DNA of 64,000 nt from Bacillota bacterium (lineage in GTDB: Bacteria > Bacillota > Clostridia > TANB77 > CAG-465). How positions within the stretch are numbered: position 1 is the stretch's first letter; every line of letters starts with the position of its first letter. Position numbers and translations under genes: made by a program. Below the pieces are notes generated by a model. It worked only from the letters and a program-made list of their open reading frames with translations. It ran no database searches and was not told the origin of the DNA. Location of the stretch: assembly GCA_023410645.1 (NCBI GenBank), contig JAEYPQ010000040.1, positions 20,265 to 84,264 on the forward strand, in the 5' to 3' direction. Positions 1 through 64,000 of this stretch are shown one piece after another.

Positions 1-75
1 AAGTCAGAAAATAACGAATTAAGAAAAGTTTTAATTGAAAAATTTGGCGAACAAATGAAAATTATTGGGACTTAG
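1..75 (+). CDS. 3' end of an upstream gene (partial, ...LRKVLIEKFGEQMKIIGT*)
   Basis: Open frame runs from the window edge to TAG at 73-75 and is followed by a strong terminator hairpin. No family assignment is possible. Confidence 0.3.
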   Translation, partial: KSENNELRKVLIEKFGEQMKIIGT

Positions 76-107
76 ATTTAAGTATTTTTCAAAATATGAA
101 TAAGTAT

Positions 108-146
108 AAAAACAGTTGGTATTTTTATTATGCCAACTGTTTTTAT
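108..146. terminator. Bidirectional Rho-independent terminator
   Basis: Perfect 11-bp stem AAAACAGTTGG / CCAACTGTTTT with T-runs on both sides, lying between convergent genes. Confidence 0.7.
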
Positions 147-155
147 ATAACTATT

Positions 156-728
156 TTAAACTATCTTTGAACTTAGTACATTTCCAATTGCAAGTAATAT
201 GAAAACAAAGAAAAACATTGCGGAAAATGTAAATAAACTTGATACAAATGCATTTACATAAGTTAAATTATTTGGTCTATCATCTATTTTAAGATAAGTT
301 TCATCATTAATATCTGGTTTAGGTGGGTTAGTATATTTTTTAAAAATATTTCTAAAAAAGCCGCTTATTTTTAAATAGTTTATATTTACTGTAAAATATG
401 AAAATGATTGAAGTACTATTCCAAGAATGCAATAAATAATAGTAATAGCTATAATAGTAGATTTACTTACATCAATATTATTTGATTTAATAAGAACATC
501 AAAATATAGAGTAATTAAATCAATATTTAATAGTCTACTTAACGTCATATACCAAGCAAAAACCATTAATATAAATATTAGAATTGTAAGTAAACTTGGT
601 ATGACCAAATATTTATTATCATATTTATACTTCGTTGTTAGTAAAAGAACAGCTTTTATGATTGTACATGTAAAAACAAAAAGTATTAATACAAAAAATA
701 AAATCAATAAAAATATAAAAAAAATCAT
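156..728 (-). CDS. Hypothetical integral membrane protein (about 4 TM helices)
   Basis: Hydrophobic segments in the ORF translation. The start is 10 bp downstream of the GT4 gene, so it is probably co-transcribed. Confidence 0.5.
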   Translation of the reverse strand: MIFFIFLLILFFVLILFVFTCTIIKAVLLLTTKYKYDNKYLVIPSLLTILIFILMVFAWYMTLSRLLNIDLITLYFDVLIKSNNIDVSKSTIIAITIIYCILGIVLQSFSYFTVNINYLKISGFFRNIFKKYTNPPKPDINDETYLKIDDRPNNLTYVNAFVSSLFTFSAMFFFVFILLAIGNVLSSKIV

Positions 729-740
729 ATATTATTACCT

Positions 741-2027
741 CTACTTTTTTAATCTTGTAAGTCGTAATAATCCATCAGTTATCCTTTTATATATATTCTT
801 GTTATGTTCATTTATTTCTTCTTTTGAAGTAAAATCTTTTTTTATTTTGTAATTTTCTATAACTTCTTTATAAACCATTTCTAGTTTATCTCCAAATTCA
901 TCTGAAGAATATTGCTCTGCAGTAATATATCCGTTTTCAGCTAATTTTTCTTTTAAAGAATCATTAGTAAGAATAGAAAGTATTGCTTTTGAAAATTCTG
1001 AATCATGTTTTACTAATATTCCATTTTTTCCATTTTCAATGAATTCAGAAAGATTAGGAGCATATTTTGCAACAATTGGCACTTTGGCAGCCATTGCTTC
1101 GATAAAAGTTAATCCCTGTGTTTCAGTAAGAGAAGCATTTACAAATACATCACCTAAATTATAGTATTTTGGAACATCAATCCATGGAACTTTTCCAGTA
1201 AAGATTACTTTATTAGATATATTTAATTTTTTTGCTAAATCTTGAAGTCCATCTTTCGAAGGTCCGTCACCAACAATTAAAAATTTTACATTAGGCATTG
1301 ATGAAAATAAAGAAGGTAGGTTATTCATAACAACATCTATGCTTTTTTCATCACCAAGTCTTCCTAAAAATAAAATTACCTTTTCATCTTTTGATATTCC
1401 AAGAGATTCTTTTAAAGAGTTTTTTTGCTCTATAGTAAAATTAGATCTATTAAATGGAACAATATCAATTCCAGTCGGTATAACATAAATAGGTTTATTC
1501 TTAATTTTACATTTATATTTTAAATATTTTTCAGTTTTCTTTGATGGAGTAATAATACATTCAGCCTTTGTCATAAAGTTTTTTGATATTGTTCTAGCAA
1601 ATCTTTTTGGATATATATTTCTTGTACCTTTTATTGGAATTATATAGTGAATATAATCTTCCCACATTGTATGATAAGTATGTATAAAAGGTATATCAAA
1701 TTTCCTAGATATAATTTTACCAAATAAACCAAGTGAAAATTCAGATTGAGTATGTACAATATCAAGTCCAATTTCTTTTATTTTTTTTGCAATATCTCTT
1801 GAATAAAAAGTAGCAAGTCTGTTTTTGTATTGTCTTGCTACGATGAGAGGCATACTCATTAACATGTATAAATTTTGGTTTTCATTTGGACTTGTTGTTG
1901 ATCTTGATGGAGCAAAAACATACACTTCATGTCCACGCTTTTTCATTTCTTGTTCAAGCATATTAATTGATGTTACTACTCCACTAGTAACGGGGTTATA
2001 TGCATCTGTAAAAATACCAATTTTCAT
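741..2027 (-). CDS. GT4-family glycosyltransferase, likely a glycolipid/diacylglycerol glycosyltransferase
   Basis: N-terminus MKIGIFTDAYNPVTSGV...GHEVYVFAP and C-terminal region VFVNASLTETQGLTFIEAMAAKVPIV are typical of GT-B GT4 enzymes (EX7E-like region). AAGGAG RBS upstream. Confidence 0.75.
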   Translation of the reverse strand: MKIGIFTDAYNPVTSGVVTSINMLEQEMKKRGHEVYVFAPSRSTTSPNENQNLYMLMSMPLIVARQYKNRLATFYSRDIAKKIKEIGLDIVHTQSEFSLGLFGKIISRKFDIPFIHTYHTMWEDYIHYIIPIKGTRNIYPKRFARTISKNFMTKAECIITPSKKTEKYLKYKCKIKNKPIYVIPTGIDIVPFNRSNFTIEQKNSLKESLGISKDEKVILFLGRLGDEKSIDVVMNNLPSLFSSMPNVKFLIVGDGPSKDGLQDLAKKLNISNKVIFTGKVPWIDVPKYYNLGDVFVNASLTETQGLTFIEAMAAKVPIVAKYAPNLSEFIENGKNGILVKHDSEFSKAILSILTNDSLKEKLAENGYITAEQYSSDEFGDKLEMVYKEVIENYKIKKDFTSKEEINEHNKNIYKRITDGLLRLTRLKK

Positions 2028-2213
2028 AAAAACACAGCTCCTTAATTTGTTTAGGTATTATTTATTAAACTCTAGTTATTATATATTAAAAAAAAATAAA
2101 AGTCAAGAAATATACAAATTCGTGGTAATATTAAAAAAATTATTTATTGACAAAATACTATTTATAATGTATTATATGTTTATATATAAAAAACATATAA
2201 AGGAGATAGAATA

Positions 2214-2840
2214 ATGTATCCAGATAAAAATGAAGCACATGACATTTTAGAAGAAGCATCTAAATTAAATCCAGGTAAATGGGTAACACATTCAGAGAAT
2301 GTTGCAAATGTTGCAAGTATATTGGCAGGAGCATTAGGTCTTGATAAAGACAAAGCATATATCTTCGGTTTGTTACATGATATAGGAAGAAGAGTTGGTG
2401 TCACAGGGACAAGGCATATAATTGATGGATATAACTATTTAAAAGACCTTGGCTATGAAGAGGTAGGAAGATATTGCCTTACTCATTCATATTTTGTAAA
2501 AGATATACAAAATATTATGGGGAAATGGGATTTTACTACTGATGAAGAAATATTTATAAATAAATATTTGAAAAATACTGAGTATGATATGTATGATAAA
2601 ATAGTACAGATCGCTGATTGTATGACCTTGCCTGAGGGTGTGACATTAATTGAAAGAAGATTAATAGATGTTTATATTAGACATGGGGTTAATGAACATA
2701 CCATTGATAATTGGAATGCTGTATACAGAACACAAATAGAAATAGAGAATAAGTTAGGATATAGCATATATAAATTGTTTCCAGCAATAAAAGAGACATT
2801 TGACAGTAAATTGATAAAAGATGTACTAATTATAGAATAA
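2214..2840 (+). CDS. HD-domain phosphohydrolase (paralog of 7174..7767)
   Basis: H..HD motif (LLHDIGRRVG) and a downstream CLTHSY motif. GGAG RBS before the ATG. Confidence 0.7.
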   Translation: MYPDKNEAHDILEEASKLNPGKWVTHSENVANVASILAGALGLDKDKAYIFGLLHDIGRRVGVTGTRHIIDGYNYLKDLGYEEVGRYCLTHSYFVKDIQNIMGKWDFTTDEEIFINKYLKNTEYDMYDKIVQIADCMTLPEGVTLIERRLIDVYIRHGVNEHTIDNWNAVYRTQIEIENKLGYSIYKLFPAIKETFDSKLIKDVLIIE

Positions 2841-2861
2841 ATATTGAAAGGTAATTAATAT

Positions 2862-3299
2862 ATGGAAGAAAAAATTAAATTAATAAAAGAAGAAAATGAT
2901 TTTTTTAGGGAATGGATAATAAAAGAATGGAAACACCATAATACTGTAGATCAAATATATAAATTAAAAATAATAGATTCAAAAGAACTAAAGTTTGAAG
3001 AAAATGAACAATATTACAAAATAATGTATGAAGAAATTATGGTTGGTTTTATTGGTATAAAAGTATATGATAAAGAAATATACTTATATAGATTTTATGT
3101 AGATGAAGAATATAGAAATAAAGGTATTGGGACTATCGTATTAAATAAAATAATAAATATAGCAAAAAGTGATAATAAAGATATGACTTTGGAAGTTATA
3201 GGAGATAATATTGCAATAGATTTATATGAAAGATTTGGTTTTAAAACACATTATAAAAGAATGGTTCTAAAAATAAATAATAATTTATATAGTAATTAA
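2862..3299 (+). CDS. GNAT family N-acetyltransferase
   Basis: Acetyl-CoA-binding motif RNKGIGTIVLNKIINIAK (R-x-x-G-x-G). Confidence 0.7.
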   Translation: MEEKIKLIKEENDFFREWIIKEWKHHNTVDQIYKLKIIDSKELKFEENEQYYKIMYEEIMVGFIGIKVYDKEIYLYRFYVDEEYRNKGIGTIVLNKIINIAKSDNKDMTLEVIGDNIAIDLYERFGFKTHYKRMVLKINNNLYSN

Positions 3300-3499
3300 A
3301 AAAAATTTAAAAGATCAATATAAAAAAGTATTTATAGTGAAAAACTATAGATACTTTTTTAATATATTTAAAAATTATATTAACATTATTTAGTTATTTG
3401 TATAAATTAGAAGGTTTATTGTAAAAATAATATTAGAAATTTTACATAATATTTTATTATTAAACTTTATTATTAAATTTTATTTTTTTGTAAAAAACA

Positions 3500-3528
3500 T
3501 TGAAAAAAGTTATTAAAAAATATATAAT
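3500..3528 (+). promoter_or_regulatory. Sigma-A-type promoter (-35 TTGAAA, 17-nt spacer, -10 TATAAT)
   Basis: Hexamers read directly at 3500-3505 and 3523-3528, about 55 nt upstream of the ATG at 3585. Confidence 0.5.
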
Positions 3529-3584
3529 ATATTGTGTATATATACTAACTGGTAGTATATATTTTTAAAAAATAGGAGGCGTAT

Positions 3585-6371
3585 ATGGAAAAAAGAAGAG
3601 GAATTTCATTAATAGTTTTAGTCATAACTATAATTGTGATTATAATACTTGCAGGAGCAATAATACTAAATTTAAGTAAAAATAATCCAATTGAAAGTGC
3701 CAGAAAAGCAAAGTTTTTAAATGATATAGATACATTTAAAAGTGAATTATCATTATATGAATTAGGTAAAATGGCAAATACAAATGGAAACTATGATCCT
3801 AAATTATTAAATGCAGATAAAGATAATTTATTTGACGGAAGCACAGAAGCAGTACCGGATAAGAACATGACGGACGTAATAGAATCAATGAAGGATACAG
3901 GCTATGAAAATAAACTTGAGATTGTAGCTGGAGAATTAGTTTATGTAGGAGATAGCGAAAAAGAATCATCTTGGTGTGATGGAGTAATAGAATCTAAAGA
4001 TTTTAAATTAGATGTAACAGTAATACCAGATGTGACAAGTTTAAATGGAACAATAACTCTTACAGGAGCATTTGTTGATCCAAATAAGATAGAATATTAT
4101 AGAATATACATATCAGAAACAAGTGGAAATTATCCAGAGTCATATATTCAAGAGATAACTGAAAAAAGTGCAACAGTAAACTTTAGTATATCACAAGGAA
4201 TAGAAGCAAATAAAACATATTATATAAAAGTCGTAGTAAAAATGAATAATGTTGCAGATACAAGAGAAAAAGAAGTAAAAGTAGTATCTAACGTAGATAA
4301 TATAGCGCCAAATTCGGCCCAAATATCTGTACCAAGTTATTCAAACAATTTAATAATAACACCAGTAGCAATAACATTAAGTGATAATGATGGTGGAAGT
4401 GGAATAAATAAGACAGGAAGCATGTATGTGTTAGATCAAACATCAACAAGTTATTCAGAATCAGATACAGTATGGGATACAGCAACAACTTTTAATTCAA
4501 CGGATTTCGTGGGAAATGTAGCAACAATAGCAATTGAAGTACCAGGAGACGGTGAATATTATATACATGTATTAGCAGTAGATGGAGCAGGAAACAAAAA
4601 GTCAGCAACATCAGGGAAAATTATCGTTGATACAACTATTCCAAATGAACCTGCAATAACATTACCAAGTAATGCTGCAACAAGTAACATACAAGCCACA
4701 GTGGTAATGAGTGATAATACAAATGGAAGTGGACTTGATTTAAATCAATGTAAATATATATATTCAACAGCATCAACACCATATGGAGATACAGAGAATA
4801 TATGGAATACTGCAACAGCATTTACAAGTGCTACACAAACAATAACAGTTACATCAAGTACAAATGAGGTATATTATTTACATGTATTACTAGTAGATAA
4901 AGCAGGAAATAGAAGAGAAGTGTTATCTTCTGGTGTAACCACAAATACAGATGTTCCAGTAGCACCAGTAATAACCGGAACAGTATCGAGTAACGTATGG
5001 ACAAATCAGAATTCAGTTACACTAACAGTAAATGAAGTAACATCAACTGGAATAGTAAGATATGAGTATAATATAAATGATGGAGCTTGGCAAACATACA
5101 ATAGCACAAATAAAATAGTGGTGTCAACTGAAGGAACAACATATGTAAAAGCAAGGGCTGTAAATAATGTTGGAACAAATGGGGCAATTAGTACAGGATA
5201 TGTAGTAAGAATAGATAAAGTATCACCTACGATCACAGCATCAAGTGGAGGAAGTACTGCTTCTAGTGTAACGGTAATTGCAACAGCAAGTGACAGTGGA
5301 AGTGGAATAAATGGATCTAGTTATCAATATTCAAAGGATAATGGATCAACTTGGACAGGAGCAATTGGTTCAAATAGCTATACATTTAATAGTCTATCTA
5401 CAGGAACATATAATTGTAAAGTAATGGTATCGGATAATGCAGGAAATAGTACTATATCAAATACTATTTCAATAACAGCAATAGAGTATCCACAATCTAA
5501 TTCTCCAGGTACAGAAGAAACTCCAGGAACACCAAAAACAGAAAATACTACAATAAATGGTAAAACACCAACATATAATAATCCAGTAATACCAGCAGGA
5601 TTTAGTCCTGTAAATACTTCAACTGCTAGTTGGACTTTATCAGGAGGAATTCCACAAGGATGGAATAATGGGTTAGTAATACAAGATAATTATGGAAATC
5701 AGTTTGTATGGGTACCAGTAGATGGAGTAAATGTACCATATGCTAAATGGTGTACATCAGGTCAATCATATTTATACACAGTTGAAGGTACACTTCCAAC
5801 TGGATTTAGTGAAGATACAATAACTACTAAATATAAAGGATTTTATATAGCAAGATATGAAGCAAGTTATAATGGTGGAAAAGTAGCAAGTAAAAAAGGA
5901 AGTTCGTGGGTATATATAACTTTCTCAGATGCAAAAAATTACTGTGAAAGCATGTCAACTGGTTATGGATACAATACAGCACTGCTAGGAACAACAATAT
6001 TGACTGGAATACAATGGGATACTGTAATGAAATGGATAGAAAATTCTGGAATAAGTGTTACAAATAGTACATCATGGGGTAATTATTTCGATGCGTCATT
6101 TACATATACATATCCAGAAACAGGAAATAAACCTGATAATTCAAGTGCAATATTATATACAGGAGCAACAAGCAGAAATAGTGCAAAAAATATATATGAT
6201 TTAGCAGGAAATATGGAAGAATGGACAAATGAGAAATATTCAGGTGATTATGTTAGACGTGGTAGCCACTTCAACACTACCGGTTATGCATATCCAGCAG
6301 CTTATCGTACATCTTCTTTGATTGGTTCTAATGGTAGTGCCGGATTTAGACCAATGCTATATGTTAAATAA
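3585..6371 (+). CDS. Large modular surface protein. Type-IV-pilin-like N-terminal module lacking Glu5, then four tandem Ig-like repeats, then a C-terminal FGE-sulfatase/SUMF1-like domain.
   Basis: N-terminus KRRG|ISLIVLVITIIVIIILAGAII fits a class-III signal with Val in place of Glu5. Four ~95-aa repeats end in D-x-AGN. C-terminus has GNMEEWT...RGSHF...GFRP, which are FGE-sulfatase signatures. AGGAGG RBS. Confidence 0.75.
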   Translation: MEKRRGISLIVLVITIIVIIILAGAIILNLSKNNPIESARKAKFLNDIDTFKSELSLYELGKMANTNGNYDPKLLNADKDNLFDGSTEAVPDKNMTDVIESMKDTGYENKLEIVAGELVYVGDSEKESSWCDGVIESKDFKLDVTVIPDVTSLNGTITLTGAFVDPNKIEYYRIYISETSGNYPESYIQEITEKSATVNFSISQGIEANKTYYIKVVVKMNNVADTREKEVKVVSNVDNIAPNSAQISVPSYSNNLIITPVAITLSDNDGGSGINKTGSMYVLDQTSTSYSESDTVWDTATTFNSTDFVGNVATIAIEVPGDGEYYIHVLAVDGAGNKKSATSGKIIVDTTIPNEPAITLPSNAATSNIQATVVMSDNTNGSGLDLNQCKYIYSTASTPYGDTENIWNTATAFTSATQTITVTSSTNEVYYLHVLLVDKAGNRREVLSSGVTTNTDVPVAPVITGTVSSNVWTNQNSVTLTVNEVTSTGIVRYEYNINDGAWQTYNSTNKIVVSTEGTTYVKARAVNNVGTNGAISTGYVVRIDKVSPTITASSGGSTASSVTVIATASDSGSGINGSSYQYSKDNGSTWTGAIGSNSYTFNSLSTGTYNCKVMVSDNAGNSTISNTISITAIEYPQSNSPGTEETPGTPKTENTTINGKTPTYNNPVIPAGFSPVNTSTASWTLSGGIPQGWNNGLVIQDNYGNQFVWVPVDGVNVPYAKWCTSGQSYLYTVEGTLPTGFSEDTITTKYKGFYIARYEASYNGGKVASKKGSSWVYITFSDAKNYCESMSTGYGYNTALLGTTILTGIQWDTVMKWIENSGISVTNSTSWGNYFDASFTYTYPETGNKPDNSSAILYTGATSRNSAKNIYDLAGNMEEWTNEKYSGDYVRRGSHFNTTGYAYPAAYRTSSLIGSNGSAGFRPMLYVK

Positions 6372-6417
6372 TAAGTTGAAATAATATATAATTGAAGTAT
6401 CATAATAAATAAAATTT

Positions 6418-6458
6418 AAAATGGGTTTGATTTTTTATTAAGCCCATTTTATTTATTA
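6418..6458 (+). terminator. Rho-independent terminator
   Basis: Stem AAAATGGG / CCCATTTT followed by a T-rich tract, downstream of the 3585..6371 gene. Confidence 0.55.
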
Positions 6459-6644
6459 TATTAAATCTTAAAAAATCGTTATAAAACTTCTATTGATTAT
6501 TTAAAATCTTTATAATTAATGATATAATATGTTTGTTGAGAGATAAGATTTTTTTATTATTTGAGGATAAGAAAATTAAAATATATATGAGAAAATTTAG
6601 CATTTATGAGTAGACTTTTAAATAACATGAGGTGGATTTAAAAT

Positions 6645-7184
6645 ATGACAAATATATATGTAGTTAGACATGGACAGACTAATTGTAATAAGGAAAGTAA
6701 ATATAATTGTAGATATGACGAGGATATAAATGAAATAGGAATTGAACAGGCAAATAGTACTAGTGAACAAGTTAAGAAGTTAAATATTGATTTAATTATT
6801 TGTTCACCAATGAAAAGAACAAAACATACTATGAATTTATTAAATGTGAATAATATACCAGTAATTTATGATGATAGATTAATTGAAAGAGATGGGGGAA
6901 AGCTTACTTTAACAACTATTGATGAATATTATTATAAAGAATATTATAATTATTATTCCACTAAATTTGTTGATGGTCTTGAAACTTTACCAGAATTATT
7001 TAACAGGGTTCATTTATTTTTAGATGAAATTATAAAGAAATATAATAATAAGAATATATTATTAGTTACTCATGGAGCAGTAGCAAGAGCAATACAATTT
7101 TATTTTGAAGAAATACCGAATGATGGAATGCTTCTTAATGTAAGTGGACAAAAAAATTGCGAAATAAAGAAATATGAGGTGTAA
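6645..7184 (+). CDS. Histidine phosphatase family protein (phosphoglycerate-mutase-like)
   Basis: RHG motif at the N-terminus (VVRHGQT) and a TKHT region. GAGG RBS. Confidence 0.7.
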   Translation: MTNIYVVRHGQTNCNKESKYNCRYDEDINEIGIEQANSTSEQVKKLNIDLIICSPMKRTKHTMNLLNVNNIPVIYDDRLIERDGGKLTLTTIDEYYYKEYYNYYSTKFVDGLETLPELFNRVHLFLDEIIKKYNNKNILLVTHGAVARAIQFYFEEIPNDGMLLNVSGQKNCEIKKYEV

Positions 7185-7767
7185 TATGAAATTAACTAGT
7201 GAAAAGGCGTTAGAAATGTTAAATAACTCAAGAGGAACAGCAAAAGATGATTATTGGATTGAACACTCTATTTGTGTCGGTAAAACTGCTGAGAAGATTG
7301 CAGAAGTATTAAATTTAGATACAGAAAAAGCAATGACTTTAGGTTATATTCATGATATTGGGAAAAGTGTTGGCGAGTTTAGCGAACATGTTATGAACGG
7401 ATATAATCTTTTAAAAGAACTGGGATATGATGATGAGTATATCAATATTTGTTTAACTCATTCATATTTGAACAATGATGTATTATGTACTGCTGGTGGA
7501 ATACCAGATGATATTCCATTTAGAACTGAATTTATTAAAAATCATGAATATACAATATATGAAAAAATAGTCAATCTTTGTGATTTAATGTGTACAAGTG
7601 TAGTTATGACAATTGATAAAAGAATAGTTGATATCATTACACGTAGAGGTGCTTATAGCAATACACAATATCATGTTAAAGAGACATATAAGTTAAAAAA
7701 ATATTTTGATGATCTATTAGGTTATAATGTTTATGATTTATTTCCTGATATAATTAATAATATATAA
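7174..7767 (+). CDS. HD-domain phosphohydrolase (paralog of 2214..2840)
   Basis: YIHDIGKSVG and CLTHSY motifs collinear with 2214..2840. Overlaps the upstream gene by 11 bp, so the two are in an operon. Confidence 0.7.
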   Translation: MRCNMKLTSEKALEMLNNSRGTAKDDYWIEHSICVGKTAEKIAEVLNLDTEKAMTLGYIHDIGKSVGEFSEHVMNGYNLLKELGYDDEYINICLTHSYLNNDVLCTAGGIPDDIPFRTEFIKNHEYTIYEKIVNLCDLMCTSVVMTIDKRIVDIITRRGAYSNTQYHVKETYKLKKYFDDLLGYNVYDLFPDIINNI

Positions 7768-7854
7768 TAAAAGTATAAGCTAAAAGCTTATACTTTTTTA
7801 CTTTTATCTATATTTGTAATTAATTTTTATAAATTTAATATAATTTATAAAGAC

Positions 7855-7875
7855 TATTGACTAAGTTAGTCAATA
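7855..7875. promoter_or_regulatory. Perfect palindrome TATTGACTAA-g-TTAGTCAATA, candidate TetR operator
   Basis: 10-bp arms with a 1-bp spacer, 39 bp upstream of the TetR-family start codon. Includes a TTGACT -35-like hexamer. Confidence 0.5.
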
Positions 7876-7913
7876 GCAGTATAATACATTTTATGAGAGG
7901 AGTGAAGTATTGT

Positions 7914-8546
7914 ATGTATTCAAAATTCTTGAATTTGAGTAAAGAAAAACAAAATAAAATTATAAATGCAGCTTTAAATATTTTTTCAAGTTCAATATAT
8001 AAGAACGCATCTACAGATGAAATTGTTAAATCTGCCGGTATTTCTAAAGGCTCATTATTTCATTATTTTAAGAGCAAAGAAGATCTATATTTGTATTTAT
8101 ATGATTATTCTGTTGGGTTATTTAAAAAGGACTTTTATTCAAAGATTGATTTAAATGAAAGAGATATATTTAAAAAATTTTCTAATATTACTTCTGTTAA
8201 ACTTGAGTTAGTTAGAAAGCATCCGGATATATTTAATTTTGTTTATAAAGCAATGTATTTTGAGGATAATCCAAGATTAAAGAAAGAAATAAATAAAAGA
8301 AATGATAGTTTGGTTATTGAAAACTACAATAAATTTTTTACAGATATTGATAAGAGTAGGTTTAGAAATGATATTGATCCAAATAAGGCAATTGAACTTA
8401 TAATACTGACTATGAACGGTTATGCAAGTAAAGAAGCTTTAAATGTAAAACCGTCAGAAGATAATGAAGATTTATACAATAAATGGATTAGAGAAGTAAA
8501 TGAATATACTGAAATAATGAAAAAAATTTATTATAAAGGAGAATAG
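7914..8546 (+). CDS. TetR/AcrR family transcriptional regulator
   Basis: HTH region TDEIVKSAGISKGSLFHYFKSKEDL. Start reassigned to the ATG at 7914, which follows a GAGAGGAGTGAAG RBS. Confidence 0.75.
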   Translation: MYSKFLNLSKEKQNKIINAALNIFSSSIYKNASTDEIVKSAGISKGSLFHYFKSKEDLYLYLYDYSVGLFKKDFYSKIDLNERDIFKKFSNITSVKLELVRKHPDIFNFVYKAMYFEDNPRLKKEINKRNDSLVIENYNKFFTDIDKSRFRNDIDPNKAIELIILTMNGYASKEALNVKPSEDNEDLYNKWIREVNEYTEIMKKIYYKGE

Positions 8547-8548
8547 TT

Positions 8549-9433
8549 ATGAGTATTATTGAAATTAAAAATTTAACAAAAAATTATGGAAAAGCAAGAG
8601 GTATTATTGATGTTAGTTTAAATGTAGAAGAAGGAGAAATATTTGGATTTATTGGCCCAAATGGAGCTGGTAAAAGTACGACAATAAGGACTTTATTAGA
8701 ATTAATTCATCCTACAAGTGGTGAAGCTAAAATATTTGGAAAAAATTGTATTTCTAATTCGCCAGAAATAATGAAAGAGGTGGGGTATTTACCATCAGAA
8801 GTATTTTATTACGATGGAATGAAAGTTATTGATTTACTTAACTATTCAGCTTCTTTTTACAATAAAGATTGTTCAAAAAGAATACACGAGCTTGCAAAAA
8901 TAATGGATTTGGATTTAAGCAAGAAAATAGATGAATTATCATATGGTAATAAGAAAAAAGTGGGTATTGTTCAGGCATTATTACATGAACCTAAACTTAT
9001 TATCTTAGATGAACCTACTGGTGGACTTGATCCTCTAATGCAACAAAAATTCTTTGATCTATTAAAAGAAGAAAATAAAAAAGGTGCAACTGTACTATTT
9101 TCATCACACGTGTTAAGTGAAGTCCAAAGAGTATGTGATAGAGTTGCTATAATCAAAGAAGGCAGAATTATAAAAATTGAGAAAATGAGTGAAATTAATG
9201 AGAATAATTATAAGAGATTTAAAATAGAAGTAAAAGAAAAAGTAGCAACTGAATATTTTCAAATTGATGGAGTTACTAATTTGCAAATAAAAGATTCTAT
9301 TTATAGTTTCATGTTTAAAGGAGATATAAATGATATATTAAAAAAAGTAAGTGAGATAAAAATAAATAATATATGGGTGGATGAACCTGATCTTGAAGAA
9401 ATATTCTTACATTATTATAATAAGGAGGACTAA
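8549..9433 (+). CDS. ABC transporter ATP-binding protein
   Basis: Walker A GPNGAGKST, signature LSYGNKKKV, Walker B LIILDEPT. Confidence 0.85.
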   Translation: MSIIEIKNLTKNYGKARGIIDVSLNVEEGEIFGFIGPNGAGKSTTIRTLLELIHPTSGEAKIFGKNCISNSPEIMKEVGYLPSEVFYYDGMKVIDLLNYSASFYNKDCSKRIHELAKIMDLDLSKKIDELSYGNKKKVGIVQALLHEPKLIILDEPTGGLDPLMQQKFFDLLKEENKKGATVLFSSHVLSEVQRVCDRVAIIKEGRIIKIEKMSEINENNYKRFKIEVKEKVATEYFQIDGVTNLQIKDSIYSFMFKGDINDILKKVSEIKINNIWVDEPDLEEIFLHYYNKED

Positions 9434-9436
9434 ACT

Positions 9437-10225
9437 ATGAATATTTATTTACATGAACTAAAAGCAAATAGTAAATTTGTTATAAATTGGCTTATAGCAA
9501 TTCTTTGTGTTGCTCTTATAATGATTTCAAGTTATATTGCTGTTAGTAAAGATTTAGATTCATTTAGGCAAGTACTTTCTAATTATCCAGAAAGTATAAA
9601 AATTGCTTTTGGTATAAATATTGATAAAATAACCTCAATTCTTGGATATTTTTCATCCTTTGTATTGGCAATTTTATGTGTATGCAGCGCTATTGAGGCT
9701 ATGATTTTAGGAATATCTATTTTATCAAAAGAGATTAGAGAAAAAACAGCAGACTTCCTATATTCAAAACCTGTTTCTAGAAATAAAGTTATAACTTCTA
9801 AATTACTTGCTTCACTTACATTATTGATAATTTGCAATATAATTTTTATAATAGTTGTGTTTATAGCACTAAATATAGTATCTAATTCCACTTTTGACCT
9901 TACTACATTTATATTAATTGCAATAATTCCTTTTATTATACAACTTATATTCTTCTCACTTGGAATGTTTATATCATCACTCATGTCTAAGGTGAAGGCT
10001 GTTTTACCTATATCTATGGGTATAGTATTTGGATTTTATATATTAAGTTCATTTGCTGATGAGAAGTTAAGAGCTATAATGCCATTTAAATATTTTGATA
10101 CAAGTTATATATTAGATAAATCTAAATATGAATTAAATTATGTTTTAATTACTATTGCAGTAATTATCTTATCTACATTTTTTACTTATATAATATATAA
10201 GAAAAAAGATATAGAAGCAGTTTAA
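9437..10225 (+). CDS. ABC-2 family transporter permease
   Basis: Six-TM hydrophobic profile immediately after the ATPase. Confidence 0.65.
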   Translation: MNIYLHELKANSKFVINWLIAILCVALIMISSYIAVSKDLDSFRQVLSNYPESIKIAFGINIDKITSILGYFSSFVLAILCVCSAIEAMILGISILSKEIREKTADFLYSKPVSRNKVITSKLLASLTLLIICNIIFIIVVFIALNIVSNSTFDLTTFILIAIIPFIIQLIFFSLGMFISSLMSKVKAVLPISMGIVFGFYILSSFADEKLRAIMPFKYFDTSYILDKSKYELNYVLITIAVIILSTFFTYIIYKKKDIEAV

Positions 10226-10237
10226 AGAGGTGAAAAT

Positions 10238-11041
10238 ATGAATATTTTTTTAAGAGAAATGAATGCCAATAAAAAGGCACTTATAATATGGTCTATATGT
10301 ATGATATTATTTGTGTGGATGGGAATGCAAAAATATGAAGCATTTGTTGGAGATGGAACAAACATGGCAAATTTTAGTCAGATGATGGATTCAATGCCAA
10401 AAGTTTTGCAAACACTGTGGGGAATTTCTAAATTTGATATTACAAGTCCAATAGGATTTTTTGGAATAATATATCCTTTTTTACTATTAATGGGTGGAAT
10501 ACATGCCGGGATGTTAGGTGCGGGTATAATTTCAAAAGAAGAAAGAGATAAAACTGTTGAATTTTTAATGGCAAAACCTGTATCAAGGAATAAAATTATG
10601 ACTGCTAAAATAATGGCAGTACTTACAAATTTAATAGTATTTAATATTGTTACTTATATTACATCATTTGTTATATTAAATCAATTATCAAATAATTCAT
10701 TTATATCATCAATAATACTTACTATGATAGGAACGTTTTTTGTTCAAGTTCTATTTGCTATAATTGGTGTAGGATTTGCAGCTATGAGTAAAAATTATAA
10801 AAAATCTGGATCTATGACTGTTTTTATACTTTTAGGAAGTTATTTGTTATCCGCTTTTATAGATATGAGTGATAAATTCAATATTTTAAGTGTTTTAACA
10901 CCATTTAAATATTTTGATGGAAAAGAACTTCTTGTTGATAAAACTTTAAATGTTGGATATACTTTATTAACTTTAGCTATTATAATCTGTATTTTAGTAT
11001 TTTCATATAGAAAATACACAAAAAGAGATCTTAATTTCTAA
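10238..11041 (+). CDS. ABC-2 family transporter permease (second copy)
   Basis: Paralogous to 9437..10225: same N-terminus MNIF/YL.E..AN and same conserved AKP(V)SRNK motif. Confidence 0.65.
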   Translation: MNIFLREMNANKKALIIWSICMILFVWMGMQKYEAFVGDGTNMANFSQMMDSMPKVLQTLWGISKFDITSPIGFFGIIYPFLLLMGGIHAGMLGAGIISKEERDKTVEFLMAKPVSRNKIMTAKIMAVLTNLIVFNIVTYITSFVILNQLSNNSFISSIILTMIGTFFVQVLFAIIGVGFAAMSKNYKKSGSMTVFILLGSYLLSAFIDMSDKFNILSVLTPFKYFDGKELLVDKTLNVGYTLLTLAIIICILVFSYRKYTKRDLNF

Positions 11042-11194
11042 TATTTATTATTAATTAAAGAAAGATATAAAATATAAATAAAACAGATCTTATGTATTTT
11101 TTATTGTCATTTTTTATAATAAATGTTAATATATAAAAAGATCTTATGAATTAATATAGTTTTGAAATCCGTCAATATATAAAGGAGTGATATA

Positions 11195-11917
11195 ATGCCA
11201 TCATGGGTTATACATCTAAAAATAGCAGAAGAAATTAATAAAGAATTAAAATTAAATGATAGTATATATAAATTTGGGAGTGTTATGCCAGATGCTGAAG
11301 GATATGTTGTAAATAATCTATCTCAAAACATATCATATGATATATCTCATTATGCTTGTTTACAAAATATAAATGAAATGAAATTTATTTTACCAAATAA
11401 AGATAAATTTCTAATGTCACATAAAAAAGATATAAATAATGATTTGATTTTGGGATATTTTTCGCATATACTTGCAGATTATTTTTTTAATTTTAATACC
11501 TTTAAATATAAATATATATGTGATGATAACGAAAATATTATTGGAGTTATATTAAAGAATAATGAAGATTACTATACTGATAAAAGAAGTATAATGTCTT
11601 TAAAACAAAATGATTTTGAAAAATTTTCTAGAAAAATATATAAAAACATAGATAACAAAATAAAAGAAGAAGATATTGATAAAATATTAGAAAGTTGTAA
11701 AATTATAGAAGAGATAAATTATGACAGAGAAGATATAATAAAAATAATAGAGTATGTTAATAACATAAAATTTGAATATGACAAAAAAGATATAAATGAG
11801 TTTGATTACAGTATATATAGTGAAAAGGATTTAGAAAATATGTTAGATAATTGTATAAAATATATAAAAAATGAAATTCTGAATTTATATGATTATTTAA
11901 ATAAATTTGTAAATTAA
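11195..11917 (+). CDS. Hypothetical protein, possibly a Zn-dependent phospholipase-C-like or metal-dependent hydrolase fold
   Basis: N-terminal W..H (SWVIHLKIAEEI) and an HILADYF motif. The assignment is weak. Confidence 0.3.
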   Translation: MPSWVIHLKIAEEINKELKLNDSIYKFGSVMPDAEGYVVNNLSQNISYDISHYACLQNINEMKFILPNKDKFLMSHKKDINNDLILGYFSHILADYFFNFNTFKYKYICDDNENIIGVILKNNEDYYTDKRSIMSLKQNDFEKFSRKIYKNIDNKIKEEDIDKILESCKIIEEINYDREDIIKIIEYVNNIKFEYDKKDINEFDYSIYSEKDLENMLDNCIKYIKNEILNLYDYLNKFVN

Positions 11918-12051
11918 TATTTATCTTATAATTTTTAACAATAATATAAAAGAAACAAGAAAGTATATTAAATATAAAAGAAAATATAAAATTGAGCACC
12001 ATATTCTGGTGCTCAATTGTTATAATTATTCGTAAATGTAATAATGATAAA

Positions 12052-12912
12052 TTATTTTATTCTTCTTTTAAGTTCATCTATAATACTTAATTCTGTTATG
12101 TGTAGATTGTTATTTTTTCCTGTGCCAAGTTGTACATCTGGTTTTACTATTGGTCCATGGTAATCGCTTCCACCACTAACAAATAGGCCAAGTTTTTCTG
12201 CAATTCGTAGGGTTCGTTGTGTATAAATAGCATCATGACTACTATGATATGCTTCAATTGCCTCCAATCCATAAGATGCCAAAGTATATACGTACTTTTC
12301 AATCCAATCAATATCCCGTTTTAGTGTTATATTATGGGCAAGAGAAGCTATTCCACCGGCCTGTATAATATATTTTATACATTCATAATCTGTAAGTTCG
12401 ATTTTCTTTTTATATTTTGGCACTTCATTGAATATTGTAAAGGCATCTTTTACAGTTCTGACATGACCATATTTTACCATTAATTTTGCAATATCGGGTC
12501 TTCCAACTGATCCTGATGAAAAATATATCTTTTCTAAATCACTATTATGAAAATTAATATTTTTGTATTTCATTAATTGTTCTATAATGAACCTAATACG
12601 GTCAATATTGTCTTTACGTATCAATTCAGTTATAAAATTAAGATTTGGATCATTTAAAGAAATTCCATAACCTAGAATATGGAGTTGTCCGCCTTTAAAT
12701 TGTGCACCGAGCTCAATACCAGGTATTATTTTTATATTACTAAAATTGTTATTATTGATTGCTTCTTTTGCACCTAAAATTGTATCGTGATCAGTTATAG
12801 ATATTATTGATATATTTTTATCACTAGAATATTCTAATAATTCATGAGGTGTAAGTTCACCATCCGAATATGTGCTGTGAATATGCATATCTATTAAATT
12901 ATCTTCTTTCAT
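12052..12912 (-). CDS. PHP-domain metal-dependent phosphoesterase
   Basis: N-terminal MHIHSTYSDG motif, and GGIASLAHN and DYHG motifs. Confidence 0.75.
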   Translation of the reverse strand: MKEDNLIDMHIHSTYSDGELTPHELLEYSSDKNISIISITDHDTILGAKEAINNNNFSNIKIIPGIELGAQFKGGQLHILGYGISLNDPNLNFITELIRKDNIDRIRFIIEQLMKYKNINFHNSDLEKIYFSSGSVGRPDIAKLMVKYGHVRTVKDAFTIFNEVPKYKKKIELTDYECIKYIIQAGGIASLAHNITLKRDIDWIEKYVYTLASYGLEAIEAYHSSHDAIYTQRTLRIAEKLGLFVSGGSDYHGPIVKPDVQLGTGKNNNLHITELSIIDELKRRIK

Positions 12913-12948
12913 ATGGATAATCTCCCTTCTACTATTTTTTTATATATT

Positions 12949-12962
12949 AGTTATATATAACT
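12949..12962. promoter_or_regulatory. Perfect 14-bp palindrome AGTTATATATAACT in a divergent LysR intergenic region, candidate LysR box
   Basis: Read directly from the sequence. It lies between the divergently transcribed PHP gene and the LysR gene. Confidence 0.35.
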
Positions 12963-13049
12963 TAACTATTATTACTACTTGTATTATACATCAAATTGTA
13001 TTATAATTAAAATATATATTAATTATGTTTAATATAAGGAGATGTTATT

Positions 13050-13949
13050 ATGAAAGTAGATATTGAACTATATAGAGTGTTTTATGAAGTAGCTGAGCAA
13101 AAAAATATAACTAAAGCATCTGAAGTATTATATATTTCACAACCAGCTGTAACTATGAGTATAAAAAAATTAGAAGAACAATTAGAAATGACTTTATTTA
13201 TAAGAACAAAAAGAGGGGTTATTCTAACTAATGAAGGTAAAGTACTATATGATTATGTAAAAGATGCAATTGAAAGTTTAAAAATTGGTGAAAATAGAAT
13301 ATTAAATTTAAAAAAATTAGAAAGTGGAAATATTAGAATAGGTATAGGAACAATTCTTACAAAGTTTTTTTTAATGGAACATTTAGAAAAATTTCATAAA
13401 GACTATCCTAAAATTACAATAAATATTGATACAACTAGTACAGATGAAATGCTTAAAAATTTAGAAAATGGCAAATTAGATATGGCTGTAATTGCAACAG
13501 ATAAAATGAAATATAAAAATTTTGATATTGTTTATTCTGAGGAAATTCAAGATATTTTTATATCTAATAGAGAGTTTGCAAATATTACAGATAAATCAAT
13601 TAATTTAGAAGAACTAAATAATTATCCTTTGTTGCTACAAAATGTAAGTACAACGTCAAGACAATTTTTAGATAAATTTACAGAAAGCAATGGAATAAAA
13701 TTAAAAAGTATAATGGATCTTGCAAGCTATTCTTTAGTTGTTGAATTTGTAAAAATTGGCTTTGGAATTGGATTTGTAACAAGAAGATATGTTGAAAAGG
13801 AGCTAAAAGAAAATACATTATTTGAAATAAAAACTTATCCTAAGATTCCATCTAGAAAGATTGTAGTTTTAACTAAAAAAGATTATTTGCCAAGTTTTAG
13901 TGTTTCAAAACTAATTAATATAATGAGAGAAAATAATAACAAAAAATAA
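13050..13949 (+). CDS. LysR family transcriptional regulator
   Basis: N-terminal HTH (ITKASEVLYISQPAVTMSIKKLEEQL) with a substrate-binding domain after it. AGGAG RBS. Confidence 0.8.
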   Translation: MKVDIELYRVFYEVAEQKNITKASEVLYISQPAVTMSIKKLEEQLEMTLFIRTKRGVILTNEGKVLYDYVKDAIESLKIGENRILNLKKLESGNIRIGIGTILTKFFLMEHLEKFHKDYPKITINIDTTSTDEMLKNLENGKLDMAVIATDKMKYKNFDIVYSEEIQDIFISNREFANITDKSINLEELNNYPLLLQNVSTTSRQFLDKFTESNGIKLKSIMDLASYSLVVEFVKIGFGIGFVTRRYVEKELKENTLFEIKTYPKIPSRKIVVLTKKDYLPSFSVSKLINIMRENNNKK

Positions 13950-14096
13950 TTACATATTTTATATAATATCCTTTACAAATTTAGATAAAAATGATAATAT
14001 ATAAACAAACGTTTTAAATGTAATTTAAATATGTAAATTATTTATATTGTAAATTAACTTAACAATAAAATAGAAATTTTTAGGTGGTGAAATAAT

Positions 14097-14813
14097 ATGG
14101 CAATGTGGAATCCATGGAGAGGTTGTAAAAAATGTAGTGATGGTTGTAAATATTGCTATATTCATAAAGGCGATTTAAAAAGAAATGTTAATACAAATGA
14201 TATTGTGAAGACAAAAGATTTCAATAAACCAATAGAAAAACTTAAAAATGGTAGTTATAAAATTAAGTCTGGTATTGTTTATCTGTGCTTTTCAACAGAT
14301 TTTTTTATTGAAGAAGCAGATCACTGGAGAAATGAATGCTGGAAAATTATAAAAGAAAGATCAGATTTAATATTTTTATTTTTAACTAAAAGAATAGACA
14401 GATTCTTTAAATGTATCCCAGATGATTGGAAGGATGGATATGATAATGTCGTTATATGTTGTACTATTGAAAATCAAAAAAATGCTGATTATAAATTGGA
14501 GATTTTTAGAAATTTACCAATAAAACATAAATGTATTACCGTTCAACCTTTACTTGAAAAAGTTGATATTCAAAAGTATTTAGATAACATTGAATTAGTA
14601 GTTGTTGGCGGAGAATCTGATTTTAATGCTAGACCTTTAGATTATAATTGGGTATTGGACATTAGAGAACAATGTATAAGTAAAAAAGTAGAATTTGAAT
14701 TTAGGCAATGTGGAACACATTTTATAAAAGATGGAAAAGAGTATACATTGCAAACAAAGGATTTGTGTAAACAAGCTAAATTGGCAAATATTGATTATCG
14801 TATAAAAAAATAA
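14097..14813 (+). CDS. DUF5131 / phage Gp37/Gp68-family protein
   Basis: N-terminal W-NPW-GC..CS.GC.YCY cysteine cluster characteristic of PF07505. GGTGG RBS. Confidence 0.6.
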   Translation: MAMWNPWRGCKKCSDGCKYCYIHKGDLKRNVNTNDIVKTKDFNKPIEKLKNGSYKIKSGIVYLCFSTDFFIEEADHWRNECWKIIKERSDLIFLFLTKRIDRFFKCIPDDWKDGYDNVVICCTIENQKNADYKLEIFRNLPIKHKCITVQPLLEKVDIQKYLDNIELVVVGGESDFNARPLDYNWVLDIREQCISKKVEFEFRQCGTHFIKDGKEYTLQTKDLCKQAKLANIDYRIKK

Positions 14814-14911
14814 ATAAAAGAATTATTTTATATTAATATGATCTGTAATATTAGGGTTATAACTTATTATAATAAATATAAATACTATTTTATTAAAGAG
14901 GAGGAACTTTA

Positions 14912-15514
14912 ATGGGAAATATAGAAAAATTTGATGCGATAGCTAATTGCTATGATACATATGAAAGGCTTCAAACAACTAAAATAATAGTAGAGAAAAT
15001 AAAAAAGTATATTGGTAATAAAAAAAATAGTGTAGCTATGGATTTTGGTTGTGGAACTGGTCTTATTGGTATGCAATTAATTGATAATTTTTCATCAATG
15101 ATATTTATTGATGCATCTTATTCTATGATTGAACAAGTTAATGAAAAAATAAGAGAAAATAAGATTTCTAGTGCTAAGACAATTTGCTATAATTTTGAAG
15201 AACATGAAGATATTAATATTAAAAGTGATTATATTATTATTGTTCAAACATTATTACATATAAAGGATATAGAATTAATATTATCAAGGTTATTTAAAAT
15301 TTTAAATAATAATGGACACTTGATTATTGTTGATTTTAATAAAAATGACTTTATAACTTCAAATGAAGTTCATAATGGATTTGATCAAAATGAACTAGGT
15401 AAAATTTTAAAAAATATAGGATATGATGATGTAAAATCTGAAACCTTTTATTTTGGAGAAAATATATTTATGGGGAATGATGCGTCATTATTTATACTTG
15501 ATTGTAAAAAATGA
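14912..15514 (+). CDS. Class I SAM-dependent methyltransferase
   Basis: Motif I DFGCGTGLIG. GGAGG RBS. Confidence 0.75.
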   Translation: MGNIEKFDAIANCYDTYERLQTTKIIVEKIKKYIGNKKNSVAMDFGCGTGLIGMQLIDNFSSMIFIDASYSMIEQVNEKIRENKISSAKTICYNFEEHEDINIKSDYIIIVQTLLHIKDIELILSRLFKILNNNGHLIIVDFNKNDFITSNEVHNGFDQNELGKILKNIGYDDVKSETFYFGENIFMGNDASLFILDCKK

Positions 15515-15560
15515 AATTTAGTGATAAAAACTGAATTTATTAGATGAAGGAGAATTATAA

Positions 15561-16196
15561 ATGGTTAATATAAGAAATGAAAAGGAAACGGATTATAAGA
15601 AAGTAGAAGAAATTACAAGAAAATCTTTTTACAATTTATATATTCCGGGATGTGTTGAACATTATTTGGTCCATATTATGCGAGAACATAAAGATTTTTT
15701 ACCAGAATTAGATTTTGTAATTGAAATTGATGGTAGTATTATTGGAAATATAATGTATACAAAAGCAAAATTAGTTGATGAAGATAGAAATGAAAAAGAA
15801 ATTTTAACATTTGGTCCAATTTGCATTTTACCAGAATACCAAAGAATGGGCTATGGAAAAATGTTACTAAACCATTCTTTTGAAAAAGCCAAAGAGCTTG
15901 GTTATGATGTTATAGTGATATTTGGTAATCCAAATAATTATGTAAGTCGAGGATTTAAGAGTTGTAAAAAATATAATGTCTGTCTTGATAATGGTAAATA
16001 TCCGGCGGCGATGATGGTAAAAGAGCTTAAATCAAATGTATTAGACGGAAGGAAATGGATTTATTATGATAGTCCAGTTATGCAACTTGACGAAAAGCAA
16101 GTACAAATATTTGATGATGGATTAGAGAAAATGGAAAAAATATATCAACCAAGTCAAGAGGAATTTTATATAAATAGTCAGGCTTTCTTGGATTAG
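15561..16196 (+). CDS. GNAT family N-acetyltransferase
   Basis: QRMGYGKMLLNHSFEKAKELG motif. Confidence 0.7.
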   Translation: MVNIRNEKETDYKKVEEITRKSFYNLYIPGCVEHYLVHIMREHKDFLPELDFVIEIDGSIIGNIMYTKAKLVDEDRNEKEILTFGPICILPEYQRMGYGKMLLNHSFEKAKELGYDVIVIFGNPNNYVSRGFKSCKKYNVCLDNGKYPAAMMVKELKSNVLDGRKWIYYDSPVMQLDEKQVQIFDDGLEKMEKIYQPSQEEFYINSQAFLD

Positions 16197-16372
16197 GTTT
16201 TTTTACTGGTATAAATAGCACTAAATGGACTAGATAAATTTAGATGGAAAAATAAAATTTGCGACTTTTATTCGTGTAAATTTATGTAATAAAATTTTGG
16301 ATTATAAATTTTATAAATATAATATTTAATTATATAATTTGAATTAAATAAAATCAATAGGAGGAATAATAA

Positions 16373-16738
16373 ATGAATAATTTATTTATAGAATATCCAA
16401 AATGTTCAACTTGTCAAAATGCAAAGAAATGGTTATTAGCAAACAATATACAATTTACTAGTAGAAATATTATAGAACAAACTCCTACTATACAAGAACT
16501 AGAAATATGGATAAAAATTAGTGGACAAGATATAAAAAAGTGGTTTAATACAAGTGGATTAAAATATAAAGATTTAAATTTAAAAGAACATCTATCTAAA
16601 ATGAATCAAAATGAAAAGTTAAAATTACTATCAAGTGATGGTATGCTTATCAAAAGACCATTATTAATTCTTAAAGATACTATATTAATTGGTTTTAAAG
16701 AAAACCAATGGCAGGAATTTTTAAAAAATAACAATTAA
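16373..16738 (+). CDS. ArsC/Spx-family (thioredoxin-fold) protein
   Basis: N-terminal CxxC (PKCSTCQNAKKWL) and an LIKRPLLI motif. 121 aa. Confidence 0.6.
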   Translation: MNNLFIEYPKCSTCQNAKKWLLANNIQFTSRNIIEQTPTIQELEIWIKISGQDIKKWFNTSGLKYKDLNLKEHLSKMNQNEKLKLLSSDGMLIKRPLLILKDTILIGFKENQWQEFLKNNN

Positions 16739-16792
16739 AATAAAAAATAAGATTGAAATCAATAAATAAAGAATTTTATTGGAGGTAAAAAA

Positions 16793-19579
16793 ATGTGGAA
16801 TGTAAATGCAGTTAAGAAATCTTTATTTGATAAAAATATAGATTCCTCTACATATAATCCTAATATTGTAATCAATGAGCAAAGTAAAAATATAAAAGAT
16901 AAAATTAAAGAATTATTAAATAAATCTACTCGTGTGGACATTGCTGTTAGTTATGTAGTTTGGTCTGGATTATCTTTAATTTATGAAGATTTAAAAAAGT
17001 TTGATTCTAATAGTCGTTTAATACTAACAACAGAGGGGATGGTTACAGATCCTAGATCTTTAAATAAGTTAAATGAATTAAATATGGAAGTTAAGATTTA
17101 TATACCTAATGTGGATAGTAAAGGATTTCATTTAAAGACATATTTATTTGAAACTGATAATAATACAACATTATTAATAGGTAGTTCAAATATTTCTGCT
17201 CGCGCATTCGGTTTAGTACATGAAATGGTGGCAGAAATAAATGCAAAAAATGAAGGTTATATTATAGAAAAGTATAATAATACATTTAATGATCTTTGGA
17301 ATGATAAATGTTCAGAAGTATTAACTGAGGAATTTATTTACAATTATTCAAATATTTATACTCAAAATAAAAAAATTGAAATTAATGTTGCTAAGATGTT
17401 TTTAGAAGTAAAAAATATCAAACCGAATTATATGCAAGAGAGAGCTTTAGAAGCTTTAAAAGAGTGTAGGGAAGTGAGTAATAGAGGTTTAGTTATAGCA
17501 GCTACTGGTACTGGTAAAACATATTTATCTGCTTTTGATGTAAAAAATTGTAATGCAAAAAAGGTATTGTTTTTAGTTCATAACAGACTGATTTTAACAT
17601 CTGCTATAGAAACATATAAAAAAATATTTAAAAATAAAACTATGATAGAATTAGATTCAAACAATATGGAGAAAATTCATAATTTCGATTTCATTTTCAC
17701 AACTGATAAAACAGCATACAATAAACTTATAAGTAATATTCCAAATAATTACTTTGATTATATTATATATGATGAAGCTCATAAGATAGGATTTGATACA
17801 AAATATAGAGACATTATTGATTATTTTAATCCTAAATTTACTTTAGGTATAACTGCAACTCCTGAACGAACTGACAATCCTGATTATTTGTTCAAAATTT
17901 TTAAATATAATATTCCATATGAGATAAGGCTTTTAGATGCAATGAATCATGAATTGGTGTGTCCATTTACTTATTATGGTTTAAATTTAGAAAATAAATT
18001 ATTGAAAAGTAATGAAGAATTTAATTATGAAGAATTAGCAAAATATATTAAAAATACAATTGATAAAAAAGGCCATTATGGTGAAAAACTAAAATGTTTA
18101 GTTTTTTGTTCAAATATTAAAGAGGCAAATTCAGTTTCTTCACAATTAAATAATTTGGGATTTATATCTGTTAGTGCTGTTAGCGGTGAAAATGAATTAA
18201 CTAGAAGTGGTATAGAAAAATATATAATAGATTTAAAATCAGATGAAAAAGGAACTTTAGAAATAATATGTACTGTTAATAAATTTAATGAAGGTATTGA
18301 TATTCCTGATATTAATACAATAATTATGCTTAGAAACACAATATCTGCAATAATATATATTCAGCAATTAGGCCGTGGTTTAAGACGAACTGAGGACCCT
18401 CATAAGTATGTAACTGTTTTTGATATAATTGGTAATTCTAAAAATAATTATTCTATTGCTCAAGTATTAACTGGAAATACTACCGTTGATAAAAGAAAAC
18501 TATATATGTATGCTAATAAAGGATTTGAGACAGTTTCACCTTTTATTAATGTTGAAATAGAAAAAGAAGCAATGGAGAAGATAATTAGATCCATTTCAGT
18601 CAATTTTACAGTAAAGAATGAATTAATGGAAAAATTCAGAAATGAATTTTATAGGTTTGAAGTAATTCCTACTTTAAAAGAAATGTACTTAAATCCAAAT
18701 TTTAAAGAAATGGAATTATTACAATTATTGTTTAAAAATTTCTATGAACCTTTTAAAGAATATTATTTTAGAAAATATAACATTGAAAAAGAAAATAAAT
18801 TTTTGGATAATTTTTTTACGCTTATTACTCAATTTGTATTTAGAGGATACAATTCTGTAACATTACAGGAGTATGTTAAATTATTAAAAGGGGATAAAAT
18901 TCAAAATGATAAGTTAAGAAAAATATTACTCCCTTACGAGTTTGAAGATGGTATTTCAACTGCAATAAATAGTGAATACAACAAAAAGGGAAAAGAATTT
19001 CCAAAAATCTTTGAGTTTGAAAATGGATATTTAAAACTAAACAATGAAATCGTAATTTTATTGAAAAAATATAAAAGTATTGAATTATTTAATGAGCATA
19101 TAGAATTATTTGAGTATTTAGGTGAAAATAATGATTATACTATGAAATTATTTGATTTGGTAGATAAAGGTGAATTTTTATATAATCTTGACAGTAAAGA
19201 CTGCTATATGAATGTTACAGGTGAAAGAATAGATAAAGAAAAAAAGACTGTATATTGTATTGTTAAAGTTACTGAAAAAGAAACATTCTATGATAATTAC
19301 ATAGTGGATAATAATAAGATTATATATTATACAAAGGCTTCTAAAACCAAGGAAGCAGCATGTGAAAAAATAAGAGTGATTATTGAAGAGAATTATAAAT
19401 TTTATTTATGTGCACAATTTCCACATTTAGGTTATTCTAACACATCGTACTTTAATCTAGGTAATGTTAAGGTAAACAAAATTTCAGAAGTGCAAAAGGT
19501 AGATGATGGAAAATATAATCATAGAATAGAATTTATTGTAGAACGTGATATACCTTTTGAGTTGTTGCAATATAAATAG
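16793..19579 (+). CDS. SauUSI-like Type IV (modification-dependent) restriction endonuclease: PLD nuclease, SF2 helicase/ATPase, DUF3427-like C-terminal domain
   Basis: HKD motif GFHLKTYLF...LLIGSSNIS. Walker A AATGTGKT. DEAH box YDEAHK. Helicase motif VI QQLGRGLRR. Roughly 330-aa C-terminal extension. Single gene with its own GGAGG RBS. Confidence 0.65.
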   Translation: MWNVNAVKKSLFDKNIDSSTYNPNIVINEQSKNIKDKIKELLNKSTRVDIAVSYVVWSGLSLIYEDLKKFDSNSRLILTTEGMVTDPRSLNKLNELNMEVKIYIPNVDSKGFHLKTYLFETDNNTTLLIGSSNISARAFGLVHEMVAEINAKNEGYIIEKYNNTFNDLWNDKCSEVLTEEFIYNYSNIYTQNKKIEINVAKMFLEVKNIKPNYMQERALEALKECREVSNRGLVIAATGTGKTYLSAFDVKNCNAKKVLFLVHNRLILTSAIETYKKIFKNKTMIELDSNNMEKIHNFDFIFTTDKTAYNKLISNIPNNYFDYIIYDEAHKIGFDTKYRDIIDYFNPKFTLGITATPERTDNPDYLFKIFKYNIPYEIRLLDAMNHELVCPFTYYGLNLENKLLKSNEEFNYEELAKYIKNTIDKKGHYGEKLKCLVFCSNIKEANSVSSQLNNLGFISVSAVSGENELTRSGIEKYIIDLKSDEKGTLEIICTVNKFNEGIDIPDINTIIMLRNTISAIIYIQQLGRGLRRTEDPHKYVTVFDIIGNSKNNYSIAQVLTGNTTVDKRKLYMYANKGFETVSPFINVEIEKEAMEKIIRSISVNFTVKNELMEKFRNEFYRFEVIPTLKEMYLNPNFKEMELLQLLFKNFYEPFKEYYFRKYNIEKENKFLDNFFTLITQFVFRGYNSVTLQEYVKLLKGDKIQNDKLRKILLPYEFEDGISTAINSEYNKKGKEFPKIFEFENGYLKLNNEIVILLKKYKSIELFNEHIELFEYLGENNDYTMKLFDLVDKGEFLYNLDSKDCYMNVTGERIDKEKKTVYCIVKVTEKETFYDNYIVDNNKIIYYTKASKTKEAACEKIRVIIEENYKFYLCAQFPHLGYSNTSYFNLGNVKVNKISEVQKVDDGKYNHRIEFIVERDIPFELLQYK

Positions 19580-19715
19580 TTAATATTATTAAATATTAAA
19601 AAAATAAAAATAGTATATTATTCAGTAGTATTTAGAATTTGACTTCTTAATAATTCTATGATAATATTAAATGAAATTTTTAGTATTCTTTATATAATTT
19701 AAGGAGGAGTATTTT

Positions 19716-20303
19716 ATGCTTAAAGAGGAAAATTTAGCAGAGAAAATTAATAGTTTAGATCGTGTAACAACAGAAATCAGAAATAAATATTTCAAAGGTA
19801 AAAATTTTAAATATATTCGAGATTGGCTAGAAAATCACAACATAAATAAACACACTTTTATAGAGCTTGAATGTGCGGGTGTAGCTATACTTATATCTAA
19901 ACCTGGTGAAATTGAAAAAGTATTAGTACAGATTCGTTCTAGTGAAGATAATAGAATGGGATTTTTTGGTGGTGGGATTGAAGATGGCGAGTCATCAATA
20001 GATGCTGCTATAAGAGAGTTAAAAGAAGAAAGTGGTATAGAGATTTCTGGAACACAACTCGAATTTATAGAGATAAATGAGCATGATCTTGAATATAAGA
20101 ATGGTGATAAAGTATTTTATAAATCATATATATATTTACTTAAATTGGATTACTATCCTTTTATTAAAATTGATAATGAATCAAATGGATTTATGCTTAT
20201 TTCAAAAGAAAATTATAAAAATTTTACTTATTTGAAAGATACTAAATTATTTCAGTTACAACCATATTTATGGGAAACTTTAGTAAAAATTTTGAAATTG
20301 TAA
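19716..20303 (+). CDS. NUDIX hydrolase
   Basis: Nudix box GGGIEDGESSIDAAIRELKEESGI (GX5EX7REUXEEXGU). Confidence 0.8.
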   Translation: MLKEENLAEKINSLDRVTTEIRNKYFKGKNFKYIRDWLENHNINKHTFIELECAGVAILISKPGEIEKVLVQIRSSEDNRMGFFGGGIEDGESSIDAAIRELKEESGIEISGTQLEFIEINEHDLEYKNGDKVFYKSYIYLLKLDYYPFIKIDNESNGFMLISKENYKNFTYLKDTKLFQLQPYLWETLVKILKL

Positions 20304-20329
20304 TGAAATAATGAAGCAAGTGAACAAAA

Positions 20330-20343
20330 CGAAAATTTGTTCG
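20330..20343. promoter_or_regulatory. Near-consensus LexA/Cheo box CGAAAATTTGTTCG (one mismatch from CGAAC-N4-GTTCG)
   Basis: Sits inside a GAACAAA/TTTGTTC inverted repeat, about 235 bp upstream of uvrB. It could alternatively be part of the terminator for the NUDIX gene. Confidence 0.3.
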
Positions 20344-20576
20344 CTTTTTCTTGCTTTTTTATGCGATAAGTGATAAAATAATAATATATAAATAAACAAT
20401 TTTAAAATTGAGTATTTTGCAAAATGCTATGACTACAAATTTGAATCCAAATTCGTCTCAAGGCAAAAAAACACAATTTTGAGAGTAAAAAATTAAAATT
20501 GAGACAAATCTTGAGATTGATTTTTTTAAAAAAGTTGGTTGATAGTTATTGTAATCAATCAAAAAAGGAGGTAAAT

Positions 20577-22529
20577 ATGTTCAAATTACATTCAAAATAT
20601 AGCCCAAGTGGAGACCAACCACAGGCAATAGAAAAATTAGTTGAAGGAATTAATAAAGGTGAAAGGCATCAAACTTTACTTGGTGCAACTGGTACTGGAA
20701 AAACATTCACAATAGCAAATATAATTCAACAGGTGAACAAACCAACAATAGTAATGGCACATAATAAGACATTAGCTGGACAACTTTACTCAGAATTTAA
20801 AGAGTTATTTCCAGAAAATGCAGTAGAATATTTTATCAGCTATTACGACTATTATCAACCGGAAGCATATATTGCATCAACTGATACATATATAGAAAAA
20901 GATAGTAGTATAAACGATGAAATTGATAAACTTAGACATAGTGCGACAGCAGCATTATTTGAAAGGAAAGATGTAATCATTATAGCAAGTGTATCTGCAA
21001 TATATTCACTTGGTTCACCAGAAGATTACTCTAATTTGGTATTATCAGTTAGACCAGGAATGAAAAAATCAAGAGAAGATGTTTTAAAAAGTTTAATTGA
21101 AATGCAATATGAAAGAAATGATATTGAATTTGTAAGAGGTAAATTTAGAGTAAAAGGAGATATCGTTGATGTATTTCCAGCAGATAACAGTGAAGATGCA
21201 ATAAGACTTGAATTTTTTGGAGATGAAATAGAAAAGGTGAGTATAATTGAGGCAATTACAGGTAAAGTGAAAGCCTTATCAAAGCATGAATTTATATATC
21301 CAAAATCACATTATGTTATTCCAAGAGAAAAAATAGATGATGCCTTAGTAAAGATTGAAAAAGAATTAGAGGAAAGAGTAAAATATTTTAAGGAACACGA
21401 TAAGATTGTAGAAGCATATAGAATTGAACAAAGAACTAATTTTGACATGGAAATGTTACGTGAAACTGGATTTTGTCAAGGTATAGAAAACTATTCAGCA
21501 ATTTTAACAGGAAGAGAAACTGGTAGTACGCCATATACTTTATTTGATTATTTTGGAGATGATTTTTTAGTTGTTGTTGATGAATCTCATGTTACAATAC
21601 CACAAATTAGAGGGATGTATAATGGTGATAGAGCAAGAAAAGAATCTCTTATTGAAAATGGATTTAGATTACCTTCTGCTTTTGATAATAGACCACTTAG
21701 ATTTAATGAATGGGAATCAAAGGTTAAACAGGCAATATATGTAAGTGCAACACCAGCAGATTATGAGAAGGAAAACTCTGCACAAATTGCTGAACAAATT
21801 ATACGTCCTACTGGATTACTTGATCCTGAGATAATTGTAAAACCAACAGAAGGACAAATTGAAGATTTAACCAACAATATCCATGAGATAGCACAAAAAG
21901 GGCAAAGAGTTTTAGTTACTACTTTAACTAAGAAAATGGCAGAAGAACTTTCTAGTTATTTTAGTGATAAGGGAATAAAGGTAAGATATATGCATTCTGA
22001 TATTGAAGCTTTAGATAGACTTGAAATTATACGTGAATTAAGACTTGGTAAATTTGATGTATTAGTTGGAATTAATTTGTTAAGAGAAGGACTTGATATT
22101 CCAGAGGTTTCTCTTGTTGCTATATTAGATGCTGATAAAGAAGGATTCTTAAGAAGTGAGAGATCTTTAATTCAAACAATAGGAAGAGCTGCAAGAAATT
22201 CTGATGGAAAAGTAATCATGTATGCAGATGAACTTACTGATTCAATGGATAAGGCTATAACTGAGACAAATAGAAGAAGAAAAATTCAAATGGAATATAA
22301 TGAGAAACATGGTATAACTCCAAAGACTATAATAAAAGATATAAGAGATAGTATAAAAGCAACATTTAGTGCAGAAGAAGAAAAAACGGTTGATGTTAAA
22401 AATGGTGAAAATTTAGAACAAACTATTGAAAGATTAACAGAAGAAATGATGCAGTATGCAAGAAAATATGAATTTGAAAAGGCAGCTACGATACGTGATT
22501 TTATCGAAGAATTAAAAAATATGAAGTAA
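20577..22529 (+). CDS. uvrB: Excinuclease ABC subunit B
   Basis: Start reassigned to [21 protein letters not shown] after an AAGGAGG RBS. Walker A GATGTGKT, and the C-terminal UVR motif [10 protein letters not shown]. Confidence 0.9.
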
Positions 22530-22644
22530 GAAGTATTAATATAAGTACTGTCACATATAATTTACTGGTAAATAATATTTTGTAAAATTGTAATTATTAA
22601 TTTAGTAACTTTTAAATAATTATTTAAATGAAAGGAGAAAAGTC

Positions 22645-23268
22645 ATGTATGAGAATGTACGGAATTTAAAGTTCGAATTTGATAGTATTATTTCTGAATA
22701 TGAAAAACCTTACTTAGATATTAGGAAAAAAGTTTCAGAATTTATAGGATCTTCAATTTTAGATATTGAAGTAAGAAAAGATGTAAGGGAAATATTAATT
22801 GATCTTTATCGTAAAGATTTACTTGATATTGTAGTTGAGGTCTTATGCTCTAAAAGGTACTTAGAATCACCATTTACCCAAAAACCAGAAATTTTTTTGT
22901 ATGAAATTGCAAAGCAAAGTAAATTTAACAGAGTAGATTTGCAGACTAAATACTTAAGGAAACGTGATTCAATTTCAAGAGTAATAGGAATATATAATAC
23001 TTATTTACTTGAGATAATAATCGAGTTTCAAATACTTGTCATTAATATGAAAGAAAATGATTATCCTAAGTTATTAAGAATATTAAAATCAATTAAAGAA
23101 CTAAGATATGTGCAGCCTTTTTTAGATTTACACGTATATGAATTATGTCCACTAAAGTTTGATTCTTTAATCCAATTAACTGAAAGTATTTTAAATTGCA
23201 AGGATAGATTAACTGAAACAGATATAATTGCAGCAATTGAAACGAAGATAGAAGAATTATGTGATTAA
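22645..23268 (+). CDS. Hypothetical protein
   Basis: ORF with an AAGGAG RBS. No recognisable motif. Confidence 0.4.
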   Translation: MYENVRNLKFEFDSIISEYEKPYLDIRKKVSEFIGSSILDIEVRKDVREILIDLYRKDLLDIVVEVLCSKRYLESPFTQKPEIFLYEIAKQSKFNRVDLQTKYLRKRDSISRVIGIYNTYLLEIIIEFQILVINMKENDYPKLLRILKSIKELRYVQPFLDLHVYELCPLKFDSLIQLTESILNCKDRLTETDIIAAIETKIEELCD

Positions 23269-23299
23269 ATTAATATTAGGTTATCTTGTATAAAAACTT

Positions 23300-23334
23300 A
23301 GACACAGTGTAAAATCTGTGTCTTTTTTGTTTTA
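23300..23334 (+). terminator. Rho-independent terminator
   Basis: Stem AGACACAG / CTGTGTCT followed by TTTTTTGTTTT. Confidence 0.75.
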
Positions 23335-23335
23335 A

Positions 23336-23380
23336 AAATATTACATTTATTAAAAATTACGTAATCAAAATGTAATATTT
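23336..23380. repeat. Perfect 13-bp inverted repeat AAATATTACATTT ... AAATGTAATATTT with a 19-bp spacer containing the palindrome TTACGTAA
   Basis: Read directly from the sequence, about 58 bp upstream of the yabP start. Confidence 0.6.
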
Positions 23381-23437
23381 TTTATACTCGTGAATATATA
23401 ATAATATAACATTAGATAAAATATAGAGGTGAAAGAA

Positions 23438-23719
23438 ATGGAAGATAAAAAAAAGGTAGTAACAAATCAAAACATTATAATGGAAAATAGAGAAAAAATA
23501 ACAGTAACAGGTGTAATTGATATACACAGTTTTGATGATGAATTGGTCCTTGCACAAACTGATTTAGGTATTTTAACAATTAAAGGTGACGATTTAAAGA
23601 TGAATAAATTGAATTTAGACAACAATGAATTGATTGTTGAAGGGCAAATAATGGCAGTGGCATACAGTGATATAGCAGGCAATAAAAAAAATGGATTTAT
23701 GAATAAGTTATTCAAATAG
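23438..23719 (+). CDS. yabP: Sporulation protein YabP
   Basis: YabP-family sequence (ENREKITVTGVIDIHSFDDELVLAQTDLGILTIKGDDLKMNKLNLDNNELIVEG). Start set to the ATG after a GAGGTG RBS. Conserved yabP-yabQ-divIC gene order. Confidence 0.8.
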   Translation: MEDKKKVVTNQNIIMENREKITVTGVIDIHSFDDELVLAQTDLGILTIKGDDLKMNKLNLDNNELIVEGQIMAVAYSDIAGNKKNGFMNKLFK

Positions 23720-23734
23720 AAAGAAAAGGGATAT

Positions 23735-24259
23735 ATGTATATTTCAAATGAATTATTTACTTTCTCTAAATTCGTAATTATAGGTATTATTATTTCAATT
23801 ATATTTGATTTTTTTAGAGCATATAGAAAAACAAAAAAGGTCAGTAATACTGTCGTAATAATTCAAGATATAATATATTTCATTATTGCGACAATTATAG
23901 TAACACTTAGCATAATATTTTTCTTAGATTCGGTTATAAGACTATATATTTTTGTAGCCATAATTATTGGTTGTTTAATATATTTGTCTTTTTTCAGCAA
24001 GTATATTATGAAATTTTACATTAATTCAATTAAAACTTTTAAGGCGGCTATCGACTTATTTTTTACTCCAATAAGGCTGTTTATGCAGTTTATTCATATA
24101 ATTTATAATTTTTTGGAAAAATATATAAAAAAATGTTGCAAAATGATAAAAAATATGGTATTGTATTTATACAAACGCATAGTTCACGGGTTAAAGAAGA
24201 TTAGGATAAAGAAAAAAAAGAATACAAAAGAGGGTTCAAAAGATGAAAAAAGTGCATAA
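23735..24259 (+). CDS. yabQ: Spore cortex biosynthesis membrane protein YabQ
   Basis: Small multi-TM protein immediately after yabP and before divIC, as in the Bacillus and Clostridium yabPQ-divIC locus. Confidence 0.6.
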   Translation: MYISNELFTFSKFVIIGIIISIIFDFFRAYRKTKKVSNTVVIIQDIIYFIIATIIVTLSIIFFLDSVIRLYIFVAIIIGCLIYLSFFSKYIMKFYINSIKTFKAAIDLFFTPIRLFMQFIHIIYNFLEKYIKKCCKMIKNMVLYLYKRIVHGLKKIRIKKKKNTKEGSKDEKSA

Positions 24260-24548
24260 TGTTGCTATTAAAAATAATGATAAAAGAAATGGATTAATCA
24301 AAGTAGCTTCTTTATTTTTTGTTGTATATTTTATATATACTATGGTTAATCAACAAATTCAAATTAATAAATATAATTCACAAATACAGATGTATTCTTC
24401 AGATATTGAGTCTAAGCAAAAATTAGTGGAATATTACAAGAATCAGAAAAATAATATTCAAAGTGATCAGTACATAGAATCAGTTGCAAGAGATATTCTT
24501 GGATATGTAAAACCATATGAGAAAATTTTTGTGGATGTTAATAGATAA
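24243..24548 (+). CDS. divIC: Septum formation initiator DivIC/FtsB family
   Basis: Single N-terminal TM followed by a coiled-coil region. Located after yabQ. Confidence 0.65.
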   Translation: MKKVHNVAIKNNDKRNGLIKVASLFFVVYFIYTMVNQQIQINKYNSQIQMYSSDIESKQKLVEYYKNQKNNIQSDQYIESVARDILGYVKPYEKIFVDVNR

Positions 24549-24671
24549 ATATTAGTATATGAAATGGTACGTAAAGTATCATTTTTTTTGTTTTTTTGTT
24601 GCATAATTCTTTTATTTATGATATAAGTTTGCTATGAAAAACATAATGTATTATGATAGAAGGGAGTTAGT

Positions 24672-25403
24672 ATGATTAGTGTTAAAAATCTTACAAAAAA
24701 ATTTGATAGCTTTGCTGCTGTTGATAATTTAAATTTAGACATAAATGATGGTGAAGTTTTTGGGTTACTTGGTGAAAATGGCGCTGGTAAAACAACAACT
24801 TTGAGAATGCTTGCAACTATGTTAAAACCAACTTTTGGTACAGTATTAGTTAATAATTTTGATACTGTTAAAGATGATGAAAAAGTAAGAGAGAATATTG
24901 GAATATTATTTGGAGGAGAAACTGGTCTTTATGATAGGCTTACTGCAAGAGAAAATATTGAGTATTTTGGCGACTTATATGATATGCCAAAAGATGAATT
25001 AAATAAATCAATAAATAAGGTTTCAAAAATACTTGATATGGATGAGTATATAGATAAAAGAGTTGGAAAATTCTCTAAAGGTATGAAACAAAAAACAGCT
25101 TTTGCAAGAGCAACAATTCATAATCCAAAGATATTATTACTTGATGAACCTACATCTGGACTTGACGTTACTGCTGCAAGACAAGTTCATGATTTTATAA
25201 AAGCTTGTAAAGATGAAGGCAGAACTGTAATTTTTTCTTCACATTCCATGGAAGAAGTTGAAAAACTTTGTGATAGAGTAGCAATAATACATAAAGGAAA
25301 GTTATTAGAAGTAGGAACTTTATCAGAATTAAAAGAAAAATATAATGATGATAATCTATCTAATATATTTACTAAACTAATAGAAGATGGAGGAGAAAAG
25401 TAA
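24672..25403 (+). CDS. ABC transporter ATP-binding protein (NatA-like)
   Basis: Walker A GENGAGKTT, signature FSKGMKQK, Walker B LLLDEPTSGLD. Confidence 0.85.
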   Translation: MISVKNLTKKFDSFAAVDNLNLDINDGEVFGLLGENGAGKTTTLRMLATMLKPTFGTVLVNNFDTVKDDEKVRENIGILFGGETGLYDRLTARENIEYFGDLYDMPKDELNKSINKVSKILDMDEYIDKRVGKFSKGMKQKTAFARATIHNPKILLLDEPTSGLDVTAARQVHDFIKACKDEGRTVIFSSHSMEEVEKLCDRVAIIHKGKLLEVGTLSELKEKYNDDNLSNIFTKLIEDGGEK

Positions 25404-26650
25404 TGAATTTTAGGCATATAGTTATAGTTTTTAAAAAAGAAATGAAGGATTGCTTTAGAGATAAGAAATCTGTAATTAGTAATATTTTATTACCACTTAT
25501 ATTAATACCAGCTATATATTTCCTTATGAATATGATGATTAAAGGAAATACCAAAGAAATACAAGAAAATATGAAAATTGGTATTGTATATCAAAAAGAT
25601 ATATCAAAAGCTGAGGCCTTTACAAAAGATAGTATTGTTGGTCAAGATAAGGCTGAAATAATTACCTATACTACTGAAGAGCAAGCCACTGAAAGTTTAA
25701 TGAATGGTAATTTAAATTGTGTAATAATATATTCAGATGAATTTTTTAATAATATAGAAAAAAATATTATATCAAATGTAAAATTAAAATATGATTCAAC
25801 TAGAAATACTTCACAACTTGGTATGCAAATTATAAGTTCAAAATTAAGTACACTTAACACAAATCTTGCTCAAAAACGTCTAGAAGAACTAAATATACCA
25901 AAAGATGTATTATCTCTAATCGCAATTAATGTTGAAGATGCATATGTTCCAGTTACAGATAATTCTTCAAATGGAGCAAATGAAATTTTAATTGTTATAC
26001 TTCCAATGTACCTTGCAACTGTAATTGTTTCTTCAGGTATGCCACTTGCACTTGATTTGTTTGCAGGTGAGAGAGAAAGAAATACATTTGAAGCATTATT
26101 TTCAACAAAGGCAAACAGACTTTCCATACTTATAGGAAAATATATATCTGTACTGGTATTTTCGATAATATCAATATTTACGTCATTCATTGGTCTAATA
26201 CTTGGAATAGCATTAAATCCAGAGATGTTTACAAATAATGTTGAAAATTTTAATGTATTTTCGCTACTTTCATCAATGAATATTCCTATCTCAGCATTGT
26301 TACTTGTATTGCTTTCATCAATAACTCTTGCAATAGTATTTGGTGGAATACAAATAGCTATAAGTACATATTCAAAGAGCTTAAAAGGTGCACAGACATA
26401 CTTATCATACTTAGTATTTGTAGGAATGGTACCAGGTTTTATGTCTATGAGCATGGGAGCTGGAGATATGCAAAATTTTATGGCATTTATTCCAGTATTT
26501 AATACAATAGCTTCAATTAAGATGGTGCTTAGTGGAATAATTAATTATGGTTTCTTAATATGGGGAGTAGTAACAAATTTAGTATTCTCTGGTTTAATAT
26601 CAGCATGGGTAATCAAAATGTTTAATAAAGAAAAAATTATAATTAGATAA
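25403..26650 (+). CDS. ABC-2 type transporter permease (NatB-like)
   Basis: N-terminal TM, large extracytoplasmic loop, then a C-terminal multi-TM domain. Start codon overlaps the ATPase stop. Confidence 0.7.
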   Translation: MNFRHIVIVFKKEMKDCFRDKKSVISNILLPLILIPAIYFLMNMMIKGNTKEIQENMKIGIVYQKDISKAEAFTKDSIVGQDKAEIITYTTEEQATESLMNGNLNCVIIYSDEFFNNIEKNIISNVKLKYDSTRNTSQLGMQIISSKLSTLNTNLAQKRLEELNIPKDVLSLIAINVEDAYVPVTDNSSNGANEILIVILPMYLATVIVSSGMPLALDLFAGERERNTFEALFSTKANRLSILIGKYISVLVFSIISIFTSFIGLILGIALNPEMFTNNVENFNVFSLLSSMNIPISALLLVLLSSITLAIVFGGIQIAISTYSKSLKGAQTYLSYLVFVGMVPGFMSMSMGAGDMQNFMAFIPVFNTIASIKMVLSGIINYGFLIWGVVTNLVFSGLISAWVIKMFNKEKIIIR

Positions 26651-26668
26651 AAATTTGATACAAAAAAT

Positions 26669-26710
26669 AACTTAAAAAGGTGCTAATCATCCTTTTTAAG
26701 TTATTTTTAT
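26669..26710. terminator. Bidirectional Rho-independent terminator
   Basis: Perfect 12-bp stem AACTTAAAAAGG / CCTTTTTAAGTT with flanking T/A runs, lying between convergent genes. Confidence 0.75.
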
Positions 26711-27442
26711 AAATTTTATTGTTACGTTTTGATTATCATTTGTAGCAAGTATTTTTATATCACCATCTGTATTGTTTTTAAACTTCAAGTCAAGAGAACC
26801 ATAAAATACAGTAGCATCTTTATCTTTTGGCACGTAATATACTCTTCTACTATGTGGATGTCTTTCTGTTATCTCTAAACCTGCAATTAATGCTGCATTA
26901 TATACAGTACTACTAATTTGACACATACCACCACCAAAAACTTTTATTTTATCTCCTTCAGAGTCAAATCCTACAGCTTCTTTATATCCTTGTTCTTCTC
27001 CCATTGGTCCAATAGTATTATTAAATGAAAATTCTTCACCTTTTTTTATTATTGCATTGTTTAATTTCGAATCTGCTAAAGTTATATTGTGCACTCTATT
27101 TGCATCCTTATCATAAAGTGTAGAAGTAAATGAAGCTATTTCAGTTTCAACAGGAGTCTTTACTGGGACTTTATTGGGGTCTACATTCATATTATTTTTT
27201 TCATCTTCTGTTATATCTCCAGAAGTAGATGAGTTTGAATTATTTCCAGAAGAATTTGAATTGTTTTCTGAAGAATTGGGTATATTATTTGATGTATTAT
27301 TTGTTTCAGATTTTCCTATTAAGTTGCTTGAAATATTACTATTTGAAACAAAAACAGAATATACGACAAAGAAAATTGAAGCAATTATAACAATAGAGAC
27401 AATAATTAATAAAATTTTTTCACTATTATCTTCTTTTTTCAT
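26696..27442 (-). CDS. VanW-family protein (TM anchor, Asn/Ser-rich linker, VanW domain)
   Basis: C-terminal GGGMCQISSTVYNAALIAGLEITERHPHS matches the VanW domain. Low-complexity NNSNSSGNNSNSS linker. Confidence 0.7.
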   Translation of the reverse strand: MKKEDNSEKILLIIVSIVIIASIFFVVYSVFVSNSNISSNLIGKSETNNTSNNIPNSSENNSNSSGNNSNSSTSGDITEDEKNNMNVDPNKVPVKTPVETEIASFTSTLYDKDANRVHNITLADSKLNNAIIKKGEEFSFNNTIGPMGEEQGYKEAVGFDSEGDKIKVFGGGMCQISSTVYNAALIAGLEITERHPHSRRVYYVPKDKDATVFYGSLDLKFKNNTDGDIKILATNDNQNVTIKFIKIT

Positions 27443-27530
27443 AAATGTTCTCCTTATATAAACATTATATATAATATATTTTGTGTAAATAAAAATAAAA
27501 TATGTAATTTTAGAATTTGAAAAAAATGGT

Positions 27531-27580
27531 TTTAAAAAAACTGTTTAAATATTAAATAAAAATATTTAAACAATTTTTTA
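27531..27580. terminator. Rho-independent terminator serving asnB on the minus strand (bidirectional)
   Basis: 12-bp stem TGTTTAAATATT / AATATTTAAACA with A-runs and T-runs on either side. Confidence 0.6.
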
Positions 27581-27600
27581 AATTTTAATTATGTAAAAAT

Positions 27601-29460
27601 TTATAATTCAAGTTTTATATTGTATAATTCAAGCCACTTTTCAATTTGTATCAAAAATGCAAGTGTTTGAGGATATGTCATAAGTTGACCAAATAGATTT
27701 TCAGTTAAATTTTCTCCATGTATATTAATTAAGTCTCTCACAAAATTTTCATTTATTATTTCATGTATTTTTGAATTTTTATTATCTAATATACTTAACA
27801 TTCTTTCTTCAACCAATTTTAAATATTTTGGATCATAAGTCTTTGGAAATGGAGATTTCTTTCTATATATAACATCTTGTGGAAGCTCATTTTCAAAAGC
27901 TTTTCTAAGTAGATATTTTTCAACGGGTTCGTTATTTTTTGAAAGACCAAGTTTCATTCTTGCAGGCAAATTATATACATAATCGAAAATTCTATGATCT
28001 GCATATGGAACTCTAACTTCTAAAGAGTTAGCCATAGACATTCTATCAGTACGTTCAACAAGAGTATTCATAAACCATTTAACAGTGAGATAATTTATAT
28101 TTCTAAATCTATTTTCAAACTCATCATTTGAGTTTAAATGGGTTACATTTTTTAAAGTTTCTTGTCTTGCACTTTCAACATATTCTCTTAGTTCATTACT
28201 TTTAAGAATACCCTCTTTTATAAGATTATCTCTTAGATTTTCAGATAATGCCCATGGAAATCCATTGTGTGAGACAAGATGCTCTCTATAAAACCAAGGA
28301 TATCCACCAAAAATTTCATCAGAGCATTCTCCAGAAAGACATACTTTAAATCCATTTTCATTTATTTTTTTGCAAAATGCAAACATAGAACTATCTATGT
28401 CAGCCATTCCTGGCATGTCACGAGCGATCATTGATTCATCTAATAAATCAAATAAATATGTATTTTCAATTTGAATTGTTTTATGATTTGTTTTTAAGAA
28501 ATCTTTCATTATTTTCACATAATCACTATCTTTTGTGAGTTGATATGAATTTGATTTGAAATCTTGATCATTGCCAACAAAGTCAATTGAAAATGTTACA
28601 ATATTATCAATATTATCCTTTGCTACTTTTGTCAATATACTTGAATCAAGTCCACCAGATAGCATAGAACATATTCCAACATCAGATACGAGTTGTCTTT
28701 TGGCAGCATCATTTACAAGATAATGTATTTCTTCAATAGCTGTTTCCTCTGAATCCATGCATTCTCTTGTCTCTAAATCCCAGTATTTGTTTATGTCAAA
28801 AAAGCCATCTTTGTAAAATCCTGTGTATCCAGGTTTTATTTCTAAAATATTTTTAAAATATGTTTTCCCTGGACTGTGAGCAGGACCAAGTCCGATAAGT
28901 TCCATTAATCCCTGTTTGTCTAATGTCGGTTCAACATCAGGATGAGCAAGTATTGCTTTTATTTCAGATCCAAATATTAAAGTTGTATCATCACCTCTAC
29001 TAGAAATGGTATAAAATAAAGGCTTTATACCAAGTCGATCTCTTACAAAAAATAAAGATTTGTTATTTTTATCATATATTACAAAAGCAAATATACCATT
29101 TATGTATTCAACACATTTTTCACCGTATTCAATATAGCTTGTAAGTACTACCTCAGTATCACAACTAGTTGAAAAGCTATGTCCTTTAGAAATAAGTTCA
29201 TCTCTAAGTTCTTTCGTATTATACATCTCACCATTATATGCTATTGTATATTCATTTTCTTTAAAATTTTTGGTCATTGGCTGATGTCCAAGTGCCACGT
29301 CAATTATGCTAAGTCTTGCATGACCAATTGCAACATTATCATTTACATATATATTTTGTGCATTAGGACCTCTTTTTTTTAATCTATTATTCATATTTTC
29401 TATAACTTTTTCATCTGTTATATCTTTTTCAAAATTGACGTAACCACAAAAACCACACAT
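27601..29460 (-). CDS. asnB: Asparagine synthase (glutamine-hydrolysing)
   Basis: N-terminal MCGFCGY with the Cys2 nucleophile. SGGLDSS PP-loop motif. 619 aa. Confidence 0.9.
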   Translation of the reverse strand: MCGFCGYVNFEKDITDEKVIENMNNRLKKRGPNAQNIYVNDNVAIGHARLSIIDVALGHQPMTKNFKENEYTIAYNGEMYNTKELRDELISKGHSFSTSCDTEVVLTSYIEYGEKCVEYINGIFAFVIYDKNNKSLFFVRDRLGIKPLFYTISSRGDDTTLIFGSEIKAILAHPDVEPTLDKQGLMELIGLGPAHSPGKTYFKNILEIKPGYTGFYKDGFFDINKYWDLETRECMDSEETAIEEIHYLVNDAAKRQLVSDVGICSMLSGGLDSSILTKVAKDNIDNIVTFSIDFVGNDQDFKSNSYQLTKDSDYVKIMKDFLKTNHKTIQIENTYLFDLLDESMIARDMPGMADIDSSMFAFCKKINENGFKVCLSGECSDEIFGGYPWFYREHLVSHNGFPWALSENLRDNLIKEGILKSNELREYVESARQETLKNVTHLNSNDEFENRFRNINYLTVKWFMNTLVERTDRMSMANSLEVRVPYADHRIFDYVYNLPARMKLGLSKNNEPVEKYLLRKAFENELPQDVIYRKKSPFPKTYDPKYLKLVEERMLSILDNKNSKIHEIINENFVRDLINIHGENLTENLFGQLMTYPQTLAFLIQIEKWLELYNIKLEL

Positions 29461-29581
29461 AATATCACCTCATAAAATAAATTACTATAATTATATTATA
29501 TTTAAAAATAACTGATATGATACTAAGCTTTTAATAATAACTAGTAAAGTTACAAAAAATATGTGATATTATCATAAAATG

Positions 29582-29610
29582 TTGATATATGTCTTTTAAT
29601 ATTATATAAT
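29582..29610 (+). promoter_or_regulatory. Sigma-A-type promoter (-35 TTGATA, 17-nt spacer, -10 TATAAT)
   Basis: Hexamers read directly, about 50 nt upstream of the 29659 start. Confidence 0.5.
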
Positions 29611-29658
29611 TTAAATAATAAATTCAAAATGATTTTTGATATATTTTTGGGAGGATAT

Positions 29659-31317
29659 ATGAATAGAATTAAACAAAAGAAAGGAATTTCCTTAATAGTA
29701 CTAATAATAACAATTATAGTTATTATAATTTTGGCCGGTGCAATAATTTTAAATTTAACAAAAAATAATCCGATTGAATCTGCCAGAAAAGCAAAATTTG
29801 CAAGTAATATTGATCAATATGAAAGTGAACTTTTTATATGGGAATCAGGGGAAACTACAAAAACTAATGGAGAATTTGATCCAAGAGATTTAAATGCCGA
29901 TAAAGATGGAGGATCATATAAGGATTTAACAATTCAAGATATAATAACTTCAATGAATGATAATGATGCAAATAATTTTGAAATACAAGATGGAAAACTT
30001 GTATATGTAAATGAAGATAATAAACAAGAATATGAATGGGCAGATGAACTTGGAAAAACACCAGATTCAAATATTCCAACAGAACCAGAAAGAGTTGAAT
30101 CCACTTCTGATTTATGGGAGTTTGATCCGACAACTGGTACTATCATATCATACATAGGAGGTAGAACTGATAATCCATATGATAATAATATAGGAACTTT
30201 AGAAAGTATTACAATACCTAATTATGTGGATGGAGTAGCAGTAAAAAAATTGAGCAGAAGTACATTCAATAGTATACTGAAATTTGATATGACAGATGTA
30301 ACATCCTTAAAAACAGTAATTATATCTGATGGAATTGAAGAAATAGGAAACGGAGCATTTTATAATTGTCCTTCGATTACTAATGTAAAAATTCCTGATA
30401 GTGTTACAAAGATTGAATATAATGCCTTTGGAGGATGTATTAACTTGAAAGAAATAACTTTACCAAGTAATCTAGAAAATATTGGATATGCTGCATTTAG
30501 CGATTGTTCAAATCTAGAGAGTGTAAAAGTTTCAAATAAACAGTTAAATAGTGTTGTACCAGAAATTGTAGGTGGTGTAGATGAAAAAGCATTTACAAAT
30601 TGTGAAAAGTTAGTAAGTGTTGTGCTACCTGATAAATTGACAAGCATTGGCGATCATGCTTTTGCATATGCAACATCATTACAAAGTGTACATTTACCTA
30701 ATAATACAATAAGTATAGACTATGCTGCTTTTGATCAATGTAACGTATTATCAAATTTAACAATTCCTAGTAAAGTAACATCATTAAGCCAATATGCACT
30801 CACTGGTTGTTATGCTTTAAAAGATATAGTTTTAGCTAATGGTTTAGAAACAATAGGAGAGAATTGGTTTAGTAGTCTTTCTTATATAGAAAATGTTACA
30901 ATACCTAATACAGTTAAAACTATAGAATATAATGCATTTTATGCTTGTACTGGACTAAAAAATGTTATATTACCAGATAGTGTTACAACTATTGGAGATC
31001 AAGCATTTGCTAATTGTGGTGCATTAGAGAATATAAAATTATCTAGTAATTTAATAAGCATTGGGAGTGGAACTTTTTTAGCTTGTAAACTTACATCAAT
31101 AGAGTTACCAAATAAGTTAACAACAATTGGCTCAAATACTTTTTTAGGGTGTGAGCAATTAACAAGTATTACTATATCTAATAGTGTAACTTCAATTGGG
31201 GAAGGTGCATTTAATTATTGCACAAGACTTACAAGTATAACAATAAATAAACCAATTAATTCATTAACAGGTTCACCTTGGGGAGCACCAAGTGCAAATA
31301 TAAGTTGGATTGGCTAA
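29659..31317 (+). CDS. Modular surface protein: type-IV-pilin-like N-terminal module (paralogous to 3585..6371) plus BspA-type leucine-rich repeats
   Basis: Start reassigned to MNRIKQKKGISLIV... after a GGGAGG RBS. The N-terminal ~130 aa align with the 3585 protein (NNPIESARKAKF, NADKD, LVYV). The C-terminal ~20-23-aa LRR units (IP.SVT.IG..AF..C..L) are BspA/TpLRR-type. Confidence 0.75.
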   Translation: MNRIKQKKGISLIVLIITIIVIIILAGAIILNLTKNNPIESARKAKFASNIDQYESELFIWESGETTKTNGEFDPRDLNADKDGGSYKDLTIQDIITSMNDNDANNFEIQDGKLVYVNEDNKQEYEWADELGKTPDSNIPTEPERVESTSDLWEFDPTTGTIISYIGGRTDNPYDNNIGTLESITIPNYVDGVAVKKLSRSTFNSILKFDMTDVTSLKTVIISDGIEEIGNGAFYNCPSITNVKIPDSVTKIEYNAFGGCINLKEITLPSNLENIGYAAFSDCSNLESVKVSNKQLNSVVPEIVGGVDEKAFTNCEKLVSVVLPDKLTSIGDHAFAYATSLQSVHLPNNTISIDYAAFDQCNVLSNLTIPSKVTSLSQYALTGCYALKDIVLANGLETIGENWFSSLSYIENVTIPNTVKTIEYNAFYACTGLKNVILPDSVTTIGDQAFANCGALENIKLSSNLISIGSGTFLACKLTSIELPNKLTTIGSNTFLGCEQLTSITISNSVTSIGEGAFNYCTRLTSITINKPINSLTGSPWGAPSANISWIG

Positions 31318-31504
31318 ATAATAAAGATTAAAACTAATAATTGAATAGCCTAAGAATATATAATAGTATACTCTTAGGTTATTTTATATAAATTTAATAA
31401 TGATTGTAACTCTACTAATAGTGGAGTTATATATTCTACTATTAATGGGTGGAATATTTTAATACAAAATGTTATTATATATCTATGAAAGGATGTGTCT
31501 TCTT

Positions 31505-32368
31505 ATGGATCAAATAAAAATAGGTAAATTTATTGCCAGGCTTAGAAAAGGAAAAAATATGACCCAACAAAATTTGGCTGATAAATTAGGTGTTAGTTTT
31601 AAAACCATTTCAAAATGGGAAACTGGTAAAGGTATGCCAGACTTGTCAATATTACAAAAGTTATGTGAAGAATTAGGAATATCAATAAATGATTTACTTT
31701 ATGGTGATATAATAGATTCTAAGAATTTTAAAAAAGTTTCAGAAGAAAACTTAATAAATAATACTAAATTTATAACTAAGTTAAATTTAAAGAAAATATA
31801 TGTCAATTCGTTAACTTTTATGTATTTGTTAAGTATAGTAATTTGTTTAATATGTGATTTATCAATAAATAAAAAATTTACTTGGTTTCCAATTGTATTA
31901 GTATCAATAGCAATAGGATATTGCATAACAGTACTACCAATATTATTAAGAAAAAAAAGAAGTATAATAATTTTATCCATAGTAACAGTATTAACTTATT
32001 TATTAATTTATATAATATGTAGTTTTGTAAATGGAGATTGGCTTTGGAATATGGGTTATCCTATAGTGACTACAAGTTTTTTATTTATCTGGATGTTATA
32101 TTTAGTGTTTATTTTAAAAATAAAAACATTATTAAAAGTTTCATTTGGAACTTTAATAATAGGAACTTCAACTATCGTTATAAATTCACTAGTTAATTCA
32201 CACATAGAAGGTACTAGTATATTGAGTGAACTTTCTAGATACTTTACAAATGATAATGATATGAAGATAATTGGAAATAAGATTGCATTTTATTGTGCTT
32301 TAACTATCTTTATTTTTACATTTTTAGTACATGTATCAAGTGCTATATCAAAAAGAGAAAAAAATTAA
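31505..32368 (+). CDS. XRE-family HTH domain protein with a C-terminal multi-TM region
   Basis: HTH_3 region TQQNLADKLGVSFKTISKWETGKGMPDLSILQKLCEELGISINDLLYG, followed by about 6 hydrophobic helices. The start choice (31505 versus 31469 or 31493) is uncertain. Confidence 0.6.
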   Translation: MDQIKIGKFIARLRKGKNMTQQNLADKLGVSFKTISKWETGKGMPDLSILQKLCEELGISINDLLYGDIIDSKNFKKVSEENLINNTKFITKLNLKKIYVNSLTFMYLLSIVICLICDLSINKKFTWFPIVLVSIAIGYCITVLPILLRKKRSIIILSIVTVLTYLLIYIICSFVNGDWLWNMGYPIVTTSFLFIWMLYLVFILKIKTLLKVSFGTLIIGTSTIVINSLVNSHIEGTSILSELSRYFTNDNDMKIIGNKIAFYCALTIFIFTFLVHVSSAISKREKN

Positions 32369-32528
32369 ATATATATTTAAACAGAGCATAGAAATATGTT
32401 CTTTTTTTATACAAAATTAAAAATAATAAAATATGAAAATATTTGTTAAATAAATAATTATAATTGAGAAATTTATAAAAATATGATATATTAAAGTAAA
32501 TATTAGATAATTAAAAAAGGAGTAATAT

Positions 32529-35500
32529 ATGGCAAATAAATGGACAAATGAACAACAATTAGCAATAGATAAACAAAATGCAAATATTTTAGTATCTGCA
32601 TCAGCAGGAAGTGGAAAAACTGCTGTTTTAGTTGAGCGTGTTATAAATAAGGTTATTAAATATAATATCGATATAGATAAGATTCTAGTTGTTACATTTA
32701 CTAACGCTTCTGCAGTTGAACTTAAGGAAAGATTATTACTTGCTATATATAAAGAATTAGATAAAAGTAAAAATAATTTATTTTTAAAAAGGCAATTACA
32801 ATATATAAATAGAGCTAGTATAACAACTATACATTCATTTTGCTTAGATATTATAAGACAAAATTTTTACATATTAAATTTAGATCCAAATTTCAAAATA
32901 TGTGATGAATCACAAAGCGTAATCTTAAAAACAAAGGCAATGAATAAAATACTCGAACAAAAATATATAGAATATAGTGAAAAAAATAGTAATCAAGATG
33001 TAGGGTTATATAAAGTACTAAGATTATTTTCTGGTAAAGAAGAGAATATGGGAGATATATTATTTAAACTTTATTCATATATTCAAAGTTTCGACTATCC
33101 GTTTGAATGGCTTGAATATCAAATAAATAAATATAATATTGATATAGAGAAAAATGAAAATTTAGATTTAATAGAAACAGAATTTGGAAAAGAAATATTT
33201 AATGATGCCATTTTAGAGATTGAGATACTTTCGAAAAGAATAGAAGATATGTTAGATATTTTAAGAGGTCAAGATGATTTTTTAAAATACATAGAAATGT
33301 TAGATAGTGATAATTATAGTTTAAGAACATGTTTAAAGAGTTCTTCTTGGGAAGAACTTTATGAGAACTTAAATAGTATGAGATTTGTAACAGCCCCTAG
33401 AAAATTTAGTGGCAGTAATATAGAACTTAAAGATAGTATATTAAATTTAAGAGATGAAGTAGTAAAAAAGACTATAAAGAAGCTTAGTAAGAGTATTTAT
33501 ACAAAAAGTATAAATATATTGAAGGAGAATAAAAGTGCATATGAATATATAAGATATATTTTTGAAATGTTAAAAGATTTTGATATAGAATATAAAAAAT
33601 TAAAAGAAGAAGAAAATTTAATAGATTTTAATGATATTGAACATTTAGCATTAAATTTGCTTGTTAACAAAAATGGTAATGAATATGAACTAACAGATGT
33701 GGCAAAGAATGTTCAAAAAAAATTTAGTGAGGTATATACTGATGAATATCAAGATACCAGTTTTATACAAGAAGCAATATTAGAGGCCGTATCAGGATCT
33801 AAGAATAGATTTATGGTAGGTGATATAAAACAAAGTATATATAGATTTAGACAGGCTATGCCAGAAATATTCAATAAAAAGTATGATGATTATAGTATTA
33901 TAGACGATAGTGAAAGTAGTGATAATTATAATTGTAAAATAGTTCTTGCAAAAAATTTTAGAAGTAGAAGCAATGTTATAGATAGTATAAATTACATATT
34001 TACAAGAATAATGAGTAAAGAAAATGGAGATTGTGATTATTCTGATATAGAAACTCTTAAGTTTGGAGCAACTTTATATGAAGAAAATAAGGATGTTGAT
34101 TATACAACTGAAGTAAATATCATAGATTTAAAGTCGGCAAATGCCGATAATGATATTGAAATAGAAAGTCAAGATAACGATGAAGAAACTTTAAACTATA
34201 TTAAAGAATTAAAAGATTTTGAAATTGAATCTATATGTATCGCTAAAAAGATTCAGGAATTAATGCAAAATTTTAAAGTATACAATATTAATAATAAAGA
34301 ATTTACAAATTTGAAATATAAAGATATAGTAATACTTTTAAGAGGAATAAAAGATAAAGGAACTATTATTGAGAATACTTTAAAAAAATATGGAATTCCA
34401 GCTTTTTCTGATGCAACTACTAGTTTATTTGATAGTGATGAAGTAAAACTTGTATTATCTTTTTTACGTGTAATTAGTAATCCTCTTCAAGATATTCATA
34501 TGATAAGTATAATGTACAGTATAATTGGGAATTTTACCTTATCAGAACTTGCGATAATTAGAAGTTATAATTCAAAAGAAGACTTATATTATAACATTAA
34601 TGAGAAAATAGTAGAACTAAGAAATAAGGAAAAATTATCTTTAAATGATAAAATACTTTTAAATAAATTAATTAATTTTTCTGAAATACTTAATAAATTT
34701 ATGAAAATTTCAAGAGTATATAAAGTAAGTGATTTATTAACAATAATATATAAAGATACAAATATATATTATCAATTTGCAACTCAAAAATCAGCTAAAA
34801 TAAAAAAATCTAATCTTGATTTACTTTTAGAATATGCAATAAAGTATGAAAGTGAATCAGATTCAAATATAGATTCATATATATCATATATTGATAAACT
34901 TATTGAAAACCCAAACAACTCAAATTCAACTGCAAAAATACTTGGAGAGAATGAAGATGTTGTAAGGATTATGACAATACATAAGTCAAAAGGATTAGAA
35001 TTCCCAGTTGTAATACTTTGTGATACTTCAAAAAAATATAATGTAAGAGATTCTCATGATTATATAACAATGCATCATAAGTTTGGAATTGGTATTAATG
35101 TTGTAGATGACAATTACAATGTTACTTATCCATCTGTGATTAAGCAAGCAATTAAAAGTGCAACTGTAAAAGATACAAAGTCAGAAGAATTAAGAATGCT
35201 GTATGTTGCCCTTACAAGAGCAAAGGAAAAACTTATAATTTTTTCTACTGTAAAAGATTATGAGCAAAAGATTAAATCGCAATTTGTAATGTATAAGGAA
35301 AATGCTATTGATCCAGTTATAGTCTCAAAAAATAATAATTATTTTGATAATATTCTAATGTCGCTTAATGATTACAATAATGATGATAACATTTTCAAAA
35401 TTAATATTATAAATCCTGTTGATGTTGTTACAAGTTTAAGTGAACAAGAAAATATAATTGATATGTCTAAGATAATGGATAATATTAAGAAAGAAAATGA

Positions 35501-36239
35501 TATTAATATTACTAATTTAAAAGAAAATATAGAAAAAATAAAAGAACATATGAATTATACATATGAATTTTCTAAAGATACTAATGTAAAAAAAAGAGTA
35601 AGTGTAAGTGAATTAAAAAAACCTTCTCTCGATGACATAGAAGAAGCAGATATTATTACAAACACAGAAAATATAGACTTAGAATTTAATATACCAGATT
35701 GTATTAATGATGAAAATACACAAAAATATACTCCTGTTAGAAAAGGTACTCTAGTTCATTTTGTACTTGAGCATTTAGATTTTAAAAAAATAAACACTAG
35801 AGAAGATATAAAAGGATATATCGAAGAATTAATTAATGAAAATATTATAACTAAATCAGATGCAAATCAAATAGATATAAATAACATATATAATTTTATA
35901 TGTTCTGGTATTGGTATTAAGTTAAAAAATTCCAAAGAGATACATAGAGAAGAAGAGTTTGTACTTATTGATAAACAAATTTCTAAAAGTATTATTCAAG
36001 GTATAATAGATCTATATTATATCGATGAAAATGATAATATAATACTTGTAGACTTTAAAACAGATAGACTAAATAATAGACAAGATTTTATAGATAAATA
36101 TGAGAAACAGTTATATATATATAAAGAGGCAATTGAAAAACTTATTAATAAAAAGGTATATAAAGTATATATTTATTCATTTAATCTAAATACGGAAATA
36201 GAGATAAGTTATGATGAAAGGAAATATGATGGAAGATAA
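32529..36239 (+). CDS. addA: ATP-dependent helicase/nuclease subunit A (AddA/RexA type)
   Basis: UvrD-type motifs AGSGKTAVLVERV, VVTFTNASAVELKERL, VGDIKQSIYRFR, KNFRSRSNVID, LYVALTRAKEKL, and the C-terminal RecB-nuclease motif IDLYYIDENDNIILVDFKTD. 1236 aa. Confidence 0.85.
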   Translation: MANKWTNEQQLAIDKQNANILVSASAGSGKTAVLVERVINKVIKYNIDIDKILVVTFTNASAVELKERLLLAIYKELDKSKNNLFLKRQLQYINRASITTIHSFCLDIIRQNFYILNLDPNFKICDESQSVILKTKAMNKILEQKYIEYSEKNSNQDVGLYKVLRLFSGKEENMGDILFKLYSYIQSFDYPFEWLEYQINKYNIDIEKNENLDLIETEFGKEIFNDAILEIEILSKRIEDMLDILRGQDDFLKYIEMLDSDNYSLRTCLKSSSWEELYENLNSMRFVTAPRKFSGSNIELKDSILNLRDEVVKKTIKKLSKSIYTKSINILKENKSAYEYIRYIFEMLKDFDIEYKKLKEEENLIDFNDIEHLALNLLVNKNGNEYELTDVAKNVQKKFSEVYTDEYQDTSFIQEAILEAVSGSKNRFMVGDIKQSIYRFRQAMPEIFNKKYDDYSIIDDSESSDNYNCKIVLAKNFRSRSNVIDSINYIFTRIMSKENGDCDYSDIETLKFGATLYEENKDVDYTTEVNIIDLKSANADNDIEIESQDNDEETLNYIKELKDFEIESICIAKKIQELMQNFKVYNINNKEFTNLKYKDIVILLRGIKDKGTIIENTLKKYGIPAFSDATTSLFDSDEVKLVLSFLRVISNPLQDIHMISIMYSIIGNFTLSELAIIRSYNSKEDLYYNINEKIVELRNKEKLSLNDKILLNKLINFSEILNKFMKISRVYKVSDLLTIIYKDTNIYYQFATQKSAKIKKSNLDLLLEYAIKYESESDSNIDSYISYIDKLIENPNNSNSTAKILGENEDVVRIMTIHKSKGLEFPVVILCDTSKKYNVRDSHDYITMHHKFGIGINVVDDNYNVTYPSVIKQAIKSATVKDTKSEELRMLYVALTRAKEKLIIFSTVKDYEQKIKSQFVMYKENAIDPVIVSKNNNYFDNILMSLNDYNNDDNIFKINIINPVDVVTSLSEQENIIDMSKIMDNIKKENDINITNLKENIEKIKEHMNYTYEFSKDTNVKKRVSVSELKKPSLDDIEEADIITNTENIDLEFNIPDCINDENTQKYTPVRKGTLVHFVLEHLDFKKINTREDIKGYIEELINENIITKSDANQIDINNIYNFICSGIGIKLKNSKEIHREEEFVLIDKQISKSIIQGIIDLYYIDENDNIILVDFKTDRLNNRQDFIDKYEKQLYIYKEAIEKLINKKVYKVYIYSFNLNTEIEISYDERKYDGR

Positions 36240-37083
36240 ATTTGAGACACAAGATATAGCACATATAAAAAATGGTGATGTAGAATATTTGCAATTTAAA
36301 ATATTAAATAAATATAGTAATAAGCTAAAGCATGCAATTACGTTAAGCCATGGTGGAGTAAGTGGTAATGAATACAAATCACTTAATTTCAGAAGTTCAG
36401 GAAAAGACTTAAGAGAAAATGTGTCTGAGAACTTAAATATTATTTGTAATAAGTTGGGTATTAATTCATACGATGTATATAAGGCAAGGCAAGCACATAC
36501 AGATAATATATTAATAATTAATAATGAAAATAAAAATGGATACGCTTTTAGAGAATTTAAAGACGATGAATACGATGGATATATTTTAAATGAAAATAAT
36601 ATAGCAACATTAGTTACCACAGCAGATTGCAATCCAGTAATAATATATGATCCGGTAAAAAATATTGTGGCAAATATACATAGTGGATGGAAAGGAACAG
36701 TAAAACAAATATATTTAAAAGCAATAGATATTTTACATTATAAGTTTGGTTCTAATTATAATAATTTAATAGTTTGTGTTGGACCTTCAATAGGTAAATG
36801 TTGTTTTGATAGTGAAGAAGAAAAATTTAAAGAAAATTTTATAAATGTTTGGAAAAATGAAAAAGATTATTTATCGTATGAAAAAAATAGTAAAAGATTT
36901 CATATTGATCTTCCATATTTAATAAAAAGTGATTGTATAAAAATTGGCGTAAAAGAAGAAAATATAATACTCTCAAATATATGTACTATGTGTAATAATG
37001 AAGATTTTTTCTCATATAGAAAAAATACAAAAGATGGAAAAAAGGATTATGGCACAGGTGCTACAATAGTGGAGCTTATATAA
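36226..37083 (+). CDS. pgeF: Peptidoglycan editing factor PgeF (YfiH/LACC1 family)
   Basis: HSGWKGT, CVGPSIGKCCF and CTMCNNEDFFSYRKN motifs. The 5' end overlaps the addA stop, and the start is ambiguous (36211, 36226 or 36229). Confidence 0.75.
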   Translation: MMEDKFETQDIAHIKNGDVEYLQFKILNKYSNKLKHAITLSHGGVSGNEYKSLNFRSSGKDLRENVSENLNIICNKLGINSYDVYKARQAHTDNILIINNENKNGYAFREFKDDEYDGYILNENNIATLVTTADCNPVIIYDPVKNIVANIHSGWKGTVKQIYLKAIDILHYKFGSNYNNLIVCVGPSIGKCCFDSEEEKFKENFINVWKNEKDYLSYEKNSKRFHIDLPYLIKSDCIKIGVKEENIILSNICTMCNNEDFFSYRKNTKDGKKDYGTGATIVELI

Positions 37084-37138
37084 TATGTGTATAATTTGTG
37101 AAAAAATGATTATTAGCAAATAAATTAATATTATATTA

Positions 37139-37167
37139 TTGACTTGTAAAATTATGTCTGATATAAT
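37139..37167 (+). promoter_or_regulatory. Sigma-A-type promoter (-35 TTGACT, 17-nt spacer, -10 TATAAT)
   Basis: Consensus hexamers about 30 nt upstream of the pgsA GGGGAGG RBS. Confidence 0.55.
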
Positions 37168-37196
37168 AAGCCAAGATAAAGGGGAGGAACATATAT

Positions 37197-37811
37197 ATGT
37201 TTAATAAAATGAATTTACCAAATAAATTAACAATTATAAGAATAATCTTAGTACCAATTTTTGTAATTTTTATGAGTTTAAATGCTGAATGGATATGGCC
37301 ACTTTACGTAGCTTTAGGAATTTTTGTTGTAGCAGCATTTACAGATTTTTTAGATGGAAAAATATCAAGAAAAAAAGGTTTAGTTACTAAGTTTGGAAAA
37401 ATTATGGATCCACTTGCAGATAAACTATTAATCTCAGCTGGTTTTATTATGCTAACAGGTCTTGGAGTTATTCCAGCATGGATTACTGCTATAATAATAT
37501 TTAGAGATTTCTTCGTAAACTCTTTAAGGATGTTCGGTGCAGATAAAGGAAGCGATTTAGCAGCAGTACTAAGTGGAAAAATTAAAACAACATTCCAACT
37601 TCTTGGTGTAATACTTGCAATTTTAGATAGAGCATTTGTAACTAAATTTGGATTTGGTTCATTTGCATTCAATGCACTTAATATGAGTATACCAGGTCTT
37701 TTAATAAATGTATTAATGACTGTTGCAGTATCAGTTGCAGTAGTGGCTACAATATGGTCTTTAGTAGAGTATATATTTAAATTCAAAAAGGATATAAATG
37801 TAGAAGAATAA
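37197..37811 (+). CDS. pgsA: CDP-diacylglycerol--glycerol-3-phosphate 3-phosphatidyltransferase
   Basis: CDP-alcohol phosphatidyltransferase motif DFLDGKISRKKGLVTKFGKIMDPLADKLL. Confidence 0.85.
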   Translation: MFNKMNLPNKLTIIRIILVPIFVIFMSLNAEWIWPLYVALGIFVVAAFTDFLDGKISRKKGLVTKFGKIMDPLADKLLISAGFIMLTGLGVIPAWITAIIIFRDFFVNSLRMFGADKGSDLAAVLSGKIKTTFQLLGVILAILDRAFVTKFGFGSFAFNALNMSIPGLLINVLMTVAVSVAVVATIWSLVEYIFKFKKDINVEE

Positions 37812-37944
37812 ACAATAAAAAATTCAAGTAAATTTATTTACTTGAATTTTTTGTTTTAAATATAAAATATTGAAAATATTTAAAATAATGTGGTAAAATA
37901 TTTATATGAACTAAAAATATAGTTTATTTGAAAGGAATTTTATT

Positions 37945-38577
37945 ATGGATTTTAAAGAAGAATTAAATAAAAATGTAAATAAGGAATTTGAATTACCTAA
38001 TTTAGTGAAAATGGCAGATATAGAAAATTTAGATGTACCTCAAAATTTAAAGAATATTAAAGAAAGAATAAAAAACATTTTAAATTTTAGAAATGAGCAT
38101 CAAGATTATAATCCAAATTGTAATGAATTAATGGATGTAATGATTGATTTGAATAATGGTTTATCTAAGGAACAAAAAGAAAAAAATCCTAATATTGAAA
38201 GTTGTCATAAATTAACACTTGGTTTTAACGTTCTATATGATAATGTTATTAATCAATCTTTATTAGGTAATGGTTATGCAAATAAAGATTCAGGTTTATA
38301 TAAGCTTTTTGAAAATGTAAAGAATAATATGGAAGAACCTGAAAGAATCAATTTAGAAACGAAAGAATATTTAAAAGTACTAGCAGGAACTAATTATTAT
38401 CAACGTGAAATGTTAAAAAATTCTAATGAAGTTGTTTATCCAAATAATTCAGAAAAAGAAGTGATAAATGATTCTGATAATTATGATATACCTGAAAGTT
38501 TAGAAGCAATTACTGAAGAGATAAAAAATGATATTAATAATCCAGATAGAATGAAAGAAATTGATAAATCAATATAA
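37945..38577 (+). CDS. Hypothetical acidic protein
   Basis: ORF with a GGAA RBS. No motif recognised. Confidence 0.35.
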   Translation: MDFKEELNKNVNKEFELPNLVKMADIENLDVPQNLKNIKERIKNILNFRNEHQDYNPNCNELMDVMIDLNNGLSKEQKEKNPNIESCHKLTLGFNVLYDNVINQSLLGNGYANKDSGLYKLFENVKNNMEEPERINLETKEYLKVLAGTNYYQREMLKNSNEVVYPNNSEKEVINDSDNYDIPESLEAITEEIKNDINNPDRMKEIDKSI

Positions 38578-38601
38578 ATTAATTTTTATAAAGGAGCAAA
38601 A

Positions 38602-39609
38602 ATGATATATCCAAGTAAATTAAAATTAAATGATACAATAGGAATTGTAGCTGTTTCAGATGGAGCTAATTTAAGTAAGATAGATTATTCAATAAGAAAT
38701 TTTGAAAATATTGGATTTAAAATAGTAGAAACACCACATGCAAGAAACTCAAAATATTTAGTAAGTAGTTCTGGTAAAACAAGAGCAGAAGAATTTATGA
38801 ATTTATGGAAAAGTGATAGAATTTCATGCATTATTTCTGCACGCGGTGGAGAATTTTTAATGGAAATGCTACCATATTTAGATAAATATAAAAATGAAAT
38901 ATTGAAATATAAAACAAAATGGGTACAAGGTTTCTCAGATACTAGTTTATTATTATATTATTTAACAACTAATTTTAATATAGCTACAATACACGCTGGA
39001 AACTTTGGCGAATTTTCTATGAAAGAATTTCATGAATCATTAAAAGATAATATAAGATTTCTTACCAGAAATGAAGAATTTGTTCAAAATAGCTTTAGCA
39101 GATATCAAATTGAAGAAAAAGAAGATGATCCACAAAACGGATATAATTTAACAGAAGATGTAAAATATAAATTAATAGATAATGAGAAAAAGGCACAGTT
39201 TAGTGGAAGACTTATAGGTGGTTGTATTGATATTCTATCAATTTTACTTGGAACGAAATATGATAATACTGTTAAATTTTGTAATCAGTTTGAAGAAGGC
39301 ATGATTTGGTATATAGATAATTATGAAATGAATGCAGCAGAATTACACAGAAGATTATGGCAGATGAGAGAGGCAGGCTGGTTTAATAATGTAAAAGGTT
39401 TTTTATTTGGTAGAAGCTATGGTGGAAATAAAATAGGAGACTTTGGATTTTTAGAAGCAATACATTATTCATTAGAAGATATTGGTGTCCCTATAATTTA
39501 TGATGTGGATATAGGACATCTACCACCACAATTTACCATAATTAATGGTGCGTATACAGAAGTTGAGTATAATGAGGGCAAAGCAACTATTATACAAAAA
39601 TTAATATAA
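38602..39609 (+). CDS. LD-carboxypeptidase (S66 family, LdcA/MccF-like)
   Basis: N-terminal LKLNDTIGIVAVSDGANL and overall S66-like layout. AAGGAG RBS. Confidence 0.7.
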   Translation: MIYPSKLKLNDTIGIVAVSDGANLSKIDYSIRNFENIGFKIVETPHARNSKYLVSSSGKTRAEEFMNLWKSDRISCIISARGGEFLMEMLPYLDKYKNEILKYKTKWVQGFSDTSLLLYYLTTNFNIATIHAGNFGEFSMKEFHESLKDNIRFLTRNEEFVQNSFSRYQIEEKEDDPQNGYNLTEDVKYKLIDNEKKAQFSGRLIGGCIDILSILLGTKYDNTVKFCNQFEEGMIWYIDNYEMNAAELHRRLWQMREAGWFNNVKGFLFGRSYGGNKIGDFGFLEAIHYSLEDIGVPIIYDVDIGHLPPQFTIINGAYTEVEYNEGKATIIQKLI

Positions 39610-39610
39610 A

Positions 39611-39650
39611 AAAGAAAAGCAAATATATTCCTATATTTGCTTTCTCTTAT
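39611..39650. terminator. Bidirectional Rho-independent terminator
   Basis: 12-bp stem AAAGCAAATATA / TATATTTGCTTT with loop TTCC, lying between convergent genes. Confidence 0.7.
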
Positions 39651-40243
39651 TACTTCCAAAGACCAACATTATTATTTTTTGCTTCACTTTGCATATCTTT
39701 GAAATAGTCTACGTATTTAACATCTGGTGGATAAGTTGCTACTTGAGCATATCCATCTAATAATAGTTTTGCATTAAACATTTTGGACTTTATTTCTTCA
39801 TTAGTAATTCCGTTTGGAATTTCTAACCAAATATATCTAAGCAATCTTCCATATTTATCAGTTTCACTTACGTCCTTTTCAAGATATACAGTTTTATTTA
39901 ATAACATAGAAGTAGTATATTCGGTAGCTTCTTTTCCATATTCTTCAATTTTCGTTGTATATTCTGGACAATTTATTCCGATAAACCTAACTTTATATTT
40001 TTTATCTTCAATTGTTACTTCTATTGTATCGCCATCAACAACTCTATTTACAAAAGCCTTAGTGAAAGTTATATTTTTATTATTAATAGTATCATTTACA
40101 TTTTCGTCATTTACATCATTTGAAGTTTGATCTTGAATATCATTAATACTAATTCTATTGTTTTCAATTAATTTATATATAGTAAAGACTGAAGATATTA
40201 GTATTAAAATAATAATTAAATTTTTTTTAAAGTTGTATTTCAT
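39650..40243 (-). CDS. Membrane-anchored or secreted thermonuclease (SNase-like)
   Basis: N-terminal TM/signal. SNase motifs VVDGDTIEV, RFIGINCPE, YGRLLRYIW. Confidence 0.75.
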   Translation of the reverse strand: MKYNFKKNLIIILILISSVFTIYKLIENNRISINDIQDQTSNDVNDENVNDTINNKNITFTKAFVNRVVDGDTIEVTIEDKKYKVRFIGINCPEYTTKIEEYGKEATEYTTSMLLNKTVYLEKDVSETDKYGRLLRYIWLEIPNGITNEEIKSKMFNAKLLLDGYAQVATYPPDVKYVDYFKDMQSEAKNNNVGLWK

Positions 40244-40365
40244 AATTCACCTTAACATATTATATCATATTTTTTTTAACATATAAATACTATAATATAT
40301 TAAATTTATACGCATGAATTGACTTTAATATGATTTTGATATAAAATTATACAGAGGTGATTTGA

Positions 40366-41052
40366 ATGGATAATGAAAATCAAAATAATAATGTAATAGT
40401 TGATGGGAGTGCATTATCTAACGTTTACAAAAAAACATTTTTCTTAATGTTTCTTGCATTACTTGCTACTGGAATTATATCATGGTATACGTATTCTTCT
40501 GGTTTATTCATAAATATTGTAACAGGTGGACTTTTTGAAATATTAATGATCGCTGAAATTTTATTTGTAGTAATATTTTCTGCAACATTAAATAAGTTAA
40601 GTCCAGCAGTTGTACAAATACTATTTTTTGTTTATTCAGTGTTAAATGGTGTTACACTTTCCGTTATATTTGCTGTATATGAACTTACATCAATAACAAT
40701 TGTATTTTTTGCTTCTGCAATTTTATTTGGAATATTCGCTTTTCTTGGTGGTCATACAAAATTAGATTTATCCAAAATAGCACCATTCTTATTTGGTGTA
40801 TTAATAGTTGGAATAATTGTTTCTATTATAAATATATTTGTTGGAAACAGTACATTAGATATTATTTTATCATGGGTAATATTAATAGTTTTCTTTGGTG
40901 TTACAGCATATGATATACAAAAAATAAAAGCTTTAGCAATTTCTGGTAGAATTAATCTTGAAAAACTTCATGTATATGGTGCATTTGAGCTATATCTTGA
41001 TTTTATAAATATATTCTTAAGAATATTAAGCTTATTTGGAAAAAGAAAATAA
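40366..41052 (+). CDS. Bax inhibitor-1/YccA family membrane protein
   Basis: Seven-TM profile with a polar N-terminus, typical of BI-1 family proteins. Confidence 0.6.
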   Translation: MDNENQNNNVIVDGSALSNVYKKTFFLMFLALLATGIISWYTYSSGLFINIVTGGLFEILMIAEILFVVIFSATLNKLSPAVVQILFFVYSVLNGVTLSVIFAVYELTSITIVFFASAILFGIFAFLGGHTKLDLSKIAPFLFGVLIVGIIVSIINIFVGNSTLDIILSWVILIVFFGVTAYDIQKIKALAISGRINLEKLHVYGAFELYLDFINIFLRILSLFGKRK

Positions 41053-41077
41053 TTAATTATAAAAAAATATATATAAT

Positions 41078-41116
41078 ATAGTTAGAAGTTATTTATTAAT
41101 TTCTAACTATTTTTTG
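41078..41116 (+). terminator. Rho-independent terminator
   Basis: 10-bp stem ATAGTTAGAA / TTCTAACTAT followed by TTTTT. Confidence 0.6.
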
Positions 41117-41194
41117 ACATTTAATGTATATTGTAACTATTGAATTTTGTCCTTTAATATAATATAATTAAAATGATTAAAGGGAAGTGGGATT

Positions 41195-42604
41195 TTGAAT
41201 AGTAGGTTAGAGTATTTTAAAGAAGAAATAAAAGATAAAAAAGTAGCTGTTTTAGGTATAGGAGTAAGCAATATACCTGCAATAGAATATTTAGTAAGAC
41301 TTGGTGCAAAGGTCACAGCAAGAGATATAAAAAAAGAGCTTGGACCAGAATGTGATAAATTAAAAGAATTAGATATTGAATTTGTCTTAGGTGATGAGTA
41401 TTTAGATGGACTTTCTGAGTATGATTATATTTTGCGTTCACCTGGTGTAAAACCATTTGAAAAAGGAATAGAAGAGGCAGCAGAAAATGGTGTTATATTA
41501 ACATCAGAAATAGAACTTTTAATGCAACTTTGCAATTGTAAAATAATTGGCGTGACTGGAAGTGATGGTAAAACAACAACAACTACACTTATTGCTAAAT
41601 TTCTAGAACAAGCAGGTTTTAAAGTTTGGATTGGTGGCAATATAGGTGTACCTCTATTTTCTAAATTAGATGAAATAAAAGAAAGTGATATAGTAGTTTT
41701 AGAACTTAGCAGTTTTCAGTTAATGACAATGAAAATAAGTCCTAATATCGCTATAATTACAAATATATCTCCAAACCATTTGAATTATCACAGAGATTAT
41801 GAAGAATATATTGAAGCAAAGAAAAATATTTTCTTAAATCAAAAACCAGGAGACATAGTTATATTAAATAAAGATAGTGAATTTACTGATAAATTTATAA
41901 ATGAAGATTGTATATTAGGTGATATAAGGGAGTTTAGTATTGTTAATGTACCTGAAATAGGTGTATATTTAAAAGATGGAAATATAGTAAGTAATATATC
42001 TGGAAAAGAAGAAATAGTAGTTGGAGTAGATGAAGTACTATTAGTTGGAATGCATAACATTGCTAATATTTGTGCAGCATCAACTGCTGTAATTGATATT
42101 ACAGGAGTAGAACCAATAAGAGATGTGGTGATAACTTTTAAAGGTGTTGAACATAGAATGGAATTTGTTGATACTATAAATGGAGTTAAATGGTATAATG
42201 ATTCAATAGGATCCAGTCCTACTAGAACAATTGCTGGACTTGTAGCTTTTAAACAAAAAATAATACTTATTGCTGGTGGTTATGATAAAAATATACCATA
42301 TGATGAAATTGGAAAGTATATTATAGATAAAGTTAAAGTTCTATTACTTATTGGTAAGACGGCACCTAAAATAGAAGCTGCAGTTGTTAATGAAGCCAAA
42401 AAGCAAAGTATAAATATTGATGAATATGTAAAGATAGTAAATCTAAATACTATGGATGAATGTATTGAGTATGCAAATAGTATTGCAATAGAAGGTGATA
42501 TTGTAGTATTGTCACCAGCAAGTGCTTCATTTGACATGTATAAGGATTTTGAGGATAGAGGTAATCATTTTAAAAAACTAGTTGGAGAATTAAAAAACAA
42601 ATAA
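41195..42604 (+). CDS. murD: UDP-N-acetylmuramoylalanine--D-glutamate ligase
   Basis: N-terminal Rossmann motif KVAVLGIGVSNIP and Mur ligase P-loop GVTGSDGKTTTTTLIA. A TTG start follows a GGGAAGTGGG RBS. Confidence 0.85.
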   Translation: MNSRLEYFKEEIKDKKVAVLGIGVSNIPAIEYLVRLGAKVTARDIKKELGPECDKLKELDIEFVLGDEYLDGLSEYDYILRSPGVKPFEKGIEEAAENGVILTSEIELLMQLCNCKIIGVTGSDGKTTTTTLIAKFLEQAGFKVWIGGNIGVPLFSKLDEIKESDIVVLELSSFQLMTMKISPNIAIITNISPNHLNYHRDYEEYIEAKKNIFLNQKPGDIVILNKDSEFTDKFINEDCILGDIREFSIVNVPEIGVYLKDGNIVSNISGKEEIVVGVDEVLLVGMHNIANICAASTAVIDITGVEPIRDVVITFKGVEHRMEFVDTINGVKWYNDSIGSSPTRTIAGLVAFKQKIILIAGGYDKNIPYDEIGKYIIDKVKVLLLIGKTAPKIEAAVVNEAKKQSINIDEYVKIVNLNTMDECIEYANSIAIEGDIVVLSPASASFDMYKDFEDRGNHFKKLVGELKNK

Positions 42605-42609
42605 TATTA

Positions 42610-42650
42610 AAAAATCTAATTTTTGAATTAATTTAAAAATTAGATTTTTT
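42610..42650 (+). terminator. Rho-independent terminator
   Basis: 15-bp stem AAAAATCTAATTTTT / AAAAATTAGATTTTT. Confidence 0.65.
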
Positions 42651-42794
42651 GTAGTCAATTTATAACATTAATATTAATGTAATGTTACTTTTATATTACA
42701 TACATCAAATTGGGTTGACTAAAAAATGTATATATTATATACTTATTATATAATATACGATTGTATATAAATATTATTTTATGGAGGTAAACAA

Positions 42795-44312
42795 ATGAAA
42801 CTAAGAAAACTAACTTTTAGTATGTTACTTTTAGTAGTTACACTATTAACTGTTAATTTTGTAAGTGCTGCTGAAAGTAATTTGACAATATCAGATATTA
42901 AATTTGATATTAAAAATACTGTAGATGGTGAATTTATTCTTAACTTTAAATCTAGTAAAGAGATAGACTTAAGCAAAGAAAATGCAAATATAAAAATTGA
43001 ATATTTTACTGAGGCAGAAAATGGTACTCTAATACCAATTAAAAATAAATTGGAAGATGATAGTCCACTAGTTAAAGATAAAACTTGGGCTGGGTATATT
43101 TGGACTGCAAGTGGTAGTTATTCAACAGGAACAGATGGATATGACCAATATTCTGATATAGTACCTGCAAATACAGAACTTGCAACTAAATTAAAAAGAG
43201 GGGTAGCTTCTGATGGAGATTCAATGAACTATATTGATATCGATTGGACTGATACAAGTGTAAAATATGTTGTTAAAATTACAATAACAGATGAATTTGG
43301 CAATGGTGAGAGTGTAATTGCAAAAAACTATACTGATGAAGTTGAGCGTACTCAAATCATTGGAGAAGAATATAGCATTTATGGATTTACAAATAACACT
43401 TCTCAAAAAGAATTTATTGAGGGAAAAGAAGCTGAATTTAATTTAGGAATATTAGCAAATACAATAAAAGAAAAGGGTTATGCTTCTGTTAAAATACTTG
43501 CTACAGTTACTAAACCAAATGGCGGAGAACTTAATATAACTGGAATTAATTCTAATCCATTTACATTAACTAAGGATTATAATGAAAGTAGTATAATTAA
43601 AGTTACACCTAATATATATGGTGAATATAAAATTAAATTTGACCTAGTAGATTTAAATAATAACTCTACAGTTATAGCTACACAAACAATAACTTTAGAT
43701 GTTAAAGAAAAATCAATTATTGAAAAGATTCAAGATTCCTCAAGTGACAAAAAAGCAGAAATTAATTTAATAAACACAACTGTTGTTACTGCACAAGCTT
43801 TTCAAGCAGCTAAAGAAAATGATGTTGATGTTACATTTAATGTAAAAAATGAAGATAAAGTAGTATATAGTTGGACTTTTGCAAGTAACGCAATAAATAA
43901 TGTTATTGATATTGATTTAGGACTTAATGTTGGTTCATCTGATAAGAAATCTGAAATTGAAAAAATAACAAAAAATGAGGATGTATTATATTTATCATTT
44001 ACTCATCATGGTGAATTGCCAGCACCTGCAACTATGAAAGTTTTTGTTGGTGATAAATATTCTGATGGAACAATAGTTAAGTTATATTATTATAATGAAG
44101 ATACTAATCAAGTTGAATTAATAAGTAAGGATATTGAAGTAAAAGATGGTTATGTTACTTTTACAATAGAACATTGTTCAGATTATTTCTTAGAGGAACA
44201 AGTTGCTTCAAATATAAATAATCCAGATACAGGAGATATAAATGTAATTGCACTTGGTTCAATTTCTATATTAAGTATTGCTGGAATAATATATCTAAAA
44301 TTTAAAAAATAA
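42795..44312 (+). CDS. Sortase-anchored surface protein with an NPDTG cell-wall sorting signal
   Basis: N-terminal signal peptide ending in VSA|AES. C-terminal NPDTG, then a hydrophobic segment, then KFKK. The class B sortase gene is adjacent. Confidence 0.75.
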   Translation: MKLRKLTFSMLLLVVTLLTVNFVSAAESNLTISDIKFDIKNTVDGEFILNFKSSKEIDLSKENANIKIEYFTEAENGTLIPIKNKLEDDSPLVKDKTWAGYIWTASGSYSTGTDGYDQYSDIVPANTELATKLKRGVASDGDSMNYIDIDWTDTSVKYVVKITITDEFGNGESVIAKNYTDEVERTQIIGEEYSIYGFTNNTSQKEFIEGKEAEFNLGILANTIKEKGYASVKILATVTKPNGGELNITGINSNPFTLTKDYNESSIIKVTPNIYGEYKIKFDLVDLNNNSTVIATQTITLDVKEKSIIEKIQDSSSDKKAEINLINTTVVTAQAFQAAKENDVDVTFNVKNEDKVVYSWTFASNAINNVIDIDLGLNVGSSDKKSEIEKITKNEDVLYLSFTHHGELPAPATMKVFVGDKYSDGTIVKLYYYNEDTNQVELISKDIEVKDGYVTFTIEHCSDYFLEEQVASNINNPDTGDINVIALGSISILSIAGIIYLKFKK

Positions 44313-44331
44313 TAAACTAATTGTTAATAAA

Positions 44332-44365
44332 AAAGATTTGAGTTTAACTCAAATCTTTTTTGTAT
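44332..44365. terminator. Bidirectional Rho-independent terminator
   Basis: 11-bp stem AAAGATTTGAG / CTCAAATCTTT followed by TTTTTT. Confidence 0.7.
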
Positions 44366-44373
44366 TTATCTAA

Positions 44374-45186
44374 TTATTTTATTAATTTTGCATGTAATAC
44401 TACCCTTTGTGAATCATTGTAACCATAACAAGTTGATAAAGTAAGTATATTATCATAAATATTTACATCTATGCCGAAATCATATATACTTCTTTCTTTT
44501 ATTGTTTTAAGAAATTCTAAAAATTCATTATTTTTAAAAGAAGTGGTAATATAATATGTTTCATTTGGAATTTTGTATACACTAAATACTTGCCAAGATA
44601 ATATTGAATTTTTGGTATAAATATATATTATTTTATTATTTTCATTTTCATACCAATTTTTATTAAGTATTTTTTTTAGACTTCCAAACATGCTATTATC
44701 TAGTCTATTATGTCCATAAATAACGTTATTTTTACTTAAATTATTAATATCATTCTTATAATCTAAAAATATTGCACCAGAACTATTTTTAAAGTTTTTG
44801 AAATCTCGATTAAGATAATATTCGTTATCTTTATACTTAACTACTGGATAATTTATATCTGTATTGTTAACTTTTATCCAACCAACAACATCTTTATTTA
44901 TTTTTTCAAGTGATTCGAAATCAACTGAAAGAGTATTAATATTATCTTTATTGTCTGTATGATTATTACTTGTCGTATCGATATATTGACTTAATTCATT
45001 TTTTAGATTATTTGCAGAATAGTTATCGTATATCCAAGTAAATAATCTAGAAGCTGAATATATTAAAATAATTAATAAGATCAATATAATAATAAGTTCT
45101 AATTTACTTAATTTTTTTTGTGATTTTGATTTATATATATTTCGCCTTTTTTCACTTATATGTGATTTTCTCCTAGTTTCATCCAT
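44374..45186 (-). CDS. srtB: Class B sortase
   Basis: Collinear with S. aureus SrtB: VVGWIKVNNTDINYPVV, NEYYL, GAIFLDY, VIYGHN, and the catalytic TLSTC motif. Confidence 0.85.
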   Translation of the reverse strand: MDETRRKSHISEKRRNIYKSKSQKKLSKLELIIILILLIILIYSASRLFTWIYDNYSANNLKNELSQYIDTTSNNHTDNKDNINTLSVDFESLEKINKDVVGWIKVNNTDINYPVVKYKDNEYYLNRDFKNFKNSSGAIFLDYKNDINNLSKNNVIYGHNRLDNSMFGSLKKILNKNWYENENNKIIYIYTKNSILSWQVFSVYKIPNETYYITTSFKNNEFLEFLKTIKERSIYDFGIDVNIYDNILTLSTCYGYNDSQRVVLHAKLIK

Positions 45187-45404
45187 AAAAATTAACCTTT
45201 CAAATTTTAATATAATTATATCATTTTTATAAACTATATGTCAATTATATAATCTTTAAATAAAATCATATGGTAATTATATACAGATTTATGTGTAAAA
45301 GCTTCCTTTTAGTTATATTAATAATATGATATAATGTATAAAAAGTATTTTATACGATACAAAAATGATACAATTAATATATATAATTTTAAGGGTGAAT
45401 AAAT

Positions 45405-46058
45405 ATGATAAAAATATTAGTAGTGGAAGATGAAAAATCAATATCCAATTTAATAAAAGTAAATTTGATTGATGCTGGTTATTACTGCAATGTTGCTTAT
45501 GATGGATTGACTGCTGCAGATTTTATAGAACAAAATCAATATGATTTAATTCTTCTTGATATAATGTTACCAAAGTTAGATGGATACGAATTAATTGAAT
45601 ATATAAAAACAAGAAATATACCGGTTATATTTTTAACAGCTAGGACAAGCATAAATGACAAAGTAAAAGGACTTAAAATAGGAGCAGAAGATTATATTAC
45701 AAAACCATTTGACATAGAGGAATTGCTTGCAAGAATTGAAGTTGTTTTAAGAAGATACAATAAAAATAGTGTAAATGTGGTAATAGACGATATTAATATT
45801 AACATTGAATCAAGAAAAGTAACAAAAAATGGCAAGACGGTTGAACTTACAAACAAAGAATTTGAGCTACTTTTAATGTTTGTTAGAAATAAAAATATAG
45901 CCCTATATAGAGATATTATATTTGAAAAAGTATGGGAAAGTGATTATTTAGGCGATACAAGAACGGTTGATCTTCATGTTCAAAGATTAAGGAAAAAGTT
46001 AAAACTTGGAAATAGAATTAAATCAGTTTACAAAATTGGATATATATTAGAGGTATAA
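45405..46058 (+). CDS. OmpR-family response regulator
   Basis: Receiver domain (DLILLDIMLPKLDG) and a winged-helix C-terminus. Confidence 0.85.
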   Translation: MIKILVVEDEKSISNLIKVNLIDAGYYCNVAYDGLTAADFIEQNQYDLILLDIMLPKLDGYELIEYIKTRNIPVIFLTARTSINDKVKGLKIGAEDYITKPFDIEELLARIEVVLRRYNKNSVNVVIDDININIESRKVTKNGKTVELTNKEFELLLMFVRNKNIALYRDIIFEKVWESDYLGDTRTVDLHVQRLRKKLKLGNRIKSVYKIGYILEV

Positions 46059-46059
46059 T

Positions 46060-47472
46060 ATGAATGTAGTTTGGAAAATATTTATCGTAATAATCTGCTT
46101 AATATCAATTGTCTTATCAGTAGGTGGATATTTACTTATAGAACATGGTTTTAGTAAAACTATAGAAAATGAAATTCAAAGTGTTGATAGTGATATAATA
46201 TCTATAAAATTTCTGTATGAATCGGAAGCTATAAATGTATTAAATAATAATTATAGTTTTAGTGATAGTACTATACAATATATATCTAATAGACTACAAA
46301 ATAATGATATGTACAAAAATTATAATGTGTATGTATTAAATGAGGAAAAAGATTTAATATACCAAAATAGTAATTTGAATTTTGATAATACTTTAATAAA
46401 CAGTTTAAAAGAAAATACAAGAGCATATAAAATTATAAATATTGATAGGGCATATTATATAAATAGCATATGTGAAATAAATATAAAAGATAAAAATATA
46501 TATATTCAAATAAATAAAGATATCTCATCAATATTTGAAATGAAAAATGAACAGATAAATATGCTTGAGATTATGCTTGTTATAGTGATAAGCTTTGGAA
46601 GTATATTTATATATGCAATTTCCTTATCCATAACAAGACCAATTAGAAAATTGATTGAATCAGTAAAAAATATTTCTAAAGGAAACTATAATCAAAGGCT
46701 AGACGTAAAAGGAAGTGGAGAAATAGTTGAACTTTCAAATGAGTTTAATATAATGGCTGAAGCAATAGAAAAAAACATTACGAAACTTGAGAATATTGCA
46801 AGTATGCAGGAAAATTTTGTATCAAATTTTACACACGAGCTAAAGACTCCTTTGACATCAATAATAGGATATTCAGATATGTTAAGAACTAAAATATTAA
46901 GTCAAGAAATGATATATAATAGTTCAAATTATATATATGGTGAAGGGAAACGTTTAGAAGCATTAACTATAAAACTTCTTGATTTAATTTCTTTAAACAA
47001 TAAGGCATTCATATTTAAAAGGACTAATACTAAAAAATTAATAAAAGATGTACTTAATATAATAAATCCAATTCTTACTAAAAGGAATATCGTTGTAAAT
47101 TCTAAAATAGAAGATTCATATATAAGAATAGATGAAGATTTAATAAAAACATTATTATTAAATATTTTTGATAATGCAATTAAAGCCTCAAAAGATAATA
47201 ATAGTATAGATGTTATTGGAATTATAGAAGATAAAAAATATCTAATTAAAGTAAAAGATTATGGTATAGGTATAAAAAAAGAAGAAATTGAAAAGATAAC
47301 TGAACCATTTTACATGGTAGACAAATCTCGTTCCCGTAAAGAAAATGGAATAGGTTTAGGTCTTAATCTTTGCAAAAAAATTGCAGATATTCATAATGCT
47401 GAATTAAATTTTGAAAGTGAATTTGGATCTTATACCACAGTTACCTTTAAAATTGATATTGATAACAATTAA
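46060..47472 (+). CDS. Sensor histidine kinase
   Basis: Two N-terminal TM helices, a HAMP-like region, H-box FTHELKTPLTSI, G-box GIGLGLNL. Confidence 0.85.
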   Translation: MNVVWKIFIVIICLISIVLSVGGYLLIEHGFSKTIENEIQSVDSDIISIKFLYESEAINVLNNNYSFSDSTIQYISNRLQNNDMYKNYNVYVLNEEKDLIYQNSNLNFDNTLINSLKENTRAYKIINIDRAYYINSICEINIKDKNIYIQINKDISSIFEMKNEQINMLEIMLVIVISFGSIFIYAISLSITRPIRKLIESVKNISKGNYNQRLDVKGSGEIVELSNEFNIMAEAIEKNITKLENIASMQENFVSNFTHELKTPLTSIIGYSDMLRTKILSQEMIYNSSNYIYGEGKRLEALTIKLLDLISLNNKAFIFKRTNTKKLIKDVLNIINPILTKRNIVVNSKIEDSYIRIDEDLIKTLLLNIFDNAIKASKDNNSIDVIGIIEDKKYLIKVKDYGIGIKKEEIEKITEPFYMVDKSRSRKENGIGLGLNLCKKIADIHNAELNFESEFGSYTTVTFKIDIDNN

Positions 47473-47483
47473 AGGAGGTAACT

Positions 47484-48245
47484 ATGAAAAAATCTTTTTT
47501 TAAAAATGCAATAATAGTAATTTTAATTATAATTATATTAATGTTTTCTTTTATGTTTCCAAAAGAATTATCAAAATATCAAAATAAAAAGTACTTAAGC
47601 GCTATCAACGAGATAACTTATGATAATGTAAATGAAAATATAGAAGAATTAGAATATGTAGAAAAAGTAAAAATTTTATCAAATCTATTTAAAAAAGATA
47701 ATGTATATTATAGCGACGATAAAAATATACAGATTACAACTAATGATAGCATATTAGAAAAAAATGAAATGTCACTTGATCAAATTATAACATATATAAA
47801 TAGTCAAATAAGAGAATTTTTTAATTATCATACTTATATTTCATATAATGTAGATTACTCAAAAAGTACCATTGAATCAAAATATATTAAGTTATCAGAT
47901 AAAACTGATATAAAAAAATATATGGCTATATGGGACATTACGTTTAAAGTAACAGAAGATAATTATCTAAATATTGTAATAGATTCTGTTAGTGGAAAGA
48001 TATACGGTATAATTATACATAATGATAATTTTGACTTTTCAAAAATTGAATACGACTACAAAAAAATATATTTAGAATATTCTGAATATTTAAATTTAAA
48101 TGATATAACAGAAGATATATTAAGACAAGAAAAAGATAAATATTTAAAATATGATGATTATGATAGTTTGTACAAATCAACTGGAACAATAAATGTATCT
48201 ATTAATTTAAATAGTATAGTTTATTCTTTATTTAATATACTTTAA
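47484..48245 (+). CDS. Hypothetical membrane-anchored protein
   Basis: N-terminal TM. Follows the HK within the same operon. Confidence 0.4.
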   Translation: MKKSFFKNAIIVILIIIILMFSFMFPKELSKYQNKKYLSAINEITYDNVNENIEELEYVEKVKILSNLFKKDNVYYSDDKNIQITTNDSILEKNEMSLDQIITYINSQIREFFNYHTYISYNVDYSKSTIESKYIKLSDKTDIKKYMAIWDITFKVTEDNYLNIVIDSVSGKIYGIIIHNDNFDFSKIEYDYKKIYLEYSEYLNLNDITEDILRQEKDKYLKYDDYDSLYKSTGTINVSINLNSIVYSLFNIL

Positions 48246-48358
48246 ATTATGATACAAAAAATATACAAGAAATATAAGAAAAATATATACTTTTGTTACA
48301 TTTTAGAAAAAATGGTATGATAATATACCCCTATCTAAGTTTAGATGGGGGATTATTT

Positions 48359-49228
48359 ATGAAAAGTAATATAAAAAAGAAAAATAATGTATTATTAAAA
48401 CTTTTATTATTTATAATTATTATAATAATTGCATATTTAAGTATTATGGAAATAAAAAATTATAAAGATAAGAACGATTCAATTTCTGCAAATAGTAGTA
48501 TAGATGGAGTTGAAAAAAAAGAAGAGTTTAAAGATTTATACTACTATAATAAAGAAAATGAAAAAAGGTATGAAGATTATAAAGAGAAAAATCCAGATAT
48601 ATCAGTAGATGATGTAGTTTGGATGGTAAATGCAAATATTGATAATGAATTTTATACTAATACAAATAAAATAGAAGATGTTGATAGTGATTTATTATTG
48701 GTAAATAAATACAATAAGTTACCAGATAACTTTGTACCTAAAGATTTGGTTAAGCTAGAATCCGGATATTATGTTACAAGTAATACTAAAACTGCATTTG
48801 AAAAAATGCAAGATGATGCTAGAGAACAAGGATATAACATTGGTGTTACTTCAGCATATAGAAGTATTAATTCACAAAAGTATTTGTATAATAATTATTT
48901 AACGGAAGATACACAAGAAGTTGTTGATACATATAGTTCAAGGCCAGGATATAGTGAACATCATACTGGTGAGGCAATTGATTTAATTGGATCATCTGCT
49001 AGTATGGAAGAGTTTGAAAAAACTAAGGAATCAAAGTGGGTTGATGAAAATGCGTATAAATATGGATTTGTAGTAAGATATAAAAAAGGATACGAAAAAA
49101 TAACAGGATATGAATATGAGCCATGGCATATAAGATATGTAGGGGTTCAAATAGCAACAGAAATGAAAGATAAGAATATTAATACACTTGAAGAGTATTA
49201 TGAAAAATATATTAAGTCAAAAAAGTAG
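48359..49228 (+). CDS. VanY-type D-alanyl-D-alanine carboxypeptidase (M15B)
   Basis: SAYRS..Q, SEHHTGEAIDL and EPWHIRYVG motifs. Start set to MKSNIKKKNN after a GGGGGA RBS. Confidence 0.8.
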   Translation: MKSNIKKKNNVLLKLLLFIIIIIIAYLSIMEIKNYKDKNDSISANSSIDGVEKKEEFKDLYYYNKENEKRYEDYKEKNPDISVDDVVWMVNANIDNEFYTNTNKIEDVDSDLLLVNKYNKLPDNFVPKDLVKLESGYYVTSNTKTAFEKMQDDAREQGYNIGVTSAYRSINSQKYLYNNYLTEDTQEVVDTYSSRPGYSEHHTGEAIDLIGSSASMEEFEKTKESKWVDENAYKYGFVVRYKKGYEKITGYEYEPWHIRYVGVQIATEMKDKNINTLEEYYEKYIKSKK

Positions 49229-49468
49229 ATATTTAAATAGAAAATAAATATAATAAAATTATTATAAATTATAGTATTTAAATTTTTAAAGAAGTTTTTG
49301 TATAGAATTATTACAATGCTTCTTTTTTATATGTTATTTTTATATATAAATAATCAGAATAAATATAATTCTATATTTGTGTAATAATATAATTATACAA
49401 ATTTTTTATTTATATTGAAAATGTTTAAACTATATGTTAATATTTAGATATAATGGGAGGATGATAAT

Positions 49469-50482
49469 ATGAAAATATTTATGATAGGTGCAACTGGACT
49501 TTTAGGATCTGCAGGTGCAGATGAATTAATAAAACGTGGGCATGAAGTAGTAGGTATATCTTTGCCACCAATCCCAAAAGATTCAGATATAAATCCAGAG
49601 ATTAAACTGTCACTCGGAAATTATTTAGAACTAAGTGATGATGAATTAAGGGATTATTTAAGAGGATGTGAAGGTTTTGTCTTTGCTGCTGGCGTGGATG
49701 AGCGTGTTGAATTTGCTCCACCATGTTATGATGCATATGTTAAATATAACATACAACCTGTACAAAGAATATTAAAAATTGCTCAAGAAGAAGGAGTAAA
49801 AAAATCAGTAATATTAGGTTCATACTTTTCTTATTTTGCAAAAAATTATCCTGAACTTAAGCTTTATGAAAAAAATCCATATATAAGAAGTAGAATTGAC
49901 CAAGAAAATGCTGCCTTTTCTTATTCAAATAAAGGAATGGAAGTAATGGTGCTAGAACTTCCATATATATTTGGCATACAAAAAGGACGTAAACCAGTTT
50001 GGACTGTTATATTGGAACAAATTTTAAAGATGAAGAAAAATACATACTATCCTGGTGGTGGAACTACAATGGTTACAGTAAAACAAGTGGCAGAGTGTAT
50101 AGCAGGTGCAATAGAAAAAGGAGAAGGTGGTACTGCATATCCTGTTGGCTATTATAATATGACTTGGGTAGAATTTTTAAAAATAGTACATAAATCAATA
50201 GGTATGCCAGAACGTAAAGTTATAACAATACCTAAATGGTTATATAAAATATTTGCAAAAAATATAATAAAAGAATATAAAGAAAAAAACGTTGAACCAG
50301 GATTAGATCCATATTCTTTAGGTGATTTAATGTCAATGAATCTTTTTATAGATAGAGATATTATACAAGAAAAATTAGGTGCTACGGATGATGATATAGA
50401 AAAAGCAATAGATGATTCATTTAAGTTGTCAATGCAAGTTTTAAAAGGTGAGCAAGAAGTTATTGGAATGAAAGCAGAATAA
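49469..50482 (+). CDS. NAD-dependent epimerase/dehydratase family protein (SDR)
   Basis: N-terminal GATGLLGS Rossmann motif. Confidence 0.7.
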   Translation: MKIFMIGATGLLGSAGADELIKRGHEVVGISLPPIPKDSDINPEIKLSLGNYLELSDDELRDYLRGCEGFVFAAGVDERVEFAPPCYDAYVKYNIQPVQRILKIAQEEGVKKSVILGSYFSYFAKNYPELKLYEKNPYIRSRIDQENAAFSYSNKGMEVMVLELPYIFGIQKGRKPVWTVILEQILKMKKNTYYPGGGTTMVTVKQVAECIAGAIEKGEGGTAYPVGYYNMTWVEFLKIVHKSIGMPERKVITIPKWLYKIFAKNIIKEYKEKNVEPGLDPYSLGDLMSMNLFIDRDIIQEKLGATDDDIEKAIDDSFKLSMQVLKGEQEVIGMKAE

Positions 50483-50488
50483 AATAAA

Positions 50489-50526
50489 AAAAGATAAAAG
50501 CAGTTAAACTGCTTTTATCTTTTTAA
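50489..50526. terminator. Bidirectional Rho-independent terminator
   Basis: Perfect 15-bp palindromic stem AGATAAAAGCAGTTT / AAACTGCTTTTATCT. Confidence 0.75.

Positions 50527-64000: not shown

Follow-up and report, generated by a model that had tools for sequence, protein, structure and literature searches.

A predicted clostridial surface adhesin with a Glu5-less pilin-like N-terminal module, Ig-like domains and an FGE-sulfatase/C-type-lectin-fold head

Introduction

The modular pilins surveyed by Raynaud et al. (2021; PMC8179133), PilB and PilC of S. sanguinis among them, combine a small N-terminal pilin module with one or more functional binding modules, and an adhesive role is predicted for them. 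The module consists of a short leader with its Gly, a hydrophobic alpha1N, an amphipathic alpha1C and a small head, as it does here. Their N-termini belong to IPR012902 (N_methyl) and possess Glu5, and those that have been studied are encoded with pilus machinery. Pilin N-termini without Glu5, accompanied by an extra domain beyond the pilin core, are known from cap minor pilins (the PilHIJK-type tip cap, and GspK with its inserted alpha-domain), the products of single-copy genes in minor-pilin operons (PMC8179133, PMC10191384). Display without a long filament is described for the archaeal bindosome of Sulfolobus, in which large sugar-binding surface proteins, the binding proteins of ABC transporters, follow a class III signal and a prepilin-peptidase-type route and are served by a dedicated Bas assembly system (PMC3047682). 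In uncultured, reduced-genome gut Clostridia of the order TANB77, pilin-like proteins with a single TMH and no database domains (including a 621-aa member with only partial structural similarity to TadE/PilV) are encoded in one conserved Tad-like cluster, right after the CpaB/TadZ/CpaE/TadA/TadBC genes (Kim et al., 2024; PMC11680825).

Here we consider a gene of an uncultured low-GC gut-type Clostridium, at 3585..6371 of the window (the whole 64-kb stretch of DNA that was analysed), whose product combines a pilin-like module with five Ig-like domains and an FGE-sulfatase fold. An earlier reading made from the letters of the DNA (the sequence-only reading) had likened it to the modular pilins, and the overall architecture, a pilin module followed by domains foreign to the pilus, does fit that concept (PMC8179133). 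However, the survey's operational test, a match to IPR012902, fails here. The module lacks Glu5, curated models are silent, and genes of this kind are scattered, in dozens of copies per genome and with no machinery linked to them in the 1.5 Mb examined. In comparison with GspK, the extra domains form a C-terminal Ig stalk and lectin-like head, and in comparison with the TANB77 proteins, which come from similar organisms, the genes are dispersed. It is most likely that the product is a surface adhesin, predicted to be displayed via a pilin-derived anchor or cap module. Our preferred, more specific reading is that it belongs to a large paralogous family of adhesins in uncultured low-GC Clostridia, in which a Glu5-less pilin-derived module of about 135 aa would provide export and anchoring for interchangeable extracellular payloads; we give this an even chance of being right.

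Organization of the gene

The features of the gene, and of a second family member in the window, are collected in Table 1. The expression signals indicate a probable monocistronic unit; a protein of identical sequence (P0001) has been recorded from a metagenome scaffold of 89 kb. The open reading frame, the N-terminus with Val at +5 and the Ig-like repeats that the sequence-only reading had reported are all real.

Table 1. Features of the gene at 3585..6371 and of a second family member in the window
Feature	Position	Strand	Basis or detail
Sigma-70-like promoter candidate, TTGAAA-17-TATAAT	3500..3528	+	Consensus scan, 11/12 matches; consensus match alone
RBS, AGGAGG	3574..3579	+	5 nt upstream of ATG, read off sequence
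Whole CDS	3585..6371	+	ATG start, 928 aa + stop
Conserved pilin-like N-terminal module, aa 1-138	3585..3998	+	AF2, conservation profile, pilin profile matches
Basic leader MEKRRG, aa 1-6, with invariant Gly as last residue; prepilin peptidase would cut after Gly6	3585..3602	+	
Hydrophobic alpha1N-like helix ISLIVLVITIIVIIILAGAIILNLS, aa 7-31, Val replacing Glu at +5	3603..3677	+	Near-invariant across family
First beta-rich (fn3/Ig-like) domain, aa 141-238	4005..4298	+	Weak fn3 match, E=0.35
Four tandem bacterial Ig-like repeats	4299..5480	+	aa 239-350, 351-456, 457-546, 547-632
Pro/Thr/Gly-rich linker, aa 633-662	5481..5570	+	Read off sequence; low pLDDT at start of C-terminal model
FGE-sulfatase/C-type-lectin-fold domain, aa 663-928; predicted non-catalytic ligand-binding head	5571..6368	+	
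Intrinsic-terminator-like hairpin, then T-rich tail	6417..6451	+	
Second family member, 552 aa, module fused to BspA-type leucine-rich repeats	29659..31317	+	Motif scan, translation

The N-terminal module and its kinship with type IV pilins

The protein begins MEKRRG/ISLIVLVITIIVIIILAGAIILNL (a slash marks an actual or potential cleavage point), with the short positive leader and the Gly at -1 that characterize class III signals. Among homologues this Gly is invariant (106/106), 169 of 227 have K or R at -2, and the leaders have a median length of 6 aa; we infer that cleavage may take place after Gly6. At +5, where type IV pilins have Glu, 201 of the 227 homologues have Val, the remainder having I (10), T (9), A (3), L (3) or M (1), so that the missing Glu5 noted in the sequence-only reading is a feature of every homologue compared. 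The module continues through alpha1N, an NNP kink, an amphipathic alpha1C (35-65) and four short strands to a terminal helix, and the AF2 model (mean pLDDT 87, >90 over most residues) has helices at 9-32 and 35-65. As in pilins, in which about 21 mostly hydrophobic residues lead into an amphipathic alpha1C, the first part of the long helix is hydrophobic, over aa 7-31, and in the family alignment this part is far more conserved than the remainder of the protein.

How firmly can such an N-terminus be tied to type IV pilins? PF07963 and TIGR02532, the models by which the sequence-only reading had proposed to judge the matter, gave no match up to E=10, whether with the whole protein or with aa 1-44 or 1-140 alone; no Pfam or NCBIfam family covers aa 1-138; and Foldseek of the module against the PDB gave no matches. 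As far as curated models go, this outcome formally speaks against a pilin link. The PpdD and GspG models match from residue 1 below threshold (E=0.02, far below the cut-offs), and several homologues are named 'pseudopilin PulG' or 'PilE' in JGI annotation. A profile of 43 family N-termini, run against all 177,635 PDB sequences, had Geobacter PilA-N as its best match (E=2.2e-4, negligible bias), with PulG, PilE1, PilA and MshA among further top matches; pilins account for 6 of the 27 sequences at E<=10 and for four of the top five. The alignment to Geobacter PilA-N is in register from its KKG/FTLIE leader through alpha1C, ISLIVLVITIIVIIILAGAIILNLS lying against FTLIELLIVVAIIGILAAIAIP, and so extends 30 residues beyond the hydrophobic part; that to PulG likewise reaches alpha1C. 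The class III-like signal and pilin-like helix of the sequence-only reading are thereby upheld, and, as regards the signal and the alpha1 helix, a relationship between the module and type IV pilins is supported. The wider idea of a modular surface protein on a pilin-like scaffold stands in respect of this kinship, the absence of Glu5 and the FGE fold, and falls short in that the curated pilin models are silent.

The silence of the N_methyl models, the absence of Glu5 and the lack of linked machinery in the window or in the 1.5 Mb examined would also fit a plain Sec signal-anchor, or a signal peptide cut at LAGA/I, with no link to pilins and a purely compositional resemblance; the small residues A23-G24-A25 could mimic an AXA site. 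That site, however, is buried within the 25-residue hydrophobic helix and not at its end, and on this reasoning alone cleavage by signal peptidase I was judged unlikely. In addition, the real Sec signal in the window looks different, the in-register match to pilins continues past the hydrophobic part, and an invariant Gly after a basic leader, with a near-invariant helix, across more than 2,600 clusters is unexpected for a simple anchor. We consider this explanation improbable.

The Ig-like domains and linker

The four tandem Ig-like repeats of the sequence-only reading were borne out, and a fifth beta-rich segment (aa 141-238), which it had left uncounted, precedes them and is distinct from them by internal comparison. 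Each of the four ends in a D-x-AGN-type motif. Tandem matches above cut-off place them among bacterial Ig-like repeats: the NCBIfam OmpL47-type barrel model NF047446 matches four stretches (E=1.2e-13, 51.3 bits against a cut-off of 40), and Pfam Big_3_2 (PF12245) passes with 27.9 bits against 23.3, while matches to Big_13, PKD_4 and Y_Y_Y are under their Pfam cut-offs. Segments 239-350 and 351-456 match each other (E~1e-16), and a 39-nt repeat is present in the DNA at 4556-4594 and 4871-4909.

The C-terminal domain

With the whole protein, FGE-sulfatase (PF03781) is marginal, at 20.3 bits against a cut-off of 23.3; with the C-terminal 295 aa alone it scores 23.7 bits, just over, so that the check proposed in the sequence-only reading is narrowly passed. 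The assignment is backed by homologues with precomputed PF03781 matches, by one NCBI name and by the fold search. In a model of moderate confidence (pLDDT 68), the best structural matches were the non-enzymatic binders TvpA of T. denticola, TaqVP of Thermus and Mtd of a Bordetella phage, plus pFGE (SUMF2), which we take to be catalytically inactive; sequence identity to these proteins and PvdO is 11-17%. By gathering score and by structure, the domain has the FGE/C-type-lectin fold, carried here, in distinction from those proteins, on an Ig stalk and a pilin-like anchor. The sequence-only reading had considered the fold to be normally that of a cytosolic or periplasmic enzyme, or C-type-lectin-like; it serves not only in such enzymes but also, classically, as a scaffold for binding ligands outside the cell (TvpA, Mtd, TaqVP, PorK). 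The domain recognized by IPR005532 is presumably that of sulfatase-modifying factors. Its occurrence on a pilin scaffold, which the sequence-only reading thought unusual, has a precedent in eight proteins of architecture IPR012902-IPR005532 in Dataset S1 of Raynaud et al. (PMC8179133).

The PF03781 match, and the NCBI naming of one homologue (P0038) as a member of the SUMF1/EgtB/PvdO family, might suggest an active enzyme of that kind acting on extracellular substrates. The best fold matches are to non-enzymatic proteins, however, and neither Cys nor His occurs in the invariant or 90%-conserved columns of 23 homologues. The catalytic residues are, we assume, two active-site Cys in FGE and metal-binding His in EgtB/OvoA; since no Cys or His is invariant, the FGE pair cannot be conserved here, and the residues of the EgtB-type sulfoxide synthases are equally missing from the conserved columns. 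The query domain has only two Cys (in WCTSG and NYCESM), neither of them in the RGS...GFR segment, and between RG(G/S) and GFR the paralogues are hypervariable. An enzymatic role is thus scarcely credible.

Hypervariability among the paralogues also marks the last ~45 residues, in which Asn, Tyr, Ser and Gly abound, and the variable RG(G/S)-GFR loop lies in the C-terminal stretch where, as we understand it, the variable proteins of diversity-generating retroelements (DGRs) carry their variable region. Mutagenesis of this C-type-lectin loop by a DGR is nevertheless very unlikely: in contrast to DGR-linked binders, the gene has no template repeat within the 64-kb window (in blastn of its 3' ~270 nt, the best non-self match was 56 nt at 73%, E=0.014), and there is no reverse transcriptase among the Pfam-annotated ORFs of the window.

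A large family with varied payloads

The sequence-only reading had treated the protein as a one-off. Instead, it has a very large family of paralogues: the module heads proteins in 299 clusters at E<=1e-30, 2,604 at 1e-10 and 21,252 at 1e-3 (clusters formed at 50% identity). GTDB species genomes contain more than 565 exact matches to the motif, and one MAG has at least 22 family loci. The family is described by no curated model. Its payloads include FGE-sulfatase, LRR_5, GBS_Bsp-like and Gly_rich domains, and the genes are scattered, monocistronic and in housekeeping contexts. The window itself contains a second member, overlooked in the sequence-only reading, with a strong match to Pfam LRR_5 (E=5e-89). 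The first ~230 nt of the two genes are 77% identical and the rest is unrelated, so that the module DNA alone is common to both.

Short module-only ORFs of 125-145 aa were considered as a possible major pilin, and the idea was dropped for the cases inspected. One (L007) is a copy, interrupted by a nonsense codon, of the intact 412-aa fusion adjoining it, others (L003, L004) are stop- or decay-split versions of fusion genes, and in L005 the start of a 434-aa FGE-like ORF, in the +1 frame, follows after 4 nt on 10 contigs. In all, four of the short ORFs examined were broken fusions and the fifth was L005; no intact stand-alone form of the module was seen among them.

Pilus machinery and prepilin peptidase

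ORF annotation and motif scans agreed with the sequence-only reading that the window has no type IV pilus machinery. In the 1.5 Mb that surround 85 family loci, motif scans likewise turned up neither a pilus ATPase nor a platform protein nor a Glu5 pilin, the Walker A scans for T2SSE/TadA returning only UvrA and ABC ATPases. Related MAGs encode an A24 peptidase (Pfam E=1e-12), many orthologues being labelled 'MAG: Clostridia bacterium', and its gene lies in a conserved block, tyrS-HAD-A24-AP endonuclease-DUF2752...secA. At one locus (L068) it is 2.4 kb upstream of a family gene; the same block occurs without a family gene at L083 and L084, and we regard the adjacency as incidental.

Anchor or pilus tip?

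In the mechanism that we prefer, the protein would, to judge from sequence and model, enter the cytoplasmic membrane N-in/C-out by means of its short basic leader and its hydrophobic helix of 25 residues, and an A24 prepilin peptidase, encoded as an orphan gene in related genomes, would cut off the leader behind the invariant Gly6. Without Glu5 there would be, from established pilus biology, no salt bridge for stacking in a filament body (PMC10191384), and therefore the protein would stay anchored by its alpha1N helix and be at most a terminal subunit. The five Ig-like domains would form a stalk of ~20 nm (our own estimate) through the Gram-positive wall, displaying a non-catalytic head that would bind a ligand and in which the loop from RG(G/S) to GFR varies most; with many paralogues whose heads differ, the cell would be able to bind a variety of ligands. 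In function, the Sulfolobus bindosome comes closest to such a mechanism (PMC3047682). Pilin kinship, the absence of Glu5, the size and modularity of the family, the A24 peptidase of related MAGs, the contrast with the Sec-signal protein of the window and the expression signals speak for the anchor; the lack of PF07963 and TIGR02532 matches, and of machinery in the window or the 1.5 Mb around the 85 loci, the incidental position of the one adjacent A24 peptidase and the moderate confidence of the C-terminal model count against it, and the wall-spanning argument is weakened because some family members (412 aa) have no stalk.

Packing of helices in a filament core, or recognition by a machine, accounts for the extreme conservation of alpha1N more readily than simple anchoring does. 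This conservation favours instead a genuine modular minor pilin: after cleavage by prepilin peptidase, the protein would become the cap, the subunit loaded first, of a type 4 filament (T4P, Com-like or Tad-like) whose machinery and Glu5 major pilin are encoded elsewhere, with the C-type-lectin head at the tip and the paralogues as alternative tip adhesins. Known tip complexes are indeed capped by a Glu5-less subunit, in filaments assembled tip first (PMC10191384); for modular pilins an exposed position at the tip is predicted, and fusions of a pilin with an FGE-sulfatase domain are on record (PMC8179133); from the uncultured gut Clostridia of the order TANB77 a conserved gene cluster for a Tad-like pilus is reported (PMC11680825); and the alpha1 homology and the A24 peptidase would serve this explanation equally. 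However, at least 22 Glu5-less paralogues in one genome far outnumber the cap subunits of any known set, the genes are scattered singly in housekeeping contexts, neither a pilus ATPase nor a Glu5 pilin was detected in 1.5 Mb of neighbourhoods, the short ORFs examined included no intact stand-alone major-pilin version of the module, and a five-domain stalk would be needless on a pilus tip. A tip pilin seems to us a serious but rather unlikely alternative to the anchor.

A bolder possibility, which we put forward as speculative and doubtful, is that the Glu5-less module represents an unrecognized branch of the type 4 pilin world. In uncultured low-GC gut Clostridia, the orphan A24 peptidase and the dozens of scattered pilin-headed genes would then make up a general surface-display route, either a bacterial analogue of the bindosome or a Glu5-independent filament or stub, with heads (C-type-lectin/FGE-like, BspA-LRR, Bsp-like, Gly-rich) swapped onto one anchor.

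Implications

PilFind-type patterns rely on Glu5. The IPR012902-type tools do so too, and therefore a Glu5-less family of at least 2,600 clusters would have escaped every census of type IV or modular pilins; a display route of the kind just outlined, if it exists, would be invisible to all current pilin-finding tools, which require Glu5. Processing by A24 peptidases, if it takes place, would widen the substrate range of bacterial prepilin peptidases and provide a test case for the need for Glu5. Uncultured gut Clostridia with reduced genomes are organisms in which host-interaction molecules, such as the TANB77 pilin-like protein, are being sought (PMC11680825), and the family proteins are probably major adhesins of their surface. 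If the module is only an anchor, what is gained is useful annotation (a new N-terminal domain family and a lectin-like head) rather than new biology.

Other genes in the window

Another 928-aa ORF (16793-19579) was considered as a paralogue and rejected, as its product is an unrelated PLD-nuclease/helicase. At 42795-44312 the window encodes a protein with a conventional Sec signal and a sortase signal, which looks quite unlike the N-terminus of the 3585..6371 product.

The pilin-like N-terminal module

The 928-aa protein begins MEKRRG/ISLIVLVITIIVIIILAGAIILNLSKNNPIESARKAKF..., with Val at the Glu5 position of pilins as the sequence-only reading had it, and all elements described in that reading were found. 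Its gene, an intact ORF in a window of 25% G+C, looks like a transcription unit of its own, to judge from a predicted promoter, an AGGAGG and a hairpin (see the table), and a protein identical to its product is already recorded on an 89-kb metagenome scaffold. Among 106 non-redundant N-termini, no variation was seen at Gly6, Leu9, Leu12 and Ile21 and next to none at Thr15 (0.99), conservation exceeds 85% at nearly all positions of the hydrophobic stretch GISLIVLVITIIVIIILAGAVIL, and further conservation is seen at NNP, A39, F44, D47, F51, L55, Y58, G68, Y70, L75, A77, I99, Y107, G116, L118, Y120, G122 and W130. Homology searches show aa 1-138 to be a conserved module, more than a mere signal, while the overall identity to the query drops to 35-45%. 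The AlphaFold2 model of the module (43-sequence alignment as input) is confident (pLDDT 87) and lollipop-shaped, with helices at 9-32 and 35-65, four short strands and a terminal helix.

How close is this module to pilins? PF07963 and TIGR02532, with which the sequence-only reading expected its N-terminus to be checked, gave no match even at E<=10, and among curated models only the PpdD and GspG equivalogs appear (E=0.02, from residue 1). When a family profile was searched against all 177,635 distinct PDB sequences, the top match was a type IV pilin, Geobacter PilA-N (9egp_A; E=2.2e-4, bias 0.1), followed by a second geopilin (0.026), PulG (0.07), PilE1 (0.18), PilA (0.3) and MshA (1.6). KKG/ISLIVLVITIiViiILagavi of the profile lies in register with KKG/FTLIELLIVVAIIGILAAIAI of the Geobacter pilin, the alignment running into alpha1C (alpha1N and alpha1C being the pilin helix halves), and several homologues had independently been called 'pseudopilin PulG' or 'PilE' by the JGI pipeline. 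On our reading, leader and alpha1 are homologous to their type IV pilin counterparts, the argument for a pilin being this alpha1 homology alone. That the N-terminus is instead a plain signal-anchor unrelated to pilins seems to us quite improbable, given the register of the pilin match, the invariant Gly, and the different appearance of an ordinary protein with Sec and sortase signals in the same window. The pilin-type leader, Gly and alpha1 are present without Glu5, and the replacement is family-wide: none of 227 homologues has Glu at +5 (the fifth residue after Gly6), which is V in 201, I in 10, T in 9, A in 3, L in 3 and M in 1.

Features of the window and of loci outside it (L numbers, with positions local to each locus)
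Feature	Locus	Position	Strand	Remarks
Sigma-70-like promoter candidate	window	3500-3528	+	11/12 consensus matches
AGGAGG	window	5 nt 5' of ATG	+	
CDS	window	3585..6371	+	intact ORF, 928 aa
Terminator-like hairpin	window	6417-6451	+	3' of CDS
PLD-like nuclease + ResIII/DEAD/Helicase_C helicase	window	16793-19579	+	928 aa
YabP, YabQ, DivIC	window	23735-24548		sporulation
VanW-domain protein	window	26696-27442	-	
Second family member	window	29659-31317	+	module (KKGISLIVLIITIIVIIILAGAIIL...) + BspA-type leucine-rich repeats, LRR_5 E=5e-89
Sorting-signal protein	window	42795-44312	+	505 aa; no Pfam match; Sec signal (...VNFVSA/AE); C-terminal NPDTG sorting signal, hydrophobic tail, KFKK
Sortase	window	44374-45186	-	adjoins 505-aa protein
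Response regulator + HAMP histidine kinase	window	45405-47472	+	adjacent two-component system
VanY-type D-Ala-D-Ala carboxypeptidase	window	48293-49228	+	
SpoIIR	window	57518-58186		sporulation
Module-only ORFs + FGE-like ORFs	L007	10001-12768		
Module-only ORFs + FGE-like ORFs	L005	10001-11708		
Module-only ORFs + FGE-like ORFs	L003	8156-11804		
Module-only ORFs + FGE-like ORFs	L004	5874-6454		
Orphan A24 prepilin peptidase, ~249 aa	L068	6823-7572		
Orphan A24 prepilin peptidase, ~249 aa	L083	10001-10750		
Orphan A24 prepilin peptidase, ~249 aa	L084	4640-5389		

Stalk and head

Behind a beta-rich segment (aa 141-238), the tandem Ig-like repeats were confirmed: the NCBIfam OmpL47-type barrel model matches four mid-protein stretches (E=1.2e-13, above cut-off). 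Pfam Big_3_2 likewise scores above its cut-off in this region, and Big_13, PKD_4 and Y_Y_Y score below theirs. A clear match (E~1e-16) marks residues 239-350 and 351-456 as tandem copies, and 457-546 and 547-632 have a D-x-AGN-type closing motif in common.

The C-terminal FGE-sulfatase domain held up marginally (20.3 bits for the whole protein and 23.7 for the C-terminus alone, against a cut-off of 23.3). Of the first 120 homologues, about 27 have residues 663-928 in common with the query; six of these 27 carry precomputed PF03781 matches, and one is named 'SUMF1/EgtB/PvdO family nonheme iron enzyme' by NCBI. The Cys pair of FGE and a metal site with His, known from such enzymes, cannot be conserved here, since no Cys or His is invariant or even 90% conserved in the 23-sequence alignment of the domain. 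The fold of the head, FGE-sulfatase/CLec, is well known as a scaffold for binding outside the cell, and the domain most likely serves in binding. Variability in this alignment peaks near the C-terminus, between RG(G/S) and GFR, which is also the position of the variable region in DGR variable proteins of this fold, and a DGR was therefore looked for; the window held no template-repeat-like copy of the gene's last 272 nt, and its annotated ORFs no reverse transcriptase.

We take IPR005532 to be the sulfatase-modifying-factor domain. The sequence-only reading thought such a head unusual on a pilin scaffold; the 'modular pilin' concept is published, and as its survey includes eight IPR012902-IPR005532 proteins (PMC8179133), the fusion is not new.

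A large family with exchanged heads

The Glu5-less module and its very large family, in contrast, are not described in Pfam-A (2025), NCBIfam (2026) or the papers found, and a specialist is likely to be intrigued by the lack of Glu5 and the number of copies. The family is real and well defined. In HMMER searches of 1.84 billion cluster representatives, the number of clusters rises from 299 at E<=1e-30 to 2,604 at E<=1e-10 and to 21,252 at E<=1e-3, and GISLIVL[VI]IT is encoded by more than 565 stretches in GTDB species genomes. Among the 150 matches listed, the module is always N-terminal, in proteins mostly of 300-1,300 aa with varied payloads (FGE-sulfatase, GBS_Bsp-like, Gly_rich, LRR_5/LRR_8, fn3, Y_Y_Y and others). 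One MAG, 'Bacillota bacterium OH_SBrB_46', supplies at least 22 of the best 80 loci, with up to 92% identity to the query; the rest belong to uncultured Clostridia, in assemblies labelled chicken or coming from sheep rectum or Hadza human gut, and to 'Clostridium sp. CAG:465'. The uncultured host of the window looks like an endospore former, as sporulation genes are present.

The window itself contains another gene whose product has the same N-terminus, overlooked in the sequence-only reading; it is monocistronic, between genes for asparagine synthase and an HTH regulator. The two genes have 77% DNA identity over the module-coding ~230 nt only (3585-3824 versus 29675-29907) and are unrelated downstream. 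Since payloads differ and the window copies share only this 5' stretch, the module behaves as a cassette, and the paralogy is massive, with head swapping. The confinement of DNA identity to the module-coding part is consistent with recombination having shuffled heads onto a shared 5' unit.

Module-only ORFs of 128-143 aa, each followed by FGE-like ORFs without a signal, occur at four loci (L003, L004, L005, L007). We considered these as major pilins and rejected this for those inspected, which read as split fusion genes. At L007 an intact 412-aa module + FGE-like gene adjoins a copy interrupted by one nonsense codon, TAG for a Tyr codon of the intact tandem copy; at L005 a 434-aa FGE-like ORF begins in the +1 frame, 4 nt further on, a split repeated on 10 contigs from different samples; L003 and L004 hold decayed copies. 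Such splits may represent pseudogenisation or phase-variable adhesin expression.

No linked pilus machinery, and possible function

Both window copies, and family members examined elsewhere, are solitary amid housekeeping genes. As the sequence-only reading had stated, type IV pilus machinery is absent from the window (no T2SSE, T2SSF, PilM/N/O or A24 peptidase by Pfam among its ORFs). In motif scans of six-frame translations from 85 sources (1.5 Mb), the ATPases that matched were all UvrA or ABC proteins, none of them of the pilus type, and no canonical Glu5 pilin N-terminus was found. The same 1.5 Mb contained a single A24 peptidase, at L068 (Pfam E=1e-12). It lies upstream of a family gene, at a distance of 2.4 kb, and is part of a conserved tyrS-HAD-A24-AP endonuclease-DUF2752...secA block; linkage was rejected and the adjacency judged incidental, because other MAGs carry the block without a family gene. 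In uncultured Clostridia MAGs the neighbourhood reads tgt, cardiolipin synthase, tyrS, HAD phosphatase, A24, AP endonuclease, DUF2752, ..., secA. The L068 gene does show that organisms of this kind possess an orphan prepilin peptidase. There are no pilus genes beside the peptidase at L068, L083 or L084, and its orthologues, of ~246 aa, number more than 100, several of them titled 'MAG: Clostridia bacterium'. For TANB77, an order of uncultured gut bacteria, a 2024 paper reports a Tad-like pilus cluster whose pilin-like proteins could not be annotated (PMC11680825).

What might such a protein do? Within the filament core Glu5 salt-bridges to the N-terminal amine of the subunit next to it; a subunit without Glu5 caps tip complexes, and growth runs from tip to base (PMC10191384). 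We expect our protein to be inserted N-in/C-out and probably to be trimmed after Gly6 by the A24 peptidase. A role in the filament body would be impossible for it. It may cap a filament whose subunits are encoded elsewhere, and the extreme conservation of alpha1N speaks for this, which we nevertheless think rather unlikely. The large number of paralogues, scattered as they are, and the length of the stalk favour an anchor, the reading that we prefer and to which we would give an even chance: the protein would stay anchored via alpha1N while the stalk took the head through the wall.

Other genes of the window

The 505-aa sorting-signal protein is, by its predicted signals, a conventional wall-anchored surface protein of the same genome. 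The 928-aa nuclease-helicase, possibly for defence or repair, is unrelated to our protein, the equal length being coincidental. Finally, the VanW, VanY-type and two-component genes may be a module for the response to cell-wall stress or to glycopeptides.

What the first reader, a model, noticed from the sequence alone, without database searches (positions are those of the whole stretch)
16793..19579. Single-gene PLD-nuclease/SF2-helicase/DUF3427-like protein, likely a SauUSI-family modification-dependent (Type IV) restriction endonuclease
An N-terminal HKD motif (HLKTYLF...GSSNIS) marks a PLD-family nuclease. Central Walker A, DEAH and motif VI residues mark an SF2 translocase. The C-terminal ~330 aa are an extension with no motif I can name. 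That domain order is the architecture reported for S. aureus SauUSI, where the C-terminal domain is an SRA-like 5mC/5hmC reader. No cognate methyltransferase gene is adjacent, which is consistent with a Type IV enzyme. This is a barrier to modified foreign DNA and is relevant for the genetic tractability of this strain.
Basis: partly seen in the sequence, partly recalled or inferred. Interest (0 to 1): 0.6.

Follow-up and report, generated by a model that had tools for sequence, protein, structure and literature searches.

The report
Divergent SauUSI-type Type IV restriction enzyme
This gene encodes an intact relative of the Staphylococcus SauUSI enzyme, which cuts foreign DNA carrying modified bases; it is an ordinary kind of bacterial defence gene, but its base-reading pocket differs from SauUSI's, so the modification it senses is not known.

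Summary
ORF 16793-19579 (+, 928 aa) is a full-length homologue of SauUSI: phmmer to PDB 7CLG gives E 3.6e-87 over residues 7-872, PADLOC mREase_IV gives 4.6e-87, and an AlphaFold model (pLDDT 87) matches 7CLG at Foldseek E 5.7e-53. The PLD H-x-K-x4-E/GSSN motif, Walker A, DEAH and motif VI are intact. The C-terminal ~330 aa are a helical coupler followed by an SRA-fold recognition domain, whose top fold hits are SUVH6, SUVH5 and SauUSI.

Pfam DUF3427 is not matched at threshold (20.0 bits against 27.7). The gene belongs to a small, separate clade. In this clade the cytosine-reading Asp of SauUSI (D858) is an invariant Asn (N835). The methyl-contacting Tyr (Y831) is a Glu (E811). An Asn at this pocket position also occurs in the 5hmC-specific PvuRts1I. 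Specificity therefore cannot be assumed to be 5mC.

Relatives nearly always have a MutT-like NUDIX gene just upstream or fused. That linkage was already published for SauUSI. Here the NUDIX gene is missing and an ArsC/Spx-like gene sits in its place. No DNA methyltransferase motif occurs in the window. dN/dS against a 95%-identical relative is 0.10.

Verdict: a new member of a known kind, of modest interest.

The parts
16793..19579 (+). Complete SauUSI-family gene (928 aa plus stop codon)
   Evidence: ORF list and translation. 7CLG E 3.6e-87. PADLOC mREase_IV. An identical protein, P0001, is present in public assemblies.
16781..16785 (+). Shine-Dalgarno GGAGG, 7 nt before the ATG
   Evidence: Read directly from the sequence.
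16793..17347 (+). PLD-family nuclease domain (aa 1-185) with a single HKD motif, which implies a homodimeric active site
   Evidence: Pfam PLDc_2 at 39-169. [quoted passage not shown]
17129..17191 (+). Catalytic motif H113-x-K115-x4-E120 ... G130-S-S-N133
   Evidence: Regex on the translation. H113, K115, G130, S131 and N133 are invariant in 64 clade members. Equivalent to SauUSI 119-HxK(x)4E-126.
17417..18610 (+). SF2 helicase-like ATPase/translocase (aa 209-606, two RecA-like lobes)
   Evidence: Pfam ResIII and Helicase_C. Foldseek matches to 7CLG, RadD, HsdR and LlaBIII.
17507..17521 (+). Walker A motif, GTGKT (aa 239-243)
   Evidence: invariant in the clade.
17771..17782 (+). Motif II, DEAH (aa 327-330)
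18362..18385 (+). Motif VI, QQLGRGLR (aa 524-531)
18611..19147 (+). Alpha-helical coupler domain (aa 607-785)
   Evidence: The AF2 model is largely helical across 591-778, with pLDDT mostly 85-97. hhalign of coupler plus TRD against the canonical SauUSI-like C-termini: 301 columns, 93% probability. SauUSI coupler is residues 618-805 (PMC7913695).
19148..19576 (+). SRA-fold target-recognition domain (aa 786-928), a divergent relative of the DUF3427 TRD
   Evidence: CTD model pLDDT 91.4. Foldseek top hits are 6a5n, 3q0c and 7clg_B, all SRA domains. hhalign 93%. PF11907 scores 20.0 bits, below the 27.7 cut-off.
19223..19225 (+). Codon for E811, at the position of SauUSI Y831 (the proposed methyl contact)
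   Evidence: The phmmer and hhalign alignments agree. E in 62/64 clade members; Y in 35/37 canonical members.
19289..19297 (+). Y833-D834-N835. N835 is at the position of SauUSI D858 / SUVH5 D418, the Watson-Crick-edge reader
   Evidence: N in 64/64 clade members; D in 36/37 canonical members. The spacing Y-x-(D/N)-x9-(Y/W) equals that of SauUSI (856/858/868) and SUVH5 (416/418/428) (PMC7913695, PMC4157451).
19325..19327 (+). Codon for Y845, at the position of SauUSI W868 / SUVH5 Y428 (stacks on the flipped base)
   Evidence: Y in 63/64.
16373..16738 (+). Upstream ArsC/Spx-family gene. It sits where relatives carry the MutT-like NUDIX gene and travels with the nuclease gene in the closest relative. 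A functional link is not shown
   Evidence: Pfam ArsC and NCBIfam TIGR01617 at 102.7 bits. L006 4110-7461 matches window 16301-19575 at 90-94% identity although the flanking genes differ.
19716..20303 (+). Downstream 195-aa NUDIX gene. Probably an unrelated neighbour, not the family's MutT-like partner
   Evidence: Shares only the NUDIX box with the partner NUDIX of relatives. Lies 2.5 kb upstream of the nuclease gene in L006.
20318..20346 (+). The only terminator-like hairpin in the region. A possible end of an ArsC-like / nuclease / NUDIX transcription unit
   Evidence: 1 found against 0.3 expected in shuffles.

Best explanation
The gene encodes an intact, single-polypeptide, ATP-dependent, modification-dependent (Type IV) restriction endonuclease of the SauUSI family. 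The mechanism below is inferred by homology to SauUSI.

Two subunits dimerise through their N-terminal PLD domains, and the two H-x-K motifs form the nuclease site. The C-terminal SRA-fold domain flips a modified base out of incoming DNA into a pocket. There the base is sandwiched by Y833 and Y845 and read by N835. Recognition is passed through the helical coupler to the SF2 ATPase. The ATPase then translocates double-stranded DNA and brings the nuclease to cleavage sites, shredding the modified DNA. The host is spared because it lacks that modification.

Shown here: the homology, the domain order, the intact catalytic motifs, the SRA fold, the absence of a methyltransferase nearby, and purifying selection. 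Inferred: dimerisation, ATP dependence, base flipping and the defence phenotype.

The modification recognised is not established. It is probably a modified cytosine. However, the clade-wide Asp->Asn and Tyr->Glu changes in the pocket make plain 5mC less certain than for SauUSI, and an Asn at the Asp position has a precedent in the 5hmC-specific PvuRts1I.
For: - Full-length homology: phmmer to 7clg_A gives E 3.6e-87 over residues 7-872. PADLOC mREase_IV gives 4.6e-87.
- Structure: AF2 model pLDDT 87.2, pTM 0.81. Foldseek to 7CLG gives E 5.7e-53, ~950 columns, TM 0.60-0.68.
- Catalytic motifs are intact and invariant in 64 clade members. They match the published SauUSI active-site residues H119 and K121.
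- The CTD model (pLDDT 91.4) hits only SRA domains at the top of the list. hhalign to canonical DUF3427 TRDs gives 93% probability, E 3e-7.
- The SRA signature Y-x-(D/N)-x9-(Y/W)-x-T is kept in register.
- No DNA methyltransferase is nearby.
- dN/dS against the 95%-identical orthologue in L006 is 0.10 overall and 0.04 in the TRD.
- The clade is scattered across Bacillota, Mycoplasmatota and Fusobacteriota. The gene sits in a variable stretch between a DUF5131 gene and uvrB. Both are typical of mobile defence genes.
- Relatives share the MutT-like NUDIX partner already described for SauUSI (PMC3141236).
Against: - Pfam DUF3427 is not reached at the gathering score.
- An HMM of the TRD finds nothing among PDB sequences at E<=10. 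It finds only 12 proteins, all of this clade, among 1.84 billion representatives.
- The two SauUSI residues proposed to give cytosine and methyl specificity are replaced.
- The NUDIX partner is missing here.
- The immediate neighbours are housekeeping genes (uvrB, NUDIX, ArsC-like), not a defence island.
- No biochemical or phenotypic test of this enzyme or its clade turned up in the two literature searches made.
Confidence: 0.8

Rival explanations
1. It is functionally the same as SauUSI. It reads 5mC/5hmC in a short sequence context and would block Dcm-methylated plasmids, and the pocket substitutions are neutral.
For: The architecture and the SRA fold are the same. Asn can still form a two-hydrogen-bond contact with the N3/N4 edge of cytosine (inference from hydrogen-bond chemistry). 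PvuRts1I, with Asn at this position, still reads a cytosine derivative (PMC4157451). The aromatic stacking pair is retained.
Against: D858 and Y831 are nearly invariant in 37 canonical SauUSI-like proteins. The replacements N835 and E811 are equally fixed in 64 clade members, a pattern expected of a specificity switch rather than drift. The TRD is only 14% identical to canonical TRDs. PvuRts1I, with Asn at this position, discriminates strongly against 5mC (2000:8:1, PMC4157451).
Confidence: 0.35
2. It is a DNA-repair or recombination helicase-nuclease, not a defence enzyme. Databases label relatives 'Hef nuclease' or 'DEAD/DEAH box helicase', and the gene lies beside uvrB and a NUDIX gene.
For: uvrB lies 0.9 kb downstream. 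There are weak NCBIfam hits to Hef, RadD and XPB-type helicases. The name 'Hef nuclease' is given to P0013.
Against: All NCBIfam repair-family hits are far below their cut-offs (for example Hef 42 bits against 610). The best matches by a wide margin are SauUSI and PADLOC mREase_IV. An SRA-fold base-flipping domain is a modified-base reader. The position relative to uvrB and NUDIX is not conserved even in the 95%-identical relative. The taxonomic distribution is patchy.
Confidence: 0.05
3. It is a decaying or inactive remnant. It has lost its NUDIX partner and no longer restricts DNA.
For: The MutT-like NUDIX gene found upstream of all 8 distinct relatives with upstream sequence, and fused to the nuclease in Fusobacterium, is absent here and in L006.
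Against: The length is complete (928 aa against 924-936 for most of the clade). All catalytic motifs are intact. dN/dS is 0.10. In S. aureus, deleting the nudix gene did not give the transformable phenotype of the sauUSI deletion (PMC3312211).
Confidence: 0.07

Closest known systems
SauUSI (S. aureus SAUSA300_2431; PDB 7CLG), an ATP-dependent Type IV restriction endonuclease
   Same: Both are single polypeptides with the same four domains in the same order: PLD nuclease, SF2 ATPase, helical coupler and SRA-fold TRD. Sequence homology runs the full length (E 3.6e-87; about 25% identity in the Foldseek alignment). The H-x-K-x4-E, Walker A, DEAH and motif VI residues are identical in type. Neither has a cognate methyltransferase. 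Clade relatives share the linked MutT-like NUDIX gene (PMC3141236, PMC7913695).
   Different: The TRD is only remotely similar: 14% identity, Pfam DUF3427 below threshold, and no HMMER link to 7CLG's TRD. Pocket residues differ: Y831->E811, D858->N835, W868->Y845, M829->T809. The NUDIX partner is absent at this locus, where an ArsC/Spx-like gene precedes the nuclease gene. The protein is 25 aa shorter.
Canonical DUF3427-bearing SauUSI-like proteins of Clostridium, Peptacetobacter and Methanosarcina (e.g. P0083, P0104)
   Same: 34-39% identity over the N-terminal 61-72% of the protein (PLD plus ATPase), and the same overall length class.
   Different: They match PF11907 strongly (276.6 bits for P0083) and also PF26350. 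The window protein and its ~75 clade clusters match neither.
PvuRts1I/AbaSI family (5hmC- and glucosyl-5hmC-specific Type IV enzymes)
   Same: Both have an SRA-like reader domain with an Asn (PvuRts1I N217) at the position of the SRA Asp, preceded by aromatic-x (PMC4157451). AbaSI is among the Foldseek hits of the CTD model (E 1.5e-2, 17% identity).
   Different: Those enzymes have a different (non-PLD) nuclease domain and no ATPase. They are ATP-independent, cut at a fixed distance from the site, and are about 300 aa long. The window protein is not a member; only the pocket chemistry is comparable.
CglI/NgoAVII-type ATP-dependent restriction enzymes (PLD nuclease plus SF2 helicase)
   Same: Both use a PLD nuclease together with an SF2 helicase-like ATPase (PMC7913695).
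   Different: Those are two-subunit R2H2 enzymes with a B3-type sequence-reading TRD and a cognate methyltransferase. Here everything is in one chain, the TRD has an SRA fold, and there is no methyltransferase.

Membership tests
SauUSI family (Type IV, ATP-dependent) | Full-length sequence homology to SauUSI | tested here: met
   phmmer against 7clg_A: E 3.6e-87, query 7-872 aligned to 12-896. PADLOC mREase_IV PDLC03658: 290.7 bits.
SauUSI family (Type IV, ATP-dependent) | N-terminal PLD nuclease with a single H-x-K-x4-E motif plus GSxN | tested here: met
   H113, K115, E120, G130-S-S-N133. PLDc_2 41.1 bits against cut-off 27. Matches SauUSI 119-HxK(x)4E-126.
SauUSI family (Type IV, ATP-dependent) | SF2 DExH helicase-like ATPase with Walker A, DEAH and motif VI | tested here: met
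   ResIII 121.4 bits, Helicase_C 38.2 bits. Motifs located and invariant in the clade.
SauUSI family (Type IV, ATP-dependent) | Alpha-helical coupler between the ATPase and the TRD | tested here: met
   The AF2 model is largely helical across 591-778. Foldseek alignment to 7CLG spans ~950 columns. hhalign of coupler plus TRD: 301 columns, 93%.
SauUSI family (Type IV, ATP-dependent) | C-terminal TRD with an SRA fold | tested here: met
   CTD model pLDDT 91.4. Top Foldseek PDB hits: SUVH6 at 1.3e-4, SUVH5, SauUSI 7clg_B at 5.3e-4, KYP, AbaSI, UHRF1, TagI.
SauUSI family (Type IV, ATP-dependent) | TRD matches Pfam DUF3427 (PF11907) at the gathering score | tested here: not met
   No hit on the full-length protein at E<=1. 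The last 128 aa alone score 20.0 bits against 27.7, E 4.5e-4, profile positions 151-278. Canonical P0083 scores 276.6 bits.
SauUSI family (Type IV, ATP-dependent) | 5mC pocket residues of SauUSI (Y831, D858, W868) conserved | tested here: not met
   The window has E811, N835 and Y845. Clade: E 62/64, N 64/64. Canonical: Y 35/37, D 36/37. The aromatic stacking positions and their spacing are retained.
SauUSI family (Type IV, ATP-dependent) | No cognate DNA methyltransferase | tested here: met
   Neighbours annotated. No C5 or N6/N4 methyltransferase motif in any ORF >=90 aa of the 64 kb. The rest of the genome was not available.
SauUSI family (Type IV, ATP-dependent) | Linked MutT/NUDIX gene (frequent in the family, not essential) | tested here: not met
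   Absent upstream in the window and in L006. Present in 8/8 other distinct clade loci and fused in Fusobacterium. Reported as dispensable for the restriction barrier in S. aureus (data not shown in PMC3312211).
SauUSI family (Type IV, ATP-dependent) | ATP-dependent cleavage of modified DNA only; homodimer | not testable with these tools
   Needs biochemistry. No multimer prediction was available.
Type I / ISP / III restriction-modification enzymes | Methyltransferase domain or subunit coupled to the translocase | tested here: not met
   Only partial, sub-threshold NCBIfam hits to the helicase region (EcoAI R subunit 101 bits against 550). No methyltransferase domain in the protein or next to it.
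PvuRts1I/AbaSI family | Family-specific (non-PLD) N-terminal nuclease plus SRA-like domain, ATP-independent, about 300 aa | tested here: not met
   The architecture here is PLD plus SF2 ATPase. Only the SRA-like domain and the Asn at the pocket position are shared (PMC4157451).

The most novel reading that the evidence does not exclude
The clade this gene belongs to (about 75 clusters at 90% identity; only 12 representatives among 1.84 billion proteins) is a SauUSI-type translocating nuclease whose SRA pocket has been retuned. An invariant Asn replaces the cytosine-reading Asp and a Glu replaces the methyl-contacting Tyr. Under this reading the enzyme senses a modification other than plain 5mC, for example 5hmC or glucosyl-5hmC as in PvuRts1I, or a hypermodified pyrimidine of phage DNA. 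That would make it the first ATP-dependent SauUSI-type enzyme with a distinct modification specificity. The tightly linked or fused MutT/NudG-like NUDIX of its relatives might then remove the matching modified dNTP from the nucleotide pool.
Probability: 0.35. Interest if true: 0.5.

Novelty: new member of a known kind. Interest (0 to 1): 0.3.

Why it matters
- **Practical use.** An intact Type IV enzyme is a likely barrier to introducing DNA prepared in standard E. coli hosts into this low-GC, spore-forming Bacillota organism. Because the pocket differs from SauUSI's, simply using a dcm-minus donor may or may not help. The enzyme's substrate should be tested.
- **Wider use.** The Asp->Asn / Tyr->Glu signature gives a cheap sequence marker for a SauUSI subfamily that current Pfam models miss in the recognition domain. 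If its specificity is new, it would add a translocating, shredding enzyme to the set of modified-base readers.
- **As it stands.** It is a correct but routine annotation.

Tried and rejected
1. **The downstream 195-aa NUDIX (19716-20303) as the family's partner: rejected.** It shares only the NUDIX box with the MutT-like partner (28 aligned residues). In the 95%-identical relative L006 it lies 2.5 kb upstream of the nuclease gene.
2. **The NUDIX linkage or fusion as a new finding: rejected.** Xu et al. 2011 already reported SAUSA300_2432 and at least 60 linked cases. Monk et al. 2012 deleted the gene and saw no effect on the restriction barrier.
3. **HMM of the TRD against PDB sequences.** No hit at E<=10, so sequence alone could not settle the SRA question. 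The fold search did.
5. **Promoter scan.** Uninformative in this AT-rich DNA: 37 sites found against 39 expected.
6. **Rfam scan.** Nothing at gathering score in the 64 kb.
7. **The upstream class-I methyltransferase (14912-15514) as a cognate methylase: rejected.** It has a small-molecule methyltransferase profile and no DNA-methyltransferase motifs, and it is absent from L006.
8. **Bridging through the intermediate group P0076-P0080.** These also lack a PF11907 hit in the current Pfam, and BLASTP of the C-terminus to P0078 is weak (E 1e-4).
Full report
**Observation**

The window has an uninterrupted ORF at 16793-19579 on the + strand. It starts with ATG and encodes 928 aa. A GGAGG ribosome-binding site lies 7 nt upstream. 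The DNA is about 24% G+C, so stop codons are frequent and an ORF this long is not a chance event.

- HLKTYLFE...GSSN at aa 113-133
- GTGKT at 239-243
- DEAH at 327-330
- TATP at 354-357
- QQLGRGLR at 524-531

Pfam places PLDc_2 at 39-169, ResIII at 209-359 and Helicase_C at 428-531, all above their gathering scores. It finds nothing in the last ~330 aa of the full-length protein.

**What the protein is**

The protein is homologous to SauUSI along almost its whole length.
- phmmer against PDB sequences gives 7clg_A at E 3.6e-87, with query 7-872 aligned to SauUSI 12-896. The next hit is a Type I HsdR fragment at 1.4e-15.
- PADLOC's Type IV model mREase_IV (PDLC03658) scores 290.7 bits over residues 6-808.
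- NCBIfam gives only partial, far sub-threshold hits to Type I R subunits, RadD and Hef.
- An AlphaFold2 model built on 64 clade sequences is confident (pLDDT 87.2, pTM 0.81). Its best PDB match is SauUSI: Foldseek E 5.7e-53, about 950 aligned columns, TM 0.60-0.68. All other hits cover only the helicase core.

The published SauUSI structure (PMC7913695) defines these domains: nuclease 1-191, ATPase from 221, helical coupler 618-805 and SRA-fold TRD 806-953. The corresponding parts here are aa 1-185, 209-606, 607-785 and 786-928. SauUSI's active-site motif 119-HxK(x)4E-126 corresponds to H113-x-K115-x4-E120. These residues, GSSN, Walker A, DEAH and motif VI are invariant in the 64-sequence clade alignment.

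**The C-terminal domain**

- Pfam DUF3427 is not matched by the full-length protein. The last 128 aa alone give 20.0 bits (E 4.5e-4) to profile positions 151-278, below the 27.7-bit cut-off.
- A profile of the clade's last 154 aa finds nothing among PDB sequences at E<=10.
- Among 1.84 billion representative proteins the same profile finds only 12 matches, all members or fragments of this clade.
- hhalign of the clade TRD against the TRDs of 37 canonical DUF3427 proteins gives 93% probability, E 3e-7, 132 columns and 14% identity. Coupler plus TRD gives 93% over 301 columns.

The extension is therefore a coupler plus an SRA-fold TRD. It is homologous to SauUSI's but very divergent.

**A distinct clade with a changed pocket**

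The homologue search shows a sharp break. About 75 clusters are 48-100% identical to the query. The full-length ones are mostly 924-936 aa, and none has a precomputed PF11907 or PF26350 hit. After them identity drops to <=40%. Canonical SauUSI-like proteins carrying both domains align only over the N-terminal 61-72%.

The SauUSI paper names M829, Y831, F841, I842, D858 and W868 as lining the 5mC pocket. D858 reads the cytosine edge, Y831 contacts the methyl group, and W868 stacks on the base. The phmmer alignment and the independent hhalign alignment place these residues at T809, E811, Y821, C822, N835 and Y845.

Column counts are as follows.

| Position (SauUSI / window) | 37 canonical proteins | 64 clade members |
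|---|---|---|
| Y831 / E811 | Y in 35 | E in 62 |
| D858 / N835 | D in 36 | N in 64 |
| W868 / Y845 | A in 28, W in 9 | Y in 63 |

The alignment register is supported by spacing. Y833-x-N835-x9-Y845 parallels SauUSI Y856-x-D858-x9-W868 and SUVH5 Y416-x-D418-x9-Y428 (residue numbers from PMC7913695 and PMC4157451).

**Context**

The neighbours, in order, are:
- a LysR regulator
- a DUF5131 protein
- a generic class-I SAM methyltransferase
- a GNAT acetyltransferase
- an ArsC/Spx-family protein (16373-16738)
- the nuclease gene
- a 195-aa NUDIX (19716-20303)
- uvrB
- yabQ

This is chromosomal housekeeping context in a spore-forming Bacillota organism, not a defence island. No ORF of >=90 aa in the 64 kb has C5 or N6/N4 DNA-methyltransferase motifs.

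In relatives the picture differs in one respect. A 128-134-aa MutT/NudG-like NUDIX gene lies 2-30 nt upstream in all 8 distinct clade loci that include upstream DNA. It is fused to the N-terminus in Fusobacterium proteins of 1049-1056 aa. The partner from L001 just reaches the NCBIfam MutT cut-off (98.6 bits against 97.9).

This linkage is not new. Xu et al. 2011 noted the MutT/NUDIX gene next to sauUSI and at least 60 similar cases. Monk et al. 2012 found that deleting it did not yield the transformable phenotype of the sauUSI deletion. Of two canonical loci I checked, one has a NUDIX_4 gene nearby on the opposite strand and one has none.

In the window and in its closest relative the MutT-like gene is absent and the ArsC/Spx-like gene precedes the nuclease gene. 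That relative is L006, a Bacillota MAG whose protein is 94.6% identical. The ArsC-like/nuclease pair is conserved as a block (L006 4110-7461 matches window 16301-19575). Around it the genes differ, and the 195-aa NUDIX sits on the other side. That NUDIX shares only the NUDIX box with the MutT-like partner. Its adjacency here is therefore most likely coincidental.

**Is it functional?**

The length is complete and every catalytic motif is intact. Nei-Gojobori dN/dS against the L006 orthologue is 0.10 overall: PLD 0.22, ATPase 0.09, coupler 0.09, TRD 0.04. The gene is under purifying selection despite lacking the NUDIX partner. The only terminator-like hairpin nearby is at 20318-20346, after the 195-aa NUDIX. 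The promoter scan was uninformative.

**Mechanism**

The mechanism is inferred from SauUSI biochemistry (PMC3141236, PMC7913695, bioRxiv 10.1101/2025.10.16.682607).
1. A homodimer is held together by the PLD domains, which form the nuclease site from the two HxK motifs.
2. The SRA-fold TRD flips the modified base into its pocket.
3. Recognition activates the SF2 ATPase through the coupler.
4. The motor translocates dsDNA, with looping.
5. The nuclease cuts at distal sites, at preferred sequences or at DNA ends. Repeated cycles shred the DNA.

Homology, domains, motifs and fold are shown here. Everything dynamic is inferred.

**Comparison, novelty and verdict**

The protein works like SauUSI and meets the family's architectural and catalytic criteria. 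It fails two narrower tests: the Pfam DUF3427 threshold, and conservation of SauUSI's Y831/D858 pocket residues. I file it as a new member of a known kind. It belongs to an uncharacterised, rare subfamily whose substrate modification is unknown.

The caveat is that 5mC/Dcm sensitivity should not be assumed. Interest is modest (0.3). The most novel reading still open is a retuned specificity, at about 0.35 probability.

Noticed in passing
L001 5592-5993; L003 5612-5998; L005 5604-5993; L008 627-1010; L009 4282-4665; L010 2079-2447; L011 3-353; L013 1071-1445; fusion proteins P0027, P0029, P0058: Every clade relative with upstream sequence has a 128-134-aa MutT/NudG-like NUDIX gene a few nucleotides upstream of the nuclease gene. 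In Fusobacterium it is fused to the N-terminus. The window (16739-16792 is only a 54-nt gap after an ArsC/Spx-like gene) and L006 lack it. The linkage is published, but its function is still unknown.
   Followed up: yes
window 14097-16196; L005 9393-11360: A DUF5131 gene (weak hit to 'radical SAM mobile pair protein A') lies upstream of the nuclease gene, followed by a class-I SAM methyltransferase and a GNAT acetyltransferase. In the unrelated Bacilli MAG locus L005, a DUF5131 gene also lies about 2 kb from the clade member, next to Ham1p-like and NTPase_I-T (non-canonical NTP pyrophosphatase) genes. This may be coincidence.
   Followed up: partly
window 20316-20409; L006 168-263 and 3964-4032: A ~95-nt element containing the terminator-like hairpin 20318-20346 occurs once in the window stretch compared (9001-28000) and twice in the related locus L006. 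In L006 it lies at the borders of gene cassettes that are arranged differently in the two genomes. This suggests recombination at repeated terminators in this variable region between the DUF5131 gene and uvrB.
   Followed up: partly
L006 7958-8974 and 2395-3895: In the closest relative, the variable region holds a YhcG/DUF1016 PD-(D/E)XK nuclease, a metallo-beta-lactamase-fold protein, and DUF6323 and DUF6179 proteins. All are absent from the window.
   Followed up: partly
L018 3001-8721: P0076 is a member of the intermediate group of homologues (37% identity, no DUF3427 hit). It sits directly upstream of a C5 DNA methylase and a GmrSD-type Type IV enzyme. This hints that this group does not target that methylase's product.
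   Followed up: no
L003/L004 1-14775 (Haploplasma axanthum): Here the NUDIX + SauUSI-like pair lies in a defence-island-like stretch. It contains an nSTAND-type NTPase with a metallophosphatase domain, DUF6119, an AAA_11/AAA_12 helicase with DUF2726, ADP-ribosylglycohydrolase genes, a resolvase and two N6/N4 DNA methyltransferases.
   Followed up: no
window 3585-6371: A second ORF of exactly 928 aa is unrelated to the nuclease. It has only weak hits to Ig-like, PKD and FGE-sulfatase domains and is probably a surface protein.
   Followed up: partly
window 1-64000: No Rfam family reaches its gathering score anywhere in the 64 kb on either strand.
   Followed up: yes

Follow-up and report, generated by a model that had tools for sequence, protein, structure and literature searches.

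This locus raises the question of what an N-terminal module does when two genes of the same stretch of DNA share it and each carries a different C-terminal region behind it. In the window, by which we mean the whole stretch of 64,000 nucleotides analysed here, from an uncultured Clostridia bacterium of the gut, the open reading frame of gene A (29659..31317) encodes a modular pilin-like protein of 552 aa, made of an N-module, a linker and BspA-type leucine-rich repeats (LRR), and that of gene B (3585..6371) encodes one of 928 aa, made of an N-module, Ig-like repeats and an FGE-like domain; these genes and all their features given below lie on the forward strand. We favor the reading, with a probability of roughly 0.6, that both products are surface proteins of a modular, pilin-like type, in which the N-module, a type IV pilin module of non-canonical kind, carries the cargo.

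Layout of genes A and B and their common module

The first-pass annotation held that the annotated MIFDIF start of A was probably wrong and that translation begins at ATG 29659. We agree with this correction: the alternative start at 29629, which gives a longer A, is without RBS, GGGAGG is read directly in the sequence 4 nt before ATG 29659 (29649..29654), two public assemblies of the contig, including the Logan assembly SRR13358440, list a product of 552 aa, and the resulting 9-residue basic leader is consistent with the family (median 7 residues). This leader, MNRIKQKKG (29659..29685), ends in the family-invariant Gly (-1), with a putative prepilin-peptidase site between Gly9 and Ile10. Behind it AlphaFold2 predicts an alpha-1 helix (residues 10-68, 29686..29862), near-invariant across the family, and a small globular head (residues 69-135, 29863..30063), which is 45% identical between A and B. 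The translation then shows a Pro/Glu/Ser/Thr-rich linker (residues ~136-165, 30064..30153), with pLDDT falling after residue 130, followed by the LRR cargo (residues ~166-552, 30154..31314). The cargo matches Pfam LRR_5 (PF13306) in 3 stretches at E 5.2e-89 and 295.1 bits against a cutoff of 27.7, as well as LRR_EndoS (at 198-293) and LRR_8, and its PDB sequence matches are 4fs7 (4.7e-53), 4gt6 'cell surface protein', PcpA 4cp6 and TpLRR 6mlx. Judged by these matches, A carries genuine BspA-type LRR (PF13306).

The exact product of gene B is present in ENA and NCBI assemblies. Its RBS AGGAGG, again by direct reading, lies 5 nt before ATG 3585 (3574..3579), and its N-module, with leader MEKRRG, alpha-1 and head, was delimited by BLASTP against A (residues 1-139, 3585..4001). 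Pfam matches define the Ig-like repeat region (residues ~140-640, 4002..5504), where Big_3_2 scores above the cutoff (27.9 bits), an OmpL47-type domain is found at E 1.2e-13, and PKD_4, Big_13 and Y_Y_Y match below their cutoffs; 18 family ORFs of other genomes contain a homologous region. The C-terminal domain (residues ~641-928, 5505..6368) reaches 20.3 bits against FGE-sulfatase (PF03781), below the cutoff of 23.3 and over profile positions 94-195 only, and a PDB sequence search with it gave no match; therefore, we call it 'FGE-like'. A terminator-like hairpin with T-run downstream of B (6417..6451) is weak, as its 15-pair stem has only 3 GC pairs and 1 such site was found near the gene where 0.7 are expected.

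Both genes had been described as having near-consensus promoters and strong RBSs. Upstream of A, TTGATA-17 nt-TATAAT (29582..29610) is the top-scoring promoter-like site (11/12) in 29300-31600, and upstream of B the same is true of TTGAAA-17 nt-TATAAT (3500..3528; 11/12, top in 3200-6700). In this DNA of 25% GC, the number of promoter-like sites around A and B is not above shuffled controls; therefore, the motifs stand as described, and their role as promoters is plausible, not proven.

Aligned to B by BLASTP, A (from ATG 29659) gave 76/140 identities (54%, E 7e-24; A 4-136, B 1-139) and no significant segment besides this N-terminal module. The proposal of a common module of ~130 aa is thus borne out at ~135 residues, with start codons 26,074 nt apart (the 26 kb given before), and the C-termini are unrelated as claimed, A matching LRR_5 and B Big_3_2/OmpL47-type/PKD Ig-like families, with a weak FGE match. 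The first-pass annotation had named similarity limited to the hydrophobic helix as the outcome that would speak against its proposal. When leader and hydrophobic helix are removed (A 40-143 vs B 37-144), 47/104 identities (45%) remain at E 2e-23, so that this outcome did not occur. At the DNA level, the modules of A and B are 81% identical and differ at many synonymous sites, whereas no relatedness is seen upstream of the genes, which points to old paralogs under purifying selection; in view of the synonymous divergence, we rejected recent gene conversion between the two genes. A six-frame motif scan of the window found two module copies only, A and B.

A large family with varied cargo

One could argue that A and B have only a generic signal-anchor in common, or that they arose by a recent duplication in place, and that their similarity has no meaning at the level of a family, considering that an I/L/V-rich low-complexity TM segment can raise alignment scores. 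The identity of 45% beyond the helix and the synonymous divergence of the two genes both argue against this, and so does the size of the family, as searches with the module gave 398 cluster representatives (50%-identity clusters) at E<=1e-30 and 2,862 at E<=1e-10. We therefore regard this explanation as refuted. By these sequence matches, the module is a very large unannotated family, hosted by uncultured gut Clostridia, with at least 26 copies in one MAG; members are typically 300-1,200 aa long, and the cargo reaches 3,485 aa. A full-text literature search found no paper that describes this GISLIV-module family. Searched by tblastn, neither the PLSDB plasmids nor the INPHARED phages matched the module, and thus there is no sign of a mobile-element origin.

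Among 125 close cluster representatives, the cargo was LRR_5 in 39, FGE-sulfatase in 6 and MucBP in 5, and also included ALK_LTK_GRD, DUF285, cadherin-like, dockerin, Laminin_G_3, fn3 and PKD domains; additional members carry RCC1, GLUG, F5/8-type-C (discoidin) or GBS_Bsp-like domains, and at least 18 Pfam families occur as cargo of the relatives. In members from GTDB genomes, an FGE-like domain is the commonest cargo (40/134 ORFs, phmmer). The earlier idea of a modular family with swappable C-terminal cargo thus finds support on a large scale. Considering that thousands of relatives join the N-module to many different binding domains, the module is probably a general carrier for adhesin display. 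Synteny across family loci is partial, and a swap of cargo at an orthologous site was not found; at one GTDB locus (L029), a glycosyltransferase gene precedes the family gene as in B, and the cargo is the same FGE-like domain. Long members lie dispersed and away from pilus genes, in many cases as tandem arrays of 2-5. Two ORFs that could pass for complete small pilins (P0074 and P0087) were rejected as such, since a 215-225-aa ORF follows directly after each, within 6 nt or overlapping, and they are probably split modular genes.

The N-terminal helix and type IV pilus clusters

The N-terminus of the family follows the pattern K-K/R-G, then directly I-S-L-I-V-L-x-I-T-I-I-V-I-I-I-L-A and NNP. 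Among 339 non-identical sequences, which elsewhere are <40% identical, this stretch hardly varies; the pattern used for selecting them fixed Gly (-1) and Thr (+9) beforehand, and both residues (Gly -1 is G9 of A) are also invariant in a 41-sequence alignment independent of that pattern. The logo of the 339 sequences shows K in 75% at -3, K/R in 78% at -2, and then I1 S2 L3 I4 V5. Several of these features are those of type IV pilins. Both A (MNRIKQKKG) and B (MEKRRG) have a short positive leader ending in Gly (-1), and the hydrophobic run right after this Gly has 26 residues, where at least 20 are expected of a pilin alpha-1. In A, alpha-1 is made of this 26-residue hydrophobic alpha1-N (ISLIVLIITIIVIIILAGAIILNL..), a kink at NNP and an amphipathic alpha1-C. 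AlphaFold2, run on the module of A with the 41-sequence alignment, gave a mean pLDDT of 88.6, with helices 10-35 and 38-68 at pLDDT 92-97 and a head of two short beta-hairpins plus helix 122-130 at pLDDT >90; the N-module is therefore predicted with high confidence to be a 59-residue alpha-1 with a small head. Conserved motifs of this head in the modular subfamily are FDP..LNAD, IPS, GKLVY and E.W.

Neither protein ends in an LPXTG-type or other C-terminal anchor (A ends in ..PSANISWIG, B in ..GFRPMLYVK), and the window does contain an ordinary Sec-signal/sortase substrate, the ORF 42795-44312, which has a Sec signal, ends in NPDTG, a TM segment and KFKK, and adjoins a sortase gene; the GISLIV N-terminus would therefore be a distinct targeting device. 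Could it be a Sec signal peptide as well, cut by signal peptidase I (e.g., after LAGA) to give soluble secreted proteins? Its basic n-region followed by a hydrophobic stretch and the A-x-A-like 'AGA' at residues 26-28 of A would agree with such a role, but the 26-residue hydrophobic run is twice that of the genuine Sec signal of the window (MKLRKLTFSMLLLVVTLLTVNFVSA, cut before AE), and A-x-A is not conserved, as logo positions 18/19 vary (A/G/V/S and A/V/T/I, respectively). Moreover, the putative cut site would lie inside the helix, with hydrophobic residues beyond it, and AlphaFold2 gives a single continuous helix 10-35. We consider secretion by this route very improbable.

Canonical pilin signatures fail. 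Glu5 is a hallmark of assembling pilins, and position +5 is Val in A, B and 93% of the 339 family sequences (T 4%, I 1%, no Glu). For A and B, the N_methyl models gave no hit (PF07963 at E<=10, TIGR02532 at E<=0.1), and none of the 125 relatives scanned matched PF07963 or TIGR02532. The match of A to archaeal Pilin_N is non-significant (E 0.055), and B has no such match; the best PDB match of the module profile, to Geobacter PilA-N, is a hint only (E 0.22), with the alignment in register, Gly-1 to Gly-1 and Val5 to Glu5.

The genomic context, on the contrary, supports the term 'pilin-like' used in the first-pass annotation. In five distinct type IV pilus clusters of other genomes, short paralogs of 119-179 aa stand where the major pilin is encoded; each of these clusters has PilM/N-like, PilB (T2SSE+MshEN), PilT, PilC (T2SSF) and PilD-N-domain genes. 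These pilins start with MK.KKGISLIVLVITIIVIIILAGAVIL, their first ~45 residues are as in the long members, and they also have Val, not Glu, at position 5. Two of the five clusters lie on the same contig as a long modular member. A pilus cluster and a 701-aa family member are ~20 kb apart on contig JAOAHC010000001.1, a ~910-aa RCC1 member lies 3.8 kb after pilC at another locus (L087), and assembly JAQUWH01 has one of the clusters (L003) together with eight modular copies. The similarity of the module to the cluster-encoded pilins covers alpha-1 only (40-51% of the query), so that, in terms of sequence, the link between module and pilus lies in the first ~45-60 residues only. An AlphaFold2 model of one cluster-encoded short pilin (P0106; 11-sequence alignment) had a pLDDT of 47 and was discarded.

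We also looked for pilus machinery near the modular genes. None was found in the window or its known flanks, nor within 10 kb at 73 of 74 GTDB loci, the exception (L029) having one weak ATPase-like hit. The PilD homologue of the clusters matched PF06750 only, with no match to the peptidase domain PF01478. A search for the host's own pilus cluster by way of three PilD-N fusion proteins found none from the sample of the window; one came from an unrelated MAG (GCA_026415435.1) and two from a sister sample (ERZ27268983 / SRR13358388) in the study that includes the window's sample.

Taken together, these results make the role of pilin carrier, known from "modular pilins", the most likely one for the N-module. 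The module would put A and B into the membrane with the N-terminus inside and the cargo outside, and we infer that a prepilin-type peptidase would remove the leader after Gly9 (A) or Gly6 (B). Alpha1-N, which is nearly identical to that of the short cluster pilins of the clade, could then let the proteins dock into a pilus or prime its tip, and the pilus would bear the cargo, the LRR of A or the Ig stalk and lectin-fold FGE-like domain of B, across the wall to some distance from the cell, where it would bind a ligand. This reading is weakened by Val5, the missing N_methyl match, the similarity restricted to alpha-1, the lack of machinery nearby and a PilD without PF01478. Furthermore, dozens of bulky cargo proteins per genome are, to our knowledge, far beyond any characterised pilus, which also counts against it.

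A rival reading is a pilin-derived membrane anchor that forms no filament, that is, an uncleaved or leader-trimmed signal-anchor plus stalk displaying its cargo independently of pili, much like the class III-signal sugar-binding proteins of the Sulfolobus bindosome. In favor of such an anchor are the missing Glu5 and the result that no peptidase catalytic domain was found in the pilus clusters, it agrees with the scattered long members in tandem arrays far from pilus genes and with a separate promoter-like site for each of A and B, and at least 26 copies in one MAG with cargo of up to 3,485 aa are hard to picture on one pilus. However, it leaves unexplained why 25 hydrophobic residues and Gly-1 are near-invariant in proteins <40% identical, an invariance due to selection and not to recent copying, as the synonymous divergence indicates, and why five pilus clusters contain pilin genes that encode this very helix. 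So strict a conservation of helix and Gly (-1) is what one would expect if a prepilin peptidase has to recognise the site and the helix has to pack in the core of a filament, and a simple anchor would not need it. We regard the filament-free anchor as the less likely reading, while keeping it in serious consideration.

The pilin-carrier reading may also be extended, only tentatively and with more doubt than belief, to a branch of bacterial type IV pilins that has no Glu5 and has gone unrecognised. A clade of uncultured gut Clostridia would then build a pilus driven by PilB/PilT/PilC from a Glu5-less major pilin, with alpha-1 as a universal cargo adaptor; the PilD homologue of this pilus might be without its former peptidase domain and have acquired a pilin domain with Glu5, and the filament might bear tens of cargo proteins per genome (LRR, lectin-fold, MucBP, RCC1, dockerin). 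If true, the clade would have a programmable display pilus, assembled by a chemistry other than the salt bridge between Glu5 and the N-terminal amine.

Significance and comparison with known systems

Modular pilins are the current account of how simple type IV pili acquire many functions. A published census by the canonical IPR012902 motif comprised about 1,200 proteins (PMC8179133). The module family, with no match to the member models of IPR012902, is invisible to such a census and, counted in clusters of 50% identity, exceeds it in size (2,862 at E<=1e-10). Its members are found mainly in gut Clostridia that are abundant but uncultured, and its cargo is of host- and glycan-binding domain types. 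If the module loads cargo onto pili, it would represent a major unannotated adhesin repertoire of gut bacteria, a natural case of pilus assembly without Glu5 and a ready-made surface-display scaffold. At the minimum, the signature K-K-G, directly followed by ISLIVL.ITIIVIIILA...NNP, makes thousands of 'hypothetical proteins' recognisable as surface proteins.

With respect to its cargo, A resembles the BspA/TpLRR/PcpA LRR surface proteins (PF13306), as its matches to LRR_5, 4fs7, PcpA and TpLRR indicate. Those proteins have Sec signals with por-secretion, choline-binding or lipid anchors, and we know of none with a pilin-like N-module. The Sulfolobus bindosome consists of sugar-binding proteins with class III signals, in an archaeal system with PibD and Bas proteins. 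Among these and other archaeal class III-signal proteins, such as the PF07790 pilins, many extracellular proteins of different function have a Glu5-less pilin-type N-terminus as here, whereas the Pfam Pilin_N match is non-significant for A and absent for B.

Closer comparisons come from bacterial type IV pili. Tip pilins without Glu5 are known, namely GspK/PilK of the HIJK complex and PilA of Streptococcus sanguinis, and the missing Glu5 is taken as the mark of a tip cap, which has no subunit above it that needs charge neutralisation (PMC9934059, PMC10191384). A and B are like these tip pilins in lacking Glu5. However, in those systems one subunit only is without Glu5 and the major pilin keeps it, whereas here the short cluster-encoded pilins lack it too; the missing Glu5 alone therefore cannot place A and B at the tip. 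As for the cargo, we take IPR026906 to be BspA-LRR and IPR005532 to be FGE-sulfatase. Canonical pilins with these same classes have been listed, as 18+6 proteins for IPR012902-IPR026906 and 8 for IPR012902-IPR005532 (PMC8179133, Dataset S1).

The modular type IV pilins of S. sanguinis are PilB (pilin plus vWA) and PilC (pilin plus lectin) (Raynaud et al. 2021, PMC8179133; PMC9934059). The feature that defines modular pilins, a pilin module followed by domains not specific to pilus biology, is found in A, B and their relatives. Like PilB and PilC, A and B join a small N-terminal pilin module via a short linker to a bulky domain of this kind, and the host of the module family is likewise a monoderm (Gram-positive type). 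PilB and PilC differ in having a canonical class III signal with Glu5, through which they were defined by IPR012902, whereas the module of A and B has Val5 and matches no signature model; moreover, they lie inside the pil operon, two per genome, whereas members of the module family are scattered, with tens per genome. Finally, the module of A and B differs from that of PilB and PilC in having its own conserved head domain.

A conserved N-terminal module in two otherwise unrelated proteins

We compared the 552-residue product of the gene at 29659..31317 (protein A) with the 928-residue product of the gene at 3585..6371 (protein B). Results showed that their N-termini are 54% identical over 140 residues (E 7e-24), while no segment aligned elsewhere, as the first-pass annotation had expected in calling the C-terminal parts unrelated. 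When leader and hydrophobic helix were left out, 104 residues still aligned with 45% identity (E 2e-23); therefore, the similarity is not that of a generic signal-anchor, and the common N-module indeed extends beyond the helix, as first claimed. At the DNA level the two modules are 81% identical and many of the differences are synonymous; the regions upstream of the two genes showed no relatedness on DNA comparison. Sequence divergence of this kind points to A and B being old paralogs, their similarity apparently maintained by selection. A six-frame motif scan of the window detected no copy other than these two.

Protein A begins with the leader MNRIKQKKG and a 26-residue hydrophobic stretch (ISLIVLIITIIVIIILAGAIILNL). 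After a kink at NNP, an amphipathic helix extends to residue 68 and leads into a small head (residues 69-135); a linker rich in P/E/S/T then joins the module to ~390 residues of BspA-type leucine-rich repeats (LRR), a fusion already proposed and now matched by Pfam LRR_5 (E 5.2e-89). Among the PDB relatives of the LRR are 4fs7, 4gt6 'cell surface protein', PcpA and TpLRR. An AlphaFold2 model of residues 1-143 (41-sequence alignment, pLDDT 88.6) placed helices at 10-35 and 38-68, then a small head of two short beta-hairpins and a packed helix. B carries the same module at its N-terminus, then an Ig-like repeat region of ~500 residues (Big_3_2 and OmpL47-type, both above threshold) and a C-terminal domain; the Ig repeats plus FGE originally read there were recovered, the FGE-sulfatase match below threshold only.

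The ATG at 29659, proposed as the true start of gene A, is directly preceded by GGGAGG, gives a leader of family-typical length and agrees with the 552-aa product recorded in public assemblies of the window contig. As for the near-consensus promoters suggested for both genes, the best promoter-like site of each region does lie ~50 nt upstream with 11 of 12 matches, but in DNA as AT-rich as the window (25.2% GC) sites of this kind are no more numerous than in shuffled controls. The window contains Clostridia-type housekeeping and sporulation genes (uvrB, addA, asnB, yabP/yabQ, spoIIR, gatCAB), and its counterparts were a 64-kb Logan contig and 89-kb ENA/NCBI contigs from gut-type metagenomes.

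Neither A nor B has a C-terminal wall anchor. The same window encodes, at 42795-44312 (+), a 505-aa protein with a Sec signal (..VNFVSA followed by AE) and a C-terminal NPDTG, hydrophobic segment and KFKK tail (no Pfam match on record), adjoining a sortase gene (PF04203) at 44374-45186 (-); the two resemble a classical sortase substrate pair. Ordinary anchoring is therefore available, and A and B use something different. The alignment, profile search, family logo, AlphaFold2 model and this genuine Sec signal essentially exclude that the A/B N-terminus is a cleaved Sec-type signal, which we consider very improbable, or that the A/B similarity is trivial, which is more improbable still.

Directly 3' of gene A (31469-32368, +) is the gene of a 287-299-aa protein that has an XRE-type HTH at its N-terminus and some six hydrophobic segments, and which could thus be a regulator tethered to the membrane. 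The ORF at 16793-19579 (+), also 928 aa by coincidence and unrelated to B, shows by eye a PLD-type nuclease motif (GFHLKTYLF) then a DEAH helicase (ATGTGKT .. YDEAHK), and might encode a defence or repair nuclease-helicase.

Family size and exchangeable cargo

A word-indexed search found 166 relatives of the N-module, nearly all unnamed proteins of uncultured Clostridia. A genome-wide search had been suggested to gauge family size; here, a profile was run exhaustively against 1.84 billion cluster representatives and retrieved 15,511, 2,862 and 398 of them at E-value limits of 1e-3, 1e-10 and 1e-30, respectively. In the best 150 matches the module spans residues 1 to ~145, and most of these proteins have lengths of 300-730 aa. 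A Pfam scan covering 125 of these detected LRR_5 in 39, FGE-sulfatase in six, MucBP in five, and ALK_LTK_GRD, DUF285, cadherin-like, dockerin, Laminin_G_3, fn3 and PKD in one or two each; N_methyl matched none of the 125.

Scanning GTDB species genomes gave at least 281 confirmed sites, from which 74 loci were retained, all in uncultured gut Clostridia/Bacillota MAGs from human (Hadza), chicken, rabbit, sheep and buffalo. These loci hold 134 family ORFs (median 437 aa, maximum 3,485 aa), frequently in tandem arrays of 2-5, with at least 26 copies in the MAG JAQUGQ01 and at least 17 in CAKPEI01. The commonest cargo was the FGE-like domain of B (40/134 ORFs), and RCC1, GLUG, F5/8-type-C, GBS_Bsp-like and Bact_surface_Ig-like domains were also found. 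Given this variety, swappable cargo on a constant N-module, first suggested from A and B, is a fact about the family. Source names were 'hypothetical' and once 'pseudopilin PulG', and we found no description of the family in the searchable literature.

Arrays of 2-5 genes of ~400-600 aa with near-identical N-modules (L017, L018, L019, L023, L025 and L027 of JAQUGQ01; also L055, L064, L066 and L056), many with FGE-like cargo, suggest local amplification and diversification, like contingency loci. In addition, many ~200-220-aa members (P0014, P0015, P0023, P0029, P0031, P0037, P0039, P0044-P0057, P0084) consist of the N-module then only a type I dockerin (PF00404), through which cohesin-bearing partners would be attached to the structure that the module becomes part of. 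Two apparent stand-alone modules of 125 and 134 aa (L082 10001-11010; L083 10001-11088), each with a 215-225-aa ORF without Pfam matches directly 3' (overlap or 5-nt gap), are probably modular genes that have been split or have suffered a frameshift, or else errors of assembly. The leader of P0009, MKALQSLAGVHTHTHTHTHTHRG before ISLIV.., has a His-Thr run implying that the Gly codon is closely preceded by a dinucleotide repeat of the (CA)n type, which might act as a slipped-strand on/off switch; its contig is labelled Myroides sp., probably a binning error.

Pilus clusters and departures from canonical pilins

Three short relatives (P0106, P0108, P0090; 135-156 aa) are similar to the N-module over its first ~60 residues only, and their genes sit within type IV pilus-type clusters. 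The order is PilM/N-like, three small membrane proteins, 1-3 proteins with the N-terminal GISLIV motif, a PF06750 (PilD N-domain) protein, two small pilin-like proteins, PilB (T2SSE+MshEN), PilT and PilC (T2SSF). Three more clusters (L084, L085/L086, L087) share this layout, with 119-179-aa genes at the pilin position each beginning MK.KKGISLIVLVITIIVIIILAGAVIL. Pilus clusters and long modular members occur in the same genomes: contig JAOAHC010000001.1 carries a cluster and a 701-aa Ig/ALK_LTK_GRD member ~20 kb apart, in L087 an RCC1 member of ~910 aa lies 3.8 kb past pilC, and assembly JAQUWH01 combines the L003 cluster with eight modular copies (in L047, L056, L066). As a rule, the long members of other genomes lie dispersed, apart from pilus clusters, and no pilus genes were found in our window or its flanks.

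The family logo (339 non-identical sequences) reads K(-3), K/R(-2), G(-1), then I S L I V L [VI] I T I I V I I I L A, with N N P at +27 to +29. Gly(-1) and Thr at +9 were fixed by the selection pattern and are invariant also in the independent 41-sequence alignment. The best PDB sequence match to the profile was Geobacter pilin PilA-N, Gly-1 on Gly-1, with a non-significant E of 0.22. The pilus link comes from alpha-1 homology and gene context in related MAGs, which together suggest it.

At position +5, where pilins usually have Glu, both A and B as well as 93% of the family have Val, cluster-encoded short pilins included, and N_methyl/TIGR02532 matched neither A nor B at any threshold tried. 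Of the canonical type IV pilin features tested, these two (Glu5, signature-model match) are absent and three are present, namely a leader with Gly, a hydrophobic alpha-1 whose length fits and, in other genomes, paralogs associated with pilus machinery; we therefore class the N-module as a Glu5-less variant of the modular-pilin design. It appears to be an unannotated, pilin-like carrier module.

Moreover, the cluster 'prepilin peptidase' gene matches PF06750 only (E 1.3e-31). At the point where an A24 catalytic domain would be expected to begin, its product reads ..KSKSG followed by VFILEILIAIV.. (as a pattern, ..KSG followed by VF[IV].E..), which resembles a class III signal with Glu5 and precedes a pilin-sized domain in place of A24. 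This fusion architecture is conserved. Such fusions lie at L001 11579-12403, L003 10606-11418, L084 10001-10804, L085 10001-10804 and L087 10001-10819; there are 1,760 homologues, the best 120 of which are all ~265 aa and PF06750-only, some named 'prepilin peptidase' or 'PppA' in databases. No A24 peptidase domain that would cleave the GISLIV leaders was found in the pilus clusters.

A proposed carrier role and comparison with modular pilins

We consider the best-supported reading, at a probability of about 60%, to be that the N-module of A and B is a pilin-type carrier loading cargo onto a type IV filament. The proteins would insert into the membrane N-in and the leader would be removed at the invariant Gly, the putative cleavage site; alpha1-N, invariant and common to the clade's own pilins, might then permit entry into, or priming of, the filament, which would display LRR or lectin-fold cargo, putatively ligand-binding, beyond the wall. 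Cleavage, incorporation and ligand binding are all proposed steps. Alternatively, the module may have turned into a pilus-independent membrane anchor and stalk, a reading favoured by the high copy number, huge cargos, missing Glu5 and missing peptidase domain; against it speaks that Gly-1 and 25 hydrophobic residues are so extremely conserved, and we regard it as rather unlikely.

We take IPR026906 to be BspA-LRR and IPR005532 to be FGE-sulfatase. Canonical pilins fused to IPR026906 (18+6 proteins) and IPR005532 (8 proteins) are present in Dataset S1 of Raynaud et al. (PMC8179133). Subunits that lack Glu5 have been interpreted as capping the pilus tip (PMC9934059; PMC10191384), and A and B resemble them in this respect; however, the short pilins here lack Glu5 too, and therefore its absence alone cannot place A and B at the tip. 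The carrier design proposed for A and B, of the 'modular pilin' type in function, is the same as that of PilB and PilC of S. sanguinis, characterised modular pilins working as carriers (PMC8179133; PMC9934059).
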